NCBI GenBank assembly: GCA_041651155.1
Contig: JBAZJU010000003.1
Coordinates: 19,789-83,788 of the forward strand
DNA: 64,000 nucleotides
Source: Patescibacteria group bacterium
GTDB lineage: Bacteria; Patescibacteriota; Patescibacteriia; CAIXNZ01
Reading direction: 5' to 3'
Below the pieces are notes generated by a model. The model was not told where the DNA came from. It did not search any database and saw nothing but the letters and a program-made list of their open reading frames with translations. Within the stretch, counting starts at the first letter, position 1, and the number at the start of each line of letters is the position of its first letter. Below, piece by piece: positions 1 through 64,000 of this stretch. The position numbers and the translations under genes were made by a program.

Positions 1-329
1 CCTGCCTTCAAAAAATAGGATTGAATAATTTTTGTGTTCAGCCAGTTTTAATACTTCCCAGCATAGATCTGCTCCCGTTGTAATATTGAATAATTTTTGT
101 CCAAAAATTCTGGCGCCAAGCTTTAAGCCAAAGCCGTCGGGAATGGAAATAAAAGAGTTTTGGATTATCCTTCGAAATTGTTTATCTTTATAACCGACCA
201 GACAAATTTCAGGATTAGGTGTGACAAGATAACTTTTTTTTCCAGTTAATAAAAAATTAGCAATCTCCCCGATTGCTTCATTTAAAGAAATATCATTAAT
301 TTTTGAACCTAGGATGTAAACCTCTTCCA

Positions 330-1730
330 TTATTTTGAAGCATAAATATTAACAGGCGTACCTATTGGAGTCCAGTCATAAAGCCATTTGGCGTCAGGTA
401 ATTTTAAATTTACGCAGCCATGACTTACTCTGGTGCCAAAATTCCAGTGCCAATAAGCTCCATGTATGGCATAATCACGGTAAAAATACATAACATTCGG
501 CACATTTGGCAGGTTATAATTATCAGGGTTATTTGGTCCGTAATTCCGAGCCATGGTAGTTTTTGGAACTTTGGTGTTAATTTTAAAATCTCCCAGCGGA
601 GTTGGATATTTCCATTTACCGCTGGAAATTATAAATTCTTTTAGTAAAACCCCATTGCTATAGGCATAAAGTTTTTGTTTGCTTAAATCAATTTCAATAA
701 TTTTTTGTGAGGGAACGGTTTGAGTGGCGGCTAATATTTCTTTTTGTCCAATACTATTAAAATTGCTATCCGCAATCAAGATGCCTCCGCGAAAATTTTC
801 ATAAACAAAAACCCTGGGGCCAATTTTTAGTTTTCCCTCAGCTGAAAATGCCCTTAAATGCGCGCCGCCGCCATAGCCAGGACCTGTTAGAATTTCATTT
901 TTACCATCACTATCAATGTCGCTGGAAGCCAAATTTACGCCACCCAAAAAATTTTTATCATAAGCCAGAAATTCATTAAGCAATTTTGCCTGATCAGTAA
1001 AAATTTTTACCCTTGGTTCTTTATTTACTGCTGGCGCTGTTATGATTTCAGCTTTTTTATCATTATTTATATCAACAGCTAAAACATTTACTCCGCCTTT
1101 AAAACTTTTTTCATAGGCAGAAAAATAACTCAAATAATTGCTGTAATTGCTAAAAATTTTAACAACCGGTTCTTGCCCATAGCCGGCGCCGACAATTATT
1201 TCCTTTTGGCCATCTAGGTTTACATCACCGGCTGAAATGCTGACACCACCTGTTAATTTTTTGTCAAAAGCAAAGAATCCGAAAAGTCGGTTGCCAAAGC
1301 GGTCAAAGACTCTGATTTCAGAATTGCCTCCTTCATTTTGAGCCGTGATTATTTCTGAGGTGCTATCATTGAATAAATCAGTGGCAATAGCCTTAATCCC
1401 GCCAGTATAATTTTCTTCATATGCTAAAAATTCAAATTTAAAGCTGCCTTGGCTGTCAAAAATTTTAATCAAAGGTTTTTCATTCCTGCCAGCTGCCACA
1501 ATGATTTCAGGCTTTTTATCATTTTCCAAATCAGCCACTGCGATATTTAAGCCTTCAACCGTGGAATTTTCAGGAAATGGGAAAATATCCTTTTCAGCTT
1601 GTAATGTTTCTACATTAAAAATTCTGATTGTCGGCCTAATCTTAACAATCTGATCTGCAGGTAAGGTTTCTGCCTTGATGTTTGTGGCAAATAATAAGCC
1701 TAATAAGGTGATAATAATGATTTTTTTCAT
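330..1730 (-). CDS. Secreted protein: N-terminal signal peptide, about 6 FG-GAP/beta-propeller-like repeats (GxGxGxxPxVKIF periodicity), C-terminal L,D-transpeptidase (YkuD) catalytic domain
   Basis: 466-aa ORF. MKKIIIITLLGLLFATNIKA signal. Repeating ...GAGYGQEPVVKIF.../...GPGYGGGAHLRAF... blocks typical of FG-GAP propellers. C-terminal HGxxxxxxxxGTRVSHGCVNL motif matches the YkuD active-site His/Cys region. Confidence 0.6.
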   Translation of the reverse strand: MKKIIIITLLGLLFATNIKAETLPADQIVKIRPTIRIFNVETLQAEKDIFPFPENSTVEGLNIAVADLENDKKPEIIVAAGRNEKPLIKIFDSQGSFKFEFLAYEENYTGGIKAIATDLFNDSTSEIITAQNEGGNSEIRVFDRFGNRLFGFFAFDKKLTGGVSISAGDVNLDGQKEIIVGAGYGQEPVVKIFSNYSNYLSYFSAYEKSFKGGVNVLAVDINNDKKAEIITAPAVNKEPRVKIFTDQAKLLNEFLAYDKNFLGGVNLASSDIDSDGKNEILTGPGYGGGAHLRAFSAEGKLKIGPRVFVYENFRGGILIADSNFNSIGQKEILAATQTVPSQKIIEIDLSKQKLYAYSNGVLLKEFIISSGKWKYPTPLGDFKINTKVPKTTMARNYGPNNPDNYNLPNVPNVMYFYRDYAIHGAYWHWNFGTRVSHGCVNLKLPDAKWLYDWTPIGTPVNIYASK

Positions 1731-1757
1731 AATTTAATTATATCTATTTATAATCAT

Positions 1758-1896
1758 CTTGACAATGAATCTGGCAGATTTATAATTAAGACATAAGTGT
1801 CTTGTGGAAATTTTAGGGCCAAGCCACAAACACTCTTTTTCTCTATTAAAGAGATTCTGGAACCCATTTGGGGACATGCGCTGTCCCCTTTTTTTT
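1758..1896 (+). promoter_or_regulatory. Sigma70-like promoter (TTGACA 1759-1764, 17-nt spacer, TATAAT 1782-1787) driving an approx 100-nt leader that ends in an intrinsic terminator (GGGGACATGCGCTGTCCCC + T8, 1870-1896), upstream of the AmrS radical SAM gene
   Basis: Consensus -35/-10 with 17-nt spacing read directly. GC hairpin followed by 8 T. A competing CCCATTTGGGG hairpin overlaps the terminator's 5' arm. Confidence 0.35.
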
Positions 1897-1908
1897 GTTA
1901 TAATTAGG

Positions 1909-2041
1909 TTACTAATGTACTAATAATCTACTAATCTACAAATTTGTCCAGTAGGATTCCTTGAAATATTAGTAGTATTAGCCTGCCTGCCCTGCCTACC
2001 GGCAGGCAGGCGGCAGGCAGGTAAAAATTAGTAAATTAGTA
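1909..2041. repeat. Heptamer array: 3x direct TACTAAT, then inverted ATTAGTA copies, flanking a GC-rich perfect palindrome (CCTGCCTGCCCTGCCTACCGGCAGGCAGGCGGCAGGCAGG, 1981-2022); ends 5 nt before the AmrS start codon
   Basis: Heptamers read directly at 1910, 1918, 1929 (TACTAAT) and 1968, 2027, 2035 (ATTAGTA). The same architecture recurs at 34742-34800 and 51041-51117. Confidence 0.6.
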
Positions 2042-2046
2042 TCCTT

Positions 2047-3063
2047 ATGAAATTAGCGCAATTCTGGGTAAAAAAAGACAATAAAATTCAGTGCCAGCTT
2101 TGCAACCATTATTGCTTAATAGCTGATGGCAATCGTGGTATTTGCGCTGTGAGGAAAAATATTGAAAATAAGCTTTATGCCCTGGATTATGGCAAAGTGA
2201 TTACGGCTAATATTGATCCAATTGAGAAAAAGCCGCTATTCCATTTTTTGCCAGGCAGTTTAAGTTATTCAATAGCCACTGTTGGCTGTAATTTCCACTG
2301 CCTTCACTGCCAAAATGCTGATATTTCCCAATATGCTGAGAAAGGCCTGGAGGCTGATTTTGTGCCAGGGCAAGACACTAAACCAGAGGAAATTATCCAA
2401 AAGGCTAAAGAAAGCGGCTGTCTTTCAATATCTTACACTTATACTGAACCTACGATCTATGCTGAATTTGCCTTGGATTGCATGAAGCTGGCCAAAGAAG
2501 CCGGGCTTAAAAATGTCTGGGTGTCTAATGGTTATACTGCGCCCGAGGCTTGGCCGGAGATACTTCCCTATTTGGATGCGATAAATGTTGATTTGAAATT
2601 TTTTACTAATGAAACATATTTAAAAATCTGTGGGGCAAAATTACAGCCGGTTTTGGAAAATTTAAAATTATTAAATCATCATAAAATCTGGCTGGAAATA
2701 ACTACTTTGATTATTCCGGGCCTAAATGATTCTGATAAAGAGCTGGAAGAAATTGCTAAATTTATAAAAAATTATTTAGGCTCGGAAACTCCCTGGCATA
2801 TTTCTCGATTTTTCCCTCAATATAAACTGCAAGATCAAGATCCCACAGAAGAAGATTTAATTTATAAGGCCTATAAAATTGGCAAAGAGATTGGTTTAAA
2901 ATATGTTTATGGGGGCAATGTCACTTCTGATACAATGGAAAATACCTATTGTCCAAAATGCGGAGAACTGGTGATTAAGCGGTTTGGCTATGAAATAAAG
3001 CGCTTTGATCAAAATGGCTATTGCCCTAAATGTAATGAAAAAATTGAGTTGGTTTTAAAGTAA
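2047..3063 (+). CDS. amrS: AmmeMemoRadiSam-system radical SAM enzyme (AmrS-like, PFL-activating-enzyme-related)
   Basis: 338 aa. Cysteine pattern includes CNFHCLHC (Cx3Cx2C) plus N-terminal and C-terminal Cys pairs (CQLCNHYC, CPKCGE, CPKCNE), typical of AmrS-family radical SAM proteins. Confidence 0.7.
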   Translation: MKLAQFWVKKDNKIQCQLCNHYCLIADGNRGICAVRKNIENKLYALDYGKVITANIDPIEKKPLFHFLPGSLSYSIATVGCNFHCLHCQNADISQYAEKGLEADFVPGQDTKPEEIIQKAKESGCLSISYTYTEPTIYAEFALDCMKLAKEAGLKNVWVSNGYTAPEAWPEILPYLDAINVDLKFFTNETYLKICGAKLQPVLENLKLLNHHKIWLEITTLIIPGLNDSDKELEEIAKFIKNYLGSETPWHISRFFPQYKLQDQDPTEEDLIYKAYKIGKEIGLKYVYGGNVTSDTMENTYCPKCGELVIKRFGYEIKRFDQNGYCPKCNEKIELVLK

Positions 3064-3183
3064 AAACGGACAAATTTATATCATAGGCCACTTTAGTGGC
3101 CGTGCGTGAATTCTATAATATTTCTAGGCCGTTTTTTTGCTCAGCTATTGACAATATTTTAATTATATGCTATCATGTCCTTG

Positions 3184-3474
3184 AGATGCCTAGATGGATT
3201 TAATAGGCTTACCCTAGATAAAACTTACTATCCTAAGAAAATTTAGGGGAAAAATCTCTCTATTTAAAAGTAGCAAATTGGATAGAATTTGCGAAATATG
3301 ACCGGGTTGGACTCAAGAGTGGAGATTGAGTCTATTAAAAAAACCCAATAAACCATGCCTTGCATAGCGAGGCGTCCGGACGTAGGAATAATCCGCCTAT
3401 AAAGGACAGAATATACCACTCATATTCTGTGGTTTTTATAAAAATTACGGCCTGCAATCAAGCGGGCCTTTTTT
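3184..3474 (+). ncRNA. Candidate small/structured RNA: promoter TTGACA(3148-3153)-17-TATCAT(3171-3176), no credible ORF, two intrinsic terminators (3405-3437 and 3449-3474)
   Basis: Promoter and terminators read from sequence. Only very short ORFs without an RBS. Internal hairpins (GGACTCAAGAGTGGAGATTGAGTC; palindromic CGTCCGGACG). GC higher than flanks. Confidence 0.3.
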
Positions 3475-3518
3475 AATTGAAATAGAAAAAGACGGCTTTT
3501 TAGGGCCGTCTTATTGTT

Positions 3519-4565
3519 TTAGTATTGTGGCCGATAAAGGCCAACATTTCCAGGTTCATGAAGTTGGGTGACTGAATCATCTTCAATTGTTTGTCTGATG
3601 GCTTCGGCTAATAGTCCGGCTATAGAAAGGATTTTGAACTTTGGTTCACCGCTGACTTTGTCTTCAACCGGTATAGTATCGGTTATGACAAATTCATCTA
3701 TCGGTGAATTTTTTAAAGCCGCGATAACCTCGGCTGTTGATTTTCCTTCCTTGGCTAGGGGCGCATGCGGCGCATACATAATGATTTTTTTAGCGCCATT
3801 GTCTTTCAGGGCTTGAGCATCTTTGATCGCTGTTCCCCCAGAGCAGATTTCGTCGTCAATCATGATGCAGATTTTGCCTTTAGTGGCAATTTCGCGTTTT
3901 ATTTCCACGACTTTGCCATCACGAACCTTGTCAATATAATCGTGAGGCAGCTTAGTAATTTCGGTAAGCTTGGCCGAGCGTTTAGCGGCACTGCTGTCAG
4001 AAAAGCAGATTAGCACGTCATCTTTTTTTCCACCTAAAACCGTTTGAATGTAGTTGTTGAGATAATCCGCAAACATGTAAATAGTGGAAATTTCATCAGC
4101 TGAGGGCCTGAAATAATGCTTGACGTGAGTGTCATGTGGGTCTAGTAAAAGCACTCTTTCAACGCCCAGAGTTTTATTGATAATTTGGGCTAAAACGCTG
4201 CTCATTACAGAAATTCTGGGCTTGTCCTTACGGTCACTGCGAGCGTAAGGCATGTATGGAAAAGTTAGCAGCAAGTCAGCAGCATTAGAATTGTAAATAG
4301 CGTCAAGTAAACACATCAGTTCAACCAAGCGTTGATTTACAGGCGGAGTTTGAGTGTGTATTACTACGACAAAATAACCGCGAACATTATCTATTTGCAA
4401 TTCCACGTTTTCATTGTCAAAATATGACACTTTTGGCCGAGATAAGATTAAGCCCTCCTCAGGTTTAAATATCTTTGGCAGGCGTTTGTATAGTTCTTTA
4501 CAGACCTTCTCTGCCAGAATATCCGAACCAGGCAAAGCCATTACTTTTACTCCGCGAAACTTCAT
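3519..4565 (-). CDS. prs: Ribose-phosphate pyrophosphokinase (PRPP synthetase)
   Basis: 348 aa. The PYARSDRK motif corresponds to Prs YARQDRK. C-terminal LSIAGLLAEAIRQ matches the Prs C-terminus. Strong RBS GAGGAGG upstream of the ATG. Confidence 0.8.
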   Translation of the reverse strand: MKFRGVKVMALPGSDILAEKVCKELYKRLPKIFKPEEGLILSRPKVSYFDNENVELQIDNVRGYFVVVIHTQTPPVNQRLVELMCLLDAIYNSNAADLLLTFPYMPYARSDRKDKPRISVMSSVLAQIINKTLGVERVLLLDPHDTHVKHYFRPSADEISTIYMFADYLNNYIQTVLGGKKDDVLICFSDSSAAKRSAKLTEITKLPHDYIDKVRDGKVVEIKREIATKGKICIMIDDEICSGGTAIKDAQALKDNGAKKIIMYAPHAPLAKEGKSTAEVIAALKNSPIDEFVITDTIPVEDKVSGEPKFKILSIAGLLAEAIRQTIEDDSVTQLHEPGNVGLYRPQY

Positions 4566-4744
4566 TTTTCCTCCTCTGTAAAAAGTTTTTGTTTACCAAT
4601 TTAAGGCACATTAACCTTAACATTTTTTACTAAAAAGTCAAGCTTGACATTCACTTTTTTATTTATTATACTAAACTTAGCACTCTTGAAGCTGGAGTGC
4701 TAAATTTCATAATTCAGCATTCATAATTCATAATTATTCAAAAT

Positions 4745-7366
4745 ATGTTTAACCCCAATAAATTAACCACTAAATCCCAGGAAGCTTTGAGAAATGCCCA
4801 GGAAATTGCCATTGACCATCAAAACCAGCAGGTTGATGCTTTGCATTTGCTCGCTTCCCTGCTTACTCAAGACGAAAGTTTAGTTAATACAATTTTAAAA
4901 AAATTGGAAGTTGACCCTGCTCAATTAAAAAATCAGATTTTTCAGGCTATTGAAGCATTCCCAAAAACCAAAGGCGATATAAGCCTGACTCAGATGTTTT
5001 TAACCGAAGATTTAGCCCGAGTTTTAGCTGGCTCAGAAAAAGAAGCTAAAGAATTCAAGGATGAGTATATCTCAACTGAACACATTTTTTTATCAATGTT
5101 AAATACCAAAAGCAAGGTCAAAATTCTTTTGGATTCTTTTGGTATTCAATATGATGCTGTTTTAAAATTATTGGCGCAGCTGCGTGGCTCTACCAGAATT
5201 ACAGATCCGGAACCAGAATCAAAATTCCAGGTTTTGGAAAAGTACGCCCAGAATTTAACAGAAATGGCCAGGCAAGAGAAATTAGATCCGGTCATTGGGC
5301 GTGATTCTGAAATTCGCCGCGTGATGCAGGTTTTATCCCGCAGAACAAAAAATAATCCGGTTTTGATCGGTGAAGCCGGAGTTGGCAAAACAGCCATTGC
5401 CGAAGGTTTAGCGCAAAGAATTGTGGCTGGTGATGTGCCGGAAACTTTAAAAAATAAAGAAGTAATTGCTTTGGATTTGGGTTCTTTAATTGCCGGGACC
5501 AAATTCCGCGGTGAATTTGAGGATCGCTTAAAAGCAGTTTTAAAGGAAGTTGAAAATTCCAATGGCCAGATAATTTTATTTATTGATGAACTGCATACTG
5601 TTGTCGGCGCTGGCGCGATTGAAGGTTCAATGGATGCATCCAATATGTTAAAGCCAGCTTTAGCTCGCGGTAAATTGCATGCCATTGGCGCTACAACTTT
5701 GAAAGAATATCACAAATATATTGAAAAAGATCCTGCTTTAGAAAGACGCTTTCAGCCAGTCATGGTCTTGGAACCTTCTATTGAAGATACGATCGCAATT
5801 TTGCGCGGTATTAAAGATAAATATGAAGTCCATCATGGCGTAAGAATTACTGACTCAGCGATTTTAGCTGCGGCTGAATTTTCTCAAAGATATATTACTG
5901 ACCGTTTTTTGCCTGATAAAGCAGTTGATTTAATAGATGAAGCAACTTCTGCTCTGCGTATGGAAATTGATTCAATGCCTGAGGAGCTTGATAAAATGAA
6001 GCGCAAAACGAAACAGCTGGAAATTGAAAAAGCAGCGCTAAAAAAAGAATCTGATAAAGGCTCAAAGGACAATTTGAAAATTTTAGATAAAGAATTGCAT
6101 GATTTAAAAGAAAAATCCAACCAATTGGAATTGCACTGGAAAAGCGAGAAAGATATTATTACCCAGATTCGCGAAGCCAAAAAGAAAATTGATTCTTTGA
6201 AACAAGAGGCTGATATCTTGGAAAGAAAGGCTGAACTGCAAAAAGTGGCGGAAATTCGTTATGGCCAGATCCCAGCGATTGAAAAGAAAATCAAAGAATT
6301 TGAAAAAAAATTAGCTAATGTGCAAAAAGACCATAAAATTCTGAAAGAAGAAGTAACTGAAGAAGATATTGCCCATGTTGTTTCACGCTGGACAGGCATC
6401 CCGGTTTCCAAAATGCTTGAGTCAGAAATGGCCAAATTAGCCCATGCTGAGGATGAACTGAGAAAACGCGTGGTTGGCCAGCAAGAAGCGATTTCTGCAG
6501 TGGCTAATGCCATCAGGCGCTCACGAGCTGGCGTGTCAGAAGAAAACAGGCCAATTGGCTCATTTATCTTTTTAGGCCCAACTGGCGTGGGTAAAACAGA
6601 ATTAGCCAAAGCTCTGGCTGAATTTATGTTCAATGATGAAAATGCCATGATTCGCGTGGACATGTCTGAATATATGGAAAAGCATTCTGTTTCCAAATTC
6701 ATTGGTTCTCCCCCAGGCTATATCGGCTATGAAGAAGGCGGACAATTAACTGAACAAGTGCGTAGACGCCCCTACTCTGTAGTTTTATTTGATGAAATTG
6801 AAAAAGCCCACCCGGAAGTATTTAATGTTTTATTACAGCTTTTAGATGATGGCCGTTTGACTGATGCCAAAGGACGAGTTGTTAATTTCAAAAATACAAT
6901 TATTATCATGACTTCAAATTTGGGCAATCAGCTTTTGAAAGATGTTTCGCTTGGCTTTGAAGATAAGACACTTAAAAAAGAGAATACAATGGATGAGGAA
7001 AAAATGAAAGAAAAAGTTTATGAAGCCTTAAAAGCCCAGTTTAAACCAGAATTTATTAATCGTCTTGATGAAATAATTATTTTCCATCCTTTAGGTAAAA
7101 AAGAAATTGAAAAAATTATTGAATTACAGCTGGAAATAGTCACCAAGCGTTTGGCTGATAAGAAAATCAAATTAGAGTTTACCAAAGCTTTGGAAGAATA
7201 TCTGGCCAACAAAGGCTTTGATCCCCAATTTGGCGCGCGTCCGCTTAAACGCGTGATTCAAAGTCAAATCCTTGATGATCTGGCTTTGCAGATAATTGAA
7301 GGCAAAATTAAAGAAGGACAGAAAGTTAAGGTTGATGTGGAGAAGGATAAAGTAGTGTTTAAATAA
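4745..7366 (+). CDS. clpB: Chaperone ClpB (two AAA+ modules with coiled-coil middle domain)
   Basis: 873 aa. Two Walker A motifs ([20 protein letters not shown]). Long coiled-coil between the NBDs. Clp N-domain at the N-terminus. Confidence 0.9.
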
Positions 7367-7372
7367 ACTGAA

Positions 7373-7408
7373 ATAAAAAAAGAGGCGGTTTATATCTCCT
7401 CTTTTTTA
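7373..7408. terminator. Bidirectional intrinsic terminator between clpB (+) and the 7417-8496 gene (-)
   Basis: A-tract / AAGAGG...CCTCTT hairpin / T-tract. Confidence 0.45.
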
Positions 7409-7416
7409 ATATAAAA

Positions 7417-8496
7417 TTATTTAACTACTTCGATCTTAAATATAAAATTTTGATGTTTAACGTTTTCACCTTTTATGAAAGCAGTAATTTGGTGAATTCC
7501 ATCTTTTAAGAATGTTATATTAATATTCCCCTGATGATTATCTTCGCTACATTGTATCATCTCTTGTTTAAAACGCACTATTTGTTTTTCTTCTCCTTTA
7601 TATATAGAAGAGATGTTGGGGGTATCTTCTACTAGAAAATCTAGAGGGAAAACAAGTCCGATTTGTATATTTTTAGCCATTTCTGATGATGAATTTAAAA
7701 TTGATATGGGTATCTCCTGCTTTTTATTAGATGCAAATCTTAATTCCTTGTTAGGCTCAAGTTTTTGATCACCAAATTTTATAAATATTTGTTCAAGTAA
7801 GATTTTTTGGCCTGACCCAGTTTTATCAATTAAAGTCGACAATAATTCTATTATTTTGTTATCAGAAGTATTTTTTTCATCGTTTAGTATTTTCGAAATT
7901 TCCATCACGATTTCTAATAATTTTATGATTACATATACGAAATATCCCAATAAAAGTATACTAATCGGAATTATTATAAAATATTTATAAATAATTTCCA
8001 GATAAAAAGATAATAATGTAATTACAAATAGTAATAAGAGGGGGATGGAAAGTCTAAGTATTTGGTATTTAGGGTTCAAATATGAAAGTTTATTCTCTGC
8101 GTTTTTTTTATTTTTCTTTAAACTCTTTATGGTTTTTTCAATCAATGCTAAATCTATACCACCCTCCCTTTTTTTAATTTCAGCATCTAGATTTTTTTCA
8201 TTTGATGATTTTTCGTTCTCATAATTTTGTTCAAGTTTTTTTATCCCTTCTGGAAAGAGTGAAATTAAGATGCCAACAAGTGGCAATATGAAGGCCAGCG
8301 CTGCTAAAACTAAATTAGTAAGGGCATTCATTATTATATTGATCGGATTATTGTATGTGACAACCAGATTAGCTTTAATATTTGGAAGGGCTAATAAAAG
8401 TGTAGATACAAAAATTGTTAGAACTATTAAAATTAATAGAATTAGTTCAATTCTTTTCTTGAATCTATTTATAAAATCAGCAATTATTTTTTTCAT
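7417..8496 (-). CDS. Hypothetical polytopic membrane protein with a central coiled-coil segment
   Basis: 359 aa. Multiple hydrophobic helices and a K/E-rich coiled-coil stretch. No recognisable catalytic motif. Confidence 0.4.
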   Translation of the reverse strand: MKKIIADFINRFKKRIELILLILIVLTIFVSTLLLALPNIKANLVVTYNNPINIIMNALTNLVLAALAFILPLVGILISLFPEGIKKLEQNYENEKSSNEKNLDAEIKKREGGIDLALIEKTIKSLKKNKKNAENKLSYLNPKYQILRLSIPLLLLFVITLLSFYLEIIYKYFIIIPISILLLGYFVYVIIKLLEIVMEISKILNDEKNTSDNKIIELLSTLIDKTGSGQKILLEQIFIKFGDQKLEPNKELRFASNKKQEIPISILNSSSEMAKNIQIGLVFPLDFLVEDTPNISSIYKGEEKQIVRFKQEMIQCSEDNHQGNINITFLKDGIHQITAFIKGENVKHQNFIFKIEVVK

Positions 8497-8634
8497 AATA
8501 TTGAGGTTATTTTTTATACTTTAAGTATAAACATATGTGTGTTAAAGTCAAATGTTTTTGGTGAATTTTTTGACAATAAAAAAAGCCGCCCTGAACTCAA
8601 AGTTCTAGGGCGGTTTTGTTTTTGCAAGTATTTA

Positions 8635-8880
8635 TTATCCCCTTTTGACAAAAATTGTCACTATTTTGTGGAAATTTGTCTGGCGGAATTTGGTGCTCAT
8701 GCCGAGCAAAACAAGGGTTTTTTCTGGACGATAATCTTCTTTGATTAATTCCTTTGTCTTGTCAGCAGCTTTCTTGTTTTCCATGCGAACGGCCTGGATA
8801 CCGACAATATTTTTCGGGTTTTCCAATTCAATTAGGAGCGGCACGCCTTCAATCCCAGCTTTCTTTTTTTTGCCTTCCAT
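8635..8880 (-). CDS. Hypothetical small protein (81 aa)
   Basis: ORF with strong RBS AAGGAGG 8 nt upstream of the ATG. No family recognised. Confidence 0.3.
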   Translation of the reverse strand: MEGKKKKAGIEGVPLLIELENPKNIVGIQAVRMENKKAADKTKELIKEDYRPEKTLVLLGMSTKFRQTNFHKIVTIFVKRG

Positions 8881-8964
8881 TTTTTACCTCCTTAATGGAT
8901 TTTAGTTAAAGTTATCAGAAATGATAGTTTTTGTCCACGCAGCTCTTCACAATAGCTATATAAA

Positions 8965-9472
8965 ATTCAAAGGCCCCGTTAAAAATGCATTCAAGCATTT
9001 TGTAACGGGGCCGAGTGTGGAGAGAAAACCTTCTTTGTCGTAGCCGCCAGCGTATAAAAAGGCGTCCTCATCTACATGCAATAGCATGTTCGCCTAAGAT
9101 TCTCTGGTAGCTTTTTTGCGGGCATGCAGATTATGACGTTCCGGTACCGTATGAACATCTCGTTTCGGCGCTCCTAGGTTGCGCCATAGTCACGGGCCGG
9201 ATTGAAGCGTGATTGTGCTTGAACGCCCATTAGAACATCGGATTTTTTAGACGTTCGGCACATTTTCGACGGTCGCCCATGGTGCGTCCGTTTGAATCTC
9301 AAACTTTCGATCATCAGGATTCGGCCTTCCATGATAGGCCTTTCAATCGTATTTTTCGAGAATTTCGAAGTCAATTGGCCGGATCGCGGCAGTTTTTACA
9401 AATCCCGCGTTCCGGAAGTTTTTTCCCGCATAAAATCGGAAGGTTTTAAGAACTCGATTCTCCACACTTTAT
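8965..9472 (-). ncRNA. Candidate approx 450-500 nt structured ncRNA (minus strand): consensus promoter, 5'/3' closing helix, strong terminator hairpin, GC-rich, no ORF
   Basis: Minus-strand promoter TTGACA (rc of 9503-9508), 17-nt spacer, TATGAT (rc of 9480-9485). 5' GUGUGGAGA pairs with 3' UCUCCACAC (plus coordinates 9458-9467 and 9015-9024). A 17-bp compound hairpin at 8972-9012 is followed by a U-rich tract. GC about 50% versus about 35% in flanks. Confidence 0.35.
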
Positions 9473-9527
9473 GATTAACATCATAGCATATCTATAAGAT
9501 TTTGTCAAGACTATGGCGGTTTTTGAT

Positions 9528-9556
9528 TTGAAATAAATGATTTTATATGCTATTAT
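9528..9556 (+). promoter_or_regulatory. Promoter TTGAAA-17-TATTAT placing the TSS at or within 1-2 nt of the 9563 start codon (leaderless mRNA candidate)
   Basis: -35 at 9528-9533, -10 at 9551-9556, ATG at 9563, no Shine-Dalgarno. Confidence 0.4.
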
Positions 9557-9562
9557 TAGAAT

Positions 9563-10966
9563 ATGACAAAATCTAAAATTTGCACAATTTTATTATTTTT
9601 AAGTTTACTTTTATCCCCTATTTTAGCCGTAAACCCAGCTTTAGCTTTTGATTTTGATCCTAATGATATTATTTCTGATGGGGATTTACAGGATTATAGC
9701 ACCATGGATATGAATGCGATCCAGGATTTTTTAAATAATCAAAAAGGTATTTTAAAAACATACAACACAAATGATAATTTTGGCATTACCAGATCAGCAG
9801 CTGAAATTATTTATAATGCAGCCCAGACATATAAAATTAATCCTAAATGGATTTTAGCTACCTTGCAAAAAGAACAAAGCTTAGTAACTAACCCAACGCC
9901 TAAGCAGCGCGATTTAGATTGGGCCATGGGCTATGCGGTTTGTGATTCCTGCTCAACCGATGATCCCCAGATTGCTATGTTTAAAGGCTTTGGCACGCAG
10001 GTTGATCGCGCTACCTATCGCATCAGATATTATTATGATCATCCCAATGAATTTAATTATAAGATTGGGCAGCAATGCACAATAGATGGCCAAAATGTTT
10101 CTCCTTATAGCCAGGCCACTGCCAATTTGTATATTTACACTCCTCATTTGAAAGGCAATTATAATTTTTGGAATATCTGGAATCGCTGGTTTTCTAAAAT
10201 TTATCCGGATGGCACATTAATTCAGCAAACAGGCAGTGATAAAGTTTGGTTAATTGCCGGTGGCAAGCGCCGTGAATTTTGGTCAAAATCTGCGTTAGCA
10301 AGCCGTTTCGGCACTAATAGAATTACTGAGGTTTCTAAAAATGATTTGCAAAGATATGAAATCGGCTATCCGATTAAATATGCCAATTATTCGCTGTTGA
10401 AATCACCGGCTGGCAAAATCTACCTGATTGTTAATAATGAAAAAAAGGAAATTGAATCAGCTGAAGTTTTTCGCGAAATTGGTTATAATGAAGATGAGGT
10501 GATTGAGGTGACAGATGAAGAATTGTCATATTATGCTGATGGCCGCCAAATTACTTTAAATAGCCTTTATCCGCAAGGCGCATTGCTTCAAGATAAAAAT
10601 ACAGGCGGAGTTTATTATGTTGAAGACGGCATTAAATATCCGATCTGGTCAAAAGAAATTTTAGCTATAAATTATAATAAGAGTTATAAGGTCACTAAAG
10701 TCAGTCCTGAAGAACTGGATAAATATGTGACAGCAGCAAATGGCGTTAAATTGAGAGACGGCACGCTTGTAAAATTACCCGCAGAAAATAAAGTTTATGT
10801 GATTTCCAATGGCCAGCGACGCTGGATTAGCAATGAAAATACTTTTAATCAATTGGGTTATACCTGGTCAGAAGTTATAACAGTCAATGACAAAGTCTTT
10901 AGCTTGCATCCACAGGGAGAAGATCTTGATCTCTTGGTAGGCAATACCAAAATAGCAACTAATTAA
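9563..10966 (+). CDS. Secreted protein with four approx 55-aa C-terminal repeats (KxYLIxxGxRRxIxSxxxFxxLGY...V core)
   Basis: 467 aa. Signal peptide MTKSKICTILLFLSLLLSPILAVNPALA. Internal repeats visible by eye (KVWLIAGGKRREF..., KIYLIVNNEKKEI..., GVYYVEDGIKYPI..., KVYVISNGQRRWI...). Confidence 0.5.
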   Translation: MTKSKICTILLFLSLLLSPILAVNPALAFDFDPNDIISDGDLQDYSTMDMNAIQDFLNNQKGILKTYNTNDNFGITRSAAEIIYNAAQTYKINPKWILATLQKEQSLVTNPTPKQRDLDWAMGYAVCDSCSTDDPQIAMFKGFGTQVDRATYRIRYYYDHPNEFNYKIGQQCTIDGQNVSPYSQATANLYIYTPHLKGNYNFWNIWNRWFSKIYPDGTLIQQTGSDKVWLIAGGKRREFWSKSALASRFGTNRITEVSKNDLQRYEIGYPIKYANYSLLKSPAGKIYLIVNNEKKEIESAEVFREIGYNEDEVIEVTDEELSYYADGRQITLNSLYPQGALLQDKNTGGVYYVEDGIKYPIWSKEILAINYNKSYKVTKVSPEELDKYVTAANGVKLRDGTLVKLPAENKVYVISNGQRRWISNENTFNQLGYTWSEVITVNDKVFSLHPQGEDLDLLVGNTKIATN

Positions 10967-11134
10967 TAACCAACCTTTGTTGGCCATAGCCAACTACGGT
11001 TGGCGAAGGCCAATAATCAAATCCCAAATACCAAATAAATTGCAAAATTACAAATCGCAAATTGTTAAGATTTTGGTATTTAGCGCTTGAGATTTATTTG
11101 TAATTTGATATTTGGCATTTGTAATTTTAAAAGT

Positions 11135-11923
11135 ATGATTGTTTTTAGCGCGATTTGTCCCCATCCGCCAATTCTCATTCCTAATATCGGCAAGGACAAT
11201 TTGGATAAAATTAAAGATACGGCCAAGGCCTTAAAAGATTTGGAAAAAGATTTATATGCTGCCAAGCCTGATGTTATTTTGATTATCTCGCCTCATGGAG
11301 AAATAATTCCTGATGCCTTTTCCATAAATTTAAATTCAAGTTATTACCTTGATTTTGAGGAGTTCGGTGATTTTACCACTAAGGCAGAATTTAAAAGCAG
11401 CCCGAGGCTAGTTTTACAATTAAAAGAAAGGGTTGAAAATCAATTTCCTCTGATATTATCAAGTATGAATAAATTAGATCATGGCGCAGGCGTGCCGCTT
11501 TTTTATCTGACTAAGCATCTTAAAAATATTGAAATTATCCCCTTATCTTATAGCCTGCTTGATTATGACAAGCATTTCCAATTTGGCCAGCTTTTGAAAA
11601 AAGAGCTTGTCAAAAGCGACAAACGCGTGGCAATTATTGCTTCCGGTGATATGTCCCATGTTTTAACCAAAGACGCTCCTGCCGGCTATTCACCCAAAGG
11701 AGCTGAATTTGATGCCAAGCTTGTTAACCTGTTGAAACGCAAGGATATGCGCGGTATTTTAAATCTTGACCATAAATTGATTGAGGAGGCGGCAGAATGC
11801 GGTCTGCGTTCATTTTTAATCTTATTGGGAATTATTGAAGAATATAAATATGATGTTGAAGTCTTGTCTTATGAAGGGCCTTTTGGCGTGGGTTATCTAG
11901 TGGCAAATTTTAAGTTGGTGTAA
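11135..11923 (+). CDS. LigB/Memo-superfamily protein (class III extradiol-dioxygenase fold); candidate AmmeMemoRadiSam component B
   Basis: Motifs ISPHGE and ASGDMSHVL resemble LigB/DODA (xSAHW, ASGNVVHNL) and Memo (APHAGY, SSDFCHWG) signatures. The adjacent AMMECR1 gene supports the Amr system. Start moved to the ATG at 11135 (MIVFSAICPHPP). Confidence 0.55.
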   Translation: MIVFSAICPHPPILIPNIGKDNLDKIKDTAKALKDLEKDLYAAKPDVILIISPHGEIIPDAFSINLNSSYYLDFEEFGDFTTKAEFKSSPRLVLQLKERVENQFPLILSSMNKLDHGAGVPLFYLTKHLKNIEIIPLSYSLLDYDKHFQFGQLLKKELVKSDKRVAIIASGDMSHVLTKDAPAGYSPKGAEFDAKLVNLLKRKDMRGILNLDHKLIEEAAECGLRSFLILLGIIEEYKYDVEVLSYEGPFGVGYLVANFKLV

Positions 11924-12030
11924 TTTATAAAAAATAATTTTGTCTTCACGACCGAAGGAGCGATTGGCCAATCGCTCCTTCGTTTATTTGGGAGTAAAAA
12001 AAGAACTCTCTGCGGAGAGTTCTGTAAGTT

Positions 12031-12570
12031 TTAAGATGACGAATAAATCGCTTTGCACTTGGGTTTGAGTTTATCGGCTATGACCGAAAGCTCAAGCATT
12101 TCTTCAAGCGAAAATTTTTTAGGATTCAGATCAGAAAGCATGTATTCGATGGACTTGGCAAATTGCTCTCGAAAAAATGTTTTCAGGTTTTCAATCGCGT
12201 CTGGTGGTTTGGAGGCAAACTTTGTTTCTGCTAGGACCACATAAACACTCGCCGTGATTTGATATCCAAGTTTATTAATTATTAATTCTATCGCTTGTTT
12301 GCAATAGAAATAATAAGCATTTCTTTGATTGCCGATATCCCGGTCTATCTTATTAAAAATTTCCAGGATACCCCGCATTAGCGCTAGCGGATCTTTGCTG
12401 GCAATCAAAGGCCTCATTATCTGTCTGACTTTTGCTTGCTTTTCTTGCTGGTTTTTCTCCCTGGTTGCTAATTCCTCTAAATGTTCCTTGGTGTAGGTGG
12501 TGGTGCCCTCTCTTCCATCTGGGCTTATTAATTTTACTTTACCTATTACTTTTTGATCAGATCCAGCCAT
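12031..12570 (-). CDS. Hypothetical protein (179 aa)
   Basis: ORF flanked by a terminator hairpin (AAAAAAAGAACTCTCTGCGGAGAGTTCT). No family recognised. Confidence 0.4.
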   Translation of the reverse strand: MAGSDQKVIGKVKLISPDGREGTTTYTKEHLEELATREKNQQEKQAKVRQIMRPLIASKDPLALMRGILEIFNKIDRDIGNQRNAYYFYCKQAIELIINKLGYQITASVYVVLAETKFASKPPDAIENLKTFFREQFAKSIEYMLSDLNPKKFSLEEMLELSVIADKLKPKCKAIYSSS

Positions 12571-12681
12571 TTTTTCCTCCTTTGGCTATTTATTTTTTTT
12601 AACTTTATCTTAGCTTAACACGGTAATTTTGTCTCGTCAATTTCAATTGAATTTTAAAGATTTTAATGATAAAATTTGATT

Positions 12682-13197
12682 ATGGATCCCTATATTCAAT
12701 TAGCGCAACAAACTATTTTTAATCATTTTGGCGTAAAGCAAGCCGATTTAGAATCTTTGAATTTGCCTAAAGAAATGTTAACCAAAAAAGCAGGAGTTTT
12801 TGTGACTTTATACCGCCATGGCAAATTGCGCGGTTGTATTGGCACATTAGAGCCAACTAAAAAAAATATTGCAGAGGAAATTAAACAAAACGCAATTTGG
12901 TCAGCTACAGAAGATCCCCGCTTTGAACCTGTAATAGCCAAAGAATTAGAGGATTTAAATATTTCTGTTGATGTTTTAAATCCCTCGGTTGCAATTAAGG
13001 ATATAAAAGAATTAAACCCTAAAAAATATGGCGTTATTGTGGAAGCAGGCAGAAAAAAAGGGTTGCTTTTGCCTGATTTGGAAGGAGTTGAAACAGTTGA
13101 CGAGCAAATAAGTATTGCTTGCGAAAAAGCCGGCATTGATCCTGCAAAAGAAAATTTTTTAGTATATAAATTTACAGTTACCAGACATGAAGCCTAA
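12682..13197 (+). CDS. AMMECR1-domain protein (AmmeMemoRadiSam system protein A)
   Basis: Hallmark LRGCIG motif plus surrounding AMMECR1-like sequence. The ATG at 12682 is preferred over the upstream TTG. Confidence 0.75.
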   Translation: MDPYIQLAQQTIFNHFGVKQADLESLNLPKEMLTKKAGVFVTLYRHGKLRGCIGTLEPTKKNIAEEIKQNAIWSATEDPRFEPVIAKELEDLNISVDVLNPSVAIKDIKELNPKKYGVIVEAGRKKGLLLPDLEGVETVDEQISIACEKAGIDPAKENFLVYKFTVTRHEA

Positions 13198-15094
13198 AAT
13201 AGCTCAAATAATACCATTTGTCCGCTTAACAAGAAGCTTGAATTTTTTTGACTATATTATCCCGGAGGAGCTACGGTCAGAAATAAAAGTCGGACAATTA
13301 GTAGAAATCCCCTTTAGAAACAAGATGGTTAAAGGGGTTATTTTAGGTTTAGCAGAAAGTTCAAAGTATGAAAGTATAAAGTTAAAACAGATTTCTAAAA
13401 TAGTTGAACCTATTCCCCTTTTGGCCACTTGGCAAATTACTTTAATTAAAGATTTATCGCAATATTATTTTGTTTCCATGGCTACTATTTTGAAAATGCT
13501 GATTCCTGAAATTCCTAAAAAAGTAAGATTAAGTCGTAAGAAAATTTTACAAGAATTAAATTTTTTATCTGCGCCAAAATCAGAAATTGCGCTTGAACAA
13601 TTTTATAATTCTGCCAAACCAATTTTGTTACGCTGTTATAAATTTGAGGATAAAATTGGAGCTTATCTTGCTTTGATTAAAAAGGTTTTAAAACAAGATA
13701 AGCAGATTGTAATTATTGCGCCGACCCTAAACGAACTAAATAAAATTTATCAATATTTGGGTGATTTTAAAGAAGAAGTTTCCGTGTTTTTAAATGATTT
13801 GCCAAAAAACAAATATTATTATGAATGGCTGAGGATTAAAAATAGCCAGGCAAAAATTATTTTAGGCACGCGCAGCGCAATTTTTGCGCCATTTAAAAAT
13901 TTAGACTTAATTATTATTGACGAAGAAGATAATGAAAATCACAAGCAGGAAGAGCCTAATCCGCGTTATAATGTAAAAACAATTGCCTTAAAATTACAGA
14001 AACTAATTATAGCAAAAGTCATTTTTACTGCCAGAACCCCATCAATGGCTAGTTTGCATAACGTCGCTCTTAAAGAATGGCAATTTTATGAAATCAATAA
14101 GCCAAAAGACTGGCCAAAAATAAAAATAATAGACCGACAGATTGAATTTAAAAAAGGTAATTATTCTATATTTAGCGAGGAACTTTTAAAATGCATTGAG
14201 TATAATCTAAAGCGCGCTCAAAGAATATTTTTATTTTTAAATCGTAAAGGTTTAGCCACGGTTTTGTCCTGCAAAGATTGCGGATATTTGGCAAACTGCC
14301 CCACATGCAAACTGCCTTTGACTTGCCAGGTTAGCAAAGAATTAGTCTGCCATCACTGCAATTATAAACAAGATATTTTTCTATTTTGTCCGCAGTGCAA
14401 AAGCCCAAATATAAAAATTACTGGGACTGGCACAGCCAAGGTGGAATTAGAGATAAGTAAATTGTTTCCCCAAGCCAGAGTTTTAAAACTAGACATTGAC
14501 AGCCCTTTGAATAATAAAAAGATTGCTGATTATGATATTATTATTGGCACCCAATATGCCTTTGATTATTTAAATTGGAAGGAAATAAATTTAGCCTGCG
14601 CTTTAAATGCAGATACGTTGCTTTATTTGCCAGATTATCGCAGTGCTGAAAAAACATTTAATCTTTTAGCTGGACTGGCAATATCTATGGCAGATCCCAA
14701 AAAAGAATTTTTGGTTCAGACTTTCTCAGCAGATAATTATATTTTTTATGACTTGCCTGCGCTTGATTATAAAACATTTTATAAAAAAGAAATTACTGAA
14801 CGCCAAGATTTACATTATCCGCCTGTGGCAAAGCTAGTAAAATTAATTTACCAAAGCATTGAATTTAACGGCGGCCAAGCAGAAATAAATAAAGTCTATA
14901 GAGAATTAGTTTCAAAAGTTGATATAAATAAAGTTATTATTAATCCCCCGCTTTTAGCTTATACTCAGCAGGTTCGCGGCCGTTTTCGCTGGCAAATTAT
15001 TATTAAGCTATTAGAGCTGGATCTGAAATTAGATTTTTTGAATGATTTGCCTGAGGATGTGATAATTGATGTTGAACCGGAAAATCTGCTATAA
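13187..15094 (+). CDS. PriA-like primosomal/replication-restart helicase homolog with CxxC zinc-binding insert but degenerate Walker A and DEAH motifs
   Basis: 635 aa. Paired CxxC motifs (CKDCGYLANCPTCK, CHHCNY, CPQCK) are typical of PriA. No GxxGxGKT P-loop found. DEAH replaced by DEEDNE. Confidence 0.5.
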   Translation: MKPKIAQIIPFVRLTRSLNFFDYIIPEELRSEIKVGQLVEIPFRNKMVKGVILGLAESSKYESIKLKQISKIVEPIPLLATWQITLIKDLSQYYFVSMATILKMLIPEIPKKVRLSRKKILQELNFLSAPKSEIALEQFYNSAKPILLRCYKFEDKIGAYLALIKKVLKQDKQIVIIAPTLNELNKIYQYLGDFKEEVSVFLNDLPKNKYYYEWLRIKNSQAKIILGTRSAIFAPFKNLDLIIIDEEDNENHKQEEPNPRYNVKTIALKLQKLIIAKVIFTARTPSMASLHNVALKEWQFYEINKPKDWPKIKIIDRQIEFKKGNYSIFSEELLKCIEYNLKRAQRIFLFLNRKGLATVLSCKDCGYLANCPTCKLPLTCQVSKELVCHHCNYKQDIFLFCPQCKSPNIKITGTGTAKVELEISKLFPQARVLKLDIDSPLNNKKIADYDIIIGTQYAFDYLNWKEINLACALNADTLLYLPDYRSAEKTFNLLAGLAISMADPKKEFLVQTFSADNYIFYDLPALDYKTFYKKEITERQDLHYPPVAKLVKLIYQSIEFNGGQAEINKVYRELVSKVDINKVIINPPLLAYTQQVRGRFRWQIIIKLLELDLKLDFLNDLPEDVIIDVEPENLL

Positions 15095-15123
15095 AAAAAA
15101 CCCGTTTTGGAAAACGGGTTTTG
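15093..15123. terminator. Bidirectional intrinsic terminator (A8-CCCGTTTTGGAAAACGGG-T4)
   Basis: Perfect hairpin flanked by A and T tracts between convergent genes. Confidence 0.55.
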
Positions 15124-15134
15124 GCTGTATTTTT

Positions 15135-15668
15135 TTAGGCAGCGTTTTTTTGATGTTTTTGCTTGATGTGCATATGTTTGTGATCTTCAAAAAAATGTAT
15201 TTCTGCAATTCTCTTGATGTCATTGGCCATGGTAAATTTTGTAGCCCAAACCTCAACCGTTTTGCCTTCTCCCAGACAGGCGCGTACAAGAGGTTCATAA
15301 TCAGAGTCGCCCGAGACCAAGATTAAATGATCAAATTCATTCTTGTATAAATGCCCGGCCATTTTTACAGAAATATAATTGTCAGTCCTGCTTTTGCCGG
15401 TTTTTTCAATCGGGCAAGCAGGCGCGTAACTTTTATACGGTGTAAAAATTATTTCAAAGTTTAATTCCTCCTCCAAAAAATGAAGGAAATCGTTTTTTTG
15501 AGGAGCATTACGCGGTGCATCGTAAAAAACATAGGCCATGACAATTTCCTTTTTATTGCCTTTGCCATGTGAAATATGCTTTAAAAATGCTTTTAAATCA
15601 ATATTATGGCCAATGGCTCTGGTCATGCCAGAAAAATTAGGCATGTCAATCGCTATTGCTAGCCTCAT
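15135..15668 (-). CDS. NYN/LabA-like (PIN-related) domain protein
   Basis: 177 aa. LVSGDSDYEPLV motif characteristic of the NYN/LabA nuclease fold. Confidence 0.55.
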   Translation of the reverse strand: MRLAIAIDMPNFSGMTRAIGHNIDLKAFLKHISHGKGNKKEIVMAYVFYDAPRNAPQKNDFLHFLEEELNFEIIFTPYKSYAPACPIEKTGKSRTDNYISVKMAGHLYKNEFDHLILVSGDSDYEPLVRACLGEGKTVEVWATKFTMANDIKRIAEIHFFEDHKHMHIKQKHQKNAA

Positions 15669-15749
15669 CTTCGTCTCCTTTCACCCTTGAAATTTTCTCC
15701 TATCTATGCTAGAATAGAGAATATTCAATCTTACTATATTTTTTTATTT

Positions 15750-16205
15750 ATGTCAAGCCTTAAGCTAATCAAAGTGCCGAATCCAATTTTACGGCAAAAA
15801 GCCCAAGAAATTAATAAAATTACACCTGCAATCAAGCAGCTTATTTTAGATATGGGGCAATCAATGAAAGAAAATAAGGGTGTTGGCTTGGCTGCGCCAC
15901 AAATCGGCCAAAGCATACGTTTATGTGTAATTAGCACAGAACAAGGGCCATTAGCTCTAATTAATCCACAAATAACCCGGAAATCTTTGAGAAAAGAAGC
16001 TGAAGAAGAAGGTTGTTTAAGTTGTCCGGGTGTCTGGGGCTTGGTTAAACGCTCTAAGGTTATTTATGTTAAAGCTTTAAACCAAGACGGCAAGGACATT
16101 AAATTCAGGGCTGAAGGCTTATTTGCCCGTGTTATTCAACATGAAGTTGATCATTTGGCTGGTGTTTTGATAATTGATAAATTTGAAAATAAAAAAAAGA
16201 GGTAA
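15750..16205 (+). CDS. def: Peptide deformylase
   Basis: Motifs GVGLAAPQIG, EGCLS and HEVDHLAG (metal ligands) are classic Def motifs. Start set at MSSLKLIKVPNP (15750). Promoter TTGAAA-17-TAGAAT at 15688-15716. Confidence 0.8.
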   Translation: MSSLKLIKVPNPILRQKAQEINKITPAIKQLILDMGQSMKENKGVGLAAPQIGQSIRLCVISTEQGPLALINPQITRKSLRKEAEEEGCLSCPGVWGLVKRSKVIYVKALNQDGKDIKFRAEGLFARVIQHEVDHLAGVLIIDKFENKKKR

Positions 16206-16238
16206 TCAAATACGATCACCTCATTGTTTAAACTCCTT

Positions 16239-16340
16239 TTAGCCAAACATCATGTCGTGCCATTCTTTTTTTGCTTTGTAGCGCCAGAGGACTAAAAGTC
16301 CAATAATAATAAATGCTACGGCTAAGATTCCCAAAATCAT
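16239..16340 (-). CDS. Small hydrophobic protein (33 aa, single TM) with strong RBS
   Basis: MILGILAVAFIIIGLLVLWRYKAKKEWHDMMFG, with AAAAAGGAGGGTAAA before the ATG. Below the ORF-track size cutoff. Confidence 0.3.
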   Translation of the reverse strand: MILGILAVAFIIIGLLVLWRYKAKKEWHDMMFG

Positions 16341-16390
16341 TTTACCCTCCTTTTTAAAGCTATTTTAAACTTAGCATAATATTTAAATAA

Positions 16391-17338
16391 ATGTCAATAG
16401 ATTTAAAGAAAATTAAAGTAATTTTTATGGGTACGCCGGAGTTTAGCGCGCCTATTTTAAATGTTTTAATTGAAAATTATAATGTTATGGCTGTCGTAAC
16501 ACAGCCTGATAAAAAAGTCGGGCGTAAACAAATTTTAACAGCTTCTCCGATAAAACAAATTGCTTTGGCAAATCAGATTGATGTTTTACAACCAGATAAA
16601 ATAAAGGGTAATACAGGATTTATTCAAAAAGTAAAAGCATTAGAGCCTGATTTAATTATTATTGCTGCCTATGGTTTAATTTTGCCAAAAGAAATTTTAG
16701 ACATGCCTAAATATAAAGTAATTAATGTCCATGCTTCGCTTTTACCAAAATATCGCGGTGCTTCCCCTATTCAAGCAGCGATTTTAAATGGTGACAAAGA
16801 AACTGGCGTGACTATTATGTTGGTTAATGAAAAAATGGATGAAGGCGACATTTTAACTCAGGAAAAGGTCAAAATAATGCCTGAGGAAACTTCCGAATCT
16901 TTACATGCTAAACTTTCAGTCTTGGGTACAAAATTATTAATGGAAACTTTGCCTAAATGGTTAGATAAGGAAATTAGACCTCAAAAACAAGATGACAGCC
17001 AGGCAACTTATTGTAAATTAATTTCTAAAGAAGATGGCCAGATTAATTGGCAAAAATCTGCGCTTGAAATTGAGCGTCAGGTGCGGGCTTTAAATCCTTG
17101 GCCGGGAACCTGGGCTAATTGGAATTCTAAAAAATTGAAGATTTTAAAGTCAAAAATTTATGAAGTTGATAAGGCTGGCGAGGTTGGCGAGGTTTTTAAA
17201 CTTAATAATGGTCTGGGAGTTTATTGCGGTCAAAATGCTTTAGAAATTTTAGAACTTCAGCTGGAAGGTAAAAAGCCCATGACAGCCAAGGAATTTTTAA
17301 ATGGGTACCCGGGTATTATTGGCGCCACTTTAATTTAA
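16391..17338 (+). CDS. fmt: Methionyl-tRNA formyltransferase
   Basis: 315 aa. N-terminal formyltransferase domain (VIFMGTPEFS, NVHASLLPKYRGASPI) and C-terminal tRNA-binding domain. Confidence 0.9.
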   Translation: MSIDLKKIKVIFMGTPEFSAPILNVLIENYNVMAVVTQPDKKVGRKQILTASPIKQIALANQIDVLQPDKIKGNTGFIQKVKALEPDLIIIAAYGLILPKEILDMPKYKVINVHASLLPKYRGASPIQAAILNGDKETGVTIMLVNEKMDEGDILTQEKVKIMPEETSESLHAKLSVLGTKLLMETLPKWLDKEIRPQKQDDSQATYCKLISKEDGQINWQKSALEIERQVRALNPWPGTWANWNSKKLKILKSKIYEVDKAGEVGEVFKLNNGLGVYCGQNALEILELQLEGKKPMTAKEFLNGYPGIIGATLI

Positions 17339-17401
17339 CATTTTAATTAATATAAAACCGACTTCTGAAAGTCGGTTTTTATAGCGCAAATTTTCTCAAT
17401 T

Positions 17402-17872
17402 TTAGCGAGAAATATTTTTGCAGCTCTGGCATTTGTAAACATCACGTTTACCTTGTTTTGTGTCAATGGTTATTTTGCTTTTGACACGAGTAATTTGCCC
17501 ACAGTGTGGGCATGACCAGCCATAACCGCCTTCATACGCAGAAGGAATCTCATAATAATCAGGCAAATTCAATTGAACACTTATTCGGCTATTTGCCAAA
17601 CCCTTGCTTCCAGCTTCTTTTCCTGTGGTACGGTAGAAAGTTTTGCATTTTTTGCAACGCCTGATTTTTTTGCTGCCCTGAATAGTTTTTTTAATAAAAG
17701 GGTGGGAATCTTCAAAACTAGATTGGCAAGTTGGGCAGTTTACAGATAATGGAAAGTCATAAAAATCTGGCCGATAATTTTTTCCAGGCTTGCCAGCTTT
17801 CCTGTCAGCTGCCTTTTGACGGCGAATGTGGCGGCGCATTCCTTTGCTTAATGGGCTTTCAACAAACGGCAT
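17402..17872 (-). CDS. Hypothetical multi-zinc-ribbon protein (several CxxC pairs)
   Basis: 156 aa with CPTC, CKKC, CPHC and CQSC pairs. Basic composition. Confidence 0.4.
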   Translation of the reverse strand: MPFVESPLSKGMRRHIRRQKAADRKAGKPGKNYRPDFYDFPLSVNCPTCQSSFEDSHPFIKKTIQGSKKIRRCKKCKTFYRTTGKEAGSKGLANSRISVQLNLPDYYEIPSAYEGGYGWSCPHCGQITRVKSKITIDTKQGKRDVYKCQSCKNISR

Positions 17873-18085
17873 TTTTTCCTCCTTATAGAATTTTTAGGAG
17901 GCCCGGGGGACTTTTAGACCTTATTAAGGGAGCTAAATTACTCCAGGCCTCCTCTGCCGATGATACATTGGTATCTTAAATAGATTTTATAAAATTGTCA
18001 AGGCACGTCGTTCGCAAAACGACGTGCCAAGGAAATCAAAAACACCCCAACGTATGTTAGAGTGTTTTTGGTATCGTATAGATGA

Positions 18086-18274
18086 TTAAAATCTGCGAAA
18101 ACTTTTGCGTCTGTTTCTATTGCAATCTCTGCAATAAACTGGTCGGTCTGGAGATGGTTTGAATGGAAGTGAAGTAATATCAACACCACATTCAGCGCAT
18201 TTCAAACCCATATCAGTTACATCAAACATTGGTCTAGGAGCTTGGTTATCATCACGAAAATTAGAATAAGCCAT
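18086..18274 (-). CDS. Small zinc-ribbon protein (CxxC-x21-CxxC), basic C-terminus
   Basis: 62 aa with CAEC...CRDC. Structured GC-rich 5' UTR containing hairpins (ATCCGCGGTGCGGAT, CCTTGTAAACAAGG). Confidence 0.4.
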   Translation of the reverse strand: MAYSNFRDDNQAPRPMFDVTDMGLKCAECGVDITSLPFKPSPDRPVYCRDCNRNRRKSFRRF

Positions 18275-18473
18275 ATTTAGTTTAAGTCCCTTGTAAACAA
18301 GGTCGTTTAATTAATTATTTGGTTTTTGCCTAGTCGACTTATCCGCGGTGCGGATCCAAGGACTTAACTTTCTGACTTATCTCTAATTTAATTGATCTAA
18401 GTTTTTGAAGTTAAACTAACCAAAGTTTTAATAGTTCTAGTATACTCTATTTTAAAGTTTCTGTCAAGAAGCG

Positions 18474-19721
18474 CTATTCTGTTTCATAATGGGTAAGCTC
18501 TGGTTTATCCTGCATAGCTACTGATTTTCTAAAGCCTATTCTATCATGCGCTTGATCACCCAACCCCCACATTCGGCCACAAAAGACCGTATATTCGCCA
18601 AATTTATCATTTATTCGGTCTAGTGCTATGCTTAGATTTTTATCTTTTGCCTTGTAGAATAAGTTTAATTGGCCAGTTAGCGACTGGAGGCGGGTAACTG
18701 ACACAGCCAGCATGTAGACCTTGGTTTTGGGCGGATTTTGCAAAATAAGGCTGTAAGCAGCCTGAAATATTTCTTCAGTGGTAAATAAGGTTTCCGCTGT
18801 TTTATGGCTTTTAAAAAAGCCACCGCCGTATTTTAAACTATAGCCGCTGCAAATGCCCCGGGCTTCTAAGCCAGATTCTCTTAAACGCCGGCCGGTTTTT
18901 TCACAGAGTTTCATTAAAACAGCGCTAAGATATTTTAAATCATTGGTTTGTTTGGGAATACAGTATGAATGGCCAATTGATTTTGGTAAAATTTCCTCCT
19001 CTGTTCTCACTCCTTCAATTTCCACTCCATTAGCATTGGCCCAGAGATAATAACCTGGTTTGCCCAGAGCCTGCATTATATTAGCAACTGGGAAATTTTT
19101 TAAATCCAGCAAAGTATAAATGCCCAGCTGGTTTAAACGTCTTTCCATTCTTTGTTTAATGCCCCAGGCTTCAGTTATTTTAACCTGGGAAAATATTAGC
19201 TCCATTTTTTTAATAGAATCAATCAGCAAGTAATTATCTTTCTCGCAAATATCAGAACCAAATTTGGCCAAAAAGCGCGTCCAGGAAATTCCGATTGAGC
19301 AAGTTAGCCAATCTCCTACTTCTTTTTTAATCCTATTTTTAATTTCTGTGGCGATTTTTTCTACTTGCTGCCAATTTTTAATATAGCCTGTTAAATCCAA
19401 AAAAGCTTCGTCAATGCTATAAGGTTCAATCCGTTCAGTATAGTCGCTTAAGATTTTAAATATCTTTTCAGTAGTTGATCTATATTTGGCTGGTTCGTTT
19501 TCAACTAAAATAACTTTGGTATAAAGCTTTTTGGCTTCTGAAACCAGACAGCCGGTTTTAATGCCCACTTTTTTGGCTTCTTTGGATGAGGCAATAATAC
19601 AGCCCTTGGGACTCAAATACGCGCAGACACCAACAGGCTTTCCGCGATAAAAAGGATTGGCCTGCTGTTCAACAGAGGCAAAATAGGAATTCATATCAAT
19701 GTGGAGGATGAAATTGGCCAT
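18474..19721 (-). CDS. dinB: Y-family DNA polymerase IV (DinB)
   Basis: 415 aa. N-terminal HIDMNSYFASVEQ and SIDEAFLD motifs are typical of Y-family polymerases. Confidence 0.8.
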   Translation of the reverse strand: MANFILHIDMNSYFASVEQQANPFYRGKPVGVCAYLSPKGCIIASSKEAKKVGIKTGCLVSEAKKLYTKVILVENEPAKYRSTTEKIFKILSDYTERIEPYSIDEAFLDLTGYIKNWQQVEKIATEIKNRIKKEVGDWLTCSIGISWTRFLAKFGSDICEKDNYLLIDSIKKMELIFSQVKITEAWGIKQRMERRLNQLGIYTLLDLKNFPVANIMQALGKPGYYLWANANGVEIEGVRTEEEILPKSIGHSYCIPKQTNDLKYLSAVLMKLCEKTGRRLRESGLEARGICSGYSLKYGGGFFKSHKTAETLFTTEEIFQAAYSLILQNPPKTKVYMLAVSVTRLQSLTGQLNLFYKAKDKNLSIALDRINDKFGEYTVFCGRMWGLGDQAHDRIGFRKSVAMQDKPELTHYETE

Positions 19722-19871
19722 GATTATATTTTATTTTTTTAATAATTAAATTTCGTTTTAATTTTAAATTTTTAATGACTAATTATTAATTAATTTTTTT
19801 AATGTTTTAATGCCTAAATTAAATCATTATAACATTTAGTCATTGATTAAAAATTAGAAATTAATCATTTG

Positions 19872-20150
19872 TCATTCACTGTAAACCTCCTCCAAATGCC
19901 AGGTTAAATTATTAGTATCAAAAACCAGCTTGAAAAAGTTGTTTTGGCTAGTGACTGAAAAATAAACCAGTTTGCCATCCCCTGTCCTTTTTTCATAAAC
20001 CAGATTAATTTTCTCAATAATATATTTCTTTTTGGTCCACTTTAAAGCATAGGGTTTAGGACCCCTTTTAGTAAAGATAACTATAACCTCAATCGGGTCG
20101 TTTAACTTAAGTAAGGGCATAAGGATTGAATAACAAATGACAAATACCAA
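19872..20150 (-). CDS. Hypothetical protein
   Basis: 92-aa ORF in an AT-rich region. Start uncertain. No family recognised. Confidence 0.25.
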   Translation of the reverse strand: MVFVICYSILMPLLKLNDPIEVIVIFTKRGPKPYALKWTKKKYIIEKINLVYEKRTGDGKLVYFSVTSQNNFFKLVFDTNNLTWHLEEVYSE

Positions 20151-20354
20151 ATATCAAAAAAATAACAAAATACTAAATTTAAATGATAAAACGTTTTAAA
20201 ATTAATTATTTGAGTTTTGAATTTATTTTGTTATTATTTATTGGGTATTTGTCATTTTAAGTTATTATACCCCGAACAGAAACCGAAGGCAATAAAAAAT
20301 CAAGGTTATTGGCCTTGATAGTATTATCAATACAAATAGAATTTTATTTATCGG

Positions 20355-21992
20355 CTAATTTTTTTGTCTAAATATGGCTGCACAGAGCATTAAATAGCCT
20401 ATTCCCAAGGGATGGTTTAAATACGGGCTGAACATGTTTACAGTCATCAAGACAATTAAGCCAATCAGGAAGCCAATTCGTATAAGGCTCGGCCTTGAAT
20501 TAATTTCATTTATATTTGAATTTATGACAGTTTGTTTAAGGCCGAGCCTTGAATGAATGCCCAAATAAAGTATTTGTCCTATTAAAAACAAATAAACAAA
20601 CAAACCAATAAACCCAATTTCCGTTACCGTATCCAAATACCCCCATTCAAAAGTGTAAGTTGTGTACCAGCCCTCGGGATTTGAATCATTTTTAATGCGC
20701 GGATCATCTGATTTGTATGTTAAACTAGTGCCAAAGCCAGTGCCTAAAAGAGGCGCTTTTTTAATTTGTTCAATTAAAACCGGCAATTGGTTCCAACGGC
20801 TAGATACTCCTGCTTCACCAAAAAAGGCAGTAAAGCGTGTTTTAAGTAAAGAAAATGCTAATTCTGAGGAAGGTTTGGGGATTGGGAAATTGGCGATAGA
20901 GAAAAACAACAAGATGTTGATAATCAGGGAAGAAAGAATAATTCCCATAATTTGTGCCAATTTTTTGAGCCGTAATTTTTCTTTAAAAATCAAATAAGCA
21001 AAGAGAGCAATAAATCCGACAATGGCACTGAGCCAAAAGGTGCGGGAAAAAGAGATTAAGATTGAGGTTTCAAGTATGATTATCATAATAATGGACCAGA
21101 CAAATTGTTTTCTCGGAACCGAAGAAGCGATTGGCCCCGAAGGGGTAAACGAATCGCTTCTTCGGTGGAGGAGTAATAAAATTAGGGAAAAAATAATAAA
21201 AATTCCAATCAAGCTCCATATCTGCGACTGGAAAAATATTCTAAAAAAATTAGCCCCGGCATAAGTAATCTCCCCTACCCTGGTATCGCGAATCCAGTGG
21301 TAAAGCAGATCCGATGTATTTAGAAATCCATGAGAAAAGAAGTATAAGGTTACAAATACTTTTAAGGAGACATAAGTTATTGAGGCGATTAAAATTTTTA
21401 GAAAATTAATAACTTGCTTTTCATTTTTAAAAACTTCCAGGAAAACAAAAAAGAGACCGAAATACAGATAACCGTTAAAATCAAAAAAAGTGTTTGCCAG
21501 ACCATTATGGTGTAATAGTCCATTGATAAACCCAATCCCGAGGAAGGCAATTAATAAAATAAAGTTTTGGATTAGGCGATCCTTTTTTATCTTATTTATA
21601 CCCCACTTTCTTGTCCGCCATAGCGTAAGCGACGGCGGAAGTGGGCAAGTTTTAGGCCTGCTAAAGCAGGGTATAAAACAATATTTTAATAACCAGACCA
21701 AAAAGACAATTAAGAATATTGCTAGACGAATCGGCGCTTTAAAGCCAGGTAATTGCAAGTAGAACAAATACCCATAAGAACCTATCATTAGTTCAATTAA
21801 AGCAATATAAAGACCATATTCTAGCTTATACAAGGTAAATAAAAGAACTGCGATTGAGATAAGAATTAAGAATATAGAAGATAGAAATGCTGATTTAAAG
21901 CTGATTAAGGAAAGTAATTCAATGAAAAAAATGGCTAAAATTAGCTTTATAATATTTATATTTAAGATTTTTTCAGGTGTATCTATTGACAT
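20355..21992 (-). CDS. Large polytopic membrane protein (possibly O-antigen ligase/polymerase-like)
   Basis: 545 aa with at least 10 predicted hydrophobic helices and a large loop. No catalytic motif confidently recognised. Confidence 0.4.
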   Translation of the reverse strand: MSIDTPEKILNINIIKLILAIFFIELLSLISFKSAFLSSIFLILISIAVLLFTLYKLEYGLYIALIELMIGSYGYLFYLQLPGFKAPIRLAIFLIVFLVWLLKYCFIPCFSRPKTCPLPPSLTLWRTRKWGINKIKKDRLIQNFILLIAFLGIGFINGLLHHNGLANTFFDFNGYLYFGLFFVFLEVFKNEKQVINFLKILIASITYVSLKVFVTLYFFSHGFLNTSDLLYHWIRDTRVGEITYAGANFFRIFFQSQIWSLIGIFIIFSLILLLLHRRSDSFTPSGPIASSVPRKQFVWSIIMIIILETSILISFSRTFWLSAIVGFIALFAYLIFKEKLRLKKLAQIMGIILSSLIINILLFFSIANFPIPKPSSELAFSLLKTRFTAFFGEAGVSSRWNQLPVLIEQIKKAPLLGTGFGTSLTYKSDDPRIKNDSNPEGWYTTYTFEWGYLDTVTEIGFIGLFVYLFLIGQILYLGIHSRLGLKQTVINSNINEINSRPSLIRIGFLIGLIVLMTVNMFSPYLNHPLGIGYLMLCAAIFRQKN

Positions 21993-22075
21993 TTTTATTG
22001 AAATGTGTTATTATAACTGCATTAGTCTAGGTTCATTTCGGAACCTGGCAGATATAATCTTTGAAAGGAAAGAAA

Positions 22076-22489
22076 ATGAAAAAGTTAATTTGTTTGGTAT
22101 TGGGCATGATCGTCCTTTTGCTAACCACCACCGCTTGCGCAAGCATGAACAAAAGCGTTTTCGAACCTGGCATCAGCATTGCTGCAACACCTGCTTTTCC
22201 TCAAGACGTTTCTTCTCCGACCTGGGCAGAACAAGCCGGCAAGGTAGTGACCACAAATCACTCCCCCAAAATAGTAGAAGTGGAAATTCGCTTCTATCCA
22301 TTTGGCCTTTCACAAAGAGGTCTTGTAATTGATAGATACTTTCTGCATTCTAACTGTTTCGGTGCTTATTTTGGTACAGATGGCGATTATTCCGCCACAA
22401 TCATCGAAGTGAATGGGTCTGTGACTCCGTTCGTCAAGAATTTTCGCCTCATAAAAGGTGAAAAGATTGAAATAACTTATGGTCAATAA
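22076..22489 (+). CDS. Small lipoprotein/secreted protein
   Basis: Signal peptide with lipobox-like LLLTTTACAS. RBS GAAAGGAAAG before the ATG at 22076. Followed by a terminator at 22517-22549. Confidence 0.5.
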   Translation: MKKLICLVLGMIVLLLTTTACASMNKSVFEPGISIAATPAFPQDVSSPTWAEQAGKVVTTNHSPKIVEVEIRFYPFGLSQRGLVIDRYFLHSNCFGAYFGTDGDYSATIIEVNGSVTPFVKNFRLIKGEKIEITYGQ

Positions 22490-22516
22490 GACCAACTTGT
22501 ACACAAAAATTGTGTT

Positions 22517-22549
22517 ACACCCTGTCAATTCTGGCGGGGTGTTTTTTTG
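22517..22549 (+). terminator. Intrinsic terminator (ACACCCTG...CGGGGTGT + T7); a near-identical copy lies at 23150-23186
   Basis: Hairpin plus T-tract read directly. The 25-nt hairpin sequence is duplicated about 630 bp downstream. Confidence 0.55.
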
Positions 22550-22557
22550 TGTATGTA

Positions 22558-23186
22558 TTGACATTTTTTTAAATATATGATAGTGTAATAATGCGGTTGG
22601 GAGGGCTGTATATACAGTTCGTTGAAGCGCATAACGCTAATATCCTACTCCAATCCATTTCAAATTGGTTTGGAAAAGTCTGCAATCACGCAGTCTTAAG
22701 ATATAAGCGTGCATCACCTGGCTGCATTAAAATTTTTTTCCCAGAAACTCGAAGGTTTGCGGCTTTTCCTGAGAGTACTTATTGGGGAAAAGGCATCAAT
22801 TCTGTAAAGAAAGAAGATGTCAAAGAGCCGATTTATTTATCATTTAACCTTGCTATTCTGGCAGGGTTTTTTATTTTTAAATTTTTGACTGGGGTTTGGG
22901 TTTGATTTTGAAAATTTAATTAAACTATTGACAAATTAATTATATTTTGTTAAGATATTTTTATGAGATTAAGGTAGAGCAACGAAAGAATTCCTAAATA
23001 AGGATCCAGTTTAGGAATTGTTTCAAATAATGGTGCCTTAACTATGGGCTCAGCTCTTTGCTGAGTGCAAACTGGTTAGCACACTCGATGTTCCTTGACC
23101 TTATCAAGTTCTGCATTGCATTATTATGCCTTAATCTCTGGCGAATATTCCACCCTGTCAATTCTGGCAGGGTGTTTTCTTTTTTA
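22558..23186 (+). ncRNA. Candidate noncoding transcription unit with two promoters (TTGACA at 22558 and 22928, each with an extended -10 TGtTAAGAT-type element), ending at the terminator 23150-23186
   Basis: No ORF with an RBS (the 104-aa ORF 22591-22905 lacks an RBS and has odd composition). Strong internal hairpins such as AATTCCTAAA...TTTAGGAATT. GC higher than the genome. Confidence 0.25.
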
Positions 23187-23204
23187 AATTTTTAGGTACG
23201 ATAC

Positions 23205-23585
23205 TTGACATTTTTATAATTTTTGTTAAGCTATATTTGTGTTAGGGAAGAGAGTCCTAAGTAAAAGGAAAACAGTATCGCCGAAAGTATGCTGCTGAAT
23301 GGATTTTTGGGGGTGATGGCAAAAGTCCCTCACAATTCAGGTAGGAAAGAACACGAAATCTTACAACTAGAAAGTAATGTTATTCTCGGCAAAGGGTACC
23401 CTTTGTTATCCTACCTTCCCTAACCGCTAATAGTCAGTTGAGGTGGAGAATGCCTTTGACACGGAGTGTGGAGGCGAGGGACGCCCATTCCTCAAGTAAG
23501 GGCTCAATCTCGGCTGGAAGTCCAGTTGCCTTACTCATCTCAACTGATTTGCTAATTACCCAGTCAACTGACCGGGTTTTTTATT
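23205..23585 (+). ncRNA. Candidate approx 360-nt structured ncRNA (TTGACA 23205-23210, extended -10 TGtTAAGCT, terminator 23559-23584); alternatively carries a weak 44-codon ORF (23289-23423)
   Basis: Promoter and terminator delimit a unit with no ORF of 60 aa or more. GC about 45%. Long-range complementarity GTCCCTC (about 23322) with GAGGGAC (about 23485). Confidence 0.3.
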
Positions 23586-23667
23586 TAAAGTAATTCATAA
23601 CTGCTTTTTATAATAGCAATATTTTAGGTAATTTAAAAGGGTATTCTGAAGCGAATACCCTTATTTA

Positions 23668-24651
23668 TTAAATAGCCATTTGGAATAATTCCTGATATTT
23701 TTTCAGGAATTCCTTGGCATGATTGCTGGCTCTGGCTGAACTTTCTCTGAGCATTTGGCGCAGGTCTTTTTCAGTCAGCTTGAATTCCCTTTCCTTTTCT
23801 CGGTATGGAGTGAAATATTGCCAAAGTGAAGTAGTCAGGATTTCTTTGCATTGTGTGCAGCTTAATGTTCCGGCCTGGCACTGCTGGTGGATTTTTTCCT
23901 GGCTGGCCATGTCCTTAATTTTGGGCAAAACATAATAAGCGTAAACGCAGCACTTTTTTGGATTGCCAGGATAATTAAGGCCCAATCGCGTGTCATCTGT
24001 CGGCATTTTGAAAACTTTTTTTCTGATCAATTCAAGACCATCAGTTGGACAGATAAAATTTTGGCGCTGACTGCTGGTTCTTTTCCCATCAAAGCCAGGT
24101 ATGGGCGGGACTGGCGGAATGATCACCTGAGGAAAAATAAACTCGCTCACATCCAGCTTTAAATTATGGCACAGATTACGGATAATCTTGTGCGTTAATT
24201 CCACATTGCCAGGAATACTTGAGGTTACAAATGGCGCCTCAAAAATGAGTACGTCTGCAAGTTCCTGGAGCGGATAGCTTAGAATTCCGGCATTGATTAT
24301 TTCTTTGTCCTGCTTTTTCCTTTTGGATACAATGGCTTTTTGCAAAATGTGAACAGGTGTTGCCTGTAAAAGCATTTGAAACATTTGGGCATGCTCAGGC
24401 ACCATGGATTGGGCAAAGATTGTGCTTTGCTCATAGTTTAAACCAGCGCACAGCCAGGATTTGAATATTGTTAATGTATCCTGGATTAAATTATCTGCTT
24501 TGGCAGTCGTCAGGGCTAAACTATTGTAGATGCCGAAAAAACAATCGTATCTTTTTTCCAGCCCAAGCCATTGGTCTATGACCATTAAATGTTTCAAATG
24601 GATAAAGCCAGTTGGCCTCATGCCAGAGAGAAATCTGAATTTTTCGCTCAT
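23668..24651 (-). CDS. Tryptophanyl-tRNA synthetase homolog of the [4Fe-4S]-cluster subfamily with degenerate HIGH (HLKH) and KMSKS (KRTSS) motifs
   Basis: N-terminus FLSGMRPTGFIHLKHL aligns to the Thermotoga-type TrpRS ILSGMRPTGKLHIGHL. The C-terminal C-x22-C-x6-C-x2-C cysteine motif matches the Fe-S TrpRS subfamily. The region around GKRTSS...IRKKVFKMPTDD aligns to GKKMSKS...VRKKVMKMVTD. Confidence 0.65.
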   Translation of the reverse strand: MSEKFRFLSGMRPTGFIHLKHLMVIDQWLGLEKRYDCFFGIYNSLALTTAKADNLIQDTLTIFKSWLCAGLNYEQSTIFAQSMVPEHAQMFQMLLQATPVHILQKAIVSKRKKQDKEIINAGILSYPLQELADVLIFEAPFVTSSIPGNVELTHKIIRNLCHNLKLDVSEFIFPQVIIPPVPPIPGFDGKRTSSQRQNFICPTDGLELIRKKVFKMPTDDTRLGLNYPGNPKKCCVYAYYVLPKIKDMASQEKIHQQCQAGTLSCTQCKEILTTSLWQYFTPYREKEREFKLTEKDLRQMLRESSARASNHAKEFLKKYQELFQMAI

Positions 24652-24751
24652 GATTGCCTCCTTGTCAAATAACCAATTTAATATCTAAATTTAGCGCATA
24701 ATATTGATTTTGTCAAGCTAAACCAATTTGTCGCATCAGGTAAATAACCAC

Positions 24752-24779
24752 TTGACTTTTTACTAAACTATGCTATAGT
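24752..24779 (+). promoter_or_regulatory. Promoter TTGACT-16-TATAGT for the rSAM-tmk-rSAM operon; RBS AAAGGAGAAAAATA-ATG
   Basis: Read directly. Divergent from the TrpRS-like gene, whose own minus-strand TTGACA-17-TAAATT promoter is in the same 167-bp intergenic region. Confidence 0.5.
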
Positions 24780-24818
24780 TTAGTATTCGCTCATTGAAAA
24801 TTTGAAAGGAGAAAAATA

Positions 24819-25817
24819 ATGGAAAGAAAAGTCATTAAACTTGATTTTAATGTTACTAATAGGTGCAATTTTCGTTGCAAACACTGCTGTTTTCGTTCTG
24901 GCGAAGTTAATTTGACAGAACTGCCTTTTGCCATGATTCAATCTGTTTTGACTGAATTCAAGGAATTGGGCGGTCGCAGAATTGACATCACTGGCGGTGA
25001 AGCCACAATGCGCCAAGATTGTTTTCAGATCGTTGAGCTCTGCAAATATCTGGGGTTTAAAACTGAATTAGTGACAAATGGCTCTCTGCTTGATGAAGAA
25101 AAATTGAAGCGCTACAAAGACCTCGGTCTTGATGGCATAGCGATCAGCTTGGATGGATCCAAGTACAAATTCTACAGCCAAATCCGGCCTGTGGCAGAAA
25201 AGATTTACAAAAAAATCCTTAAAAACATTGAACTGGCCGCGAGGTCTGGCTTTTACACCAAAGTCAATACGGTTGTCTTTGATTCCAATCTGCATGATCT
25301 GACGGCAATCACCCGTTTGGCCGTTGTCTTGGGCGCGCGCGAACAGGGCTTCTATTATTTCAGTCCCATTGGCCGAGGTGATTGTTTCACTGCCAATATC
25401 GCTGATCCGCTCAAATGGATGCAGGTGATCAGGCAACTACTGATTGAATTTTACAATAAGATCGAAATCTCCATGGAGACGCCGATCATTGAGTCAGAAT
25501 TCACCAGAAAAATCGATACTCATTGCTACATGGAAAGACCATGGCATTTGCAGATTTTGCCTGATGGCAATGTCTTCCCTTGCGCCATTATGTGCGCGCA
25601 TCAAAAACCATTGGCCAATCTCCATGAGCAAAGTTTGCGGCAAATCTGGGAAAACGAGACACAACTCCAGAAATATTTTGAGCAACAAACTCAGCCCTTA
25701 TTTAAGGACTGGGGTGGCTGCGTCAATTATCCGCAACTGCGAGGTAAAATTGCGAGCAACAAATATTCATTTGTCTGCTTGTGCAAAAAATTCAATCTCA
25801 AGGAATTAACCAGATGA
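24819..25817 (+). CDS. Radical SAM enzyme with C-terminal SPASM-type auxiliary-cluster domain
   Basis: CNFRCKHC (Cx3Cx2C) near the N-terminus. C-terminal Cys-rich SPASM-like region (CYMERP...PCAIMC...GGCVNY...CLC). Confidence 0.7.
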   Translation: MERKVIKLDFNVTNRCNFRCKHCCFRSGEVNLTELPFAMIQSVLTEFKELGGRRIDITGGEATMRQDCFQIVELCKYLGFKTELVTNGSLLDEEKLKRYKDLGLDGIAISLDGSKYKFYSQIRPVAEKIYKKILKNIELAARSGFYTKVNTVVFDSNLHDLTAITRLAVVLGAREQGFYYFSPIGRGDCFTANIADPLKWMQVIRQLLIEFYNKIEISMETPIIESEFTRKIDTHCYMERPWHLQILPDGNVFPCAIMCAHQKPLANLHEQSLRQIWENETQLQKYFEQQTQPLFKDWGGCVNYPQLRGKIASNKYSFVCLCKKFNLKELTR

Positions 25818-26398
25818 AAAGAACAAGAGGAAAACTAATTATTTTTGAAGGCATAAATGCTGCCGGCAAGACGTCTCTGATTCGACTTATTTTAAAGTTA
25901 CAGCCCGATTGGCTTTATTGCAAAGGGCAAGGTGACAAAAATACTTCGTGGGGACGTTTTGCCCGGCGTCATCCTTCAAGCCCCCTGCTTTTAATGGAAT
26001 TGTTAATCACCAATCTGTTAATTGTCAGGCCAGCTTTGAAAACCGGCAAGATTGTCCTGCATGATCGTTATTTTTTTTCAATCATGGCTTTTTATACCGC
26101 GCAAAAATGGTATAACCGGCTATTGGGAAAAATATTCCTGAAATTACTGGTTTTTCCTGACCAGATTTTCCTCGTGGACGTAAACACTGAGGAAGCGCTC
26201 AGGCGCTTAAGAAATGAAGAGCCGAATCAATTCCATCAGCTCTATCTGGCCAATCCCCAAATGATTAATCAGGAAAGAGGTTATTTGTATCAATCCCTGG
26301 AAAATTATCAAAACGTAATTAACATCTCTGGGAAAGATTCAAATAATTTGGCCTTAACAATTTCCGAGAAGATTGGAGGACCAATCAATGACAGCTGA
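25815..26398 (+). CDS. Thymidylate kinase (Tmk)-family P-loop nucleoside-monophosphate kinase
   Basis: The P-loop in LIIFEGINAAGKTS matches Tmk FIVIEGLEGAGKTT. DRY(F) motif (Tmk DRH/DRY). LID-like RRLRNEE. Start codon overlaps the rSAM stop (ATGA) and the stop overlaps the next rSAM start, indicating translational coupling. Confidence 0.6.
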
Positions 26399-27461
26399 AA
26401 ATCAAGAAATTAAGCTTAAAAATATCGGCTGGGGTTTTGGCATCTGCAATATGAAATGTCGCACCTGTTATTCCGCGGCTTGTAAAAAAGCCAGAGAATA
26501 CAGTTTTCTTGAATTAAAGATCGCCGCTGACAAACTTTGTCATGTGATACGATCTATTAATTACGGCACTGGCGAATTCATATTTAATCCTCATGTCACA
26601 AATCTCGCCGAGTATATTGCCTCATGCTATCCCCGCATTGAACAGGCCGTGACCAGCAATGGCACAACCATTATTCTGCTGGGACATGAGCGGCTCAAGC
26701 GCTTGTTTCATGACATAGACATTTCCATTGATTTTCCCAATCCGGAAAAACACAATGAAATGAGGCGCCATCCCAAGGCCTGGCAATGGTCCATGCAGTC
26801 CCTGCAAATTTGCCGGGAGGCCCGCATTGAGACCTCAATCGTCACCTGCATTACCAGCAAAACAAGAGACGAAGATATTATGGATTTTCTGGAGCTGGCC
26901 AGTAAATATGGCACTTCTTGGCGCTGTAGCTGGTTTAGGCAAAAAGGTCGTGGCAAATCCGATCTGCGCATTTTGGCGCCAAGATTCTGGCAGATTATAA
27001 AACTGCTGAGTAAGCATGCGATCTTTGAAGATTTGTCTGAACCAATACTGCAAGGTATGTTTGGCCAAGAAATTGAACGCCCGGGCTGTAATTGCGGTCG
27101 GGCTTCCTGCCGCATTCAGTCCAATGGTCTGGTCGCGCCTTGTACCTTTTTGGGCGGCCCTGAATGGTCAGCTGGTTCTTTGCTGGAACAATCAGTGGAA
27201 GAAATTTACCAGAGTCAGCCCTTTGCCAAGTTAAGAGCAAGGGATGTGCCCTTTTGCCATGATTGCCGCTACTATCCCAAATGCCAAGGCGGCTGTGCTT
27301 CCAGAGCTGTTTTACATTCTGGCGGACTAGATCTCCCTGATGATTTTTGCCCGATTTACAACAAGGTTGAAGTCGACATCAATCCAGGAGATATAAAAGT
27401 GATTAAGACAAATAAAGTTCACAGTGAATATTTGTGTACGACAATCGTACACCCTAAATAA
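26388..27461 (+). CDS. Second radical SAM enzyme with SPASM-type domain
   Basis: GICNMKCRTC (Cx3Cx2C). C-terminal CNCGRASC...PCTFLGG...CHDCRYYPKCQGGC SPASM-like cysteines. RBS GGAGGA before the ATG at 26388. Confidence 0.7.
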   Translation: MTAENQEIKLKNIGWGFGICNMKCRTCYSAACKKAREYSFLELKIAADKLCHVIRSINYGTGEFIFNPHVTNLAEYIASCYPRIEQAVTSNGTTIILLGHERLKRLFHDIDISIDFPNPEKHNEMRRHPKAWQWSMQSLQICREARIETSIVTCITSKTRDEDIMDFLELASKYGTSWRCSWFRQKGRGKSDLRILAPRFWQIIKLLSKHAIFEDLSEPILQGMFGQEIERPGCNCGRASCRIQSNGLVAPCTFLGGPEWSAGSLLEQSVEEIYQSQPFAKLRARDVPFCHDCRYYPKCQGGCASRAVLHSGGLDLPDDFCPIYNKVEVDINPGDIKVIKTNKVHSEYLCTTIVHPK

Positions 27462-27495
27462 AAGAAAAAAGAGTCCCTCGTGGGACTCTTTTATA
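27462..27495. terminator. Bidirectional intrinsic terminator (A-tract-GAGTCCCTCGTGGGACTC-TTTTAT) between the rSAM operon (+) and the MBL/cNMP gene (-)
   Basis: Perfect 8-bp stem flanked by A and T tracts. Confidence 0.55.
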
Positions 27496-27505
27496 ATTGT
27501 ATTAT

Positions 27506-29647
27506 TTATTTTACTTGTTCACTTTTACGCTGCGTAGCCATAATTATCAGTCGACAGCGCACATGCGGTGAATTTTTTATCAGGTTGTCAAAATCCTTAC
27601 GGTTTAATTTCAGGGTTCTGACTCGATCAATGGCAACGACATTGGCTGTTCTAATGCCATCTTGTAAAAGTGCCATTTCCCCAAAGTATTGTCCCGGGAA
27701 AAGAGTGGCTATTTCGCGAACGCCGCCGTTTTCCTCTAACATGACTTTGGCTTTGCCTTCGGTAATGATGTAAAAATCATCGCCTCTTTCGCCCTGAGTT
27801 ACGATATAAGTGTCTGGTTCATGAAGTTCTTCCTGAATCTCCTGGGAGATTTGAATATAGGATGGGGCATCCAGACCCCTGAAAAGGGCAATGTCCATGA
27901 TAATGGGCCGATACTTATGTGTTTTTGCCAATCTCTTAGCCAAAAGTGGTTCTTTGAGTATCCGGTTGGAAATTTCCTTGGGAATTGCTAAGACCCGTAA
28001 AGGACTTCTGGCTTTAATAGTGGCTGTGCAAGGGCAATTTTTTGTGACGGAAAGTTCTCCAAAGAAATCGCCGCTAGACAGCTGGGTGAATTCTTCATTG
28101 TCAATGATGACCAAGGCAGTTCCACCTAAAATGACATAAAACTCTTTGCCCGGGCTACCTTGTTCCAAAATTACGCTGCCAGCTGGGAATTCTTCGATCT
28201 TTCCGCTAGACAAAAGCACGGAAATCCATTGCGGTTCTATGCCGTAGAACAATGGCACTCGAAATAGCGTATTCATGGCTTCCAAGGCCGTGTCCTGGGG
28301 GATAAGTTCCCAAATTTGACCTGTCTTGGGCGTGCAAAATTGCTGGCTGAGCTCAGGTGTTAATTTGGCGCTGTGAGTCAGGACAAGCCGTTTTTTTACC
28401 TCGCTGGGTAATTGAGCAAGTTCGTCTGTCAGCGGATGGATTGTGCCTCCACCGCCATCAAGAAACATCAGATCGCAATCTATTGTGGGAATGCCTTGGA
28501 CGCAAGCCCTAGTTTGTTCATCGATGATTCCCTTTTCTGCCAGTTCCTGAATTTTCTTGCCCCAGGCAGTATCGCCTGAATAGACAATGCTTTTACCTTT
28601 GACTGTGACTTTGAAGCCGATCGTTGGAATCGGGTGTACCGTATTCCAGAAATCGAATTCGGCGCCGTACCAACTGAAAGGTTCATTGACTTTTACTTCA
28701 ATCAGCTTAACGAATTGCTGAACCACATCAACCGGCAGATCGAGAATGTAAGCGGTTTTCAGGAGAAAGCCAGCGAAAACGGTTTTGGTTGTCATAATGC
28801 TGGCCATTTTGGAATTGACCACCATATCCAGGATGGAATTGTGGTCGTCGTGAATGTGGGTAATCAGGAATGCCTCGATTTCGTGAGGATTAATGCCAAA
28901 TTCCCTGCAATGCTCTTTCAGCCAGCTTACACCATCAACAATGATGGGCAGGCCATTTATCCAGATAATCACCCCAGAAGTGTAGTCGCTGGGATCAAAA
29001 CCCGACGTGCATTGGCTCAGGGCCATGGCGCCCAGGATTGATCTCTTGGGCAAATTTTCCGGAGTGATAAGCGGTAAAGGCGGTGTTTGAGGATTGTTCA
29101 GGTTGATGTCAGCGAAATATCCTTCGTCCTGATCTGTGATCTGGAAAACATTTTCCGCGCGCTTGGTAACTAGCATACCGTCAATTTCCACTTTGCCTTT
29201 TGCATCAAACGGTATGAAATTAATCATGTCGTCGAGCGTGGCAATTGAACTGTTTTTGTTATGAAGCGCCAGATAATCAGATATCTTGGAAATGCGCTCA
29301 TATTCTTCATCGCTGATACCGAACTGATCAGCCTCCTGCTTATTGATTCCCAGCAAGGTCAGGCGCAAAATGTTCTTGATCCTTTCCAGCTGTTTTTTTT
29401 CGCCGATCACGGCCAGTTTTTCACCTTTGAAAAATCCGCCGTAGACGAAAAGAAAATCATAAAGTGGAAATTCCAGTGCTGCCTGGTTGATTCCATGCCG
29501 GAAAAAAGTCGAGGGCAGGACAATCCTGTTTGGGACTGTTTTTCCCATCTTTTTGAGAAGTTTGACCACCTCTGAAGGGCAGCCAAGCATAATTCTCCAG
29601 TCATAAATCTGACAACCGGGCATTAATTCAAACAATTTTTGTTCCAT
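27506..29647 (-). CDS. Multidomain protein: N-terminal domain of unknown function, central metallo-beta-lactamase-fold hydrolase (HxHxDH), two C-terminal cyclic-nucleotide-binding (CAP_ED) domains
   Basis: 713 aa. FLITHIHDDHNS carries the HxHxDH MBL metal-binding motif, which resembles the class II cNMP phosphodiesterase HxHLDH. Two cNMP-binding signatures (FFGELSV...TATIKA; GQYFGEMALL...RTANVVA). Confidence 0.65.
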   Translation of the reverse strand: MEQKLFELMPGCQIYDWRIMLGCPSEVVKLLKKMGKTVPNRIVLPSTFFRHGINQAALEFPLYDFLFVYGGFFKGEKLAVIGEKKQLERIKNILRLTLLGINKQEADQFGISDEEYERISKISDYLALHNKNSSIATLDDMINFIPFDAKGKVEIDGMLVTKRAENVFQITDQDEGYFADINLNNPQTPPLPLITPENLPKRSILGAMALSQCTSGFDPSDYTSGVIIWINGLPIIVDGVSWLKEHCREFGINPHEIEAFLITHIHDDHNSILDMVVNSKMASIMTTKTVFAGFLLKTAYILDLPVDVVQQFVKLIEVKVNEPFSWYGAEFDFWNTVHPIPTIGFKVTVKGKSIVYSGDTAWGKKIQELAEKGIIDEQTRACVQGIPTIDCDLMFLDGGGGTIHPLTDELAQLPSEVKKRLVLTHSAKLTPELSQQFCTPKTGQIWELIPQDTALEAMNTLFRVPLFYGIEPQWISVLLSSGKIEEFPAGSVILEQGSPGKEFYVILGGTALVIIDNEEFTQLSSGDFFGELSVTKNCPCTATIKARSPLRVLAIPKEISNRILKEPLLAKRLAKTHKYRPIIMDIALFRGLDAPSYIQISQEIQEELHEPDTYIVTQGERGDDFYIITEGKAKVMLEENGGVREIATLFPGQYFGEMALLQDGIRTANVVAIDRVRTLKLNRKDFDNLIKNSPHVRCRLIIMATQRKSEQVK

Positions 29648-29753
29648 TTTCTTCCTCCTCTCTTAAATTTAAGGAACATTTTAGCTTAACATTTTTCGAT
29701 ATTTTTGTCAATATTTTATTAAAAAAGGAGCTAATCTCTTAGCTCCCTATAGG

Positions 29754-30623
29754 TTAAATTTTTGACTGCGGTTTGGGTTTGATTTTGAATATTTGTGATA
29801 ACCAGGCTAAGCTTAAACTGAAGCAACTTAACAACTTTACAACCAAACAACTTAATAATCCCACATGTTTTTTAAAATAAATTGCCATTCCCCTATTAAA
29901 TCGTTTCTGTTTTTCTAAGCTCATTTGCTGGGCAAAACTTTTAGCTTCGTGATGAATAATTTTTGTTTTTGGCGTATAAATAATTTTCAAGCCTAAATCC
30001 TGAATTTTCATGCATAAATCCAGATCCTCCCACCAGATAAAATAATCAGGATCAAACCCGCCAATTTCTTTAATTACTCCTGTTCTGGCAAACATAAAAG
30101 CTCCCATGATCTGTTTAACTTCCTGTTCTTTTTCATAAATAAAATTTTTGGCTAAATATCTATTTAAACATTTGGTTTGAAAAAAATGATGGAGTTTTAA
30201 AAGAATTAAAAGTTGGTCGCAGAGATTAGGATTATTTTTAATATTTTTTTGTAATGTGCCATCAGGATAAATTAACTGGCAAGTTGAGAGAGCAATTTTT
30301 TCATCCTGTGCCATGAGATCAAACATTACTTTAAAACTATTTTCTATTAATTCAGTATCTGGATTTAAAAATAATACATATTTTCCTTGGGTGTGTTCTA
30401 AGGCCAAATTATTTGCATTGGCAAAACCCAGGTTTTCGTTGGAGGCAATTAAATTAACTTGAGGAAATTGTGATGCCACCATTAACGCTGAGGCATCTTT
30501 GGAAGCATTATCAACCACAAAAACCTCAAATTCTAAACCTTGTGTTTTATCAATGATTGATTGTAAACACTTTCTGAGCAAGTCCTTAACATTCCAAGAG
30601 ACGATGATGATTGATAGTTGCAT
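29754..30623 (-). CDS. Family 2 glycosyltransferase
   Basis: LSIIIVSWNVKD...VVDNASKD...YVLFLNPD (DxD-type) are classic GT2 motifs. Start moved to MQLSIIIV (30623) because the upstream extension is encoded by a repeat element. Confidence 0.65.
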   Translation of the reverse strand: MQLSIIIVSWNVKDLLRKCLQSIIDKTQGLEFEVFVVDNASKDASALMVASQFPQVNLIASNENLGFANANNLALEHTQGKYVLFLNPDTELIENSFKVMFDLMAQDEKIALSTCQLIYPDGTLQKNIKNNPNLCDQLLILLKLHHFFQTKCLNRYLAKNFIYEKEQEVKQIMGAFMFARTGVIKEIGGFDPDYFIWWEDLDLCMKIQDLGLKIIYTPKTKIIHHEAKSFAQQMSLEKQKRFNRGMAIYFKKHVGLLSCLVVKLLSCFSLSLAWLSQIFKIKPKPQSKI

Positions 30624-30645
30624 AGTATAAAAATTTTGTGTAGTT

Positions 30646-30842
30646 AAGGATTCTTCGCTATTAAAGTGGTTGTGTAGGAAATGATTTTTTGTTGCTAGTC
30701 CGCTCTGAATGACGGGGGGGGCGAGCCGAACGCCCTTTGTCATTCAGAGACCCCAACAGGCCGAAGAAAAGGCAAGGATTTATGGATTCAAGGATTCTTC
30801 GCTTGCCCCTTCGGGGCTGACGCTCTGAATGACAGTGGGGGT
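30646..30842. repeat. Cluster of REP/MITE-like palindromic repeat units (CAAGGATTCTTCRCT and CTCTGAATGACRGGGGG...GTCATTCAGAG)
   Basis: Perfect 11-bp inverted repeat CTCTGAATGAC (30704-30714) / GTCATTCAGAG (30739-30749) around a G-rich core. Unit copies at 30646-30659, 30789-30803 and 30824-30842. A related copy lies at 60056-60159. Confidence 0.5.
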
Positions 30843-32078
30843 AAGTTTTTCATTAATTAACTCCAACATTTCCCCTACCCTAATTTGCCAAGTATTATTC
30901 TTTAACATTTCAAATTTTTCCGGCGCTAATCCCTTTTCCTCTTTTAAGGCTTGGTTAACAAAATTATTAAATTCTTCTGGCGATTTGGCGACTTTAATCA
31001 AATTGCCAAAGCGTTCAATCCCTGGTATATAAGTTGAAACTATTGGTAAGCCAGCAGCTAGATATTCATAAAACTTCATGGGATCAGTTGATTTGATAAA
31101 ATCATTAATTTTATAAGGAATAATGCCCACATCAAAGCCATTATAAAGCGCTGGAATATCTTCATATTTTATTGGTCCTAAGAAATGAATATTTTTATAC
31201 TCTTCAAATTTATCCTTGGGAAAGTTTGGCCAAACTGGACCAGCTAAGACAATGGATTTATCTTGATTATTTTTCGCTAAATTTAGCAAAATTTCAGTAT
31301 CAATTCTGTCTTGCAATATTCCGAGAAATCCAATAATTTGTTTTGGGATATTAATTAATTTGGGCGAAACTTCGGATACACTTTGAAAATATTCTAAATC
31401 AACTCCATTGGGTAGCCAAGATACATTGGCCTGATTATTAAATAAATCCTTTTTTAAATTGGCTGAAACAGTGAAAATTAAGTCAGATTTTTCTTGGATT
31501 GTTTGATAATTTTGTTTTAATTTTGATTTGTACGCCTCATAACTTGAATGTTCTGACCAATTATCAACTGCATCAAAGATATTTAATTTTTGGTTAAAAT
31601 TGTCAAAATAATCAATGTACATTGGATTATAATTCCAGGCAATTAGATTATTTTGCATGTTTTCCTTGGCAATAATTTTATTTAGTTCTGTAATGATTCT
31701 ACTTTTATTTAAAACAGAATCAATTGTGGAATAAACTAAAATTTTGCTGGAAATTTGCCAGCATTGTGAAGTCAAATCTCCATAAATAATTGTTCCTCTT
31801 GTATCCTTTAATATCTGATCTGAAAAGTAAGTTTTAATTGCTTTTTTAATGTTAAAAGGCAGAAAATCTACAGTAATGACTTTATTTATTTCATCTCGTT
31901 TAACTAAATTATGTAAAACATGGAAATTGCGATTGACAACTCCTTTTTGCCAGTCGCTGTATTTGGACATGTTGAACATTATTATATTCAGTTTGGGTGG
32001 GTTGATTATGCTCATTATTTTAACTGTGCGTATTTTAGTAAATTTGGAATAAAACGATTGTAAGATATTGTAAGACAA
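30780..32078 (-). CDS. Glycosyltransferase (GT-B fold, GT1/GT4-like C-terminal domain); C-terminal 14 codons run into the repeat element
   Basis: C-terminal EYLAAGLPIVSTYIPGIERF is a typical GT-B nucleotide-sugar binding motif. The N-terminal domain is unassigned. True start may be an internal Met. Confidence 0.5.
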   Translation of the reverse strand: MSYNILQSFYSKFTKIRTVKIMSIINPPKLNIIMFNMSKYSDWQKGVVNRNFHVLHNLVKRDEINKVITVDFLPFNIKKAIKTYFSDQILKDTRGTIIYGDLTSQCWQISSKILVYSTIDSVLNKSRIITELNKIIAKENMQNNLIAWNYNPMYIDYFDNFNQKLNIFDAVDNWSEHSSYEAYKSKLKQNYQTIQEKSDLIFTVSANLKKDLFNNQANVSWLPNGVDLEYFQSVSEVSPKLINIPKQIIGFLGILQDRIDTEILLNLAKNNQDKSIVLAGPVWPNFPKDKFEEYKNIHFLGPIKYEDIPALYNGFDVGIIPYKINDFIKSTDPMKFYEYLAAGLPIVSTYIPGIERFGNLIKVAKSPEEFNNFVNQALKEEKGLAPEKFEMLKNNTWQIRVGEMLELINEKLTPTVIQSVSPEGASEESLNP

Positions 32079-32117
32079 TTGTTTTACAGCAATATTACAA
32101 TTGTCTTACTAAATCGT

Positions 32118-33230
32118 CTAAATAATATTCTTGAGCTTGTCGATTTGCTGATACCAATTAAATTCAGATAAAACGCGTTGTCTGCCCTGAACACCTAATT
32201 TGTTCGCTAGCTCCGGGTCGTTAAAGAGCTTTAAAATTGCCTGGTTAATTTCCTGGACACTTTCTGGGTTCACTAAAATTCCGGTTTGGTTATCTATGAC
32301 TGCGTCTTCCGCTCCCCCGCTTTTGCCAGCAATCACTGGTTTGCCAAATAAATTAGCTTCCAGATAAACAATACCAAAGCCCTCTATGTCTTCGCCTATT
32401 TGGCGCGCTGGCATGATAAAGATATTGGCTAAACTATAAAAGGCAGGGAGATTTGAATTGGGTATGTCTTCAGCAATTATTAAATTCCCTCTGACTTTTA
32501 AATCCTCGGCTAGTTTTTCTAATCTTTCTCTGTCAGGGCCATTGCCAACAATTATATAGATTAAGTTGGGTATTTGCTTAGTTAATTCTGGTAATGCTTC
32601 AATAACTTTATCAAAACCTTTTCTGGGCACTAAACGACCTACAGAAAGCAGTATTTTTTTATGATGTAAATCCAGCTCATTTTTAATAATTTGCATTTCA
32701 TGTTCGTTGAATTGTTCAAGTTGTAAATTTGGACAAGGATAGACAATTGTTATTTTATTTTGTTTAATCCCCAAATTCAATACTTGATTTTCTGTATTAT
32801 GGCTATTAACAATAATATGTTTGGCCTGAGTTAATATTTTTACTGCCCAGTATTTTTTCCAGCTTGATTTTTGGGCATTCATTATGTCATAGCCGTGCAA
32901 AATAACAATGTATGGCAATTTAAGCATTAACGCAATATAGCCCATTGGTAAAATATGGCTAATTACAATTTGTTCAATTTTAGATTTTTTGATTATAGGT
33001 TTAGCCGCCAAATATGTTTTTAACCAGCGTGGCCAAAAATATTTAGATAATAATTGTGCCCTGATAATTTTATAAGGCTGCTTGTTATCAAAATGCTGGC
33101 TTTGCTCGTGATTATTAGCTAAAACTAAAAGATTGCCTGGTGGAAAATTTTTGCTTAAATTAGCCAAATAATTTGCTACGCCTCCAATTTGCGGTGGGAA
33201 ATCAATTGTTATTAATAATGATTTTTTCAT
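32118..33230 (-). CDS. Family 4 glycosyltransferase (GT-B)
   Basis: 370 aa. EGFGIVYLEANLFGKPVIAGKSGGAEDAV is the GT4 E-x7-E motif region. Confidence 0.7.
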   Translation of the reverse strand: MKKSLLITIDFPPQIGGVANYLANLSKNFPPGNLLVLANNHEQSQHFDNKQPYKIIRAQLLSKYFWPRWLKTYLAAKPIIKKSKIEQIVISHILPMGYIALMLKLPYIVILHGYDIMNAQKSSWKKYWAVKILTQAKHIIVNSHNTENQVLNLGIKQNKITIVYPCPNLQLEQFNEHEMQIIKNELDLHHKKILLSVGRLVPRKGFDKVIEALPELTKQIPNLIYIIVGNGPDRERLEKLAEDLKVRGNLIIAEDIPNSNLPAFYSLANIFIMPARQIGEDIEGFGIVYLEANLFGKPVIAGKSGGAEDAVIDNQTGILVNPESVQEINQAILKLFNDPELANKLGVQGRQRVLSEFNWYQQIDKLKNII

Positions 33231-34702
33231 ACATTTTCTTCTAAAGTTTCTTCCGGGGGTAAAATTACATTCTTTTTAAAAATAGCTTGCCACAAATATT
33301 TTAGATCGTCTTTGCCAAAGCCTTTAAGCAGATAAAGAATTATTGTGTAAATAAAAGCGCTTATAATAATTAGGATTATAAAATTTATATGCTCTTTGGT
33401 GTAAATTATAAATATTGCCATAAATACTGATGCCAGAAGAGCTTTGATTGATTTAATAGTAAGAAATTTAAAGTCATACTTAATTATTTTTGGAACCCAA
33501 ATTAAATTCAAAATAAACAGCAGGCTCAGGCTGATTAAGGTAGCGATTGAAGCGCCGATTTGCTGGTATTTGGGAATTAAAATCAGATGAAGAATTATAT
33601 CTATAACCATGATAATTCCCATGTTGGTCGTATTTACAGTTTGTTTATCACAGGCATTTAATAATGAGCCGACCGGATAAGATAGGAATAAGGCAATGAT
33701 TGCAAAAATCAAAATTTTTAAGGTTAAAATAGATGGTTGATAACCAGAGCCATACAGGCCTAAAATTATTTTGTCAGCTAATGATCCCAGGCCAAAAGCA
33801 ATCGGTAAAGCGATAATAATTAAGAAAAACATTGATTTTTCAAAAATTATTTTTAGCTTTGACTGATCATTGGCAAAGGCAGCGCTCATGGCCGGATAAA
33901 TAGCTGCAGCAAAAGAGGCCGGTAAAAAGATAAAAGCATAAGTTATTTTATAGGCCACTGAATACCAGCCTACTGCTTGATCGCTGATTAAAATAGACAG
34001 TAAAACTTGGTCTATAAATGTGTAGACTCTGGTAAAAATCGCGGCCAGGGCAAAAGGAAAAGCAATTTTTAATAATAACTTTACAATGCTTTTATTCCAC
34101 TGGAAACTAAATTTAAAATGTAATTTAACCTTTAATAAAATGAAAGAATATATAAAGCTGAAAGAACTGCCGGCCAAAAGCGCAAAAACTAAGATGTAGA
34201 GGGGAAATTTTAAAAAAACACCAATTAAGCCAACCAAGACAATTAAAAGTTGGTTTATAGTAATGCTTATCGCCTCGTATTTTAAATTTTGATAAGCGCG
34301 GAAAATTGCCCAAAAGCTAAGGGTAAAAGAATCAATAATCATAATCACGCCTGCCAAATAAACCATTGTTAAGGTAATTTGTGACTTATTTAAGAGGTTA
34401 ATTATTACAATTGCGGCTAAATATGTCAGGACTGCTAATAAAATTTTAATTGATAATACATTATTTAAATATTCATTTGCCTTATTTTTGTCTTTGGCAG
34501 ATTCCCTGATTAAGACCTGAGTTAAACCGAAATCAATAAAAACAGACAAAATAGTAGTAAAGGATATGGCAAAAACATATAGCCCGATATTATCGGCGCC
34601 AAGAAATCTGGCGATTAAGGTAAAATAAATAAAAGCAAATATTTTCTGGAAAATATAGGCGCTAGTTAATAAAGTTGTATTTTTGGCAATATTTTGTTGC
34701 AT
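33227..34702 (-). CDS. Polysaccharide/O-unit flippase (Wzx-like, MOP superfamily)
   Basis: 491 aa with about 12-14 hydrophobic helices. Overlaps the downstream GT start by 4 nt (operon). Position is typical of wzx. Confidence 0.6.
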   Translation of the reverse strand: MQQNIAKNTTLLTSAYIFQKIFAFIYFTLIARFLGADNIGLYVFAISFTTILSVFIDFGLTQVLIRESAKDKNKANEYLNNVLSIKILLAVLTYLAAIVIINLLNKSQITLTMVYLAGVIMIIDSFTLSFWAIFRAYQNLKYEAISITINQLLIVLVGLIGVFLKFPLYILVFALLAGSSFSFIYSFILLKVKLHFKFSFQWNKSIVKLLLKIAFPFALAAIFTRVYTFIDQVLLSILISDQAVGWYSVAYKITYAFIFLPASFAAAIYPAMSAAFANDQSKLKIIFEKSMFFLIIIALPIAFGLGSLADKIILGLYGSGYQPSILTLKILIFAIIALFLSYPVGSLLNACDKQTVNTTNMGIIMVIDIILHLILIPKYQQIGASIATLISLSLLFILNLIWVPKIIKYDFKFLTIKSIKALLASVFMAIFIIYTKEHINFIILIIISAFIYTIILYLLKGFGKDDLKYLWQAIFKKNVILPPEETLEENV

Positions 34703-34741
34703 TTATTTTCTATTTATTGCGCTAATAAACGTTTATAATGA

Positions 34742-34800
34742 TACTAATATACTAATATTTTACTAATGATACTAATTAGTATTAAAATTAGTAAATTCGT
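34742..34800. repeat. Heptamer array: 4x TACTAAT then 2x ATTAGTA, upstream of the wzx operon start
   Basis: TACTAAT at 34742, 34750, 34761 and 34770. ATTAGTA at 34775 and 34787. Same architecture as 1909-2041 and 51041-51117. Confidence 0.6.
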
Positions 34801-34903
34801 AACTTGTGCTTATTTTAGCATAAAATCTTTAATTTTAAAAGATAACAAAACACCCCATAAAATGGAGTGTTTTGTTTTGTAAAAATATAGAATTTTGTGA
34901 GGT

Positions 34904-35323
34904 TTAACGCTTGGCCCACTGTGGGCTTTTTCTAGCTCTTTTTAAGCCAGGCTTCTTTCTTTCTTTAATCCGAGCATCTCTTTTGAGATATCCTGCGACT
35001 TTAAGCGTTTTATGAGTGTCTTCATTGTATATTTGAATAGTTCTGGCGATACCATGCCTGATTGCTTCAGCCTGACCCTTTTTACCGCCGCCTCTGACAA
35101 TTACTGAAATATCTACTTTTTTATCCAAATCAACTAATCTTAAAGGCGCCAGGATAATTTCCTGCAATTCATAGTCAGGCAAATATTGTTCTGACTTTTT
35201 ATTATTAATCATGATTTCACCTTTGCCCTTAGGAATCAACCTAATCTGGGCAATAGCGCGTTTGCGCTTGCCTACCGCATAAATATATTTTTCTTTAGTT
35301 TTTGGAATGATTTTTTCTGGCAT
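34904..35323 (-). CDS. rpsI: 30S ribosomal protein S9
   Basis: 139 aa. C-terminal GLKRARKSPQWAKR is typical of S9. Confidence 0.9.
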   Translation of the reverse strand: MPEKIIPKTKEKYIYAVGKRKRAIAQIRLIPKGKGEIMINNKKSEQYLPDYELQEIILAPLRLVDLDKKVDISVIVRGGGKKGQAEAIRHGIARTIQIYNEDTHKTLKVAGYLKRDARIKERKKPGLKRARKSPQWAKR

Positions 35324-35325
35324 AT

Positions 35326-35700
35326 TTATTTAATAGTCAATCTTTTAATCATCGCTTCTCTAAGTCTGGTTTTGGGCAGCATTTTATAAACTGCGTTTCG
35401 CAGTATTTTACCCGGATTGTCTTTTAGCCACTTTTTAATGGGGATTTTTTTTATGCCGCCTGGATACTGGGAATGTCTATAATATGTCTTTTGTTCTTTT
35501 TTCTTGCCTGTAAATTTTAAGTTATTAATATTTGTAACATTTACAAAATCTCCATTATCAATTTGAGGGCTAAAATTAACCTTACCCTTGCCTCTCAAGA
35601 GCAGGGCAATCTTTGTCGCTAAACGGCCGACTGATTGATTTGAAGCATCAAGAGGAATGGTTTTTCTTTCAATTTTAATGTTTACATTTGTAGTTTTCAT
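35326..35700 (-). CDS. rplM: 50S ribosomal protein L13
   Basis: SVGRLATKIALLLRGK matches L13 LGRLAT...LRGK. Start set at MKTTNV (35700) to avoid overlap with rplQ. Confidence 0.85.
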   Translation of the reverse strand: MKTTNVNIKIERKTIPLDASNQSVGRLATKIALLLRGKGKVNFSPQIDNGDFVNVTNINNLKFTGKKKEQKTYYRHSQYPGGIKKIPIKKWLKDNPGKILRNAVYKMLPKTRLREAMIKRLTIK

Positions 35701-35704
35701 AAAA

Positions 35705-36055
35705 TTAGACAAATTCAATTTGCACCATTTTGGCAGCATCGCCTTGGCGTGAATTAAGCCTGATTATCCTGGTATAGCCGCCTTTTCTGTCTTTGTAGCG
35801 CGGACTTAAATCTTCCAAGACTTTCTTAACAGCATTGGCTAAATATAAATATTTATGTAGTTCACGGCGGCTTGTTAAGTCATTCTTTTTTCCCTTTGTT
35901 ATTAGTTTTTCAACAATTGGTTTTAGAGTTTTTGCCTTGCCTTCTGTGGTTTTGATTTTTTCGTACAAAACTAAACTCGTAGCTAAGCCGCGAAGCAGCG
36001 CTTTACGAGGAGCTTTTTTCCGATCTAAAATTTTACCTTTATTTCTATGTCTCAT
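35705..36055 (-). CDS. rplQ: 50S ribosomal protein L17
   Basis: 116 aa. MRHRNKGKILDRKKAPRKALLRGLATSL is a canonical L17 N-terminus. Confidence 0.9.
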   Translation of the reverse strand: MRHRNKGKILDRKKAPRKALLRGLATSLVLYEKIKTTEGKAKTLKPIVEKLITKGKKNDLTSRRELHKYLYLANAVKKVLEDLSPRYKDRKGGYTRIIRLNSRQGDAAKMVQIEFV

Positions 36056-36061
36056 ATTACT

Positions 36062-36847
36062 TTATTTTTTAGCTTTTTTACTAGTCTTAACGGCTTTTTT
36101 GGCTTTAGGCTTTTTAATCTTGGCTTTATTTTCTTCTTCTTTTTCTTCCGGAGCTTCTGGCGTTTCGGAAATTAAAAGATTAAAATGATCTATAAGCATT
36201 TTTGCGCAAAAATTAATTGCTTCCCGCGGGCTGATTGTGCCATCTGTTTCCAAAGTTAATGTTAACTTGTCAAAATTAGTAATTTGTCCGACACGGGTAT
36301 TTTCAACTTTAAAGCCGACATCTTTTATTGGCGTGAAGATTGAATCAATGGCAATAGTCCCGACAGATAAATTCTCCTTAGATCGATTTTCTGTTGGTTC
36401 AAAACCACGTCCTTTTTCCACAATAATCTCCATATTAAATTCAGTCCCCTTGTCAGTAATAGTGGCAATTTTCAAATCAGGATTTATAATTTCAACATTG
36501 GCATCTTTAGCAATATCTCCGGCCAAAACATCTCCCATGCCCTTTTTCACCACTTTCAAAACAACCGGTTCATCGCTATATAATTTAAGTCTTAGTAATT
36601 TTACATTTAGCACAATCTGCAATATATCTTCATAGATTCCTGTTAAGGCGGAAAATTCATGCGGTGCGCCTTTTATTTTTATAGCAGTAGCAGCGGCGCC
36701 TGGCAAAGATGATAATAATACCCGTCTTAAGGCATTGCCCAGGGTTGTGCCATAACCATGATATAGCGGTTCCACTGTTAGAATTGCGAGATTAGAATTT
36801 TTCTCTTCCTTTAATTCTATTTTTGACGGTAAGAAAATATTTTCCAT
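36062..36847 (-). CDS. rpoA: DNA-directed RNA polymerase alpha subunit, N-terminal domain only (no alpha-CTD; Lys-rich tail instead)
   Basis: 261 aa. The alpha NTD is recognisable (ILTVEPLYHGYGTTLGNALRRVLLSSLPGAA). The protein ends in EEKEEENKAKIKKPKAKKAVKTSKKAKK rather than the approx 80-aa DNA/activator-binding CTD. Confidence 0.8.
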   Translation of the reverse strand: MENIFLPSKIELKEEKNSNLAILTVEPLYHGYGTTLGNALRRVLLSSLPGAAATAIKIKGAPHEFSALTGIYEDILQIVLNVKLLRLKLYSDEPVVLKVVKKGMGDVLAGDIAKDANVEIINPDLKIATITDKGTEFNMEIIVEKGRGFEPTENRSKENLSVGTIAIDSIFTPIKDVGFKVENTRVGQITNFDKLTLTLETDGTISPREAINFCAKMLIDHFNLLISETPEAPEEKEEENKAKIKKPKAKKAVKTSKKAKK

Positions 36848-36893
36848 ATTTTTTAGTCGAAGGTTCCCCCTCGGAATTATTATTTAAAATATT

Positions 36894-37523
36894 TTATTTA
36901 GAATAGAATTCAACTACCAGTTTTGGATCAAATTCACCTTTGGCTTCTTCAAGCTTTGGCTTATCTACTACTTTAGCTTCAAGCTTTGAATAATCTAAAA
37001 TAAGCCAGGAAGATGGTTCTGCTTTTTTCAAGGATTCTTTCAGATTGCTAAATATTTTTAAATCCTTGCTTTTATTTTTAATAGTTATAATATCTCCGAT
37101 TTTTAACTGATATGATGGAATATTAACGCTTTTAGAATTAATTAAAAAATGTTTATGCGATATCAGCTGTCTGGCTAAATCGCGCGAAGGCGCAATGCCT
37201 AAACGATAAACAATATTATCAAAACGCATTTCCAGGAGTTCTAATAATACGCCCTCGGTATTACCTTTAGATTTGCTGGCTTTTTGAAAGTAATTTTTAA
37301 ATTGAGTTTCCATTAGATGATAAATTTTTTTCGCTTTTTGTTTTTCCATCAGCTGTTTGCCATAATCTGTCAGTCGTGGATAACCATTGCTGCCATGCGC
37401 TCCTGGAGGAAAATTTCTTTTAACCATGGCGCATTTTGGTGAATTACAACGTTCACCCTTTAAAAAGAGCTTTTGACCTGTGCGTCTGCATTGTTTACAT
37501 TTTGGATTTAAATTTCTTCCCAT
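36894..37523 (-). CDS. rpsD: 30S ribosomal protein S4
   Basis: 209 aa. N-terminal Cys cluster (CKQCRR...C...C) and S4 domain. Confidence 0.9.
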   Translation of the reverse strand: MGRNLNPKCKQCRRTGQKLFLKGERCNSPKCAMVKRNFPPGAHGSNGYPRLTDYGKQLMEKQKAKKIYHLMETQFKNYFQKASKSKGNTEGVLLELLEMRFDNIVYRLGIAPSRDLARQLISHKHFLINSKSVNIPSYQLKIGDIITIKNKSKDLKIFSNLKESLKKAEPSSWLILDYSKLEAKVVDKPKLEEAKGEFDPKLVVEFYSK

Positions 37524-37570
37524 ATATATTTGAATTATGAATGCTGAATACTGAAATCTAAGATTATGAA

Positions 37571-38017
37571 TTAGACGCGTCTTGGTTTGCGGTGGCGGCA
37601 GCCATTATGCGGTATCGGAGTAACATCATTGATTGTTAAAACATTCAAACCATAGGTGTTTAAGGCTCTAACTGCCGCTTCCCTGCCAGTCCCGACTCCT
37701 TTAACATAAACATTTACGTTTTTCAGGCCATAAGCTTTGGCTTTATCTATCGCATTTTTAACAATTACACTTGCCGCATAAGGAGTGGATTTTTTAGGGC
37801 CTTTAAAATTATTCTGGCCAGCGCTTGACCACGATAAAACATTACCATTTAAATCGGTTAGAGTTACTATAGTATTATTGTATGTAGCCTGAATATAAGC
37901 CCGACCATGAGCAATCTGCCGGAGAATTTTGTTTTTCTTCTGTTTACCGGCCTCTGTGGTAGTTTCAGGGCCTGCTGAGATAGGATTTTTTTCAGTTGTT
38001 GTTGCTTCGTTTGCCAT
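37571..38017 (-). CDS. rpsK: 30S ribosomal protein S11
   Basis: Conserved S11 core and C-terminus (TPIPHNGCRHRKPRRV). Confidence 0.9.
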   Translation of the reverse strand: MANEATTTEKNPISAGPETTTEAGKQKKNKILRQIAHGRAYIQATYNNTIVTLTDLNGNVLSWSSAGQNNFKGPKKSTPYAASVIVKNAIDKAKAYGLKNVNVYVKGVGTGREAAVRALNTYGLNVLTINDVTPIPHNGCRHRKPRRV

Positions 38018-38026
38018 ATTTATGTT

Positions 38027-38419
38027 TTATGTTTTTTGAGCAGATACTTTTCTGCCGCTCATTAAGGTTATTCTGACATTTCCTCTGACTGTGCGTGAAT
38101 TAGTCTTTGTTCTTTGGCCTCTGCTAGGCAATCTTTTTTCATGCCGGCTGCCACGATATGATTTAATTTCTTTTAATCTTTTGATGTTTCCCAGGACTTC
38201 TCTTTTTAGATCGCCTTCAATTTTATAATTTTTCTGGATAAATTCTCGTAATTTATTTTCTTCATCAGCGGTTAAATCCTTTGTTCTTTTATTTTTATCA
38301 ATTTTAACCGCAGCTAGAATTTTTTTAGCTGTTGTATTTCCTAAGCCATAAATATAGGTTAAGGAGATTTCTATTCTTTTTTCCTGAGGTATGGTGACAC
38401 CTCCAATACGGATCGGCAT
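38027..38419 (-). CDS. rpsM: 30S ribosomal protein S13
   Basis: [27 protein letters not shown] is a canonical S13 N-terminus. Confidence 0.9.
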
Positions 38420-38451
38420 ATTGCAATAATTTAAAATTAAAAATTACAAGG

Positions 38452-38565
38452 TTAGCCTTGTCTTTGCTTATGTTTAGCAATTTTGCAAATTACCCAGACT
38501 CTTTTTTTGCGTCTGATCACTTTGCAGTCTTTGCAGATTTTTTTTACTGATGTTCTGACTTTCAT
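38452..38565 (-). CDS. rpmJ: 50S ribosomal protein L36
   Basis: Hand translation gives [37 protein letters not shown], the L36 zinc-ribbon signature. Below the ORF-track size cutoff. Sits in the expected infA-rpmJ-rpsM slot. Confidence 0.8.
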
Positions 38566-38617
38566 GGACTAAAAAAATTAAATACAACTATTTAATTACA
38601 TGCTACTTAATTTTTAG

Positions 38618-38860
38618 TTAAAATCTGTAAGTGATACGGCCTTTTGATAAATCATAAGGCGTTAATTCCACTCTAACCTCATCGCCAGGCGATAATCTGA
38701 TTTTATTCATTCTCATTTTGCCAGACAGAAATCCTAGAATTTCTTGTCCGTTTTCCAGCTTAATTTTAAAGCTGCCCGCTGGTAAAAGCTCTAAAATTCT
38801 GCCTTTCATTTCAATAAAATCCTTGCCAGGTTTGGGGGAATTATTGTCGTTTGCTACCAT
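38618..38860 (-). CDS. infA: Translation initiation factor IF-1
   Basis: 80 aa with an S1-like fold ([43 protein letters not shown]). Confidence 0.9.
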
Positions 38861-39060
38861 AGTTTAGGTGGTATTTTTTTTATTTTAAACATTAACTAAA
38901 AAATAGATTCATTGCAAGAATCTTAGATATGCAAAAAATCAATAATCTTATGACTAATTATATTAGCTTAAATTAGTGATAAATTAATTATATAGGATTT
39001 AAAATAAATGTCAAGTTTTTAATAATGCGAATCTGCGAAAAACTTAGAATTTACGAATTT

Positions 39061-40929
39061 TTATTCAAGTACGGCTTTAATTCGTCGGATGCCGGCACTT
39101 GATGATTCTTCTTTTTTTATCTTAAATCTACCCAATTCCCCAGTATTTTTTGCATGGGGTCCGCCACAGATTTCTTTGCTAAAATTACCGATTGAATAGA
39201 CTTTAACCTTATCTCCATATTTATGCTCAAAAACACCCATGGCGCCTTGTTTTTTAGCTTCTTCAATAGTCATTTCGTCACTAGCTACAGGTATTTTTTG
39301 GGCTATTTGCTCATTAACTAAATCCTCAACTTCCTTGAGCTGTTCAGGTGTCATTTTCTTATCATAATTAAAGTCAAAACGAAGTCTTTCAGCCGTGATA
39401 TTACTTCCCTTTTGGAGCACTTGCAGACCCAAAACCTGCCTTAAAGCCGCCAGCATTAAATGGGCAGCAGTATGTAATTTAGTAGTCTGTTCAGAGGTAT
39501 CTGCTAAGCCGCCTTTAAACTTGCCTGCTGAAGCAGTGCGGGAAAGCTCCTGGTGTTTTTTAAGTTGGTCATTAAATTTTTTTCGTAACAATTCTTCATC
39601 AATTTTTATGCCACTATTTTTAGCTTCTTCAATGGTCATTTCTAATGGGAAACCATAAGATTGAAAAAGGTCAAAAGCATCTCCATTGTAAAGTCTTTGT
39701 GCAACTTCATCTTCAAGAGATATAAATTCTCCATTTTTTTGTTTTTTTCGAGCTATGGCTGTAAATTTATCCAAACCAAGTTCTAGGGTCTTTTGAAATT
39801 TTTCTTCTTCTTGAACTAATTGGTTTATTATAAATTCCTTATTTTCTTTAACTTCAGGATAAATATCTTTATACATATCAATCACGACTTCCGAGATTTT
39901 AAATGTAAAAGTTGTATTAATTCCTAATTGTTTGCCATAGCGGACTGCACGACGAATCAAACGTCGAATTATGTAACCCTGGCCAACATTTGATGGACTA
40001 ATGCTTTTGTTATCACCCATTATCATTGTGGCTGCTTTAATATGATCAGCAATTATTCTAAATGCTCTTTCATTATCTTGATATTTTTTATTGCTCAATT
40101 CTTCAATCTTTTTTAATAAAGGTAAAAAAAGTTCAGTCTGAAAAACATTTTCATATCCATTTAAAACCGTAATTGTTCTTTCCACGCCCATGCCAGTATC
40201 AACATTCTGTTGTTTTAATTTTTCATATTTTCCGTCAGCTGTCAGATTAAATTCCATAAAAACATCATTCCAGATTTCAATTAAACGGCCGGTTTTAACT
40301 AAATTGCTAAATTTATCATCTAGGGCGCCTGCTTGCGGATTAGTATCATAAAACATTTCAGTATCTGCGCCACAGGGTCCGGTTGCGCCTGCGATCCAAA
40401 AATTATCTTCTTTGCCCAAGGGAATTATTCTAGTGGTATCATCAACATGTTCATTTTTAGCAATTTCATGGGTAATCTTTTCTTTTTTAAAAATATTTTC
40501 CCAGACTTTTAAAGATTCATCGTCTTTAGGAATGCCTTCTTCACCTTTAAAAACCGTAATAAAGATTCTTTGAGGATCTAAACCCAGCCATTTTGGATCA
40601 GTTAAAAATTCCCAAGACCACTGGATGGCTTCTTTTTTAAAATAATCGCCAAATGACCAATTGCCCATCATTTCAAAAAAAGTTAAGTGGCGATTGTCAC
40701 CAACTTCTTCTATATCAGAAGTACGAATACATTTCTGGACATTAGTTACTTTTTTTCCGCCTGGATGAGTTTCACCCATTAAATATGGCACCAAAGGATG
40801 CATGCCAGCAGTGGTAAATAAGACGGTTGGGTCGTTTTCCGGAATTAAAGAAGCGCTGGGTATGACCTTATGCCCTTTGGAAACAAAAAAATCAAGATAT
40901 TTTTGTCTTAATTCTTTAGCAGTTAACAT
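39061..40929 (-). CDS. alaS: Alanyl-tRNA synthetase, short form (catalytic + tRNA-recognition + editing core, no C-Ala domain); apparently leaderless
   Basis: 622 aa. N-terminal AlaRS class II motifs (FTTAGMHPLVPY). Editing-domain HTAAHLMLAALRQVLG...CGGPH. Minus-strand TTGTCA-17-TATAAT sits 6 nt before the ATG and there is no SD. Confidence 0.8.
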   Translation of the reverse strand: MLTAKELRQKYLDFFVSKGHKVIPSASLIPENDPTVLFTTAGMHPLVPYLMGETHPGGKKVTNVQKCIRTSDIEEVGDNRHLTFFEMMGNWSFGDYFKKEAIQWSWEFLTDPKWLGLDPQRIFITVFKGEEGIPKDDESLKVWENIFKKEKITHEIAKNEHVDDTTRIIPLGKEDNFWIAGATGPCGADTEMFYDTNPQAGALDDKFSNLVKTGRLIEIWNDVFMEFNLTADGKYEKLKQQNVDTGMGVERTITVLNGYENVFQTELFLPLLKKIEELSNKKYQDNERAFRIIADHIKAATMIMGDNKSISPSNVGQGYIIRRLIRRAVRYGKQLGINTTFTFKISEVVIDMYKDIYPEVKENKEFIINQLVQEEEKFQKTLELGLDKFTAIARKKQKNGEFISLEDEVAQRLYNGDAFDLFQSYGFPLEMTIEEAKNSGIKIDEELLRKKFNDQLKKHQELSRTASAGKFKGGLADTSEQTTKLHTAAHLMLAALRQVLGLQVLQKGSNITAERLRFDFNYDKKMTPEQLKEVEDLVNEQIAQKIPVASDEMTIEEAKKQGAMGVFEHKYGDKVKVYSIGNFSKEICGGPHAKNTGELGRFKIKKEESSSAGIRRIKAVLE

Positions 40930-41045
40930 ATGGATATTATATTAAAATAAGCTGGTTTTGACAAGTTTATCTTCTATTGACAGAAATTAAGATTTACGTT
41001 AATTTAAGATAATCATTGGTCTTTAAATCTAGAAAGGAGGATGAC

Positions 41046-41960
41046 ATGGAAAATCCAGCATCTTTGGCACAAAAATATGGCCAGGTAATCATGGGCTTTT
41101 TAACTCAAGCGGTCATAAAACGCGAAGAGTTAAAATCTAAAAAGCCTAAAAATAAGGGAAATCTAATTGTCCCAGCAGGTTTTGAACCAATAATTGGGAA
41201 GATTCAGAGCGCCTTTGGCGGCCTGGGTATATCAGATACATTGAGTGAAGAAAAAAACGCGCCTATAATTTCCGCTAAGTCACTTGCTGAACAGATGAGA
41301 GAATATCTTCATAAATTTCAGATTGAATTTAATTTTGAAATTTATGAGAATGTCTTAAGGGATTTTTTCAACTTAGGGATTTTAATACCTGAGCAAAATC
41401 ACTGGCGTGTAAATACTGAATTTTTTACTCACAAAGCAACTGAGCAATCCTGTATTTCACTGCGTCAAGCCTTAGAAACCAGAATGAAGGGTTTTTTGAA
41501 CAACCATCTTGTTCGGGAAATTATGTTGGCTTTATGCCAATTGGCTGGTTTAACAGCTGAAGAATTAGCATCCATTCCTCTCCATCTGAGGAGATCTGCG
41601 TTTTTCAGGAATATTGGAAGAGGAATGTTGCTTTGGAAGGTTAGATCAAAAGGTATCACCTACGATCCTTTTATGAGGACAATGGATAAATTGGTTAGGC
41701 AGGATATTTTGATTGAAGGTTGTGATGATACCAACACTGAAATCGTCATGATTAATCCTAGCCTTAAGCCTTTTTCCATAATTGTGGAAATTATTAATAG
41801 CCTGGTATTTGCTGAAAAAGCCACAAATGTCGTGGAAATTGAAGTCTCCAATGGCGCCATTACCCCATTTAGCAGCATGGTTAATATGGGTAATCTGGGT
41901 AAGGATCCAAGAGATATTTATCTTTTTTCAGGCTTTGAATTCAATTTACAAGGCCTCTAA
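41046..41960 (+). CDS. Hypothetical protein
   Basis: ORF with RBS AAAGGAGG before the ATG at 41046 (track start 41016 lacks an RBS). No family recognised. Confidence 0.4.
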   Translation: MENPASLAQKYGQVIMGFLTQAVIKREELKSKKPKNKGNLIVPAGFEPIIGKIQSAFGGLGISDTLSEEKNAPIISAKSLAEQMREYLHKFQIEFNFEIYENVLRDFFNLGILIPEQNHWRVNTEFFTHKATEQSCISLRQALETRMKGFLNNHLVREIMLALCQLAGLTAEELASIPLHLRRSAFFRNIGRGMLLWKVRSKGITYDPFMRTMDKLVRQDILIEGCDDTNTEIVMINPSLKPFSIIVEIINSLVFAEKATNVVEIEVSNGAITPFSSMVNMGNLGKDPRDIYLFSGFEFNLQGL

Positions 41961-42056
41961 AATGAAATAAGTCCCGCAACACGGGACTTTTATTTTTAGC
42001 AAAATTAAAGCTCCAGACCGCGTTGCAGTGTGGAGCTTTGTTTTTTCTGGCAGAGA

Positions 42057-42740
42057 TTAATCAATAGGGACTCTCGCTAGCACCCAAACTGTTTTGGCAT
42101 GCTTATTGGGAGACGCCCACGTTTCTCTTTTGAATCCTTTAAGATCCTTTTCTTTTCTTTCAAGAAAGTTAGCCAGGTTTTTTTTGGCATCGGCTTTGGC
42201 TGCTTGAAGCGCTTTATGCCTATCATCTTTCTTCTCAGCAAAACCCATGGCATAAAGATAACGATGGCCATTGCATTCGCTGATCAGGATAATAGCCGTA
42301 TACTGGCCATCTTCTGATTGCAGTTGCTTGGCCACGTTTTCAAAAGGCAGAGGTTCTGCCGGAACTTTGGCAACGACGTAAATCGTTTTGCCATTTTGAT
42401 ATGGGCGAGGTTCATTGCTTATTGGATAAACCTCTTTGCCAAAATAATATTCCAGCTTTTTATGCGCGTCGAACTGGGCCGCGCATATTCCATAAGCATG
42501 ATCGATAAATTCAGGGGGGCAAATTTTTCTGGGAATGTCTGGGTTGCGTTTTGGGCTTTCAGTTGCTTCTCCCAGAGCGAAAACGTAGTTTTGATTTTCC
42601 CTTGTGCCCTGCCAAATGATAGGCACTAAAGTTTTTGCCCCAATTGTGACCATGAACATTTCCTGGGGCTGGTCGCTTAGATCAGTGGCTGATACCAAGC
42701 TGGTAAGTAAAAGAACGGTCAGAAATATCATCTTTTTCAC
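42057..42740 (-). CDS. Secreted hypothetical protein
   Basis: Signal peptide MKKMIFLTVLLLTSLVSA. Shares a YAxGFA motif with the neighbouring secreted protein. Confidence 0.4.
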   Translation of the reverse strand: MKKMIFLTVLLLTSLVSATDLSDQPQEMFMVTIGAKTLVPIIWQGTRENQNYVFALGEATESPKRNPDIPRKICPPEFIDHAYGICAAQFDAHKKLEYYFGKEVYPISNEPRPYQNGKTIYVVAKVPAEPLPFENVAKQLQSEDGQYTAIILISECNGHRYLYAMGFAEKKDDRHKALQAAKADAKKNLANFLERKEKDLKGFKRETWASPNKHAKTVWVLARVPID

Positions 42741-42872
42741 GGAATATCCTCCATTTGGTTAAATTTTAGGGTATAGAAGATTATAGCATGGATTGTTAGT
42801 TTTGTCAATAATTTTAGGTCAAAATTAAAGCCCCGAGTTTTGCTCGAGGCTTTTATTTACTTTGTTAGCTAT

Positions 42873-43760
42873 TTACTTGAACTGGTTTACAGCCGCATTT
42901 ACGTTCGCAAGTGGAACGGAAATCAGCACAAAAACAGACGCGGGATCCATTATTCTATGAGGGTTTTCTCTCATTGAAGCATCTGAAAATAAATTTGTTC
43001 TGATGTTTGCCTCAATTTTTAAAATGTAGTCTCCCTTTTTATTCTTTGCCTGGCAATAAATGCCGTTTATAGCACCTGCCATGTTTCTTAAGGCATAGCC
43101 GCGAGCAGCAGTTTCCCCGCTTGCCCAGTAAGCTTCTCCCTGAAATTTTGGATTTGGGAAAGCAAAGCCAATAGCGTAAAGGGTATCTCCAACCCGAAAC
43201 ACATTGGCAATATAATCCTTTTGTTTAGGCTCTACATTCGGCAGCGGATGATAAAGCGTCCACCAATCTTTGGGAACTGCTTTATGATTTTCATAGTGCT
43301 CAATGTTTATTGCGTCAGCTGCTTCTATGGCCTGTGCTTCGCTTATGGTTTGTTCCGGTCTTGTCACAGGATCGGCAGCATAAGTTGGAAGCGGCGGTGG
43401 CGGTGGAGCCGGTGGTAAAGCCAGTGCCTGGCCCGAAGGATTGCTTGCCCTTAAACAAGCTCCCAAGACCCAAAGCTGTTGACCATCATGCCAGGTTTCA
43501 ATAACCTGGAAATCTTTGACTTCAGCCACTTTAAGATGGGTTCTCAAAAGCTGAATTGATTGGGTAGTCGCTTCCATCAACGCATTGATGTAGGCTTCGT
43601 CACTTTTTTTGACCATGACGGCTGTGCCCACAGACCAAACAATGTCATCGCCCCACACTGTTTTTTGCAGCCAGGACGGCGCTTTTGTTTCTTCCTGCGC
43701 TAAGGCAAAAAGCGCCAACATTGAAATTATCAAACAACCCAAAATCACTATTTTTTTCAT
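42873..43760 (-). CDS. Secreted hypothetical protein with poly-proline linker (PPAPPPPPLP)
   Basis: Start set at MKKIVILGCLIISMLALFALA (43760), preceded by AAAGGAGG. Signal peptide. Proline-rich linker. YAIGFAFPN motif. Confidence 0.4.
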   Translation of the reverse strand: MKKIVILGCLIISMLALFALAQEETKAPSWLQKTVWGDDIVWSVGTAVMVKKSDEAYINALMEATTQSIQLLRTHLKVAEVKDFQVIETWHDGQQLWVLGACLRASNPSGQALALPPAPPPPPLPTYAADPVTRPEQTISEAQAIEAADAINIEHYENHKAVPKDWWTLYHPLPNVEPKQKDYIANVFRVGDTLYAIGFAFPNPKFQGEAYWASGETAARGYALRNMAGAINGIYCQAKNKKGDYILKIEANIRTNLFSDASMRENPHRIMDPASVFVLISVPLANVNAAVNQFK

Positions 43761-43820
43761 GGAATATTTTCCTCCTTTATTAGTTTTCCATGTTTTTTCA
43801 ACTAAAAAATGGTATCTTAG

Positions 43821-43849
43821 ACTATAACATACCATTTGAGTTCTGTCAA
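43821..43849 (-). promoter_or_regulatory. Consensus sigma70-type promoter on the minus strand (TTGACA-17-TATAGT) for the 42873-43760 gene
   Basis: rc of 43844-43849 is TTGACA. rc of 43821-43826 is TATAGT. Exact 17-nt spacer. Confidence 0.5.
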
Positions 43850-43850
43850 G

Positions 43851-45023
43851 CTATTTAGTATCTTTTAAGGTTAATATTGGATAAAGACCAATTAGTAAAA
43901 TCAGGCCTAAAAGGATAAATAAATAATTGAATTGAGAAAAATATGTAAGGATAACAGCCATAATTGGCGCTACTAAATACGCCAATGGGATTGTAGATCT
44001 AAAGGAATTAATTATATCAATATTTTCAACATCAACTTTTTTGAAAAAATAGGTTTCTCTCATGATTTCTACTATGCTAGCGCCTGTTCTGCCTAAAAAT
44101 AAAATTATGCCCCAAAAAATCAAACTCACTCCAGTAAAATATCCCATTATAATAGAAGAGATAGCCATTAAAATCATGCCAATAATTAGCATTTCTTTCT
44201 CACCCCAATATTTGTCAGCTAAATACCCGGCAGGATATTCAAATACCACGAATGGGATTAGCATAAAAGTGAAAATAATGCCGATTTGTTCCCAGTTTAA
44301 GCCAATATTTTGATTTAAATAAATCGGTCCATAAACAACTTCTACTGCATAAAAAAGCTGAATTAAAAAGGAAACATAAAAAATTTTACGAAAATCTTTG
44401 TTTTTTAAGATTTGGGTTAAGGTGTTATATAGTTTGAATTGTTTTTTAGCATAATGATTGCCAAAATCTTTAAAACGTAAATAAACAATGATAAGCAGTA
44501 CTAGGTTGAGGATTAAACATATATAAAAAAGAGGGATAAAATTAAAATAATGTAAAATTTCGCCGGCTATAAATGGTGAGACAAGCCAACCCAAATTGTA
44601 AATAGTAAAATAGGTTCCTCTGGTTATGCCAGTTGTTGAATTTTTGGTAATAGCTTCTAAGAAAATATCCAAATTTATAAAAGTTAATATTAGCGAAACT
44701 ATAAAAAAAATAAAAGCTAAGCCGATTAAAAGCGGGCTGGCATCAATGATAAAAATAATAAAACAAAATATACGGAGGATAATGCTGACGATTGCGGTTT
44801 TAAAATTACTATATTTAGCAATAAGATTTGGATATAAATTGGTAATAATAAAAGTAATTAAATAAGCAATGAAAAAAATCAAGCCAACAAGTGCCAAACT
44901 TAGATATTGGTTTAAATAAGTTGATTGCGTATAGGCGAATAAAGCATCGCTGACAGCAAAAATAAAAATAGCCAGATATAATAATCTGAATTTATGATTT
45001 GTTCCTATGGTTCGTAATGTCAT
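43851..45023 (-). CDS. MFS-type transporter
   Basis: 390 aa with about 12 predicted TM helices in two 6-helix halves and a basic loop. Confidence 0.5.
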   Translation of the reverse strand: MTLRTIGTNHKFRLLYLAIFIFAVSDALFAYTQSTYLNQYLSLALVGLIFFIAYLITFIITNLYPNLIAKYSNFKTAIVSIILRIFCFIIFIIDASPLLIGLAFIFFIVSLILTFINLDIFLEAITKNSTTGITRGTYFTIYNLGWLVSPFIAGEILHYFNFIPLFYICLILNLVLLIIVYLRFKDFGNHYAKKQFKLYNTLTQILKNKDFRKIFYVSFLIQLFYAVEVVYGPIYLNQNIGLNWEQIGIIFTFMLIPFVVFEYPAGYLADKYWGEKEMLIIGMILMAISSIIMGYFTGVSLIFWGIILFLGRTGASIVEIMRETYFFKKVDVENIDIINSFRSTIPLAYLVAPIMAVILTYFSQFNYLFILLGLILLIGLYPILTLKDTK

Positions 45024-45050
45024 GTAAAATGATTAAAATTTGTTAATAAT

Positions 45051-45092
45051 CCTACAAAACTACAAATCTATATACAAAAGTTACAAAAAGTA
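45051..45092. repeat. A-tract/TACAAA periodic element CCTACAAAACTACAAATCTATATACAAAAGTTACAAAAAGTA; near-identical copy at 54041-54082
   Basis: About 38 of 42 nt identical between the two copies. Both lie just upstream of minus-strand promoters (UP-element-like position). Confidence 0.4.
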
Positions 45093-45145
45093 ATTTGTGA
45101 ATTGAGTTATTTTACTAACCCCGAAATTTTTGTATAATTTGTAGA

Positions 45146-46243
45146 TTATTCGTAATTTCGTAGGGTTTTAATAATTATGCCTCCTCCAAGCACTTCCCCA
45201 TTTTTATAAAAAACAGCTGACTGTCCAGGTGTGATCGCTCTTTGTTTTTTTATAAATTTAACTTGATAAATTTTATTATTAACCTTGGTAAGAATGCCTT
45301 TTTCATTTTTATGCCTATAGCGAATCCTAACTTCTAATTTGGCAGGCAATTTTATTTTTTGCAGCCAATTAACTTCTGTTAAATACATTATATCATTAAA
45401 TAAGGCTGGATGTGTATTTTCTTTGGCAACCACAACTTGATTTTTGGTAAAATTTAAATCAACCACATACCATGGTCCGCCATTTAAATCCAAACCTTTG
45501 CGCTGGCCAATGGTATATAAAGCAATGCCTTGATGTTTACCTATTTTTTTGCCTTCAGTGTTAATAATAGCTCCGGATTTTAATTTTAAGTAGCGCTTCA
45601 AAAATTCCTCTGGAGTTTTTTCAGGGATAAAACAAATTTCCTGGGAATCTCGTTTGGCAAAAACAAGTAGATTTAATTTTTGAGCGATTTTTCTAATTTG
45701 CTCTTTTTTGTACTGGCCAACTGGAAAAAGACAATGTCTTAAAATCTCTGGAGTTAAACGATATAAAAAATATGACTGGTCTTTGACTTTATCCTTGCCT
45801 TCCAGTAGATGAAATCCTTTTTTGTCTTTTTTGACCTGGGCATAATGACCTGTTGAAATAAAATCACAACCCAATGCCTTAGCTTTTTCCCAGAATAAAC
45901 CAAATTTAATAAACTGATTGCAGCGCACGCAAGGATTTGGGGTTAATCCCCTCTTATACTGGTCCAAAAAATCAGTGACAATATATTTTTTAAAATCTTG
46001 ATCTAAATTAAAAGTGTAAAGCGGAATTTTTAATTTTTCAGCCACTAATCGCGCATCTACCTTGGCATCAACTGAACAGCATTTATTGGCAATGGTTTGT
46101 TTTTCAGCATAATGAGGGTCAGACCAAAAATGCATAAAAATACCAATGACATCATAGCCTTGTTTTTTTAATAAAGCGGCGGCAACTGAGGAATCAACAC
46201 CGCCAGACATGCCGACAGCGACTTTTAATTTATGTTTTGTCAT
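45146..46243 (-). CDS. mnmA: tRNA-specific 2-thiouridylase MnmA
   Basis: N-terminal PP-loop VAVGMSGGVDSSVAA. Conserved Cys residues. Length 365 aa. Confidence 0.85.
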   Translation of the reverse strand: MTKHKLKVAVGMSGGVDSSVAAALLKKQGYDVIGIFMHFWSDPHYAEKQTIANKCCSVDAKVDARLVAEKLKIPLYTFNLDQDFKKYIVTDFLDQYKRGLTPNPCVRCNQFIKFGLFWEKAKALGCDFISTGHYAQVKKDKKGFHLLEGKDKVKDQSYFLYRLTPEILRHCLFPVGQYKKEQIRKIAQKLNLLVFAKRDSQEICFIPEKTPEEFLKRYLKLKSGAIINTEGKKIGKHQGIALYTIGQRKGLDLNGGPWYVVDLNFTKNQVVVAKENTHPALFNDIMYLTEVNWLQKIKLPAKLEVRIRYRHKNEKGILTKVNNKIYQVKFIKKQRAITPGQSAVFYKNGEVLGGGIIIKTLRNYE

Positions 46244-46369
46244 ATATTAATTTTATCGGTTTTGTGACTATTTGGCAAAATTTTTAAATAGATTTTTAGA
46301 TTATAGCGTTATAGATTATAGTTTTTTCTAAAGAAAAAACCGCTGGGCGAACCATGCGGTTTTAGATTT

Positions 46370-47830
46370 TTATTTTTTGTATGTACCCATAGTAATATGA
46401 GCTTGTATAGCGCTTAAAGATCTGGCTGAAAATCCAGAAAAGCAGTTAGCAATTTCCTTTGGGTTACAGCCAGATTTTAATAGTTCGATGGCTTGTTCTT
46501 TGGTGATCAGTTCTTTGTCCGTAGTTGGCTTAATTTCTTCAGGTTTTCTCAAAACCTTCTTTTTCCTGACTTTATTTCGTGGCTTCTTTTCTATTTGATT
46601 ATTATGCTGGGTGTCTTCGAACTCAAGATCTTGATCTTTTTGCATTTGAGTGGAAGAGCCGAGAAAGATGCGCTCGGGAAGTTTATCCATATTTACATTA
46701 TTACGGAGACAATTTGCCAGGCTTGTGTAAATAATATGATAAACTTTCTTGAAATTTTTAATTTGATTTGTGTTAATTCTTAAAATAGTGTCTTGGGAGT
46801 TTTTTTTGATTGAGAATATTTTATGAGCTTTTCTGATGATATGCTCATAATTTACTAGATGATACAAATCAGTTTCCATTGGCGTGCCGTTTGTACTGAT
46901 GTATTTGTATCGTTCTATGTGATTTACGTAGTATGGACGAACTAATAACAAAATTATGGAATAGATAACATTTTGAATTGCAACGTCATTACCATACCGA
47001 TTGAATTGGAATTCATTTACAAGATGATATATGAAATTGTCCTGATGATGAGTAATTAGAATTTCGAATGAGCTTGGATCAAGAATATTTTCGCCTTTTT
47101 CTTTATATAATGCATCTAATTTTTTTGTGTACTCACTGCTGTCCGGATAGCAAAACAACAAAGGAGTTCCTTGGCAAAATGATCTTCCCCAATCGCCGTA
47201 AGATAAGTAGACCATTATAGTTGTCGTAAAGAGATCTCTTGCTTGAGAGATGCTCAAATCAATATCACTTGTGTTGATTATTCGCTCAAATGATTGTAGT
47301 AGTTCATTAGATGATCTTAGCCCATTTGTAGATTTTTCTGTCTCCATACACTTTAAAACCTGAGCATTGCTGATTAGCAAATCTTGCTCCCAGCTCTCTC
47401 TCCTTCCCAAAGTGTTGATGATAAGAGCAGAATTACCGTGTGCTAAAAGTTGTCTGTTCGCGATTAAGCTAATTGATTTCAAAATATTTGCATTCTTTTT
47501 GCATTTATAATCTAAACTTATAATGCGAAAAAATCTTTCATCTGTATCTTGAAAATATTCGTAGTCCCAGCAATTTTCCACTGTTACGCCGAGATTTTGA
47601 TTTTCAATTCGTTGGGCAACAATTGGGTCTTGTTCAAGTATTGTAATATTTTTTCTTAAGATACCCAATTTATCGTAAACTTCTTTAATTTCAAGTGCTT
47701 CAGGCGTTTCTAAACAAACAATTTTTAATTGGGTTGGCTTATATGATGCCTCCTTGATTAAATGTTTGTTAATAAATTCACGAATTTTTTCCCTAGATAA
47801 TCTCTTGGCAGGATCATCATATGATTCCAT
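46370..47830 (-). CDS. Hypothetical protein with C-terminal approx 31-aa motif (GxxPKEIxxxxSGFSxxSLxAIQAHITMGTY) shared with the downstream small protein
   Basis: 486 aa. N-terminal approx 400 aa unassigned. K-rich linker. C-terminal motif repeated twice in ORF 47941-48216. Confidence 0.4.
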   Translation of the reverse strand: MESYDDPAKRLSREKIREFINKHLIKEASYKPTQLKIVCLETPEALEIKEVYDKLGILRKNITILEQDPIVAQRIENQNLGVTVENCWDYEYFQDTDERFFRIISLDYKCKKNANILKSISLIANRQLLAHGNSALIINTLGRRESWEQDLLISNAQVLKCMETEKSTNGLRSSNELLQSFERIINTSDIDLSISQARDLFTTTIMVYLSYGDWGRSFCQGTPLLFCYPDSSEYTKKLDALYKEKGENILDPSSFEILITHHQDNFIYHLVNEFQFNRYGNDVAIQNVIYSIILLLVRPYYVNHIERYKYISTNGTPMETDLYHLVNYEHIIRKAHKIFSIKKNSQDTILRINTNQIKNFKKVYHIIYTSLANCLRNNVNMDKLPERIFLGSSTQMQKDQDLEFEDTQHNNQIEKKPRNKVRKKKVLRKPEEIKPTTDKELITKEQAIELLKSGCNPKEIANCFSGFSARSLSAIQAHITMGTYKK

Positions 47831-47940
47831 AGGTTATATCCTCCTTTTCTTTAGTTTTCAAGGTTCTGCTTGATTAATAAAATTAGCAAAAATGACAAAA
47901 TTTGTCAATAGAAAAGGCGCTTCGTATGAAGCGCCTGATT

Positions 47941-48216
47941 TTAGTAAGTTCCCATTGTGAGATGTGCTTTTAAAGCAGCAATTTGCATTATTGTCCAGCC
48001 ATCGTAACTTTGGGTAATTTCTTTGGGAGAATATCCCATTTTGAGCAGTTTGATTATTCTTTGTTTGCTGGGATAAGTCCCCATTGTTAGATGAGCAGAA
48101 AATGCTGCTAATTGCATTTTGGTAAAACCAGTATGCTTCTTTAGAATTTCAATTGGTGTTTTGCCTTGGCGTAAAAGCATGATTGCAGTATTTTTATCAA
48201 TTTTTGTTCTAGCCAT
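47941..48216 (-). CDS. Small protein made of two tandem copies of the ...AHLTMGTY motif module
   Basis: 91 aa: GKTPIEILKKHTGFTKMQLAAFSAHLTMGTY followed by GYSPKEITQSYDGWTIMQIAALKAHLTMGTY. Confidence 0.4.
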   Translation of the reverse strand: MARTKIDKNTAIMLLRQGKTPIEILKKHTGFTKMQLAAFSAHLTMGTYPSKQRIIKLLKMGYSPKEITQSYDGWTIMQIAALKAHLTMGTY

Positions 48217-48292
48217 TAATTCCTCCTTTGAATTCAGATATTATATTCTTACATAAAATTATTTTTCTGTCAATTAAAAAACCGCCTCGGCA

Positions 48293-48877
48293 TTATGCTT
48301 CGGCGGCTTTGTTTCTAGGCCATAAGACCAGTAGAGTAATTATTCCGCATGGGCAGATAAACATCCAAATCGGATAAATCATGATTGAAAATTTTATTGT
48401 TTCAATCGCAAAGATGTTTACCAGATTTCCTGTGGAAAAAAGAGTCCAGGCAAGCTTATCTTCTCCTTCCGGATTTTTATAAGATTTACGCATGGTTGGT
48501 AATCCACCTAAAGTATCCATGGAAAGATTGATGAGCAAAGCGATTAGTGGATTTTTAAAACTGATCCAAAGGACGATGCTTAAGGCAGAAATAATCAAAC
48601 AGTAACGGTCAAAGCGATTCCAGCCACCTTCTCCATAAGGGATTGAAAGAAAAGCAATTGTTAAGGGGCCGATAATATAGCTGACTGGCACCCAAATTGT
48701 GTTACGTGCGCCTGAAGAAAAATAACTGGCTCCAAGCATTAAGCCGACTGCTGACCAAATCCACCAGCTGGCGCGATTTGGTTTGGTCTGTTTTCTCAAA
48801 ATAGCAATAATGTATGGAAGAAACGCGCAGAGTGAAATGATGCCTGCTAATTTCCCAGCTATTACAGATAGATTCAT
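48293..48877 (-). CDS. Hypothetical 6-TM membrane protein
   Basis: 194 aa, hydrophobic helices. Minus-strand promoter TTGACA-17-TAAGGT and RBS AAAGGAGG upstream. Confidence 0.4.
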   Translation of the reverse strand: MNLSVIAGKLAGIISLCAFLPYIIAILRKQTKPNRASWWIWSAVGLMLGASYFSSGARNTIWVPVSYIIGPLTIAFLSIPYGEGGWNRFDRYCLIISALSIVLWISFKNPLIALLINLSMDTLGGLPTMRKSYKNPEGEDKLAWTLFSTGNLVNIFAIETIKFSIMIYPIWMFICPCGIITLLVLWPRNKAAEA

Positions 48878-49024
48878 GATTAACCTCCTTTCAAGGAACT
48901 TTAATTTTTTACCTTATCATCGTTTTAATATTTTGTCAAACATACTTTGAAATTAAAAACCGCCGCATAGAGTGCTGTGCTAGGTGGCGGTTATTGACAA
49001 TTGTATGCTATTGTTTTAATTTTC

Positions 49025-49198
49025 ATCTAGGTCAAGCTTAATTGCCTGCAGCAGGTCTTGGGTTAGCGCCAGCGACGACCCTTAAAAAAGAACTGCGAAT
49101 GCAGACAAACCGTATTCTGGATATTCGGTTGCTTGAACTAAGGTTGCTGGCACAACCCCGCGGATAATCTTTAAAAAAAGATATTGAAGCGGGGTTTT
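49025..49198 (+). ncRNA. Possible approx 160-nt small RNA (weak promoter TTGACA 48995-49000; compound terminator hairpin CCCCGC...GCGGGG + TTTT at 49156-49198)
   Basis: No ORF. Terminator-like hairpin with T-tract on the plus strand. Promoter -10 is weak (TAATTT), so confidence is low. Confidence 0.2.
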
Positions 49199-50024
49199 AA
49201 ATTTCTACTAATTGATAATCATTTTTTGACTTTACGCCAATGCCCAGTTCAACTGCGTGTTTAATTTGAGTTAATGCCCAGGGATCAGTGCCTAGTTTAT
49301 TATTTGCTTTATAACTTTGAATAATTTTAATTCCTTCAATATCAATGGCAACCATGTCATTTGAGGCCATTAAAACTTTGGGTTCTTCAAGCTTGCCTTT
49401 GTCTGGTCCGCCTTCAGTAAAACATTTTCGGCCATCCATGATGATTAGAGAGGGTTTAATAACAGAGGCAACCTCAGCAACTCTTTCCTGTAGATGATTT
49501 AAATGTAAGAGGCTTCTTTGTGAAGGCTTGAGCATGCCAATATTTATTTTTAAAGCGCCTGTATAAGCAGCCAAGAAATGAGTTTTTAAACAAGGCAGTA
49601 AAATAATCTTATCTACCTCTTGAACTATTTTAGGAATCTTGATGCTTTTAAAATATTTTCCGCCGGGAACATTAACTTTAACCCAATCCCCTGTTTCAAA
49701 ATTATGCCAAGTGACATTAAATTTTTGCATCACTTCAGGCGCGCCAATATCATGGCAAACCTTTTCAGTATTTAAAAAATAGGTGCATGATTCACCTACT
49801 ATTAATTCTTTTGGCTTAGCTTCAGAAAATATTTCAATCACAGCTTGAAGGAAATCTATGGATGTTGAACCAGGAAAAGGATCAGAGGTATTGAAATTGG
49901 GTTTTAATAAAACTCGGTCAGTGGGTTTGATGAAATCTGAAAGATTGCCGATGATTGGCTGGATTAATTTATGGATGTCGGTCTTAAGTGAGTCTGATGA
50001 TTTGGTTTTAGTTACTAAATACAT
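49197..50024 (-). CDS. DUF362-family protein
   Basis: 275 aa. RVLLKPNFN (KPN motif) and overall pattern typical of DUF362. Confidence 0.5.
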   Translation of the reverse strand: MYLVTKTKSSDSLKTDIHKLIQPIIGNLSDFIKPTDRVLLKPNFNTSDPFPGSTSIDFLQAVIEIFSEAKPKELIVGESCTYFLNTEKVCHDIGAPEVMQKFNVTWHNFETGDWVKVNVPGGKYFKSIKIPKIVQEVDKIILLPCLKTHFLAAYTGALKINIGMLKPSQRSLLHLNHLQERVAEVASVIKPSLIIMDGRKCFTEGGPDKGKLEEPKVLMASNDMVAIDIEGIKIIQSYKANNKLGTDPWALTQIKHAVELGIGVKSKNDYQLVEI

Positions 50025-50134
50025 GTAAGGAATTTTTAATAAATAATTTTTAATTTTTAAATAATGAACTAATTTATAATGTATTAATTATTATATTAAA
50101 CATTAAAAATTCACTAAAAATTAATAATAAAAAA

Positions 50135-50836
50135 TTAGAAAATAGTACGTTCTTTTGTCGTTTTAATAATTTTTAATGCTTCTTCAGCAGTATTTACCAC
50201 AGTAAAAATTTTGCGGTCCTTAGGCATAACTGTTTTGTATTCTTTGATCATTTCTTTATCAATCCAGTTAACAAATGGCTGCCAAAAAGCCTTGCCCACT
50301 AAAATAACAGGTATTTTTTGCATTTTACTGGTTTGGATTAAAGTTATTATTTCAGTAACTTCGTCTAAGGTGCCGAAACCGCCTGGGAAAAAAATATAGG
50401 CTTGGGCTGAAGCAGCTAACATAACTTTGCGGGTAAAGAAATAATAAAAACCTTTGCTTTTGGCTACATAGGGATTTGTTCTTTGTTCCATGGGTAACTG
50501 AATGTTTATGCCCACTGATTTTGCAGGATTAATGCTAAAAGCGCCTTTATTGGCTGATTCCATAATGCCTGGACCTCCGCCAGTAATGACAGTATAGCCG
50601 TGTTTTGCCAAAATTTTTCCTAATTGTTCTGCAACTTTGCCCCATTTTGTATCAGTGCCTAAATGAGTGGAGCCATAAATTGTCACTTCTTTATGGAATT
50701 GGGATAAAAATTCAAAACCTTCCACAAATTCCGACATAATGCGAAAAATGCGCCAGGTAATATCGCTCATCTTTTGTAAATGAATTTGTTGTTCCATGGG
50801 GTGGAGAGGGACTTTGATTTTCTTTTTGGTTGGCAT
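50135..50836 (-). CDS. LOG-family (TIGR00730) nucleotide 5'-monophosphate nucleosidase / lysine-decarboxylase-like protein
   Basis: VITGGGPGIMESANKGA and PGGFGTLDE are LOG-family signature motifs. Confidence 0.75.
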   Translation of the reverse strand: MPTKKKIKVPLHPMEQQIHLQKMSDITWRIFRIMSEFVEGFEFLSQFHKEVTIYGSTHLGTDTKWGKVAEQLGKILAKHGYTVITGGGPGIMESANKGAFSINPAKSVGINIQLPMEQRTNPYVAKSKGFYYFFTRKVMLAASAQAYIFFPGGFGTLDEVTEIITLIQTSKMQKIPVILVGKAFWQPFVNWIDKEMIKEYKTVMPKDRKIFTVVNTAEEALKIIKTTKERTIF

Positions 50837-51040
50837 AGGGATTTAGGTTATACAAGGTTTTATTATGTTATATAAAGTTTTATGAGGTTTCTAAACCACT
50901 GATTTAAATTCACTGATAACACAGATTCTAATTTTCAATTCAGTGCAATCTGTGAAAAAAATCCGTGGTTCATATCTACATTATAGCATTTTTCTATTTC
51001 CTTTTAAAATTTTTGGTAAGCCGGTCTGCTGAAGCTAATA

Positions 51041-51117
51041 TACTAATTGATTACTAATAATACTAATTATTTCACAGGTGATATTAGTATCATTCGTATA
51101 GCATTGGTACATTAGTA
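51041..51117. repeat. Heptamer array: 3x TACTAAT then 2x ATTAGTA, between the mutL stop and the LOG gene start
   Basis: TACTAAT at 51041, 51052 and 51061. ATTAGTA at 51083 and 51111. Confidence 0.6.
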
Positions 51118-51120
51118 TCA

Positions 51121-52896
51121 TTATTTCCGTTTGAAATTTTTGGCGAGTTGGTCCAAAGTTAATTCCATAATAAATGGCCGGCCGTGCGGACAAGTATTGA
51201 TTTTATCCATCATGACCATGACATCTTGGAGCAATTTAATCTGTTCAGCTGGCTCTAATTTGTCTTGGAATTTAACCGCAGTTCTGCAGGCAGCGTATTT
51301 TATTACTAAATCTTTTTTCTCATCAATTGATTTGGCCGAATTAAAATCATGCTCTTCCAGATCATTAATCAGGCCCAAAATTGTTTGTTTAATATCCAGT
51401 TTGTCTAATTCCTGCGGTACGGCATTAACGATAAATGAATTGTTACTAAAAATTTCAATATCAAATCCTAAATTTCTTAAAAATTCTAAGCTTTGATTTA
51501 AAATTTCAATTTCGCGATGCGATAATTCAAGAGTTAAGGGCAATAAAAGTTTTTGGCTTTTAATATTATCAGTTGCAAATTCATTTTTAAATCTTTCATA
51601 CAGAATTCTTTCAGCCGCGGCATGCTGGTCAATGATGAGCACGGCGCTTGGCGCTTCTATCATTAAATAAGAGTTATGTATTTGCCCAATCAAGCGCCAA
51701 GCGCCGATCAACTGCGGTTCTTTTTCTTCTGCAAATTCCCCATTTAAAATCTGTTTGGAAAATTCCAAAGCCTGTGAAACCTGGCTGGGCTGGGAACGAA
51801 TATTTTTAAAAGTCGGCTGATAAGAAATTGAAGGCTTATATGTTTCTTGAGCTTGTGATTTTAAAGTAAATTTCCTGGTAGGAACTGATTTATCCTCAAA
51901 TTGCTGAGTTAAAATATTTTCAGCCAGACATTTTTGCACTGCTTTCATAACTGTAAGATAAACTTCCTGTAAATTTTGGAATTTGACCTCTGTTTTGCGC
52001 GGGTGAACATTAACATCAACTAATTGAGGTGGTAAATTTAAATTTAAAATAAAAGTGGGATAAAGTTCTCTAGGAATTAATGTCCCAAAGCCTTCTTTAA
52101 CTGCTTTGGCAATTATAAAGTCATCAATGGCGCGTTTATTAACAAAAATAAACTGAGCCTTACGATTGTTTCTGGCAATTTGCGGCTTGCCAATAAAACC
52201 AGAAATCTCAATTGTTCCCTTTTGGTTTATAGCCAATAAATGTTTGGCAATATCCTGGCCTAAAATTTGTTTTATGCGTTCTGACCAAACATTTGTTTTG
52301 GGCAAATTAAAAATCAGCTTGCTTTTATGAGTTAAATTAAAGCTGATTTGCGGATTAATTAAAGCAAATTGGGTGATGAATTCTAAAATATTATTATATT
52401 CAGTGTTGGCTGACTTTAAGAATTTTTTACGCGCCGGTACATTATAGAATAAATCCTTGATAGTAATTTTAGTTCCTTGGGGACAACCACATGGCCCAAT
52501 CTCTAATTTTGAATCTCTAATTTCTAATTTTGCGCCTTCAATCCCCTCTTTGGTTTTTGTTTCTAAAGAAAATTGCGAGACAGCAGAAATACTGGCCAGT
52601 GCTTCACCGCGAAAACCCAAGGTCTGGATATTAAAAAGATCTTCTATTTTGGAAATTTTAGAAGTTGCGTGGCGTTCAATGGCCAGTTTGGCATCATCTG
52701 CTGTCATGCCAGAGCCATTATCTAGGATAGATATTAAATCAATTCCCCCGTTTTTTATTTCAATATTTATTTGATCGGCCTGCGCATCAATAGAGTTTTC
52801 AACTAATTCTTTGACAACAGAAGCTGGGCGTTCTACTACTTCGCCAGCAGCGATTTTATTGATTAAGTCTTGGTCTAATTTTTTTATTTGCGGCAT
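51121..52896 (-). CDS. mutL: DNA mismatch repair protein MutL
   Basis: 591 aa. N-terminal GHKL ATPase motifs (ELVENSIDA, DNGSGM, GFRGEAL). C-terminal dimerisation domain. Confidence 0.85.
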   Translation of the reverse strand: MPQIKKLDQDLINKIAAGEVVERPASVVKELVENSIDAQADQINIEIKNGGIDLISILDNGSGMTADDAKLAIERHATSKISKIEDLFNIQTLGFRGEALASISAVSQFSLETKTKEGIEGAKLEIRDSKLEIGPCGCPQGTKITIKDLFYNVPARKKFLKSANTEYNNILEFITQFALINPQISFNLTHKSKLIFNLPKTNVWSERIKQILGQDIAKHLLAINQKGTIEISGFIGKPQIARNNRKAQFIFVNKRAIDDFIIAKAVKEGFGTLIPRELYPTFILNLNLPPQLVDVNVHPRKTEVKFQNLQEVYLTVMKAVQKCLAENILTQQFEDKSVPTRKFTLKSQAQETYKPSISYQPTFKNIRSQPSQVSQALEFSKQILNGEFAEEKEPQLIGAWRLIGQIHNSYLMIEAPSAVLIIDQHAAAERILYERFKNEFATDNIKSQKLLLPLTLELSHREIEILNQSLEFLRNLGFDIEIFSNNSFIVNAVPQELDKLDIKQTILGLINDLEEHDFNSAKSIDEKKDLVIKYAACRTAVKFQDKLEPAEQIKLLQDVMVMMDKINTCPHGRPFIMELTLDQLAKNFKRK

Positions 52897-53050
52897 AGAG
52901 AATATAATTTATACCCTGCTTTAGCAGGTAATTTAGCCCACTTCCGCAGTCGCTTACGCTATGGCGGACAAGAAAGTGGGGTATAAATTAAATAATTTTA
53001 TAATCATACTTTATCAGTTTTTAAACATCAAATCAAATTTAAAAGGACTC

Positions 53051-53281
53051 TCAGTTGAGAGCCCTTGTGCGTTTAAACAATCGCTTTGGCCAGAGGAGTG
53101 ACTTTTTGAAATTCCGTTTGATGGAAAATTTTATGTCCTCCAATCTGGGCGGATCGTAGTACTTGTAATTTTTGTGGCGAATCACGAGTGCCAGATATTC
53201 ACTGGCCACGTAAACTACCAGGCAAATCAGGGCGAAAAACAGATAAGCCTTGATTGCCCAGATCAAACCTCCAATAAACAT
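53051..53281 (-). CDS. Small membrane protein (76 aa)
   Basis: One or two hydrophobic helices. Basic C-terminus. Confidence 0.3.
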   Translation of the reverse strand: MFIGGLIWAIKAYLFFALICLVVYVASEYLALVIRHKNYKYYDPPRLEDIKFSIKRNFKKSLLWPKRLFKRTRALN

Positions 53282-53331
53282 CTCGACCTCCTTTTGGGTT
53301 AAAAAAATTCATTAAGTCTATAGCATTTTGG

Positions 53332-53550
53332 TCATTTTTTGATAGCGCCAAGTCTTCTCAAATCTTCTAAGGTTGCCACCTCAGGGTTTAAACCGAAGCG
53401 CACACATTGTAGTTTAAAAATGCTAGTTGTGTTTGGATCCAGCTTGTTTTGGATGCAACCCAACATTAAAAAAGAAGTTTTTTGAGGATCAAGCCCTCTT
53501 TTTTGACATTCCTCTTTAAAATTTCCGTCATATAAGCTACTTGAAATCAT
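53332..53550 (-). CDS. Small hypothetical protein (72 aa from internal start MISSSLYDG...)
   Basis: RBS GGAGGGAG before the internal ATG. The longer track ORF would overlap the upstream gene by 79 nt. Confidence 0.3.
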   Translation of the reverse strand: MISSSLYDGNFKEECQKRGLDPQKTSFLMLGCIQNKLDPNTTSIFKLQCVRFGLNPEVATLEDLRRLGAIKK

Positions 53551-53561
53551 GCTCCCTCCTT

Positions 53562-53801
53562 TTAAAAAAGTTTTGCAATCAGTTCCCTCAGGACGTTTTT
53601 TAGATACGGAGCAGTTATGACTGTAACTACTACTGGCCATAATGAGTTTAGTTCATAACCTCTGATTGCCTCGTAAATCCCGAAGATGGCCATGTAGATT
53701 ATTAAGCCGAAAATTATGGCTAAGTAATCCATCAATGCCAATGCAGTTTTGTCCTGTTTGGGCAAAATTGATTCCTCGTCAATAAACGTTTTTTCAGCCA
53801 T
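53562..53801 (-). CDS. Small membrane protein (79 aa)
   Basis: Two hydrophobic helices. RBS GAGGAGG upstream. Confidence 0.3.
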   Translation of the reverse strand: MAEKTFIDEESILPKQDKTALALMDYLAIIFGLIIYMAIFGIYEAIRGYELNSLWPVVVTVITAPYLKNVLRELIAKLF

Positions 53802-53818
53802 TTCTACCTCCTCGTTTT

Positions 53819-53980
53819 TTAAAATAACATGCGTATTGCTTCCAGAGGCAAATTTTTTGCCTGTCTGAAGCTCTCACGAAGCGGACGGCGTTCAACCAGC
53901 GATACCATTATTGTTCCGCCAATGATGGCGCTCACGTATACAACCGCGCAAAACCCAGCAACTTCAACGACTGTCAACAT
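53819..53980 (-). CDS. Small membrane protein (53 aa) missed by the ORF-track size cutoff
   Basis: MLTVVEVAGFCAVVYVSAIIGGTIMVSLVERRP..., with RBS AAAGGAGAC and minus-strand promoter TTGACA-17-TAAACT upstream. The plus-strand ORF 53829-54017 is probably spurious. Confidence 0.3.
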   Translation of the reverse strand: MLTVVEVAGFCAVVYVSAIIGGTIMVSLVERRPLRESFRQAKNLPLEAIRMLF

Positions 53981-54040
53981 AATTTTGTCTCCTTTAGTTT
54001 TGATTCATGGAGTTTAGCATATAAATTTCCTTCTGTCAAC

Positions 54041-54082
54041 CCTACAAAACTACAAATCTTATACAAATTTTACAAAAAGTTA
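54041..54082. repeat. Second copy of the TACAAA A-tract element (CCTACAAAACTACAAATCTTATACAAATTTTACAAAAAGTTA)
   Basis: See 45051-45092. Confidence 0.4.
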
Positions 54083-54198
54083 AGTATTACTGCGCTTTGG
54101 GTTAAAATTTTGCTTACTCATCAGATTCAGTTTTTCTCACCAAAGCGCCTTAAAATTGTATTTTGTATTATTTGTAACTAAATTCGTTTTTGTAGGAG

Positions 54199-54228
54199 TA
54201 AAAAAGCCGCAAGCGGGTGCCTGCGGCG
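54199..54228 (-). terminator. Intrinsic terminator (minus strand): GCCGCAGGCACCCGCTTGCGGC + U6
   Basis: Hairpin at 54206-54227 with an A-tract on the plus strand (a U-tract on the minus-strand RNA). Nearly identical copy at 54655-54686. Confidence 0.6.
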
Positions 54229-54247
54229 ATTTTTGCGTATTTTACTG

Positions 54248-54514
54248 TTAGTTGATTGGCGCATACACAGATTCAATATTATCAATTGGAATTATCCTGT
54301 GATGTTCAAGTTCAACATTTTCATCATCCAATAGTTTTGTTACTTTCCTGATTAATGTAGCGCCACCAAAATATAGTCCCTGATTGCCAATAGGAATAAT
54401 CATATTGGGTTTAGGTTTAGTTACAACCATTAACGGTATTTCTGACCCACAAAACTTTTTTAGCATACCTCTTATTTCTTTCGGATTATGCGCTTCTTCA
54501 TTTTTTTCAGACAT
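54248..54514 (-). CDS. Hypothetical protein (88 aa from MSEKNEEAHNPKEIRG)
   Basis: RBS AAAAAGGAGG before the ATG at 54514. Confidence 0.35.
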   Translation of the reverse strand: MSEKNEEAHNPKEIRGMLKKFCGSEIPLMVVTKPKPNMIIPIGNQGLYFGGATLIRKVTKLLDDENVELEHHRIIPIDNIESVYAPIN

Positions 54515-54654
54515 TTTATCCTCCTTTTTTTGTTTTTTTAGCTTAGCAAGGTGTTTAAATTTTGTCAACCTTATGTACAAATTACAAATTTTTTGCGAAT
54601 ATACAAATCAATCTCCATTAGTAAATTAGTACAAAATTCGTAATTAGTAGAAGT

Positions 54655-54686
54655 ATAAAAAAAGCCGCAAGCGAGGTGCCTGCGGC
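54655..54686 (-). terminator. Intrinsic terminator (duplicate of 54199-54228)
   Basis: GCCGCAAGCGAGGTGCCTGCGGC hairpin with a flanking A-tract. Confidence 0.6.
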
Positions 54687-54699
54687 GGTAGTTGCGTGT

Positions 54700-55341
54700 T
54701 CACATTCCAAGCTGTTCTTTGAAATTATTCTTGGAATAACCATTGGGAAGTAATTGTACGAAATTCTCAGCTTCCCGACGATTACCCGTAATGACAGCAC
54801 TTTTGATGATTTTTTTTAGATAGGTCTTGCCATCGGGTAAAGCATTCGCTGCCTTAGAAGCAGTTTTCAACCAAGTGCCTTCTATTGGGTGAAAATTGGG
54901 CACGTAATCCTCTGCGTTTTTTCTGCAAATTCCTATTATTTTTTTAAGAATTGAAGTTTTTTCTATTGATTCCTGTAGAATTTCAGCTGCTGCTAAAGCA
55001 CCGTTAAGCCAAAATAATGGTAGCGGTACAATGCATGCCGGTTCATTTGCTTCGTTCGTCATCCTTTCAAAACATGCGTCAATAAAACTTAGTAGACATG
55101 TCTGTTTGATGTCGCTTTGTTTAATCCTTACTGCACATCTGAGTGCAGGGATAAGTTTGTGTTCTTCTAGATAGTCTTCAAAGGCAAGAAATCTGTCTGA
55201 ATCTTCCTCAGTTTGTATCTCATTTAATTTGACAAATTTTTTCCCTTGAATTTGTTGCTTTTCGGATTCTTTTTTTTCAATGTACTTTTGTGTTTCAGGT
55301 GAAAGCAATCCAGCCGTTTTTAAGGCCTCTGATATATTCAT
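54700..55341 (-). CDS. Hypothetical protein (213 aa)
   Basis: ORF with RBS. No family recognised. Confidence 0.4.
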   Translation of the reverse strand: MNISEALKTAGLLSPETQKYIEKKESEKQQIQGKKFVKLNEIQTEEDSDRFLAFEDYLEEHKLIPALRCAVRIKQSDIKQTCLLSFIDACFERMTNEANEPACIVPLPLFWLNGALAAAEILQESIEKTSILKKIIGICRKNAEDYVPNFHPIEGTWLKTASKAANALPDGKTYLKKIIKSAVITGNRREAENFVQLLPNGYSKNNFKEQLGM

Positions 55342-55414
55342 TATTTTCCTCCTTTGAAAATTTTTAGCTCAATAATTTGAGTATTAATAATATTAACATT
55401 TATTTCAGTTCCTG

Positions 55415-57832
55415 TCAATCCTTTGAGATCTTCAATTCATTTTCCAATTCTGCCAGTATTTCATAAGCTCGGTCAGTTAATGGTTTGGGTAGGCCAGCGA
55501 GTTTGGCGACTTCAATGCCATAGGAGCGGTCAATGCCGCCGGGAATTATTTTTCTTAAAAATATAACACCTGTTTCAGTTTCTTTAACTGAAACAGAATA
55601 ATTTTTGGCCTTATCTAATTTATCTACTAAATCAATTAATTCATGGTAATGTGTGGCAAACAAGGTTTTGGCTTTGATATTTTTATAAATATATTCCACA
55701 ATGGCCCAGGCAATGGAAACGCCGTCAAAAGTAGATGTTCCCCTGCCCAATTCATCCAGGACAATAAAACTTTTACTGGTTGCATTATTTAAAATATTGG
55801 CTGCTTCCTGCATTTCCACCATAAAGGTTGATTGTCCTCGGATAAGGTTGTCTGAAGCGCCTACGCGAGTAAATATGCGGTCTGTAAGGCCTATTTTAGC
55901 GCTTTGGCAAGGCACATATGAGCCGATTTGGGCTAAAAGTATAATTAGGGCTGTTTGGCGCAAATAGCTTGATTTGCCGCTCATATTTGGTCCGGTCAGT
56001 AAAATTAACTGATGGTCAGTATGATTAAATAAGCCATCATTAGGCACATAGGAGTCAGTTTGTAATTTTTCAATCACTGGATGGCGGCCATTTTTAATTT
56101 CAATTGCTTCGCCGTCGTTTAATTCTGGCTTAGAGTAATTATTTAGTAAAGCAATATTGGCAAAGTTTAGTAAAACATCCAGCTGGGCAATAATATAAGC
56201 TGTGTTTTGAATGGCTTCAAAATACTTTGCCACTTCATTTCTAATTTCCCAGAATAATCTTTGTTCCAGTTCTATAATTTTTTCTTCAGCGCCTAAAACC
56301 TTTTGTTCATATTCTTTCAGTTCTGGCGTAACAAAACGTTCAGCATTAACTAATGTTTGTTTGCGTGTGTAATCAACGGGCACTTGAGCTAAATTAGAAT
56401 TAGACACTTCAATATAGTAACCAAATATTTTATTAAATTTAACTTTGAGTGAAGAAATGCCGCTTCTTTGAATTTCTTTAGTTTGTAAATCTTTGAGCCA
56501 GTCCTTGCCTGAACGACTAATCTTTCTTAATTCATCAAGTTCAGCATTATAACCATCAGCAATCATTTCGCCTTCGGTAATTAAAAGCGGTGGATCTTCA
56601 GCAATTGATTTTTGGATTAAATCAACGACTTCTTGGTGTTCGTCTAGATTTTTATGGCAAAGTTTTAGTAGTTTAGAATCACAATTATTAATAATGCTTC
56701 TTATTTGCGGCATTAGCATTAAAGAATTTTTAAGATTAACTAAGTCCCTGGCATTTGCTCTTTTACAACCTAGCCTGCCTATTAATCTTTCTATATCCGA
56801 GATATTTTTAAATTCGCCTTTCAAATTTTCACGCAAATCCAGATTTCTATAAAATTCTTCAACTGCGTCTAGTCGCTGCTGGACTTTGTCCAAATTAATT
56901 AAAGGATGTAAAAGCCAATTGCGAAGCAATCTGCCGCCCATGCCTGTTTGAGTTTGATCAAGGATGGAAATTAACGAACCTTTTTCTTCAAAAAATTGGA
57001 ATGTATATAAAAGTTCTAAATTTCTGATAGTCGCCTCATCTAAAATCATGTAGTCAGAAAGATTATAAAGAGAAAGCTTATTTATGTGTTCCAAACTTGT
57101 TTTTTGGGTGTCTTTTAAATAGTTAATTAAATTTCCAGCAGCTTCAATGCCGGTTAAATATTTTTCAACACCAAAACTTTGCAATGATTTAACTTTAAAA
57201 TGCTCCAGTAAAGTTTCAGTAGCAGGATGAAATAAAGCAGGATAAAATAAGTTAAGATTGGAAATTTGTTCAAGTTTTGTTTTTAAATTTAAATTTTCAT
57301 TTAGATCAGGAGTAATAATAATTTCTGAAGGCAAAATTCTATTTAATTCATTAATTAAATCATCCAGTTTATTTAATTCAGATAATTTAAATTCACCGGT
57401 TGTCAAATCAACAAACGCAATCCCCCACTTATTATCTTTATTAAATAAAGAGACTAAATAATTATTTCTTTTATTTTCCAAGATATTATTATCCAAAGTT
57501 GTGCCAGGCGTAATAATTCTAATTACTGAACGTTCAACCAGGCCGGGTAAATTAGGGTCAGTCATTTGTTCGCAGATAGCAACTTTTTTGCCAGCCCTGG
57601 TTAGTTTGGCAATATAACCATCAGCCGCATGGTAAGGAATGCCGCACATAGGGGTTTCATTAACAGTGCCTTTATTACGCGCTGTGAGCGTGATATTAAG
57701 TATTTTAGACGCTTCTAAGGCATCTGGACCAAACATTTCATAAAAGTCGCCCAAACGAAAAAAGAGAATGCAGTCTTGGTGCTTTTCTTTGATGGCACGG
57801 TATTGTTTGAGCATGGGGGTGAGTTCGGACAT
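55415..57832 (-). CDS. mutS: DNA mismatch repair protein MutS (MutS1)
   Basis: 805 aa. N-terminal mismatch-binding GDFYEMF. Walker A GPNMSGKS. C-terminal HTH/dimerisation region. Confidence 0.9.
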   Translation of the reverse strand: MSELTPMLKQYRAIKEKHQDCILFFRLGDFYEMFGPDALEASKILNITLTARNKGTVNETPMCGIPYHAADGYIAKLTRAGKKVAICEQMTDPNLPGLVERSVIRIITPGTTLDNNILENKRNNYLVSLFNKDNKWGIAFVDLTTGEFKLSELNKLDDLINELNRILPSEIIITPDLNENLNLKTKLEQISNLNLFYPALFHPATETLLEHFKVKSLQSFGVEKYLTGIEAAGNLINYLKDTQKTSLEHINKLSLYNLSDYMILDEATIRNLELLYTFQFFEEKGSLISILDQTQTGMGGRLLRNWLLHPLINLDKVQQRLDAVEEFYRNLDLRENLKGEFKNISDIERLIGRLGCKRANARDLVNLKNSLMLMPQIRSIINNCDSKLLKLCHKNLDEHQEVVDLIQKSIAEDPPLLITEGEMIADGYNAELDELRKISRSGKDWLKDLQTKEIQRSGISSLKVKFNKIFGYYIEVSNSNLAQVPVDYTRKQTLVNAERFVTPELKEYEQKVLGAEEKIIELEQRLFWEIRNEVAKYFEAIQNTAYIIAQLDVLLNFANIALLNNYSKPELNDGEAIEIKNGRHPVIEKLQTDSYVPNDGLFNHTDHQLILLTGPNMSGKSSYLRQTALIILLAQIGSYVPCQSAKIGLTDRIFTRVGASDNLIRGQSTFMVEMQEAANILNNATSKSFIVLDELGRGTSTFDGVSIAWAIVEYIYKNIKAKTLFATHYHELIDLVDKLDKAKNYSVSVKETETGVIFLRKIIPGGIDRSYGIEVAKLAGLPKPLTDRAYEILAELENELKISKD

Positions 57833-58063
57833 AAATATTTTGATAACTGATTGCAGATTACTGATTTCAGCAAAGAATCTTTAATCAGCAATCCGAAATC
57901 TGTAATCGTAGATACAATAAATCTACCAATTTTTACCTTTTTTGTAAATAAAAAAGGGCGATGTGATTCGCCCTAGATGTGTCCGCCTTCCCAAGCGCTT
58001 CGGTACTCCCCCGAAGTATTACAAGCCCCTTTTTTTGACATGGGTTGGTCAAACTGCAACTTG

Positions 58064-58531
58064 TTACTCGGGTTTAACCTCATTGACAAGGTTTGGCCTT
58101 TGGCCCTCTGGGTAGATTGCAAACTCTATGGCTAAGAGTTTCTCAATACTGCAATTTCCCCATTTTCTACTTTCTCGCTCTGCCTGGCATTCTCGCGTGA
58201 AGTACTCGCAATCTCTGTCACAGCATTCCTGGTGGCGAAGGATTTCTTCAGCCAACATTGATTCTCCTTGAAAGTTCTTGAAATGTGCAACTTTTAGGAG
58301 GTGGAACTGAGTGCAATTGCGAGTGCAACATGGGCAGGGATCCTCGTTGCACGTGCCGTTTCCGTAACATTCTTTGGGGCATGCATATTGGCTGGGATCA
58401 AGCTGGCAAATTCTGCCGGCTTTTTTAAGATCCCCTTCGGGAACCTCTTGTACGGGCAAGCCCACGATTTTGAGGGTTTGAATAAAATATTCGTAACCCC
58501 CGTGGCCTATGACTGCTCTGCTTTCTGACAT
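58064..58531 (-). CDS. Cysteine-rich hypothetical protein (16 Cys in 155 aa)
   Basis: Cys clusters CPKECYGNGTC, CPCC and CC..C. Lies in a GC-richer islet. RBS AAAAGGAGAG and minus-strand promoter TTGACA-17-TATATT upstream. Confidence 0.45.
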   Translation of the reverse strand: MSESRAVIGHGGYEYFIQTLKIVGLPVQEVPEGDLKKAGRICQLDPSQYACPKECYGNGTCNEDPCPCCTRNCTQFHLLKVAHFKNFQGESMLAEEILRHQECCDRDCEYFTRECQAERESRKWGNCSIEKLLAIEFAIYPEGQRPNLVNEVKPE

Positions 58532-58727
58532 GGCTCTCTCCTTTTCTGGTTAGGGTTTTGGGGTCAATCTGACCTTAGGATTGATTAGGATCTTTTAAAT
58601 CATGAGTTCGTTTTTCACAGATTTTAAATTTTGCAGATCCCCAATCCAGAAAAGTGCCATCTTAATAAGACAATATAACAAATCTTTGAGAATTTGTCAA
58701 TAGTTTGCCCAAATAACATAGTTTGCC

Positions 58728-59055
58728 CAAATAAAAGAGAGAGAATCAGTTGACTCTCTCTCGCCCTCAAGGTAATGCTAGCTTAGCCCCTTTAAATGAG
58801 CCACGCTCATTCACCTCGTTTTGCCAAGGTGACTCTTGTTCCTTAAGGGATATAAACTTTTTAGAAACTCGTCGCGAGATCCCCACTAACTTCGACGAAG
58901 TGATTTTTTTATAAGAACAACGGAATGATAGATTATTGTCTCAGCTCGTTAGGCCTGGGCATTTAAGGGTTTTACCTTAAACGACAATATGTGTGGGGTT
59001 GCCCTGCTTGGGATAACTTCCACGTCACATGACGTGCAACTCTATTTCTAGAGCC
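58728..59055 (-). ncRNA. Candidate approx 320-nt ncRNA (minus strand): promoter TTGACA (rc 59086-59091) -17- TAATCT; terminator GAGAGAGA-loop-TCTCTCTC + U-tract (58728-58766)
   Basis: No ORF. Multiple hairpins (CACGTCATGTGACGTG; AATGAGCGTGGCTCATT). The same terminator module also ends the adjacent small-protein operon (59114-59153). Confidence 0.3.
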
Positions 59056-59113
59056 TAAAAATAGATTAGCATATCTTTAAAATTTTGTCAAGCCCGTTGT
59101 AGATAATTTTTGC

Positions 59114-59153
59114 CCAAATAAAAGAGAGAGAATCAGTTGACTCTCTCTCGCCC
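59114..59153 (-). terminator. Intrinsic terminator of the three-gene small-protein operon (duplicate of the 58728-58766 module)
   Basis: GAGAGAGAATCAGTTGACTCTCTCTC hairpin plus a U-rich tract on the minus strand. Confidence 0.55.
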
Positions 59154-59171
59154 TTAATAAGGGATATAAAT

Positions 59172-59357
59172 TTAGTTTGTCGGGCTGTCTTCCTCAACCG
59201 TCTTGAGATCTGGCATCTCACTTAGGCTGATAGCAAGCAACCATCTTGCCTTTTTCCTTAATTTGCGGATACGTGTCGCATCCTTCTCAGAAAGTGGCTT
59301 TGACATTAGCTTCCGTAATTCCTCATCATTTAATTTCCTTGTATCCAACATGATCAA
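59172..59357 (-). CDS. Small acidic-tailed protein, paralog 1 (61 aa)
   Basis: The shared motif D/EEQLRKL..P.SK.D...IR reappears in the next two ORFs. Start overlaps the upstream stop (ATGA), indicating translational coupling. Confidence 0.45.
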   Translation of the reverse strand: MIMLDTRKLNDEELRKLMSKPLSEKDATRIRKLRKKARWLLAISLSEMPDLKTVEEDSPTN

Positions 59358-59566
59358 TCCTCCTTTTCATCATCGGGTTCATTTTTCTCACGTTCCATTT
59401 GCTCAAGATTGGAAGCAAGCAAGCCTCTATCGGCTTCTCTTATCTCACGTAACCACTGCACTTCCTCCTTGGACATTGGAGCAAATATCAATTTGCGAAG
59501 CTGTTCATGGGTTAATTGTTTCGTTCTACGCATGATTCTCCCTCCTCGTTTTAGGCAATGCACCAA
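59354..59566 (-). CDS. Small acidic-tailed protein, paralog 2 (70 aa)
   Basis: LTHEQLRKLIFAPMSKEEVQWLREIREADRGLL. Acidic C-terminus EPDDEKED. RBS GAGGAGGGAG. Confidence 0.45.
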   Translation of the reverse strand: MVHCLKRGGRIMRRTKQLTHEQLRKLIFAPMSKEEVQWLREIREADRGLLASNLEQMEREKNEPDDEKED

Positions 59567-59686
59567 AGATGCACGCCAAGTTAAGGTTGCTGTTTCGGAG
59601 CCTACTTTCTCTATTTTTTTTACAGCACCCGAGGAGGTTTTAAAATGGGGGTCAAAGGTGACCCCCGCACAAATTTTTGCCCGAAC

Positions 59687-59857
59687 TTAATCAGGTTCCG
59701 ATTCGGTTTCCTCGCGATCCATGTCAAAAAGATTACGTGCCAAAAGCCAGCTATCAGCTTTATCAGCTTCGCGTAGTCTCTCCGCGTCCTCTTTAGAAAG
59801 AGGCTTAAACAATAATTCACGAATTTGTTCAGCAGTTAGGTTTTTAATATCTGACAT
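59687..59857 (-). CDS. Small acidic-tailed protein, paralog 3 (56 aa; below ORF-track cutoff)
   Basis: Hand translation gives MSDIKNLTAEQIRELLFKPLSKEDAERLREADKADSWLLARNLFDMDREETESEPD. Minus-strand promoter TTGACA-17-TATACT at about 59975-60003. RBS AAAGGGGG. Confidence 0.4.
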   Translation of the reverse strand: MSDIKNLTAEQIRELLFKPLSKEDAERLREADKADSWLLARNLFDMDREETESEPD

Positions 59858-60055
59858 TAAGAAACCCCCTTTCAGGCATTTTTTGCCTTGTTAATGGTTG
59901 CCGTTTAGAAAACTACTTCTTTTTTTCTTTCGGCTACCGAGGAGGTTTTAAAATGTAATATAAATGTACTTTGTTAAAGCAGTATAGCGCATTTTGAAAA
60001 AATTGTCAACCCAGCACTTCGCGAAGAGCTGGGTCAATGGTTTAGCAATTTAAAA

Positions 60056-60159
60056 AGCGAAAACGCACCTTTGTCCTCACGTCATCCAGAGCGAATCGTG
60101 GGATCCTTGAAATCAAGGATTCTTCACTCCGTTCTGAATGACAAGGGGGCGTTTTCGCT
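60056..60159. repeat. MITE/REP-like palindromic element with 11-bp perfect termini AGCGAAAACGC / GCGTTTTCGCT and an internal CAAGGATTCTTC and CTGAATGACAAGGGGG core related to the 30.6-30.85 kb repeats
   Basis: Inverted termini at 60056-60066 and 60149-60159. Internal segments match the 30789-30842 units. Overlaps the last 2 nt of the 60158-61309 ORF. Confidence 0.5.
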
Positions 60160-61309
60160 AATTTTTAGGCGCATAAGTATAGACATTCCTTGCATTCCAA
60201 AGTAAATAGCCATAAGTACCAGCTTGCGAGGCGGCTTTGATTTGTAAATCAACCATAGCCGGCGTATATATTGCTCCCATATTAAAATCTTGCAACCAAG
60301 GTCTGATTTTAGCGCGCACGTTTTCCACTACTATAAGGCTTTCTTCACCTTTGGTTAAAGCATAGTTTACAACTTTATAGGGCTCAGCAGCTGGATTTTT
60401 TATATTCAAATATCCGCTGGGATAATGAGAAGGATAAACCATAGGGCAAACATAATCAAAATAAAGCGCCGCATCTTCTATTTGCTGGCCAATATTCATA
60501 TCATCTGTTCTTTCAGTAGTAAAGCCAAATAAATCAGCGGAAATATAGGCCGGTTCGGTTTTTAAATTTTCATACAAATACTTAAAAAATTCTTTCATCA
60601 CATAAGCCTTTGGCTTGCCGCCAAAGCCGGCAAATTTCATCTGCGCCATTGGACCGTCAGATGGAAAACGGATATAATCAAAATTCACTTCGTCAAATCC
60701 GAGAGAGATCGCTTCTTTGGCAATATCTAAATTATATTTCCAAACCTCCTGATTAGTCGGATCAGCCCAGGCCAAACCTTTATAATCGTGCCAGACGCCG
60801 CCAGTACTGCTATTCTGAACAGCCCAAGTTGGCTTTTTATTAGTTAAAGCAGGATCTTGAAAAACAGTCTGCCTGGCAATGACATAGATATTATTATCAT
60901 GCAGTTTTTTTATTAAACCAGGCACATCTTTGATTAAATTACGATCTGTTTGCAATTGGTTGACCAAATCAATTTGGCTATCATAAGCAATTACTCCGGA
61001 ATAATCTTTTATGTCTATAACCACTGCATTTAATGCGCTGCCTTTCATAAAACTAATAATATTATCAATTTTGGCAGATGACCCCGCACTGTTAGAAGTC
61101 AAATAAAGGCCTTTAATTTCTTTGGCAGCTGGTTTGGCTCTTTTTATTTCTTTAACTTTTTCAGTAATTTGCACATTTAAAGTTTTATTAATTTGGTTGC
61201 TTGTATTTTGGGCAAAAATTTCTGATCGACTAGTAAAAAAATAAAAGATAGCTGCGCCAATGGTAGCAACTAAAATAACATTTACTAAAATTAAAAATAA
61301 TTTTCGCAT
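60158..61309 (-). CDS. Membrane-anchored putative glycoside-hydrolase-like TIM-barrel protein (GHL/DUF4015-like)
   Basis: N-terminal TM. Pattern ALNAVVIDIKDYSG...YVIARQTVFQD...FDEVNFDYIRFP resembles the GHL family found in exopolysaccharide loci. Confidence 0.45.
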   Translation of the reverse strand: MRKLFLILVNVILVATIGAAIFYFFTSRSEIFAQNTSNQINKTLNVQITEKVKEIKRAKPAAKEIKGLYLTSNSAGSSAKIDNIISFMKGSALNAVVIDIKDYSGVIAYDSQIDLVNQLQTDRNLIKDVPGLIKKLHDNNIYVIARQTVFQDPALTNKKPTWAVQNSSTGGVWHDYKGLAWADPTNQEVWKYNLDIAKEAISLGFDEVNFDYIRFPSDGPMAQMKFAGFGGKPKAYVMKEFFKYLYENLKTEPAYISADLFGFTTERTDDMNIGQQIEDAALYFDYVCPMVYPSHYPSGYLNIKNPAAEPYKVVNYALTKGEESLIVVENVRAKIRPWLQDFNMGAIYTPAMVDLQIKAASQAGTYGYLLWNARNVYTYAPKN

Positions 61310-61912
61310 TTATTTTAATCCTTTATCTTCATCAATTGTTATTTGCGCTGGTATAGTTGGGAATTCAAAAACTGTATTAATTGGCTTAATAACTTTATAA
61401 TTTGTGAAATAAAAATTTTCCAAATTAATGACTTTTTTTTGCCAATCAGCTCCGTAAACTTCAGTTAACAGCGCCTTATCATTAATCGCGCTTATTTGGC
61501 CATTACTTACCACTAAATAAATATTTGGATCAGTTGGTGTTTGCATTAAACTGCCTGGCCGCAAAGTAACATTGCCGCCCAAAGGCGTTTCATAAAGCTT
61601 ATTTAAGTCATACTCCATGATATCCGCCACGCTGATTTGCGCAAACCATGATTTATAGGTCTCAATGGTCGGGAAAATGTATCTCTTGCCATCCGCCCCA
61701 TAATAGTAGATGTCGTTACTTTCACTCCTTTTAAGCTTATTAAACTCAGCTGAAGCAAATTTATAATTTTGATAATTAGCTGCTTGCTTTTTGGCATTAT
61801 TAATTTGCTTGGTTTCACTATTTTTACCCAAGGTTAACAGGCCCATAATTCCGATTATACTTATAAAAAGAATTACAACGCCAATAATAAAATATTTATA
61901 GAATTTTTTCAT
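61310..61912 (-). CDS. Membrane-anchored hypothetical protein
   Basis: N-terminal TM helix then a soluble domain. Directly abuts the downstream gene (operon). Confidence 0.4.
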   Translation of the reverse strand: MKKFYKYFIIGVVILFISIIGIMGLLTLGKNSETKQINNAKKQAANYQNYKFASAEFNKLKRSESNDIYYYGADGKRYIFPTIETYKSWFAQISVADIMEYDLNKLYETPLGGNVTLRPGSLMQTPTDPNIYLVVSNGQISAINDKALLTEVYGADWQKKVINLENFYFTNYKVIKPINTVFEFPTIPAQITIDEDKGLK

Positions 61913-62002
61913 AAAATTTTTAATTTAATATGTGCTTATAGTTTAGCAAAAAATACGATTTTTTCAACTCCCTTTTTAAAAAGCCTTGTTTTAACAAGGC
62001 CT

Positions 62003-63325
62003 TTACTGCTCCCTTTTTACAGTTTTTATAATAATCCATTTTTCTAATTTGCGAATATCAGCCAAAAGTTCACTTCTGGTTTTGGCATTTAAAGTAAAGC
62101 CAACTACAAATGTGTGGCCGTGTTTTGACAATCCAGCATAATCCCCCACTCTTTTTTCCTGCCTAAATTTGACTAAAGATTTTAATTCTTGGGCTTTTTT
62201 CAAACCCTTAATGGCAACTATTTTGCCGGATTTATGCGGCCAGAATTTCATAAAAACTGTCTGTAGATTCTTGGTCTTTTTTAAAACAGGTTTTTTGCCT
62301 AAATGGATTAATAAATCATTTAAATTGTGGCATAAGCCAAATGAGTAATAAAGAAGTTCTTCCCGAAACCCGCCTGTTCTGCAGGCTAATTCTATCACTT
62401 TCCAGCCTTTGGGCGTTTTCATTAATTCACAATGGACAGTGCAGGAACGCAAGCCAACTGCATGAATGGCTTTAGCCACGACATCTTGTGCTTTAAGCTC
62501 TTCTTCTTTCACTAAAACAGAAGGTGTAATTTGAGTGTACATGAATAAATCATCATAACCTGCGTCTTTCCCGGTTTTAATTTCAATGATCGGAGTATTA
62601 TAAATTCTGCCATAAGAATTAACATAGGCATCAATAGAATACATCTGGCCCTCCATTAATTCCTCAACAATTATCTTAGGCTCTGTTTCAGCAAAATCTT
62701 TTTTATAAAGCGTATTTATTTTACGAAAAGCATCTTTTAAATTTTTTTCCAGTTCTTCTTTATAATAGCAATTAATAACCAGTTTGCTTTTGGATAAATT
62801 AGTCGGCTTTATAACACAGGGAAAACCGACTCGCTCAATAATTTTTTTTATGGTTACCTCTGTGTATTTTTTTACTCGGATAAATTTAGGTGTAATCTGC
62901 GGATAATATCTTTTGAAAGCTTTGCGCATTTCCAATTTATCATTAGCAATCAAAATTGAACGCGACGACGGATTTTTCAAATATGGGAATAATTCTACGA
63001 CCCTGGCATATAAAGGCATGGGAGCTTCATATTTACAAATAGTAATGGCAATCTGGTTGTGATAATCTACCAAGGCTTTTTCTATCAACTCAATTTCGTC
63101 AATTTGGCAACGCACAATCTGGCTTAATAAACCCTGGATTTTGGGCTGGATTTTACGCTTAAGGCTGGTCAGCAAAAAAGGCCTGAATTTTTGGCCTAGC
63201 TCTTTTTCTAATTGTTTTACACTTTCAAGAATAGCGCTTGAAACAGTGCCGATAAATAAGATTATATCTTTTTCGCTTTTAATTTTACCATTGCTTGGTT
63301 TTGAGCGAGACAAGCCGTTAGGCAT
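62003..63325 (-). CDS. ATP-grasp fold ligase with N-terminal domain of unknown function
   Basis: C-terminal half shows ATP-grasp features (GFPCVIKPTNLSKSK, EELMEGQMYSIDAY, glycine-rich loop and Mg-binding E/N pattern). Confidence 0.55.
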   Translation of the reverse strand: MPNGLSRSKPSNGKIKSEKDIILFIGTVSSAILESVKQLEKELGQKFRPFLLTSLKRKIQPKIQGLLSQIVRCQIDEIELIEKALVDYHNQIAITICKYEAPMPLYARVVELFPYLKNPSSRSILIANDKLEMRKAFKRYYPQITPKFIRVKKYTEVTIKKIIERVGFPCVIKPTNLSKSKLVINCYYKEELEKNLKDAFRKINTLYKKDFAETEPKIIVEELMEGQMYSIDAYVNSYGRIYNTPIIEIKTGKDAGYDDLFMYTQITPSVLVKEEELKAQDVVAKAIHAVGLRSCTVHCELMKTPKGWKVIELACRTGGFREELLYYSFGLCHNLNDLLIHLGKKPVLKKTKNLQTVFMKFWPHKSGKIVAIKGLKKAQELKSLVKFRQEKRVGDYAGLSKHGHTFVVGFTLNAKTRSELLADIRKLEKWIIIKTVKREQ

Positions 63326-63495
63326 AAAATTTGTTTAATAAAAAACTTAAAAAGAGAAGTAATTTTTCTTCTCTCCAGCTATATTTGTTTTATGGTTAAA
63401 AAATCTCATATTTTCTTGCAAACACTGAAATTATAGCATTTGATTTTAAGCAAATCAATAAATTTTTGTCAATCCATTTATAACCATTAACGGCC

Positions 63496-63984
63496 TTAAT
63501 TAATTTGATATACATAAATAGAAATATCATTTGGCCTGGGCTTATCAATTACAATCGGCTGCCAGCCTTCAACGAGAAACGCATATGAAATAATTTTAGC
63601 GCCGGGCTTTAATTCTCTGGCTAATTTTTGTTTCAATTTATTGGCAATAGTCGCAGGTACACCAAAAAAATATACAACGTCAGCATCTGATAAATTTTCT
63701 TTAAATAAATTTTTCCGTCTAAAAATTAGATTTTTATTTTTTATAAAAAATTGACGAAATTTACAAATTAAATAAAGAGGCAAAACTCTTTCCAAGCCAA
63801 TTATCTGAGCTGAAGAATTTTTCTGGATATAAATGCTTACCCTGCCATTGCCGCAGCCAAGTTCATAAAATTTCTCACCAGGCTTTAACTCGGCTAGTTT
63901 AAGTATTCTGGGCAGATCTTTTTTCCTGGTAGGCACCCAGGGCGCAAAAGATATTGCTGCCAAGCCAAAAGAAAGAATAATCAA
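63496..63984 (-). CDS. Class I SAM-dependent methyltransferase with N-terminal membrane anchor
   Basis: Motif I YELGCGNGRVSIYI. Length 162 aa. Confidence 0.5.
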   Translation of the reverse strand: MIILSFGLAAISFAPWVPTRKKDLPRILKLAELKPGEKFYELGCGNGRVSIYIQKNSSAQIIGLERVLPLYLICKFRQFFIKNKNLIFRRKNLFKENLSDADVVYFFGVPATIANKLKQKLARELKPGAKIISYAFLVEGWQPIVIDKPRPNDISIYVYQIN

Positions 63985-64000
63985 GAATAATACAAAGATA

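Follow-up and report, generated by a model that had tools for sequence, protein, structure and literature searches.

A predicted structured RNA gene of about 500 nt, with conserved terminal helices around a variable interior, in a Parcubacteria clade

Introduction

Bacterial non-coding RNAs (ncRNAs) of more than about 300 nt with a conserved structure are rare. To our knowledge, every such class to date (RNase P, tmRNA, group I/II introns, OLE, GOLLD, ROOL and HEARO) is a ribozyme, a ribonucleoprotein machine or an RNA assembly, and a search of the full-text literature found no description of such ncRNAs in Patescibacteria. In this study, we analyzed a 64-kb stretch of Patescibacteria DNA (the window, by which the whole stretch is meant), in which an earlier note had pointed to a large structured ncRNA of about 500 nt, running from promoter to terminator with its ends joined by a helix. 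This proposal is borne out by the stability of the fold relative to shuffled sequences, by homologs that keep the helices and by the lack of a coding signal. The element at 9472-8961 (minus strand) has the build of a transcription unit, is non-coding and has a conserved structure, and it is very likely a real and novel structured ncRNA gene with a predicted length of about 500 nt. As far as sequence comparison can tell, the RNA family is previously undescribed and narrowly distributed, within a Parcubacteria clade whose named relatives are Buchananbacteria and Falkowbacteria. The novelty lies at the family level: no relation to any described RNA family was detectable, while stand-alone structured ncRNAs as a general category are familiar. 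Among the explanations considered, a new clade-restricted, fast-evolving, trans-acting structured RNA is the best overall, and we favor it with moderate confidence.

Results

The locus and its predicted transcript

The RNA gene sits within a 1.07-kb intergenic gap of the window. One border of the gap is formed by a gene for a 467-aa secreted protein (9563-10966, plus strand), which is divergent to the RNA; on the other side lie an 81-aa gene (8880-8635, minus strand), a gene for a 359-aa membrane protein and clpB. NCBI lists a protein identical to the 467-aa one, WC460_03165 (Patescibacteria group bacterium), and relatives of this protein carry the names Candidatus Buchananbacteria, Falkowbacteria or Parcubacteria. 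The GC content of the window is 36.1%, and that of the RNA stretch (8961-9472) is higher, as the earlier note had claimed; however, its figure of about 50% against a background of about 35% fits only the 200-nt peaks (0.51-0.52), the mean being 0.46. The features of the locus, all on the minus strand, are as follows.

9480-9508, minus strand: sigma-70-type promoter (-35 TTGACA at 9508-9503, 17-nt spacer, TG-extended -10 TATGAT at 9485-9480)
8961-9472, minus strand: predicted primary transcript (about 510 nt, 46% GC, MFE -174.3 kcal/mol, z = -6.4)
9459-9468, minus strand: P1 5' strand AGUGUGGAGA, paired with 9014-9023 in the MFE structure; GUGUGGGGA/UCCCCACAC in homologs, with an A:U to G:C change
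9439-9447, minus strand: P2 5' strand AAAACCUUC (family consensus ACCUUCC), perfect complement of 9025-9033
9425-9429, minus strand: P4 5' strand GCGGG, long-range, paired with CCCGC at 9118-9122; invariant in the window, L173 and L090
9379-9415, minus strand: conserved 5' hairpin CCGGA-CGCGG...CCGCG-UCCGG with two compensatory pairs (A:U/C:G and C:G/U:A)
9123-9378, minus strand: variable interior of several GC-rich hairpins and A-rich linkers, partly alignable with L173 and L090, unrelated in L002 and the L008 group
9118-9122, minus strand: P4 3' strand CCCGC, partner of GCGGG at 9425-9429
9041-9112, minus strand: conserved 3' domain (AGCU-CCAG/CUGG-GGCU outer stem, then GGCG/CGCC, then the hairpin ACAUGC-UAUU-GCAUGU)
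9025-9033, minus strand: P2 3' strand GAAGGUUUU (family consensus GGAAGG)
9014-9023, minus strand: P1 3' strand UCUCCACACU, 10 bp with 9468-9459, closing the MFE structure
8972-9012, minus strand: GGCCCCG...CGGGGCC hairpin (17 bp, one bulge), conserved in the family and the terminator stem in the window copy
8961-8971, minus strand: U-rich tract UUUGAAUUUUA 3' of the hairpin, with equivalents in L008, L088 and L300 and none in L002, L090 and L173
8635-8880, minus strand: 81-aa protein gene with its own promoter-like site and a strong SD, co-occurring with the RNA family

The near-consensus promoter TTGACA-17-TATGAT on the minus strand, with a start at about 9472, had been read correctly in the earlier note: it matches the consensus at 11 of 12 positions, has a TG upstream of the -10 element, ranks best among the 11 promoter-like sites in 8500-9800 and places the predicted +1 near 9472. 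TTGACA-17-TAnnnT is the usual promoter form here. The window holds 34 TTGAC(A/T)-16..18-TAnnnT sites, most of them before genes with an SD and an ATG, so the promoter of the RNA is of the normal type for this genome and nothing exceptional. At the other end, the 17-bp compound hairpin and the U-rich tract described as following directly after the closing helix are both present: the hairpin (9012-8972) consists of 10+7 bp with one bulged C, has a folding energy of -27.9 kcal/mol and is followed by the U-rich UUUGAAUUUUAU. A consensus terminator scan made no call on this hairpin, probably because its stem is bulged. Transcription and the transcript ends of the window RNA are predictions.

The 516-nt stretch folds at -174.3 kcal/mol, compared with -136.4 +/- 5.9 kcal/mol for dinucleotide shuffles (z = -6.4). 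The closing helix P1 proposed in the earlier note is found in the MFE structure with 10 bp; its placement at the first 9 nt did not hold, as GUGUGGAGA begins about 5 nt past the predicted +1. By our arithmetic, the chance of a perfect complement of a given 9-mer somewhere in 500 nt is about 0.002. The five other homologs that were folded all have P2 in their MFE structures, and it is part of both consensus folds as well. Enforcing P1, P2 and P4 together in the window copy costs just 0.2 kcal/mol over the MFE and reproduces the 3' domain of the family.

Homologs and shared architecture

Homologs were collected with two protein anchors, the 467-aa protein (1,586 homologs) and the 81-aa protein, and syntenic DNA was taken from individual contigs, 80 GTDB genomes and 80 metagenome contigs; the survey is therefore anchored to synteny and flanking proteins and covers copies of the RNA in these contexts. 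Searches by nhmmer with the window RNA and family profiles identified six further distinct sequences: L173, L090 (= L168/L169), L002 (= L089/L003), L008, L088 and L300. Together with the window copy, they make up a family of seven distinct sequences in three subgroups at syntenic or near-syntenic loci, and the flanking protein of the homologs is 73-79% identical to that of the window. In L300, the RNA lies beside a radical-SAM gene and not the 467-aa gene, still near clpB and the small-protein gene.

All seven sequences share the consensus promoter (with the same layout upstream of all six homologs), P1 (GUGUGGGGA/UCCCCACAC), an asymmetric internal loop, P2 (ACCUUCC/GGAAGG), a 3' domain closed by (G)CCAG/CUGG(C) just before the 3' strand of P2, and the GGCCCCG...CGGGGCC hairpin 2-4 nt past P1. 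An nhmmer profile of the 3' domain matches all family members, and the folding energy of every copy is far below that of its shuffles. The window/L173/L090 subgroup additionally shares P4 and the 5' hairpin; a matching GCGGG/CCCGC pair was read by eye in the L002 sequence, so that P4 appears to be present there as well. The L008/L088/L300 subgroup, folded independently, arrives at the same outer architecture. The interiors of the subgroups are unrelated to one another; that of L008 includes three 62-nt modules in tandem and a 32-nt element that is duplicated. The distance from P1 to P1' is 453 nt in the window, 434 in L173, 466 in L090, 272 in L002, 551 in L008, 518 in L088 and about 470 nt in L300. 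An additional domain of about 190 nt separates P1 from the terminal hairpin in L173. In three homologs (L002, L090 and L173), no U-tract follows the GC hairpin, and the transcript probably extends into another small domain.

A model of the RNA and the possibility of base pairing

In the model that we propose, a standard strong promoter would drive the RNA gene, and the GC-rich hairpin with its U tract would end the transcript. The two ends would form a terminal handle, in which P1 joins the ends and is followed by the asymmetric internal loop, P2, further long-range helices, the 3' domain and the GGCCCCG hairpin. The interior, about 130-400 nt of GC-rich hairpins and A-rich linkers, changes fast through indels and module duplication. 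The RNA may well act in trans as a stable RNA, because the order of the surrounding genes varies and a separate promoter-like site precedes the downstream gene. The handle would protect the ends and would probably offer a binding platform for a protein partner, with the variable interior as a lineage-specific module; that the handle is the most conserved part and the interior is free to vary favors this arrangement. As to mechanism, a scaffold that binds or sequesters protein is a tentative suggestion.

A trans-acting regulatory sRNA, in which a single-stranded seed on a structured scaffold pairs with target mRNAs, would likewise have its own promoter and terminator in an intergenic region, turn over fast and be narrowly distributed, all of which is typical of sRNAs. 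However, at about 500 nt and nearly fully structured, the RNA is far above the typical size, and its conserved parts are helices rather than an exposed seed. Moreover, its longest antisense match in the rest of the window is 12 nt, compared with 11-15 nt for shuffled RNA (about 6% of a genome of this size being covered). We consider base pairing with mRNAs unlikely.

Compensatory changes and evolution at the site

RNAalifold on the window, L173 and L090 sequences gave 83 pairs, 18 of which show compensatory double changes. Among the 53 outer pairs of these three sequences, which form the core, 94% of cells are paired and 10 of the 53 pairs are compensatory, a level that none of 500 shuffles reached and for which slid-partner controls gave 0-3; since the structure tested was derived from the same three sequences, this comparison with controls is inflated and should be read as supportive, not conclusive. 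Covariation statistics are weak for a family of seven distinct sequences in three subgroups. The comparison with homologous intergenic regions that had been suggested as a check on the RNA thus indicates that helices are kept through compensatory changes.

The RNA diverges fast: nucleotide identity between the window and L173 is 64%, and between the window and L090 50%, while the neighboring proteins are 79% and 73% identical. At the same site, relatives with 64-71% protein identity have no sequence similarity to the window RNA. In most of them, one to three units built in the same way are present: a promoter, a 5' end that pairs with a segment just before a terminator hairpin, and the terminator. 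Such units were found at the site in L004/L010, L011 (three units), L014, L015, L017, L091, L092, L006, L172 and L296, and no unit was found there in L020/L093, L094, L095 and L298.

Patchy presence, fast divergence (50-64% for the RNA vs 73-79% for the neighboring protein), loss in relatives, variable length and a variable spot between conserved genes could all be produced by a weakly selected or selfish sequence, such as the decaying remnant of a gene or a GC-rich insertion that is neutral and transcribed by chance, and the spurious ORFs that gene callers put on the RNA fit the same picture. This is improbable in view of the helices kept through compensatory changes, the low folding energies in all copies, and the complete promoter and terminal hairpin in seven of seven copies; nor is there any protein similarity, coding periodicity, second copy in the window or phage match.

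The neighboring 81-aa gene

The 81-aa gene starts 90 nt downstream of the RNA in the same orientation. Its promoter-like site reads GTGGACA-17-TAACTT in the window and TTGACA-17-TAGCTT in L008. The protein has only 14 homologs. Six family loci have a readable neighborhood, and in five of these the protein is encoded beside the RNA (among them L002, L008 and L300, as well as L088 with only a distant, 31% identical relative). The gene is missing in L090 and is present without the RNA family in L298/L299; L088 has the small gene upstream of its RNA, and in L300 the two are separated by a 141-aa gene. The RNA gene is stand-alone, as the 81-aa gene has a promoter-like site of its own, lies upstream in one locus and is separated in another. 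No Pfam match was found for the 81-aa protein, its AlphaFold model is poor (pLDDT 60), its best Foldseek match in the PDB has an E-value of about 1, and no RNA-binding fold was recognized in it. By co-occurrence only, it is a candidate partner of the RNA, and the structure searches neither support nor exclude RNA binding.

A domain closed by P1, then a terminator-like hairpin and a co-oriented gene 90 nt downstream are also the layout expected of a cis-acting leader, similar to a riboswitch or an attenuator, in which P1 and the terminator hairpin control read-through into the 81-aa gene; read-through is plausible in L002, L090 and L173, where the hairpin lacks a U tract. However, such control would have to act in front of a gene that has its own promoter-like site and whose order relative to the RNA is not kept, and no alternative antiterminator pairing was seen. 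In addition, units built like this one, both in relatives and at other places in the window, point toward the 3' ends of convergent genes. As homologs and analogous units have different genes downstream, no such gene or a convergent one, a riboswitch or attenuating leader was rejected, and we regard cis control of the 81-aa gene as very unlikely.

Comparison with known RNA families

The window and 34 related loci (14 + 20) were scanned with Rfam 15 (4,227 models) at gathering scores, and no family was matched in any of them. This was one of the checks proposed in the earlier note (RNase_P, tmRNA, 6S, SRP and large ornate RNAs), whose reader had also failed to see RNase P, tmRNA or SRP motifs. 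Relaxed searches (E<=10 on 8600-9800 and E<=1 on six homologous loci) returned only chance-level snoRNA, miRNA, CRISPR repeat and IS128 hits, and ARAGORN found no tmRNA and no tRNA in the window. As far as covariance models can see, RNase P RNA, tmRNA, 6S RNA, SRP RNA and the known large ornate RNAs are excluded.

For individual candidates, the results were as follows. RNase P RNA (types A and B) was rejected, with no covariance-model match and an RNA that is not kept in close relatives in the site-level comparison. For tmRNA, there is neither an ARAGORN call in the window nor a match to the Rfam tmRNA models; the Rfam SRP models did not match either. 6S RNA has no Rfam match, and the predicted structures are multi-branched and 272-551 nt long. 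OLE, GOLLD, ROOL, HEARO, raiA and other large ncRNAs in Rfam gave no model match in the window and the 34 loci. An ncRNA associated with a retron, a DGR or another RT was rejected, with no RT among the called neighbors in L001, L002 and L004 and no second copy in the window. A mobile, MITE-like repeat was rejected as well: the RNA is single-copy in the 64-kb window, and the other units differ in their ends and have no mutual similarity. For Y RNA, there was no Rfam match and no TROVE/Ro-like gene among the neighbors examined, the window being a small part of the genome. A scan of viral contigs with TGTGGGGA-N(8-24)-ACCTTCC gave at least 120 matches; among the matches listed, none fits the 5' or 3' family profiles, and they were taken as chance. 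A blastn search against 50,697 phage records found nothing.

Of the two identities that the earlier note had left standing, a divergent housekeeping RNA and a novel large RNA, the second survives. Size, a strong promoter, an end-joining helix and GC enrichment in an AT-rich genome would all suit a highly divergent RNase P RNA, tmRNA, 6S RNA, SRP RNA or similar. However, besides the negative Rfam (gathering and relaxed) and ARAGORN results, the site is empty or occupied by an unrelated RNA in close relatives (L020/L093, L094, L095 and L298 among them), and sequence conservation is confined to terminal helices, with no universal core motifs. Replacement or absence at the site in close relatives is not how a housekeeping RNA would behave, and a divergent member of these families is highly improbable.

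Coding potential

The two ORFs named in the earlier note as the only ones, of 66 aa (9174-9374, minus strand) and 60 aa (9292-9474, plus strand), exist, and neither has a Pfam match. Among relatives, a protein conserved in one frame of the homologous regions was looked for and none was found. Gaps in pairwise alignments are mostly not multiples of three (0/16, 5/20 and 6/13), mismatches are spread evenly across the three codon phases without 3-periodicity, no SD-preceded ORF is conserved across the family, and the longest stop-free frames lie on different strands and in different frames from copy to copy. Gene callers placed ORFs on these regions in L173 (211 aa, opposite strand), L168 (73 aa), L296 (131 aa) and L300 (132 aa), none of which has a Pfam match or is conserved. 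On the evidence of frames, gaps and periodicity, a coding reading, including that of the 211-aa ORF in L173, was rejected.

That the RNA encodes a small peptide, as an mRNA or a dual-function RNA, is scarcely credible: a second clade (about 47% protein identity) has at the same site a structured promoter-to-terminator unit with an AAGGAGG RBS and a 23-32-aa ORF (MGIRYGPF...), and the window RNA has a 28-aa ORF starting with MFIRY, but the ATG of the latter is not kept in L173 or L090, there is no family-wide ORF with an SD, indels break every frame and codon periodicity is absent.

Other units of the same build in the window

Besides the RNA gene described above, at least six further units of the same build were found in the window (fold z from -3.4 to -6.7), together with a seventh, weaker candidate.

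3183-3445, plus strand: unit of the same build (z within -3.4 to -6.7)
22592-22875, plus strand: unit of the same build (z within the same range)
22963-23190, plus strand: unit of the same build (z within the same range)
23238-23590, plus strand: unit of the same build with two domains (z within the same range)
49028-49200, plus strand: unit of the same build (z within the same range)
59056-58745, minus strand: unit of the same build (z within the same range)
1793-1905, plus strand: weaker candidate unit (z = -2.7)

The six stronger units have no Rfam match, and none resembles another or any locus fetched; the k-mers shared among the units of the window are A/T-rich words only, with no common motif. 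Since the limits of the curated analogous units were set by eye, the tabulated pairing of their ends is partly circular. Together with the window RNA, the six occupy about 2.1 kb, or about 3% of the 64-kb window. Their neighbors are ordinary chromosomal genes, such as those for a Wzy-like ligase, Trp/Tyr-tRNA synthetase, radical-SAM enzymes, PRPP synthetase and a DUF362 protein. Many genes of this kind probably exist in these genomes, that of the window RNA being one.

Discussion

The family described here combines a conserved terminal handle with a hypervariable, module-duplicating interior, which is an unusual evolutionary pattern, and it does so in uncultured Patescibacteria. The window RNA may belong to a large and rapidly evolving repertoire of structured RNAs with genes of their own in the Parcubacteria clade, an idea that we put forward as speculative. 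If such a repertoire is genome-wide, these reduced-genome episymbionts would maintain large structured RNAs by the dozen as an accessory 'RNA genome', and the combination of a conserved handle and a variable body would be well suited to diversifying roles, for example in host interaction or defense. The dense, mutually unrelated units and the false ORF calls on them suggest an RNA content that has been systematically overlooked in these genomes.

Among known systems, the ornate ncRNAs (OLE, GOLLD, ROOL, HEARO and raiA) are alike in being stand-alone, multi-branched RNAs of several hundred nt with GC-rich helices, A-rich linkers and GNRA-like loops, in having no known function and in being detected by GC enrichment in AT-rich genomes. 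Unlike the family of the window, in which the terminal handle alone is conserved around a hypervariable interior in seven genomes, they have extensive conserved cores and a wide phylogenetic range. RNase P RNA is similar in size (350-500 nt), in a P1 that pairs the 5' and 3' ends, in adjacent long-range helices and in strong expression (predicted from the promoter for the window RNA), whereas the window RNA is without the CR-I/CR-V (P4) sequences. 6S RNA and Ms1 share with it a poor sequence conservation, a conserved end-closing stem, a strong promoter and a stand-alone gene; however, 6S RNA is a rod of about 180-200 nt with a central bubble, and the window RNA is multi-branched, 2-3 times longer and missing from the syntenic site in some relatives. 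Although the Y RNAs (Ro/Rsr) are only about 100-150 nt long, carry a tRNA-like module and are encoded beside rsr, they provide the closest analogy for the handle and body of the new RNA, with a terminal stem that is formed by the two ends, contains an internal loop and is joined to a variable module.

Growth of the large RNA and the elements beside it

In the related locus L008, the interior of the large RNA (the predicted structured RNA shared with the window) carries three 62-nt hairpin modules in tandem, whose 33-nt core is 70-79% identical, as well as a 32-nt element in duplicate, with the copies 169 nt apart (repeats at L008 2828-2993 and 2544-2744). Judging from these tandem modules and the duplicated element, the interior of the RNA is enlarged through module duplication. 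No internal repeats were found in the window copy. Several metagenome contigs (L294, L295, L296/L297, L299, and L173) end within or beside the large-RNA region, a pattern that fits variability between strains as the cause of assembly breaks there.

Directly 3' of the large RNA unit lies a small RNA domain of ~110 nt (…AUGCUUCGCUUUUUAUARAGCCGGCA…AGAAGCA…), which is conserved in four loci:

L002 7420-7570, -, small RNA domain
L169 (same sequence as L090) ~1800-1900, -, small RNA domain
L173 1-90, -, small RNA domain
L296 480-615, +, small RNA domain

Since the GC hairpin preceding this domain has no U tract in L002, L090, and L173, the large RNA and the small domain may form a single transcript in these loci. 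In L296, a separate promoter serves the domain, and the large unit that precedes it is non-homologous.

A second clade (~47% protein identity) has a structured promoter-to-terminator unit of 300-500 nt at the same site, upstream of the homolog of the 467-aa secreted-protein gene (L031, L041, L045, L048, L055, L099, L106, and L130). This unit contains AAGGAGG followed by a 23-32-aa ORF (e.g., MGIRYGPF…STST*) and a conserved block, GUCGAC…CUGACC…GCCGGCGCC.

Public gene calls of 73-211 aa overlap the RNA genes, frequently on the opposite strand:

L173 85-720, gene call
L168 2027-2248, gene call
L296 24-419, gene call
L300 1574-1972, gene call
L171/L172, 114-aa call

These calls have neither Pfam matches nor conservation, and are therefore probably annotation artefacts of GC-rich, stop-poor RNA genes.

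Other structured RNA units in the window

Four further GC-rich stand-alone units each combine a consensus promoter, an end-joining helix, and low folding energy (z = -2.7 to -4.6 against shuffled sequences):

1793-1905, +, stand-alone unit
3183-3445, +, stand-alone unit
49028-49200, +, stand-alone unit
59056-58745, -, stand-alone unit

In all of them the 5' end pairs with the segment preceding the terminator, and their sequences are mutually unrelated. In the 59-kb unit, the terminator reads GAGAGAGAGUCAACUGAUUCUCUCUC, and a second copy of it stands at ~59140.

Three tandem promoter-to-terminator units, none of which has an Rfam match, occupy 22558-23590 (+):

22592-22875, +, first tandem unit
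22963-23190, +, second tandem unit
23238-23590, +, third tandem unit, with two helix-closed domains

Stems and loops are related (CCCUGUCAAUUCUGGCAGGG-like) among three hairpins: the one at ~22520, just 5' of the first unit, and two terminators, at 22858 and at 23160. On this first unit, the 104-aa ORF called at 22591-22905 is probably spurious.

Predicted control elements of protein-coding genes

The 467-aa gene is apparently leaderless (9528-9565, +): its -10 box, TATTAT, ends 6 nt 5' of the ATG at 9563, and no Shine-Dalgarno sequence precedes this ATG. Most homologous loci repeat this arrangement (reverse strand: …TAGCATA…CAT). An identical 17-nt motif, UUUUAAAACCUCCUCGG, occurs in two successive 5' leaders (59953-59937 and 59645-59629, -); it contains an anti-SD-like CCUCC and may be a translational control element.

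Upstream of clpB (4745-7366) lies a regulatory element:

4677-4703, +, perfect CIRCE element, TTAGCACTC-N9-GAGTGCTAA

Its position between a TTGACA-17-TATACT promoter and the gene indicates HrcA-type heat-shock control of clpB.

Follow-up and report, generated by a model that had tools for sequence, protein, structure and literature searches.

A probable stack of three strain-specific small-RNA genes, punctuated by copies of one terminator module, in the genome of an uncultured Patescibacteria bacterium

Architecture of the array

The 1.18-kb gap between a lipoprotein-like gene and a TrpRS-like gene is occupied by three head-to-tail units on the + strand, A, B and C. Each is built from a match to the extended −10 promoter consensus of the genome, a structured body of 188–320 nt and a copy of a terminator module. 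The window referred to throughout is the whole stretch of 64,000 nt that was analysed. Following the + strand from its 5′ side, the features of the locus are these:

22076–22489, + strand: lipoprotein-like gene, 137 aa, the upstream neighbour of the array, with its own promoter P0 at 21986–22014
22517–22549, + strand: T1, module copy 1, serving the lipoprotein gene as intrinsic terminator; 11-bp stem with six GC pairs, T7 run
22558–22586, + strand: P1, TTGACA-17-TAGTGT with extended −10 TG; predicted start ~22591–22593
22591–22905, + strand: 104-aa ORF with ATG start in unit A, judged spurious
22593–22845, + strand: body of unit A, ~250 nt, a predicted structured RNA from its fold z-score
22846–22880, + strand: T2, terminator of unit A, a diverged module copy; hairpin at 22846–22868 followed by a T-run
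22877–22917, − strand: 41-nt remnant of the 3′ end of a GT2 glycosyltransferase gene, corresponding to the last 12 codons and stop of the gene at 29754–29794
22928–22956, + strand: P2, TTGACA-17-TAAGAT with extended −10 TG; predicted start ~22963
22963–23150, + strand: body of unit B, ~188 nt, from its fold z-score and inverted repeat I2
23151–23186, + strand: T3, terminator of unit B, a near-identical copy of T1; hairpin and T-run
23205–23232, + strand: P3, TTGACA-16-TAAGCT with extended −10 TG, read from the sequence; predicted start ~23239
23239–23557, + strand: body of unit C, ~320 nt in two domains, from its fold z-score and inverted repeat I12
23289–23423, + strand: 44-codon ORF in unit C, lacking a Shine–Dalgarno sequence and judged not to be a gene
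23558–23586, + strand: T4, end of unit C, a diverged fourth module copy seen in the fold; hairpin of 7–8 bp with one mismatch, then T6-A-T3
23637–23662: terminator hairpin belonging to the convergent TrpRS-like gene, kept in the closest relative (L003)
23668–24651, − strand: TrpRS-like gene, convergent to the array

The hairpins of T1 (22517–22542) and T3 (23151–23174) are near-identical and each carries a T-run, as the original prediction had it. T3 is 91% identical to T1 across 34 nt (blastn), and the window contains two copies of their 20-nt core where 0.01 would be expected. The same prediction described a 220-nt unit nested inside one of 590 nt. This is incorrect because the T2 copy had been overlooked: T2 separates A (~285 nt) from B (~220 nt), and the two are consecutive. 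The stem of T2 is preserved through a double change of C-G to A-T, read directly from the sequence. T4, with its weaker hairpin, is a weak terminator. Taken pairwise the four hairpin and T-run modules are 72–86% identical (z 5.4–12.9), and they lie in register with the promoters. The corresponding gap in the closest relative contains a single module, to which T1 is 83% (z 12.6), T2 86% (z 8.6) and T4 85% (z 5.8) identical in gapped alignments, while T3 matches that module together with its downstream flank at 87.5% identity across 48 nt. Judged by these alignments, the terminator copies are true duplicates. Three matches to an 18-mer of the terminator in IMG/VR all fall in GC-rich contexts with neither hairpin nor T-run, and are ascribed to chance.

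The promoters expected near the terminators, and the third one, are found at the positions of P1, P2 and P3. P1 begins 16 nt beyond the stem of T1 and P3 31 nt beyond that of T3. P1 and P2 are exact matches to the promoter pattern of the genome, TTGACA-N14-TGnTAnnnT, and P3 conforms to it with a 16-nt spacer. Fifteen exact matches occur in the window against ~0.09 expected, 10 of them correctly oriented and directly 5′ of real genes; allowing up to one mismatch there are 28, a 14-fold enrichment over the 1.98 ± 1.45 found in shuffled sequences. The similarity between promoters, offered previously as evidence of duplication, is thus largely the genome-wide consensus. The upstream part of P1 resembles the lipoprotein promoter (74% across 47 nt), and P3 is 75% identical to P2 over 52 nt. 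Both the promoter and the terminator of unit A resemble those of the lipoprotein gene. The elements by which an sRNA gene is recognized, a sigma-70-type promoter with a GC-rich hairpin and U-run downstream on the same strand, are found in the pairs P1/T2, P2/T3 and P3/T4.

The bodies of the units have a GC content of 39–46% compared with 36.1% for the window, in agreement with the earlier description of GC-rich units containing strong hairpins, and the junctions separating the bodies have just 17%. The lipoprotein-like protein has no Pfam match, and its orthologue in the closest relative is 83% identical. Genes for rSAM/SPASM proteins adjoin the array, and between Wzy and the TrpRS-like protein the NCBI accessions leave space for just one other protein. 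A second assembly, made independently (L005; Logan SRR8542065), is identical from T1 through to T3, units A and B and terminator T2 included, and over half of unit C; an assembly artefact was rejected on this ground.

The segment at 22877–22917 is 95% identical to the end of the GT2 gene across its 41 nt (blastn, E 9e-13), with 12 of 12 residues matching by blastx. From its sequence it is a leftover of a former convergent gene, and it is also present in the gap of the closest relative. It shows that debris of past rearrangement lies in the region.

Folding and coding potential of the units

All three bodies fold far better than their shuffled sequences and than coding controls, and better than their own reverse complements. 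The z-scores are −3.49, −5.88 and −3.43 for A, B and C respectively, compared with −0.32 ± 0.90 for 24 coding controls, of which the lowest is −1.89. Thermodynamic z-scores alone are imperfect evidence of a functional RNA. The reverse complement of A scores −1.54, and inclusion of the terminator lowers the value for A to −4.10. Unit B is closed by a long-range helix of 12 bp between 22965–22976 and 23127–23138, containing one U·G pair and enclosing a multi-helix junction. Its reverse complement scores −3.35, and with its terminator B reaches −7.75. Unit C has two long-range closing helices, one formed by 23241–23251 with 23414–23424 and the other by 23434–23445 with 23536–23547, the latter including one G·U pair. 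Its 3′ domain taken singly scores −4.42, and the reverse complement of C −0.47. On the opposite strand, the G·U pairs that help to close B and C would become A·C mismatches.

No ORF led by a Shine–Dalgarno sequence was found in units A–C; the true small genes of this genome carry AAGGAGG. It had been stated that the units hold no ORF of at least 45 aa preceded by a ribosome-binding site. A longer ORF does exist, the 104-aa reading frame of unit A, yet it has no Shine–Dalgarno sequence. The frame starts at about the predicted start of transcription and reads through T2. A search of 5.8 billion protein clusters returned only the sequence itself, and there is no Pfam match. Its codon score of 0.047 per codon lies ~2 sd under the value for real genes (0.288 ± 0.109), in a test that is weakly discriminating for ORFs this short. 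The 44-codon ORF of unit C exists as described. It gave no match at E ≤ 1e-3 among 1.84 billion representative proteins and none in Pfam.

The ten longest stop-free pieces of the six frames (≥38 aa) gave nothing at E ≤ 0.05 when compared with Pfam, the two matches returned (E 0.086 and 0.63) being non-significant. Comparison of the region with the proteome of the window by blastx found just the 12 residues of the GT2 end at 22877–22917. The check for pseudogene homology that had been proposed as a refutation was thus performed, and apart from those 12 codons no residual protein similarity was found in these searches. Derivation of unit A from a decayed copy of the lipoprotein gene was not adopted; the bodies align marginally, with a z of 2.2, and 8 of 200 shuffles align as well. 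A CsrB-like sponge based upon GGA motifs was also rejected. GGA is enriched in unit C only (26 per kb compared with 10 per kb), and the motifs are mostly paired rather than placed in loops.

Relatives, homologues and known systems

In the closest relative (L003/L004), whose neighbouring proteins are 83% identical, the gap is 172 nt and holds a single terminator module and none of units A–C. The array is thus strain-specific. Three other lineages, L003, L001 and L013, share the TrpRS-like/rSAM cluster but lack unit C. In L001 and L013 the TrpRS-like gene has different neighbours, and the site of the array is a synteny breakpoint. When genome and metagenome collections were scanned for the TrpRS-like protein, only L001 and L003/L006 came up; look-ups of the exact TrpRS-like protein and of proteins belonging to the rSAM and GT2 clusters either stopped short of the gap or revealed other neighbours. 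The absence of the units from the sister lineage allows that they may be dispensable or neutral.

The layout recurs elsewhere. A duplicated terminator flanks an inserted mini-unit at 52.9–54.7 kb and at 58.5–60.2 kb of the same window, and the relatives L007, L008 and L010 have this arrangement with modules that are 93–100% conserved and intervening bodies that differ. Other islands of the genome contain small-protein cassettes.

The whole window gave no match to Rfam release 15 at the gathering score. Within the region the best score at E ≤ 10 is 25.2 bits against a threshold of 40, and the scan of the whole window places nothing there at E ≤ 0.5. No tRNA or tmRNA gene was found. The 1.06-kb region has no match among 50,697 phage records and 72,556 plasmid records, IMG/VR contains no exact match to 22-mers taken from units B and C, and homologues of the bodies were found in none of the collections searched. 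Nor are the bodies similar to one another, with Smith–Waterman z-scores of 0.57 (A–B), 0.34 (A–C) and 1.72 (B–C) from 200 shuffles; blastn with a word size of 7 aligns only terminators and promoters between units. The view of the region as a locally amplified small-RNA gene family is supported as regards a tandem stack of units bounded by promoters and terminators, lacking convincing ORFs and most plausibly small-RNA genes, but kinship between the bodies was not detected (z 0.3–1.7). No striking complementarity was found by blastn, the best case being a 26-nt stretch at 85% within the coding region of mutL (E 0.015). The motif GAGTGTGGAG had been reported to recur in two other ncRNA candidates. 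It is present exactly at 23464 and 9013 and is absent from the 3.3-kb candidate; further copies with one mismatch lie at 9460 (− strand) and 42026. Any tie between the units and the other candidates through this motif is weak.

Several known systems resemble the array in part. MITEs such as the Correia elements of Neisseria are small intergenic elements bounded by inverted repeats that can supply promoters or terminators. The units are similarly intergenic, structured, bounded by inverted repeats and 100–350 nt in length. They differ in having no dispersed copies of the bodies in the sequence compared and no short target-site duplications, and in mismatches that are of the G·U type on one strand. 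Identity as a MITE or other transposable element is provisionally rejected, the bodies being single-copy in the 64-kb window and in the loci of the relatives that were compared. In integron cassette arrays and CALINs, short unrelated cassettes in common orientation are separated by related repeats that form hairpins. As here, their content varies between close relatives and their boundaries are conserved. However, the repeats in the present array are perfect hairpins of 24–26 nt with T-runs, that is genuine terminators, and the cassettes bring their own promoters. GTTRRRY, incidental and lying within P3, and RYYYAAC each occur once in the region, not in an attC arrangement, and no integrase is found among the proteins scanned.

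Sibling sRNA genes, such as LhrC1–4, PrrF1/2 and OmrA/B, lie in tandem within one intergenic region, each having its own promoter and intrinsic terminator. This is the head-to-tail organization seen here, but siblings are paralogues with similar bodies or seeds, whereas the bodies of A–C are unrelated and the terminator module alone is duplicated. Species-specific sRNAs are known to emerge from intergenic DNA that has been rearranged (Raghavan et al. 2015, PMC4350180). Like units A–C, those sRNAs occupy non-syntenic intergenic rearrangement junctions, are confined to their lineage and come with a sigma-70 promoter and an intrinsic terminator (PMC4350180). They are single sRNAs of enteric bacteria with experimental transcripts, whereas the MAG considered here, from Patescibacteria, has three stacked predicted units among which the terminator module is repeated. 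No description of sRNA arrays in Patescibacteria was found in the literature searched. The units look like small-RNA genes specific to the strain, and not like a known RNA family, gene family or peptide gene.

Origin of the array and alternative explanations

The explanation that we favour, and consider probable, is that the gap holds three autonomous strain-specific sRNA genes that were stacked by recombination at the terminator modules. We infer that A–C are transcribed, and where their exact 5′ and 3′ ends lie. Each unit would be transcribed from its consensus sigma-70 promoter match with extended −10 element, and each transcript would be ended by the unit's own copy of a single Rho-independent terminator module. 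The predicted RNAs of ~285 (A), ~220 (B) and ~345 nt (C) would be non-protein-coding and adopt compact multi-helix folds closed by long-range helices. Whole mini-units comprising promoter, body and terminator may have been stacked through recombination at the module, either by Campbell-type integration or by unequal crossover between module copies, with every addition leaving an extra copy. The window proteins that were scanned include no recombinase, so it is from the architecture only that we infer this stacking mechanism. As a default guess, the RNAs would function in the cell as trans-acting regulators or by binding protein.

The bodies might instead be debris at a rearrangement breakpoint, left over from deleted or imported DNA and giving transcripts that are noise. 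The synteny breakpoint, the GT2 gene-end remnant within the array, the lack of the units in the sister lineage and the failure to find a homologue in any collection searched would all fit this reading, which we nevertheless regard as unlikely. Debris would not be expected to have three consensus promoters on one strand, each in register with a terminator, when ~0.09 exact matches are expected per window. The fold z-scores lie far beyond those of the coding controls and are strand-asymmetric, the six frames gave no residual similarity to the proteins of the window or to Pfam, the T2 stem has been preserved through a double change, and a reduced genome keeps 1 kb unchanged in two independent samples. 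Less probable in our judgement is a set of mobile or site-specifically inserted cassettes in place of home-grown sRNA genes, either MITE-like or integron-like with the terminator hairpin as the recombination site; we would give this little weight. The hairpin module of 34–49 nt does form direct repeats around each insertion, inverted repeats of 11–14 bp bound each body or domain, and several relatives have variable cassettes amid conserved modules. Yet neither the 64-kb window nor ~150 kb of DNA from relatives contains a further copy of any body, the modules carry no attC-type R′/R″ core motif, and no integrase or transposase turned up among the window proteins scanned. The mismatches of the inverted repeats are compatible with G·U pairing on one strand only, and this points to selection at the level of RNA.

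Small-protein genes, namely a leaderless 104-aa protein in A and peptides of 44–51 aa in C with the 44-aa product a possible rSAM/SPASM precursor, seem very improbable. The 104-aa and 44-aa ORFs do exist, leaderless translation of the former is conceivable, its ATG coinciding roughly with the predicted transcription start, one gene caller predicts this ORF, rSAM/SPASM genes are adjacent, and small-protein cassettes are found in other islands of the genome. Set against this are the missing Shine–Dalgarno sequences, the passage of the 104-aa and 51-aa ORFs through terminator hairpins into T-runs, the lack of homologues among the 5.8 billion clusters and 1.84 billion representatives searched, the low codon score of the 104-aa ORF, and an NCBI annotation with no protein here. 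The proposal that the 44-aa ORF encodes the precursor peptide is, in particular, not supported. A RiPP precursor is recognized as an ORF led by a ribosome-binding site that co-occurs with maturase genes, and this one has neither such a leader nor such co-occurrence. The retention of the rSAM cluster in L003, L001 and L013 without unit C counts against the idea. Finally, the units could be cis-regulatory leaders, such as a riboswitch, T-box or attenuator, of a downstream gene. They are structured RNAs with terminators, a tRNA-synthetase-like gene is adjacent, and in unit B ATAATGGTGCCTTAA and ATTATTATGCCTTAA can each pair with the 5′ arm. However, no + strand gene follows any of the units, the next gene (23668–24651) being convergent, and because of this orientation the reading comes close to exclusion. 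A full terminator moreover closes each unit and a new promoter comes after it, and no Rfam match reaches threshold even at E ≤ 10.

A broader possibility, which we offer as speculation and think rather doubtful, is that the three RNAs are cargo of an integrase-free cassette system. Terminator hairpin modules would serve as recombination sites, and self-contained mini-genes (a promoter, an sRNA or small protein, and a terminator) would be excised, exchanged across strains and stacked behind conserved genes, generating hypervariable accessory islands.

Patescibacteria (CPR) have tiny genomes, depend upon hosts and have scant space for spare DNA, and to our knowledge almost nothing is known about their small RNAs. 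Removal of the 44-aa ‘precursor peptide’ takes away a false lead for analysis of the adjacent rSAM/TrpRS-like cluster. If transcribed, units A–C would be three new strain-specific structured RNAs, and together with at least three further candidates in the same 64 kb they would suggest an unexpectedly rich repertoire of accessory RNA. The duplicated terminator around a mini-gene provides a concrete and testable picture of how small genes may be gained and swapped in such genomes.

Layout of the array

The window comes from the chromosome of an uncultured member of the Patescibacteria (CPR), as part of the 126.8-kb contig k141_2110476 (ENA ERZ27247363). Its GC content is 36.1%, and it carries the housekeeping genes ClpB, PriA, AlaRS, MutS, MutL, Fmt and RpoA. 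The array occupies a gap of 1,178 nt between a lipoprotein-like gene and a convergent TrpRS-like gene, the first of a cluster that includes two rSAM/SPASM genes. From left to right the elements are:

22076-22489, + strand: lipoprotein-like gene, with its own terminator T1
Unit A, + strand: promoter P1 22558-22586, body ~22593-22845, terminator T2
T2, 22846-22868 plus T-run: third, diverged terminator copy
Unit B, + strand: promoter P2 22928-22956, body ~22963-23150, terminator T3
Unit C, + strand: promoter P3 23205-23232, body ~23239-23557, terminator T4
T4, 23558-23586: fourth terminator copy, weaker and diverged, closing the array
23668-24651, - strand: TrpRS-like gene

The two near-identical terminators and three promoters of the original prediction are all present in the sequence. 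T2 had been overlooked, and what had been described as a 220-nt unit nested in one of 590 nt is actually the consecutive units A and B, split by T2. Given the extra copies T2 and T4, the array therefore comprises three consecutive + strand units; the observation was real, its limits were misplaced and its interpretation was right in part. An independent Logan assembly from another run (SRR8542065) is 100% identical across T1, A, T2, B, T3 and half of C, which rules out mis-assembly. The GC content of the unit bodies is 39-46%, compared with 17% at the junctions.

The pattern TTGACA-N14-TGnTAnnnT occurs 28 times in the window with no more than one mismatch (1.98±1.45 in shuffles) and 15 times exactly (~0.09 expected from base composition). 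Since 10 of the exact matches lie directly 5′ of real genes in the correct orientation, this pattern is the promoter consensus that the organism uses. P1 and P2 match it exactly and P3 deviates solely by a 16-nt spacer; as judged from sequence all three are credible promoters. Their likeness, previously taken as a sign of duplication, mostly reflects the shared genome consensus and is little evidence for duplication. The RpoA homologue (36062-36847, - strand) has just 261 aa, and Pfam at E≤1e-4 reports the insert and dimerisation domains only, with no alpha-CTD domain. If this holds, the organism would lack UP-element recognition.

The 20-nt core of T1 and T3 is confined to those two sites (0.01 expected). 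The four modules and the single module of the closest relative (L003, below) align with one another at 72-86% identity (z 5.4-12.9 against shuffles), and the stem of T2 reads as preserved through a C-G to A-T double change. Local alignments between the bodies of A, B and C score the same as shuffles (z 0.3-1.7), and the proposed locally amplified small-RNA gene family is not borne out. Amplification affects the terminator module and the sequence directly 3′ of it (TTTATTTAAATTTTT...) and does not extend to the RNA.

RNA structure and coding potential

Fold z values, with terminators removed from the unit bodies
Unit A body: -3.49; reverse complement -1.54
Unit B body: -5.88; reverse complement -3.35
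Unit C body: -3.43 (3′ domain -4.42); reverse complement -0.47
Coding controls (24 pieces of 220 nt): -0.32±0.90, minimum -1.89
One true small gene (control): +0.40

Each unit or domain is predicted to be closed by a long-range helix of 11-14 bp. The sole imperfections of this helix in B and in the 3′ domain of C are U·G and G·U on the + strand, which would be A·C mismatches if read on the - strand. The signal for these predicted structures is thermodynamic and not one of covariation, because no homologue of the units was found.

Over the whole 64 kb, Rfam 15 gave no match at the gathering score and nothing credible at permissive thresholds, and no tRNA or tmRNA gene was found; yet the window holds at least six promoter-led, ORF-free structured regions. 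The array region has no similarity to phage collections, plasmid collections or IMG/VR. Another ncRNA candidate, at 9.0 kb (8955-9508, - strand), combines a promoter that matches the consensus exactly (9508-9480) with an RNA of ~510 nt that lacks ORFs (fold z -6.28). This RNA is closed by the long-range helix GUGUGGAGAA/UUCUCUCCACAC, has GGCCCCGUUA...UAACGGGGCC as its terminal hairpin and is followed by a Shine-Dalgarno-led ORF of ~81 aa (8886-8640). Within this closing helix, the 3′ strand is complementary to the motif GAGUGUGGAG reported at 9013. The candidate at 3.3 kb (3148-3512, + strand) also has a promoter with an exact consensus match (3148-3176); its body of ~265 nt is free of ORFs (fold z -4.59), and two hairpins resembling terminators lie at 3449-3468 and 3489-3512. 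This candidate is locally similar to the ORF-free unit of the DUF4015-MutS island described below (Smith-Waterman z 3.8, 0/200 shuffles as good). Neither candidate has an Rfam match.

Genuine small genes in this genome have a Shine-Dalgarno sequence of AAGGAGG type 6-9 nt before the start, and this is absent from every ORF in units A-C. The 104-aa ORF of unit A (22591-22905, + strand) starts at about the predicted transcription start and reads through the T2 hairpin and T-run, its hydrophobic tail being translated terminator. Its search against 5.8 billion protein clusters returned the self-match only, and its codon score is 0.047 per codon compared with 0.288±0.109 for real genes, about two standard deviations lower. 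The 44-aa ORF of unit C (23289-23423, + strand) has zero matches at E≤1e-3 among 1.84 billion representatives. Homology that would mark the region as a decayed pseudogene was sought in two ways: Pfam gave no matches for the ten longest stop-free six-frame pieces (≥38 aa) of the array, and blastx against the window's own proteome recovered just a 12-codon remnant. The Wzy and TrpRS-like genes are MFA5188347 and MFA5188349, and from this numbering the NCBI annotation appears to have space for one protein only, the lipoprotein, between them.

Relatives and other islands

Public data contain few representatives of the lineage. Closest to the window is the JGI contig Ga0209777_10000025 (L003/L006; also L004), with lipoprotein and TrpRS-like proteins 83% identical to those of the window and MutS 94%. 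It has the same gene order, yet the gap is just 172 nt, containing one terminator module, a short flank and a convergent terminator. T1 with its upstream flank aligns to the left half of this gap, T3 with its downstream flank to the same single module, and the downstream flank of T4 to the right part. Relative to L003 the window therefore reads module-unit-module-unit-module-unit-module. This single ingroup comparison fits units gained in the lineage of the window as well as units lost from L003; in both cases the clade can do without them.

Two more distant relatives, a Parcubacteria MAG (L001, 71% identity) and a 455-kb contig (L013), keep a five-gene cluster (23668-29647 in the window) made up of the divergent TrpRS paralogue, an rSAM/SPASM gene, a thymidylate-kinase-like gene, a second rSAM/SPASM gene and a gene for a 713-aa protein. 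Because other genes (response regulator, HD, MBL-fold, GyrA) neighbour the TrpRS-like gene there, the lipoprotein/TrpRS-like junction is a synteny breakpoint of the clade of the window and L003. The cluster is conserved in the four Patescibacteria lineages with differing flanks, and no precursor-peptide gene is evident. The TrpRS-like protein scores 139 bits against a TIGR00233 cut-off of 176.75. Pfam recognises two stretches of cNMP-binding type in the 713-aa protein, plus a beta-lactamase/MBL-fold match below threshold; the collection's precomputed matches include Anti-Pycsar Apyc1. The conserved cluster needs neither unit C nor the 44-aa ORF; proposed earlier as an rSAM/SPASM precursor peptide, this ORF has neither Shine-Dalgarno sequence nor homologue, and the proposal is not supported.

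Following T2, 41 nt (22877-22917) are 95% identical to the end of a GT2 glycosyltransferase gene (29754-29794), comprising its last 12 codons and stop in - strand sense; the L003 gap contains a copy that has diverged further. This is consistent with a rearranged past of the junction, and suggests that a convergent GT2 paralogue may once have shared the lipoprotein terminator and later been deleted.

The most informative context for the array is provided by duplicated-terminator islands elsewhere:

52896-54700, - strand: MutS-MutL island, duplicated terminators and small-ORF units
58531-60158, - strand: DUF4015-MutS island, duplicated terminator modules and an ORF-free unit

In the MutS-MutL island near-identical terminators (54686-54664 and 54227-54206, - strand) flank a consensus promoter (54568), a Shine-Dalgarno sequence and an 80-aa ORF; a second promoter (54039) is followed by four small Shine-Dalgarno-led ORFs and a terminator (53066-53043). 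The DUF4015-MutS island opens with a promoter at 60009 and three ~57-aa ORFs that are paralogous to one another (motif LTxEQLRKLxFxPLSKE). Downstream of these, two 49-nt terminator modules (59157-59109 and 58770-58722, 98% identical) enclose a consensus promoter at 59091 and a ~330-nt body devoid of ORFs, whose fold z is just -1.84. The array units would be RNA-only; the mini-units of the other islands mostly encode small proteins.

Three relatives (L007, L008 and L010) have MutS 92-94% identical to that of the window. In the same islands their terminator modules are 93-100% conserved from genome to genome and also occur duplicated within a genome, with mostly unrelated bodies in between; in the MutS-MutL island different small ORFs lie between the retained modules. 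At the DUF4015-MutS island L007 carries a single module, against two in the window, and lacks the ORF-free unit; in L010 the single module is preceded by an 80-nt sequence corresponding to the 3′ end of that unit. It looks as if, in the window, two alternative alleles had been stacked at a shared module. The MutS-MutL island of L008 also contains a 269-nt tandem duplication (12880-13148 and 13826-14094, 86% identical), which spans a small - strand ORF cassette and is accompanied by duplicated promoter/5′-UTR (52 nt) and terminator (28 nt) modules.

Interpretation

The best-supported reading, and a reasonably probable one, is that A-C are three autonomous, strain-specific sRNA genes, belonging to a type of stackable mini-unit found in this lineage. 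The small-RNA part of the original prediction survives, the units showing a structure signal and no coding signals; the amplified family does not. The units would be transcribed from P1-P3 and end at T2-T4, and by default their RNAs would be trans-acting regulatory or protein-binding. The simplest route to an insert with a duplicated module would be a single crossover at a module, either by Campbell-type integration of a circular piece or by unequal exchange between alleles. The window proteins that were scanned include no recombinase, and integron attC core motifs are absent from the terminator modules.

The main rival, that A-C are inert debris left at the breakpoint, is unlikely: it has to accommodate three consensus promoters in register with three terminators, all on one strand, and folds whose stability is strand-asymmetric. 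Readings as small-protein genes, a precursor peptide, a cis-leader or a MITE/integron each fail a test run here, the rejection of a MITE being provisional, since the window covers just 64 kb of the genome. The array recalls the cassette-like layout of integrons and CALINs and lacks their defining features. It would be a set of tandem sRNA loci, as are the 'sibling' sRNAs covered in a review (PMC4211561); siblings form a family, whereas units A-C do not, because their bodies are unrelated. The evolutionary setting matches that of species-specific sRNAs created by rearranged intergenic regions (PMC4350180).

A-C are thus new candidate sRNA genes, and their significance lies mainly in the organism and in the recurring architecture of duplicated terminators flanking mini-genes.

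What the first reader, a model, noticed from the sequence alone, without database searches (positions are those of the whole stretch)
27506..29647. 713-aa fusion of an MBL-fold hydrolase (HxHxDH) with two cyclic-nucleotide-binding domains and an unassigned approx 270-aa N-terminal domain
The central motif ITHIHDDH is the metallo-beta-lactamase binuclear-metal signature. It resembles class II 3',5'-cNMP phosphodiesterases (HxHLDH). Two complete CAP_ED-type cNMP-binding modules follow (FFGELSV...; GQYFGEMALL...). A hydrolase directly fused to two cNMP sensors suggests an allosterically (cNMP-)gated phosphodiesterase or nuclease. That would be an unusual self-regulating signalling module for a reduced genome. 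No nucleotide cyclase is evident in the window. It lies convergent to the rSAM operon, sharing a bidirectional terminator.
Basis: partly seen in the sequence, partly recalled or inferred. Interest (0 to 1): 0.6.

Follow-up and report, generated by a model that had tools for sequence, protein, structure and literature searches.

The report
Cyclic-nucleotide-stimulated phosphodiesterase, GbpA/GbpB family
This gene from a tiny-genome (Patescibacteria) bacterium encodes a bacterial relative of the slime-mould enzymes GbpA/GbpB, which destroy cAMP or cGMP faster when those molecules bind their own sensor domains; the design is already known and widespread, so the find is real but fairly ordinary.

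Summary
The 713-aa ORF at 27506-29647 (-) is real. It has its own promoter-like site and ribosome-binding site, and terminator-like hairpins flank it on both sides. Its layout is a conserved N-terminal domain (about aa 1-185), a proline-rich linker, a metallo-beta-lactamase (MBL) hydrolase (about aa 204-450) and two cyclic-nucleotide-binding (CNB) domains. All MBL metal ligands are present and are invariant in at least 187 of 188 relatives.

The architecture is not new. The protein is homologous along its length to the dictyostelid GbpB/PdeE-type enzyme (BLASTP E 2e-43; family profile E 1e-102). GbpA and GbpB are "class IIb" MBL phosphodiesterases activated by cNMP binding to two downstream CNB domains. 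The family has at least 557 clusters at 50% identity, in Spirochaetota, Myxococcota and many eukaryotes. It is rare in Patescibacteria, where the gene lies in a GC3-rich five-gene block.

The closest solved catalytic relatives are the Apyc1/YhfI cNMP phosphodiesterases, not nucleases.

Three points are new:
- The "unassigned" N-terminal domain folds like a degenerate MBL half (structural evidence only).
- CNB-A has Cys in place of the phosphate-binding Arg, while CNB-B is canonical. The distant clade shows the reverse pattern.
- The gene is often, but not always, next to a radical-SAM/kinase module restricted to Patescibacteria.

No cyclase is present in the window.

Verdict: new member of a known kind, of modest interest.

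The parts
27506..29647 (-). Complete ORF, 713 aa plus TAA stop; GbpA/GbpB-family cNMP phosphodiesterase
   Evidence: ORF list. Translation. An identical protein, P0001, is named 'cyclic nucleotide-binding domain-containing protein [Patescibacteria group bacterium]'. AF2 model: pLDDT 90.9, pTM 0.90.
29093..29647 (-). Conserved N-terminal domain (aa 1-185) with no metal-binding motif; probably a degenerate MBL-like half
   Evidence: Conserved across the family: G11, P24, K29, P39, E59, F60, F67 and G100 are invariant. Aligns with the dictyostelid GbpB ortholog (query 19-180). Domain model pLDDT 88.4. Foldseek PDB top hits are all MBL-fold (1zkp E 2.4e-4, Apyc1 7u2r/7u2s, YhfI 6kns, ELAC2), TMq about 0.41. 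There is no sequence-level signal: hhalign probability 0.4%, and no PDB sequence hit.
29039..29092 (-). Proline-rich linker (aa 186-203, PQTPPLPLITPENLPKRS)
   Evidence: No regular secondary structure at aa 181-204 in the model. Sequence.
28298..29038 (-). Metallo-beta-lactamase-fold catalytic domain (aa 204-450)
   Evidence: PF12706 E 1.8e-5, PF23023 Apyc1 and NF041851 cNMP-degrading PDE, all weak. The family profile against the PDB gives Apyc1 7u2r E 2.3e-10, 7u2s, YhfI 6kns and 1zkp. BLASTP against the Cavenderia GbpB-type PDE gives E 2e-43.
28841..28858 (-). HxHxDH metal-binding motif (H264, H266, D268, H269)
   Evidence: Translation. Present in 187-188 of 188 family members.
28373..28636 (-). 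Span from the H425 codon to the H338 codon; it holds the remaining conserved MBL positions H338 (nt 28634-28636), D359 (28571-28573), H404 (28436-28438) and H425 (28373-28375). Motif-1 D218 lies outside this span, at 28994-28996
   Evidence: Each is conserved in at least 187 of 188 members, and D218 in 185 of 188. H404 and H425 align with the GxVH and LxH motifs of Apyc1. Which of them coordinate metal is inferred from conservation and from the MBL family pattern.
27932..28285 (-). CNB-A domain (aa 455-572). The phosphate-binding cassette FGELSVTKNCPCTAT (nt 28019-28063) has Glu531 but Cys540 at the Arg position
   Evidence: PF00027. PKA-R/PKG alignment. Cys occupies this position in 40 of 50 relatives with at least 34% identity, against Arg in 120 of 138 distant relatives and in the dictyostelid protein.
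27548..27916 (-). CNB-B domain (aa 578-700). Canonical phosphate-binding cassette FGEMALLQDGIRTAN (nt 27641-27685) with Glu657, Arg666, Thr667 and Ala668
   Evidence: PF00027 best stretch at aa 610-692. Arg is present in 49 of 50 and Glu in 50 of 50 near relatives. The site is degenerate in the distant clade, with Arg in 9 of 138.
27467..27492 (.). Terminator-like hairpin (11-bp stem, 4-nt loop) with A-run and T-run flanks, between the convergent PDE and rSAM genes
   Evidence: Scan and sequence. Terminator function is inferred.
29654..29711 (-). Own expression signals: TTGACA at 29706-29711, TG-extended TAAGCT, and an AGGAGG Shine-Dalgarno at 29654-29659
   Evidence: Read directly from the upstream sequence. 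A terminator-like hairpin of the upstream GT2 gene at 29725-29748 suggests a monocistronic unit. The promoter is not experimentally supported.
24819..27461 (+). Frequently linked neighbour module: rSAM/SPASM (24819-25817), dTMP-kinase-like (25781-26398) and rSAM/SPASM (26373-27461), with overlapping reading frames. The functional link to the PDE is unproven
   Evidence: Pfam and NCBIfam. Adjacent and convergent to PDE homologs in L001, L002, L003, L004, L009, L011, L012 and L091. Absent next to the PDE in L005 and L008. Present without a PDE in L092 and L093.

Best explanation
The gene encodes a cytoplasmic, substrate-stimulated 3',5'-cyclic-nucleotide phosphodiesterase of the GbpA/GbpB (PdeD/PdeE, 'class IIb') family.

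Shown:
- A catalytically intact binuclear-metal MBL domain, with HxHxDH plus H338, D359, H404 and H425.
- Two PKA-R-like CNB domains follow it.
- A conserved N-terminal domain precedes it.
- The whole arrangement is homologous to a dictyostelid GbpB-type enzyme.

Inferred by homology:
- The MBL site hydrolyses cAMP and/or cGMP to the 5'-NMP.
- Rising cNMP binds the C-terminal sensor and raises catalytic activity. In this clade the binding site is essentially CNB-B, the only one with the Glu/Arg cassette. This gives feed-forward, switch-like clearance of the messenger.
- CNB-A (Arg replaced by Cys) probably acts as a non-binding or low-affinity relay between CNB-B and the catalytic domain.
- The N-terminal domain, which looks like a metal-free MBL half, probably stands in for the second subunit that stand-alone relatives (Apyc1, YhfI, RNase Z) provide by homodimerising. 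Long RNase Z (ELAC2) is built this way.

The gene is transcribed on its own. It sits in a GC3-rich block that was probably acquired horizontally by a Falkowbacteria/Parcubacteria lineage.
For: - Architecture.
- Metal ligands conserved in at least 187 of 188 members.
- The N-terminal + MBL profile hits Cavenderia fasciculata 'cAMP/cGMP-stimulated cAMP/cGMP phosphodiesterase' (XP_004358696) at E 1.1e-102.
- Direct BLASTP gives E 2e-43 with 28% identity over query 19-429, and the CNB region gives E 7e-11.
- Literature: in GbpA/GbpB an MBL catalytic domain is activated by cNMP binding to two downstream CNB domains; GbpA is cGMP-specific and GbpB prefers cAMP (PMC11988041; PMC8684759).
- The nearest solved catalytic relatives are Apyc1 and YhfI. 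These are Zn2+ homodimeric cNMP phosphodiesterases, and YhfI prefers cAMP/cGMP (PMC9117128).
- Bacterial relatives are named 'cAMP/cGMP-dependent 3',5'-cyclic-AMP/GMP phosphodiesterase' by NCBI.
- Rosetta-stone and context links to cNMP synthesis: the Chloropicon homolog is fused to two PF00211 cyclase domains, and in L010 the homolog is followed on the same strand by a histidine kinase, a receiver and a HisKA-receiver-cyclase gene.
- The canonical CNB-B cassette is conserved in 49 of 50 near relatives.
- The high pTM of 0.90 indicates a defined packing between domains.
- N-terminal domain fold hits.
Against: - No biochemical data exist for any bacterial member that I could find.
- The single-sequence MBL scores are below the Pfam cutoffs.
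- No cyclase is present in the 64-kb window, and I could not check the rest of the genome. The source of the substrate is therefore unknown.
- CNB-A lacks the phosphate-binding Arg, so regulation may differ from the dictyostelid enzymes, whose ortholog keeps both Arg residues.
- Substrate specificity cannot be read from the sequence.
- The MBL-like nature of the N-terminal domain rests on modest Foldseek scores (TMq about 0.41, E about 1e-4). It has no sequence support and only a non-significant hit in BFVD.
- I could not inspect model coordinates to see how the CNB domains contact the active site.
Confidence: 0.8

Rival explanations
1. Nucleotide-salvage or host-signal-scavenging enzyme with a re-tuned sensor. 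In Patescibacteria the PDE would work with the neighbouring rSAM/kinase (nucleotide-metabolism-like) genes. It would turn cyclic or other unusual nucleotides, possibly host-derived, into 5'-NMPs for salvage. The Cys-substituted CNB-A would sense a ligand other than a cNMP, such as a nucleoside, a 5'-NMP or a product of the rSAM/kinase pair.
For: - The PDE and the rSAM pair are adjacent and convergent in at least 8 fetched loci. At least 5 of these are independent contexts, going down to 42% PDE identity, and the rSAM genes have diverged in parallel to 40-50%.
- The rSAM2 family is small and nearly restricted to Patescibacteria.
- In L093 the rSAM and kinase genes are followed by a nucleoside phosphorylase and a pyrophosphatase. 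PNP and PRTase genes lie near the PDE in L004 and L008.
- No cyclase is present in the window.
- Cys replaces the PBC Arg in 40 of 50 near relatives.
- Trypanosome PKA-R proteins are a precedent. PDB titles describe them as cAMP-independent and bound to inosine or guanosine, and a T318R-containing triple mutant was solved (6h4g, 6hyi, 6hyq). That the wild-type cassette lacks the Arg is my recollection.
Against: - The linkage is not obligatory. The PDE occurs without the rSAM genes (L005, L008) and the rSAM/kinase genes occur without the PDE (L092, L093).
- The genes are convergent and so are not co-transcribed.
- The Cys-type CNB-A also occurs in relatives from non-CPR lineages. P0069 is named Deltaproteobacteria and lies in the identity band where Cys dominates. 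P0044 lies in that band too and sits beside a cyclase. I did not read the CNB-A residue of either protein individually.
- CNB-B remains a canonical cNMP site.
- That CPR bacteria depend on salvage is general knowledge and was not tested here.
Confidence: 0.09
2. Apyc1-like regulator or antagonist of cNMP-based immune signalling. The enzyme would degrade cCMP/cUMP or other Pycsar/CBASS-type signals, either its own or those of the host bacterium of this presumed episymbiont.
For: - Apyc1 structures are the best PDB sequence matches.
- Precomputed PF23023 hits are on record throughout the family.
- The Apyc1 paper raises the possibility that host Apyc1 homologs regulate Pycsar or other cNMP signalling (PMC9117128).
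- The gene lies in a compositionally foreign block.
- PADLOC reports similarity between the CNB region and the PycTIR and PycC models.
Against: - PF23023 scores 16 bits against a cutoff of 50.
- The PADLOC hits cover only the generic CNB domain, aa 601-712.
- No Pycsar cyclase, effector or phage genes lie nearby.
- The demonstrated relatives, GbpA and GbpB, act on cGMP and cAMP.
- YhfI-type relatives prefer cAMP/cGMP, and broad specificity is described as specific to Apyc1.
Confidence: 0.06
3. cNMP-gated nuclease: the MBL domain cleaves RNA or DNA (RNase Z / RNase J / CPSF73-like) under control of the CNB domains.
For: - The family profile also matches CPSF73 (E 3.5e-8), RNase J (E 4e-6) and RNase Z.
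- NCBIfam RNase Z and RNase J models give weak hits.
- The fold hits for the N-terminal domain include ELAC2.
Against: - These matches are weaker than those to Apyc1 and YhfI, and they cover only the generic MBL core.
- No beta-CASP, RMMBL or RNase Z exosite domain is present.
- RNase Z and RNase J scores are far below their cutoffs: 14.7 against 293, and 17.8 against 820.
- Full-length homology is to an enzyme family with demonstrated cNMP PDE activity.
Confidence: 0.04

Closest known systems
Dictyostelid GbpA (PdeD/PDE5) and GbpB (PdeE/PDE6): 'class IIb' cNMP-stimulated cNMP phosphodiesterases
   Same: - The order of parts is the same: conserved N-terminal domain, MBL catalytic domain, two CNB domains.
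- Direct homology to the Cavenderia fasciculata GbpB-type protein: BLASTP E 2e-43 over the N-terminal domain plus MBL, the CNB region also aligned, and profile E 1e-102.
- All metal ligands are shared.
- The literature describes activation by cNMP binding to the two downstream domains.
   Different: - The window protein is compact (713 aa, against 1105 aa for the Cavenderia protein). It lacks the long N-terminal extension and the low-complexity inserts.
- Identity is only about 28%.
- CNB-A has Cys at the Arg position, whereas the dictyostelid ortholog has Arg in both cassettes.
- The organism is a Patescibacteria bacterium with no cyclase in view.
- No enzymology exists for this protein.
Bacterial clade-2 homologs (Spirochaetota/Leptospirales, FCPU426, Myxococcota and others) named 'cAMP/cGMP-dependent 3',5'-cyclic-AMP/GMP phosphodiesterase'
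   Same: - Same length (about 713-725 aa) and the same four-domain architecture.
- 24-30% identity over the full length.
- The N-terminal domain and the MBL ligands are conserved.
   Different: - The sensor degeneracy is reversed. Clade 2 keeps Arg in CNB-A (120 of 138) and has lost the Glu/Arg of CNB-B, with Arg in only 9 of 138.
- The rSAM/kinase neighbours are absent.
- The genomes are larger. One clade-1 relative (L010) sits next to a cyclase.
Apyc1 (anti-Pycsar) and B. subtilis YhfI stand-alone MBL cNMP phosphodiesterases (PDB 7u2r, 7u2s, 6kns, 1zkp, 7t28)
   Same: - They are the best solved-structure matches for the catalytic domain, E 2e-10 to 2e-8.
- They share the HxHxDH di-zinc chemistry acting on 3',5'-cNMPs.
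- They are also the best fold matches for the N-terminal domain.
   Different: - They are proteins of about 250 aa that work as homodimers and have no sensor domains.
- The window protein scores far below the PF23023 cutoff, 16 against 50 bits.
- It carries an extra degenerate N-terminal domain and two CNB domains.
PKA regulatory subunit / PKG tandem CNB-A/B module
   Same: - The C-terminal 260 aa align with the tandem CNB domains of PKA RI-alpha and PKG (phmmer E 1e-29 to 1e-31; Foldseek E about 1e-21).
- CNB-B has the canonical FGE...RTA cassette.
   Different: - The module regulates a fused hydrolase rather than a kinase.
- CNB-A lacks the Arg, which recalls the trypanosome PKA-R proteins that PDB titles describe as cAMP-independent and nucleoside-bound.
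Long-form tRNase Z (ELAC2): a tandem of one degenerate and one active MBL domain
   Same: The possible design principle is shared: an inactive MBL-like N-terminal half precedes an active MBL half in one chain. ELAC2 structures are among the fold hits of the N-terminal domain (8z1f, 9ey0, 8z0p).
   Different: - This is a resemblance of design only.
- The fold scores are modest and there is no sequence similarity.
- The substrate differs (tRNA 3' ends), and ELAC2 has no CNB domains.

Membership tests
GbpA/GbpB-type ('class IIb') cNMP-stimulated MBL phosphodiesterases | MBL catalytic domain with HxHxDH and the full set of downstream His/Asp metal ligands | tested here: met
   H264, H266, D268, H269, H338, D359, H404 and H425 are present, and each is conserved in at least 187 of 188 members, including the dictyostelid protein.
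GbpA/GbpB-type ('class IIb') cNMP-stimulated MBL phosphodiesterases | Two cNMP-binding domains located C-terminal to the catalytic domain | tested here: met
   PF00027 twice, E 1.3e-38. The tandem resembles PKA-R/PKG. The architecture is as described in PMC11988041.
GbpA/GbpB-type ('class IIb') cNMP-stimulated MBL phosphodiesterases | Significant sequence homology to a dictyostelid member beyond the generic domains | tested here: met
   The Cavenderia fasciculata cAMP/cGMP-stimulated PDE gives profile E 1.1e-102 (name). BLASTP gives E 2e-43 over query 19-429, which includes the family-specific N-terminal domain. D. discoideum GbpA and GbpB themselves could not be retrieved.
GbpA/GbpB-type ('class IIb') cNMP-stimulated MBL phosphodiesterases | Hydrolysis of cAMP/cGMP, and stimulation of that activity by cNMP | not testable with these tools
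   Needs an enzyme assay. Inferred from homology only.
GbpA/GbpB-type ('class IIb') cNMP-stimulated MBL phosphodiesterases | Canonical Glu/Arg phosphate-binding cassette in both CNB domains (as in the dictyostelid ortholog) | tested here: not met
   CNB-B has E657 and R666. CNB-A has E531 but C540. The Cavenderia protein has Arg and Glu in both. This is a feature of the reference protein rather than a strict family definition, because most bacterial members have one degenerate site.
Classical class II (IIa) cNMP phosphodiesterases (Pfam PF02112; yeast PDE1, Vibrio CpdP, Dictyostelium PdsA) | Match to the PF02112 profile | tested here: not met
   PF02112 is not among the Pfam hits at E <= 1.
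Apyc1 / YhfI stand-alone MBL cNMP phosphodiesterases (PF23023, NF041851) | Score above the curated family cutoff, and a single-domain protein of about 250 aa | tested here: not met
   PF23023 scores 16.1 bits against a cutoff of 50. NF041851 scores 24.3 against 400. The protein has four domains and 713 aa. These proteins are still the closest solved relatives.
beta-CASP / RNase J / RNase Z MBL nucleases | beta-CASP and RMMBL domains, or an RNase Z model above cutoff | tested here: not met
   No PF10996 or PF07521 hit. TIGR02651 scores 14.7 against 293, and RNase J1 scores 17.8 against 820.
CAP_ED / PKA-R-type cNMP-binding domains | Beta-barrel CNB fold with a phosphate-binding cassette containing the conserved Gly-Glu and Arg | tested here: met
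   Met fully for CNB-B (G656, E657, R666, T667, A668). CNB-A has the fold and G530-E531 but lacks the Arg, having C540 instead.
Pycsar or other anti-phage defence systems (PADLOC) | Match to a defence protein model over its defining (effector or cyclase) domain, with partner genes nearby | tested here: not met
   The hits to PycTIR, TIR effectors and PycC cover only aa 601-712, the CNB domain. The neighbours hit pVip models only over the radical-SAM core. No partner genes are present.
Tandem degenerate-plus-active MBL proteins (ELAC2-like design) | The N-terminal domain adopts an MBL fold without metal ligands | tested here: inconclusive
   - Foldseek top hits are all MBL proteins (E 2.4e-4 to 1e-3, probability 1.00, TMq about 0.41).
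- The order of secondary-structure elements parallels the catalytic domain.
- The BFVD top hit is an MBL protein but is not significant, E 0.16.
- hhalign probability is 0.4%, and there is no PDB sequence hit.

The most novel reading that the evidence does not exclude
In the Patescibacteria/clade-1 branch the GbpA/B-type enzyme may have been repurposed. It would have one true cNMP site (CNB-B). CNB-A, whose phosphate-binding Arg is replaced by a conserved Cys, would bind a different ligand, such as a nucleoside, a 5'-NMP or a product of the adjacent rSAM/SPASM-kinase genes. The enzyme would then serve nucleotide salvage or interception of host cyclic-nucleotide signals in an episymbiont that makes no cNMP of its own. 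As a secondary point, the family core would be an intramolecular pseudo-dimer of a dead and a live MBL domain, which has not, to my knowledge, been described for GbpA/GbpB.
Probability: 0.12. Interest if true: 0.65.

Novelty: new member of a known kind. Interest (0 to 1): 0.3.

Why it matters
If the assignment holds, it shows three things.

- The "unusual" Dictyostelium cGMP/cAMP-stimulated phosphodiesterases belong to a large and mostly unstudied family that is bacterial as well as eukaryotic. The family has at least 557 clusters at 50% identity.
- The compact 713-aa bacterial form models with high confidence, which makes it a candidate for a first experimental structure and for allosteric studies of the class.
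- It places a cNMP-signalling component in a Patescibacteria genome where no cyclase is in view. This makes one question testable: do such reduced, host-dependent bacteria make cNMPs themselves, or do they read or consume those of their hosts?

The reciprocal loss of one of the two sensor sites in different clades is a natural experiment on which CNB domain transmits activation.

None of this overturns current knowledge. The architecture and the likely mechanism are already established.

Tried and rejected
- Foldseek of the full model against the PDB returned only PKA-R/PKG CNB tandems, which says nothing about the catalytic part.
- hhalign of the N-terminal domain against the catalytic domain (probability 0.4%) and the N-terminal domain profile against PDB sequences (no hits) gave no sequence support for an internal duplication.
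- A BFVD search of the N-terminal domain gave a top hit to an MBL protein, but it was not significant.
- The primary Dictyostelium papers (PMC133600, PMC124474, PMC1783984) are not held. The D. discoideum GbpA and GbpB sequences could not be fetched, so I used the Cavenderia ortholog instead.
- NCBIfam has no model for this family. The NCBI name on some bacterial homologs does not come from an NCBIfam HMM.
- Literature searches found no characterised bacterial member and nothing on cNMP signalling in Patescibacteria.
- PADLOC gave hits only through generic domains, so I rejected the defence-system reading.
- tblastn with two cyclase domains against 90 loci found cyclases near the PDE only in L010 and L054. 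This screen has low sensitivity and I do not use it as a frequency estimate.
- I considered a pseudoenzyme and rejected it, because all metal ligands are invariant.
- I considered a classical class II PDE and rejected it, because PF02112 gives no hit.
- I could not search the rest of this genome for cyclases, and I could not inspect model coordinates for CNB-to-active-site contacts.


Full report
**1. Observation**

The window holds one uninterrupted ORF on the minus strand, 27506-29647, ATG to TAA, 713 aa. An identical protein is on record as [quoted passage not shown] on a 126.8-kb contig.

The nearest genome representatives are a Candidatus Falkowbacteria MAG and a Candidatus Parcubacteria MAG, at 80-81% identity.

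HIHDDH is at aa 264-269 (nt 28841-28858).

Pfam finds two cNMP-binding domains (PF00027, E 1.3e-38). The MBL hits are weak and below threshold: PF12706 scores 24.9 bits against a cutoff of 27, PF00753 scores 16.4 against 22.7, and PF23023 (Apyc1) scores 16.1 against 50. PF02112 gives no hit.

NCBIfam adds a faint match to "cyclic nucleotide-degrading phosphodiesterase" (NF041851, E 1.7e-5).

The C-terminal 260 aa align with the tandem CNB-A/B of PKA RI-alpha and PKG (E about 1e-29 to 1e-31; Foldseek E about 1e-21).

**2. Anatomy**

An AlphaFold2 model built on a 23-sequence family alignment is confident throughout (pLDDT 90.9, pTM 0.90). The boundaries it gives are:

| Part | Residues |
|---|---|
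| N-terminal domain | 1-185 |
| Proline-rich linker | 186-203 |
| MBL domain | 204-450 |
| CNB-A | 455-572 |
| CNB-B | 578-700 |
| C-terminal helix | to 713 |

In an alignment of 188 family members, H264, D268, H269, H404 and H425 are invariant. H266, H338 and D359 are present in 187 of 188, and motif-1 D218 in 185 of 188. This is a catalytically competent MBL and not a pseudoenzyme.

**3. Expression unit**

The 44-nt gap to the convergent rSAM gene holds an 11-bp-stem hairpin at 27467-27492, flanked by an A run and a T run.

Upstream, the GT2 gene ends with its own hairpin at 29725-29748. The remaining 77 nt hold a perfect TTGACA (29706-29711), a TG-extended TAAGCT and an AGGAGG six nucleotides before the ATG.

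The gene therefore looks monocistronic. The promoter and terminators are inferred from sequence only.

**4. What family it belongs to**

I recalled that Dictyostelium GbpA/PdeD and GbpB/PdeE combine an MBL-type catalytic domain with two CNB domains. A 2025 review confirms it. [quoted passage not shown] A second paper describes GbpA as the cGMP-stimulated cGMP-specific PDE of the stmF locus (PMC8684759).

I tested homology rather than assuming it. I made a profile of only the N-terminal and MBL parts (alignment A2), so that the common CNB domains could not drive hits, and searched it exhaustively against 1.84 billion representatives. It found 557 clusters at E <= 1e-30 and 1259 at E <= 1e-10.

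One hit, P0239 (E 1.1e-102), is the Cavenderia fasciculata (a dictyostelid) "cAMP/cGMP-stimulated cAMP/cGMP phosphodiesterase", XP_004358696. Direct BLASTP of the window protein against it gives E 2e-43 with 28% identity over query residues 19-429. That stretch covers the N-terminal domain and the MBL domain. The CNB region also aligns (E 7e-11).

The window protein is thus a full-length homolog of a GbpB-type enzyme. Other eukaryotic members come from:
- Chlorokybus and Mesostigma
- Batrachochytrium
- Aplanochytrium
- Rhodelphis
- Pavlova
- Chloropicon, where the module is fused to two class III cyclase domains

In bacteria the same architecture of about 715 aa is common. There are at least 561 hits in the word-indexed search and 382 relatives among GTDB species representatives. 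Among the best 80 loci listed, most are Spirochaetota/Leptospirales, with FCPU426, Myxococcota, Deltaproteobacteria, Planctomycetota and others also present. Some carry the NCBI name "cAMP/cGMP-dependent 3',5'-cyclic-AMP/GMP phosphodiesterase". No NCBIfam model accounts for that name.

**5. What the catalytic domain is closest to**

The profile of the catalytic domain alone was searched against PDB sequences. The best matches were:
- Apyc1: 7u2r at E 2.3e-10 and 7u2s at E 1.8e-9
- B. subtilis YhfI (6kns)
- 1zkp
- 7t28

CPSF73, RNase J and RNase Z come further down.

The Apyc1 paper describes Apyc1, YhfI, yeast PDE1 and RNase Z as homodimers whose HxHxDH motif holds two Zn2+ ions. It shows that Apyc1 cleaves cyclic mononucleotides and that YhfI prefers cAMP/cGMP (PMC9117128).

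There is no beta-CASP or RMMBL domain, and the nuclease models score far below their cutoffs. This supports a cNMP phosphodiesterase over a nuclease.

**6. The N-terminal domain**

It is conserved across bacteria and eukaryotes and has no Pfam match. Modelled alone, it gives pLDDT 88.4.

Evidence for an MBL-like fold:
- Its Foldseek hits in the PDB are almost all MBL-fold proteins, and the top ones are the same proteins that best match the catalytic domain. These are 1zkp (E 2.4e-4), Apyc1 7u2r and 7u2s, YhfI, then PhnP-like proteins, RNase Z and ELAC2. Probability is 1.00 for the best hits and TMq is about 0.41.
- The order of secondary-structure elements (three strands, helix, strand, helix, strand, helices, five strands) parallels that of the catalytic domain.
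- Where the catalytic domain has HxHxDH, the N-terminal domain has the invariant E59-F60 and no His/Asp cluster.

Evidence lacking:
- Sequence methods see nothing. hhalign probability is 0.4% and there is no PDB sequence hit.
- The BFVD top hit is an MBL protein but is not significant.

I read the domain as a probable degenerate MBL-like half that may replace the dimer partner of the stand-alone enzymes, as in long RNase Z. My confidence in this is about 0.6, and it rests on structure prediction alone.

**7. The sensors**

In CNB-B the cassette FGEMALLQDGIRTAN has the canonical Gly-Glu and Arg-Thr-Ala (E657, R666).

In CNB-A the cassette FGELSVTKNCPCTAT has E531 but Cys540 exactly nine residues later, where the phosphate-binding Arg should be.

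This is a clade property:

| Group | CNB-A Arg position | CNB-B |
|---|---|---|
| Relatives with at least 34% identity (n = 50) | Cys in 40, Arg in 2 | Arg in 49, Glu in 50 |
| Distant clade (n = 138) | Arg in 120 | Arg in 9, Glu in 24 |
| Dictyostelid protein | Arg and Glu | Arg and Glu |

Each bacterial clade has kept one canonical site, but a different one. For this protein the likely cNMP sensor is CNB-B. CNB-A is then either a relay or binds something else.

Trypanosome PKA-R structures offer a precedent. Their PDB titles call them cAMP-independent and show them bound to inosine or guanosine (6hyi, 6hyq). A triple mutant that includes T318R was also solved (6h4g). That their wild-type cassettes lack the Arg is my recollection, not a tool result. 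Base specificity (cAMP or cGMP) cannot be read from the cassette.

**8. Context**

No ORF of at least 120 aa in the 64 kb has a cyclase domain. Eleven ORFs have no Pfam match. I could not examine the rest of the genome.

The five genes from 23668 to 29647 are a TrpRS, an rSAM/SPASM, a dTMP-kinase-like protein, a second rSAM/SPASM and the PDE. They form a compositional island: mean GC3 is 0.46 against 0.32 +/- 0.05 for the other 44 genes. The same excess over the flanks holds in relatives (L001, L002).

The PDE lies convergent to the rSAM pair in the following loci:
- L001 and L011 (76-80% identity)
- L002 and L003 (82%)
- L012
- L004 (42%)
- L009 (42%, without the kinase)
- L091

In L004 and L009 the rSAM genes have diverged to 40-50% identity.

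The association is not obligatory. L005 and L008 have the PDE without the rSAM genes. L092 and L093 have the rSAM and kinase genes without a PDE, and in L093 they are followed by a nucleoside phosphorylase and a pyrophosphatase. The clade-2 loci lack the rSAM genes.

The rSAM2 family is small, about 40 clusters, and nearly restricted to Patescibacteria.

Most Patescibacteria-type loci also place the PDE beside glycan-synthesis genes (window, L002, L005, L008, L009).

One clade-1 relative in a larger genome (L010) is followed on the same strand by a hybrid histidine kinase, a receiver and a HisKA-receiver-cyclase gene. This is a direct contextual link to cNMP synthesis.

PADLOC gives no real defence-system match.

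**9. Mechanism (most likely)**

Shown: an intact MBL active site, two CNB domains, a shared N-terminal domain and homology to a GbpB-type enzyme.

Inferred:
- The enzyme hydrolyses cAMP and/or cGMP to the 5'-NMP.
- cNMP binding, here mainly at CNB-B, increases activity. This gives feed-forward clearance of the messenger, as in Dictyostelium.
- The N-terminal domain completes the catalytic core as a pseudo-dimer partner.

Confidence that it is a cNMP-regulated cNMP phosphodiesterase is about 0.8.

Rivals:
- A re-tuned salvage or host-signal enzyme linked to the rSAM/kinase module: about 0.09.
- An Apyc1-like modulator of immune cNMP signals: about 0.06.
- A cNMP-gated nuclease: about 0.04.

**10. 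Novelty and verdict**

The architecture, the family and the probable mechanism are known. Bacterial homologs are numerous, and some are already named after the Dictyostelium enzyme. This is a new member of a known kind.

Four things are mildly new:
- Its presence in Patescibacteria inside a foreign-looking block.
- The Cys-for-Arg CNB-A, together with the reciprocal degeneration of the sensor sites between clades.
- The MBL-like N-terminal domain.
- The frequent linkage to a Patescibacteria-restricted rSAM/kinase module.

I found no biochemical study of any bacterial member. The compact bacterial form would be a useful experimental model.

Interest: 0.3.

Noticed in passing
window 23668-29647: Five consecutive genes form a GC3-rich island: a TrpRS, an rSAM/SPASM, a dTMP-kinase-like protein, a second rSAM/SPASM and the PDE. 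Mean GC3 is 0.46 against 0.32 +/- 0.05 for the other 44 genes. The same block is GC3-richer than its flanks in related genomes (L001, L002), which suggests a horizontally moving cassette.
   Followed up: partly
window 24819-27461 (+): An rSAM/SPASM, dTMP-kinase-like, rSAM/SPASM trio has overlapping reading frames (37-nt and 26-nt overlaps). No specific NCBIfam family reaches its cutoff; the best generic hits are NirJ2, AhbD, MoaA and viperin over the rSAM core. The rSAM2 family has only about 40 clusters, nearly all from Patescibacteria. In L093 the rSAM and kinase genes are followed by a nucleoside phosphorylase and a pyrophosphatase. Function is unknown and may relate to nucleotides.
   Followed up: partly
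window 23668-24651 (-): The TrpRS gene scores below the NCBIfam trpS cutoff (139 against 176.75 bits). It travels with the rSAM/PDE block in L001, L002, L003, L011 and L012 (69-83% identity). I did not check whether it is the housekeeping TrpRS or a second copy.
   Followed up: no
family alignment; query aa 540 and 666 (nt 28028-28030 and 27650-27652): The two sensor sites degenerate reciprocally between clades. In the query clade the CNB-A Arg is replaced by Cys (40 of 50) and CNB-B is intact (49 of 50). In the distant clade CNB-A is intact (120 of 138) and CNB-B has lost its Arg and Glu. The dictyostelid ortholog keeps both.
   Followed up: yes
P0300 (Chloropicon roscoffensis, 2113 aa); L010 16039-18090: A prasinophyte protein fuses two class III cyclase domains to the N-terminal domain + MBL + CNB module. 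In a bacterial locus the PDE homolog is followed on the same strand by a histidine kinase, a receiver and a HisKA-receiver-cyclase gene. In both cases synthesis and breakdown of the messenger are linked.
   Followed up: partly
window 29754-34702; L002, L005, L008, L009: In most Patescibacteria-type loci the PDE gene sits next to surface-glycan genes (GT2, GT4, a Wzx-type flippase, sugar epimerases and dehydrogenases). This could be a functional link, or it could simply be a variable, transfer-prone region.
   Followed up: no
P0249 (2403 aa, Omnitrophota), P0260 (2196 aa), P0251 (2179 aa): Some bacterial and unassigned family members are very long multi-domain proteins that embed the N-terminal domain + MBL module far from the N terminus. 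Their other domains were not examined.
   Followed up: no
window 2047-3063 (+), 11087-11923 (+), 12676-13197 (+): A LigB/Memo-like protein and an AMMECR1 protein are near-neighbours, and a radical SAM activase-like gene lies 8 kb away. From memory, this resembles the uncharacterised 'AmmeMemoRadiSam' trio. I did not test this.
   Followed up: no
window 7417-8496 (-) and 58064-58531 (-): Two ORFs without Pfam matches have outlying composition: GC 0.268 for the 359-aa ORF and GC 0.474 for the 155-aa ORF, against 0.36 for the window. Nine further ORFs of at least 120 aa also lack Pfam matches.
   Followed up: no
L001 792-2231 (-) and 17343-17927 (+): The Falkowbacteria relative's locus also carries a beta-CASP MBL nuclease (RNase J-like) and a small Lactamase_B_3 protein within 10 kb of the PDE. 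These are unrelated MBL paralogs that could confuse automatic annotation.
   Followed up: no
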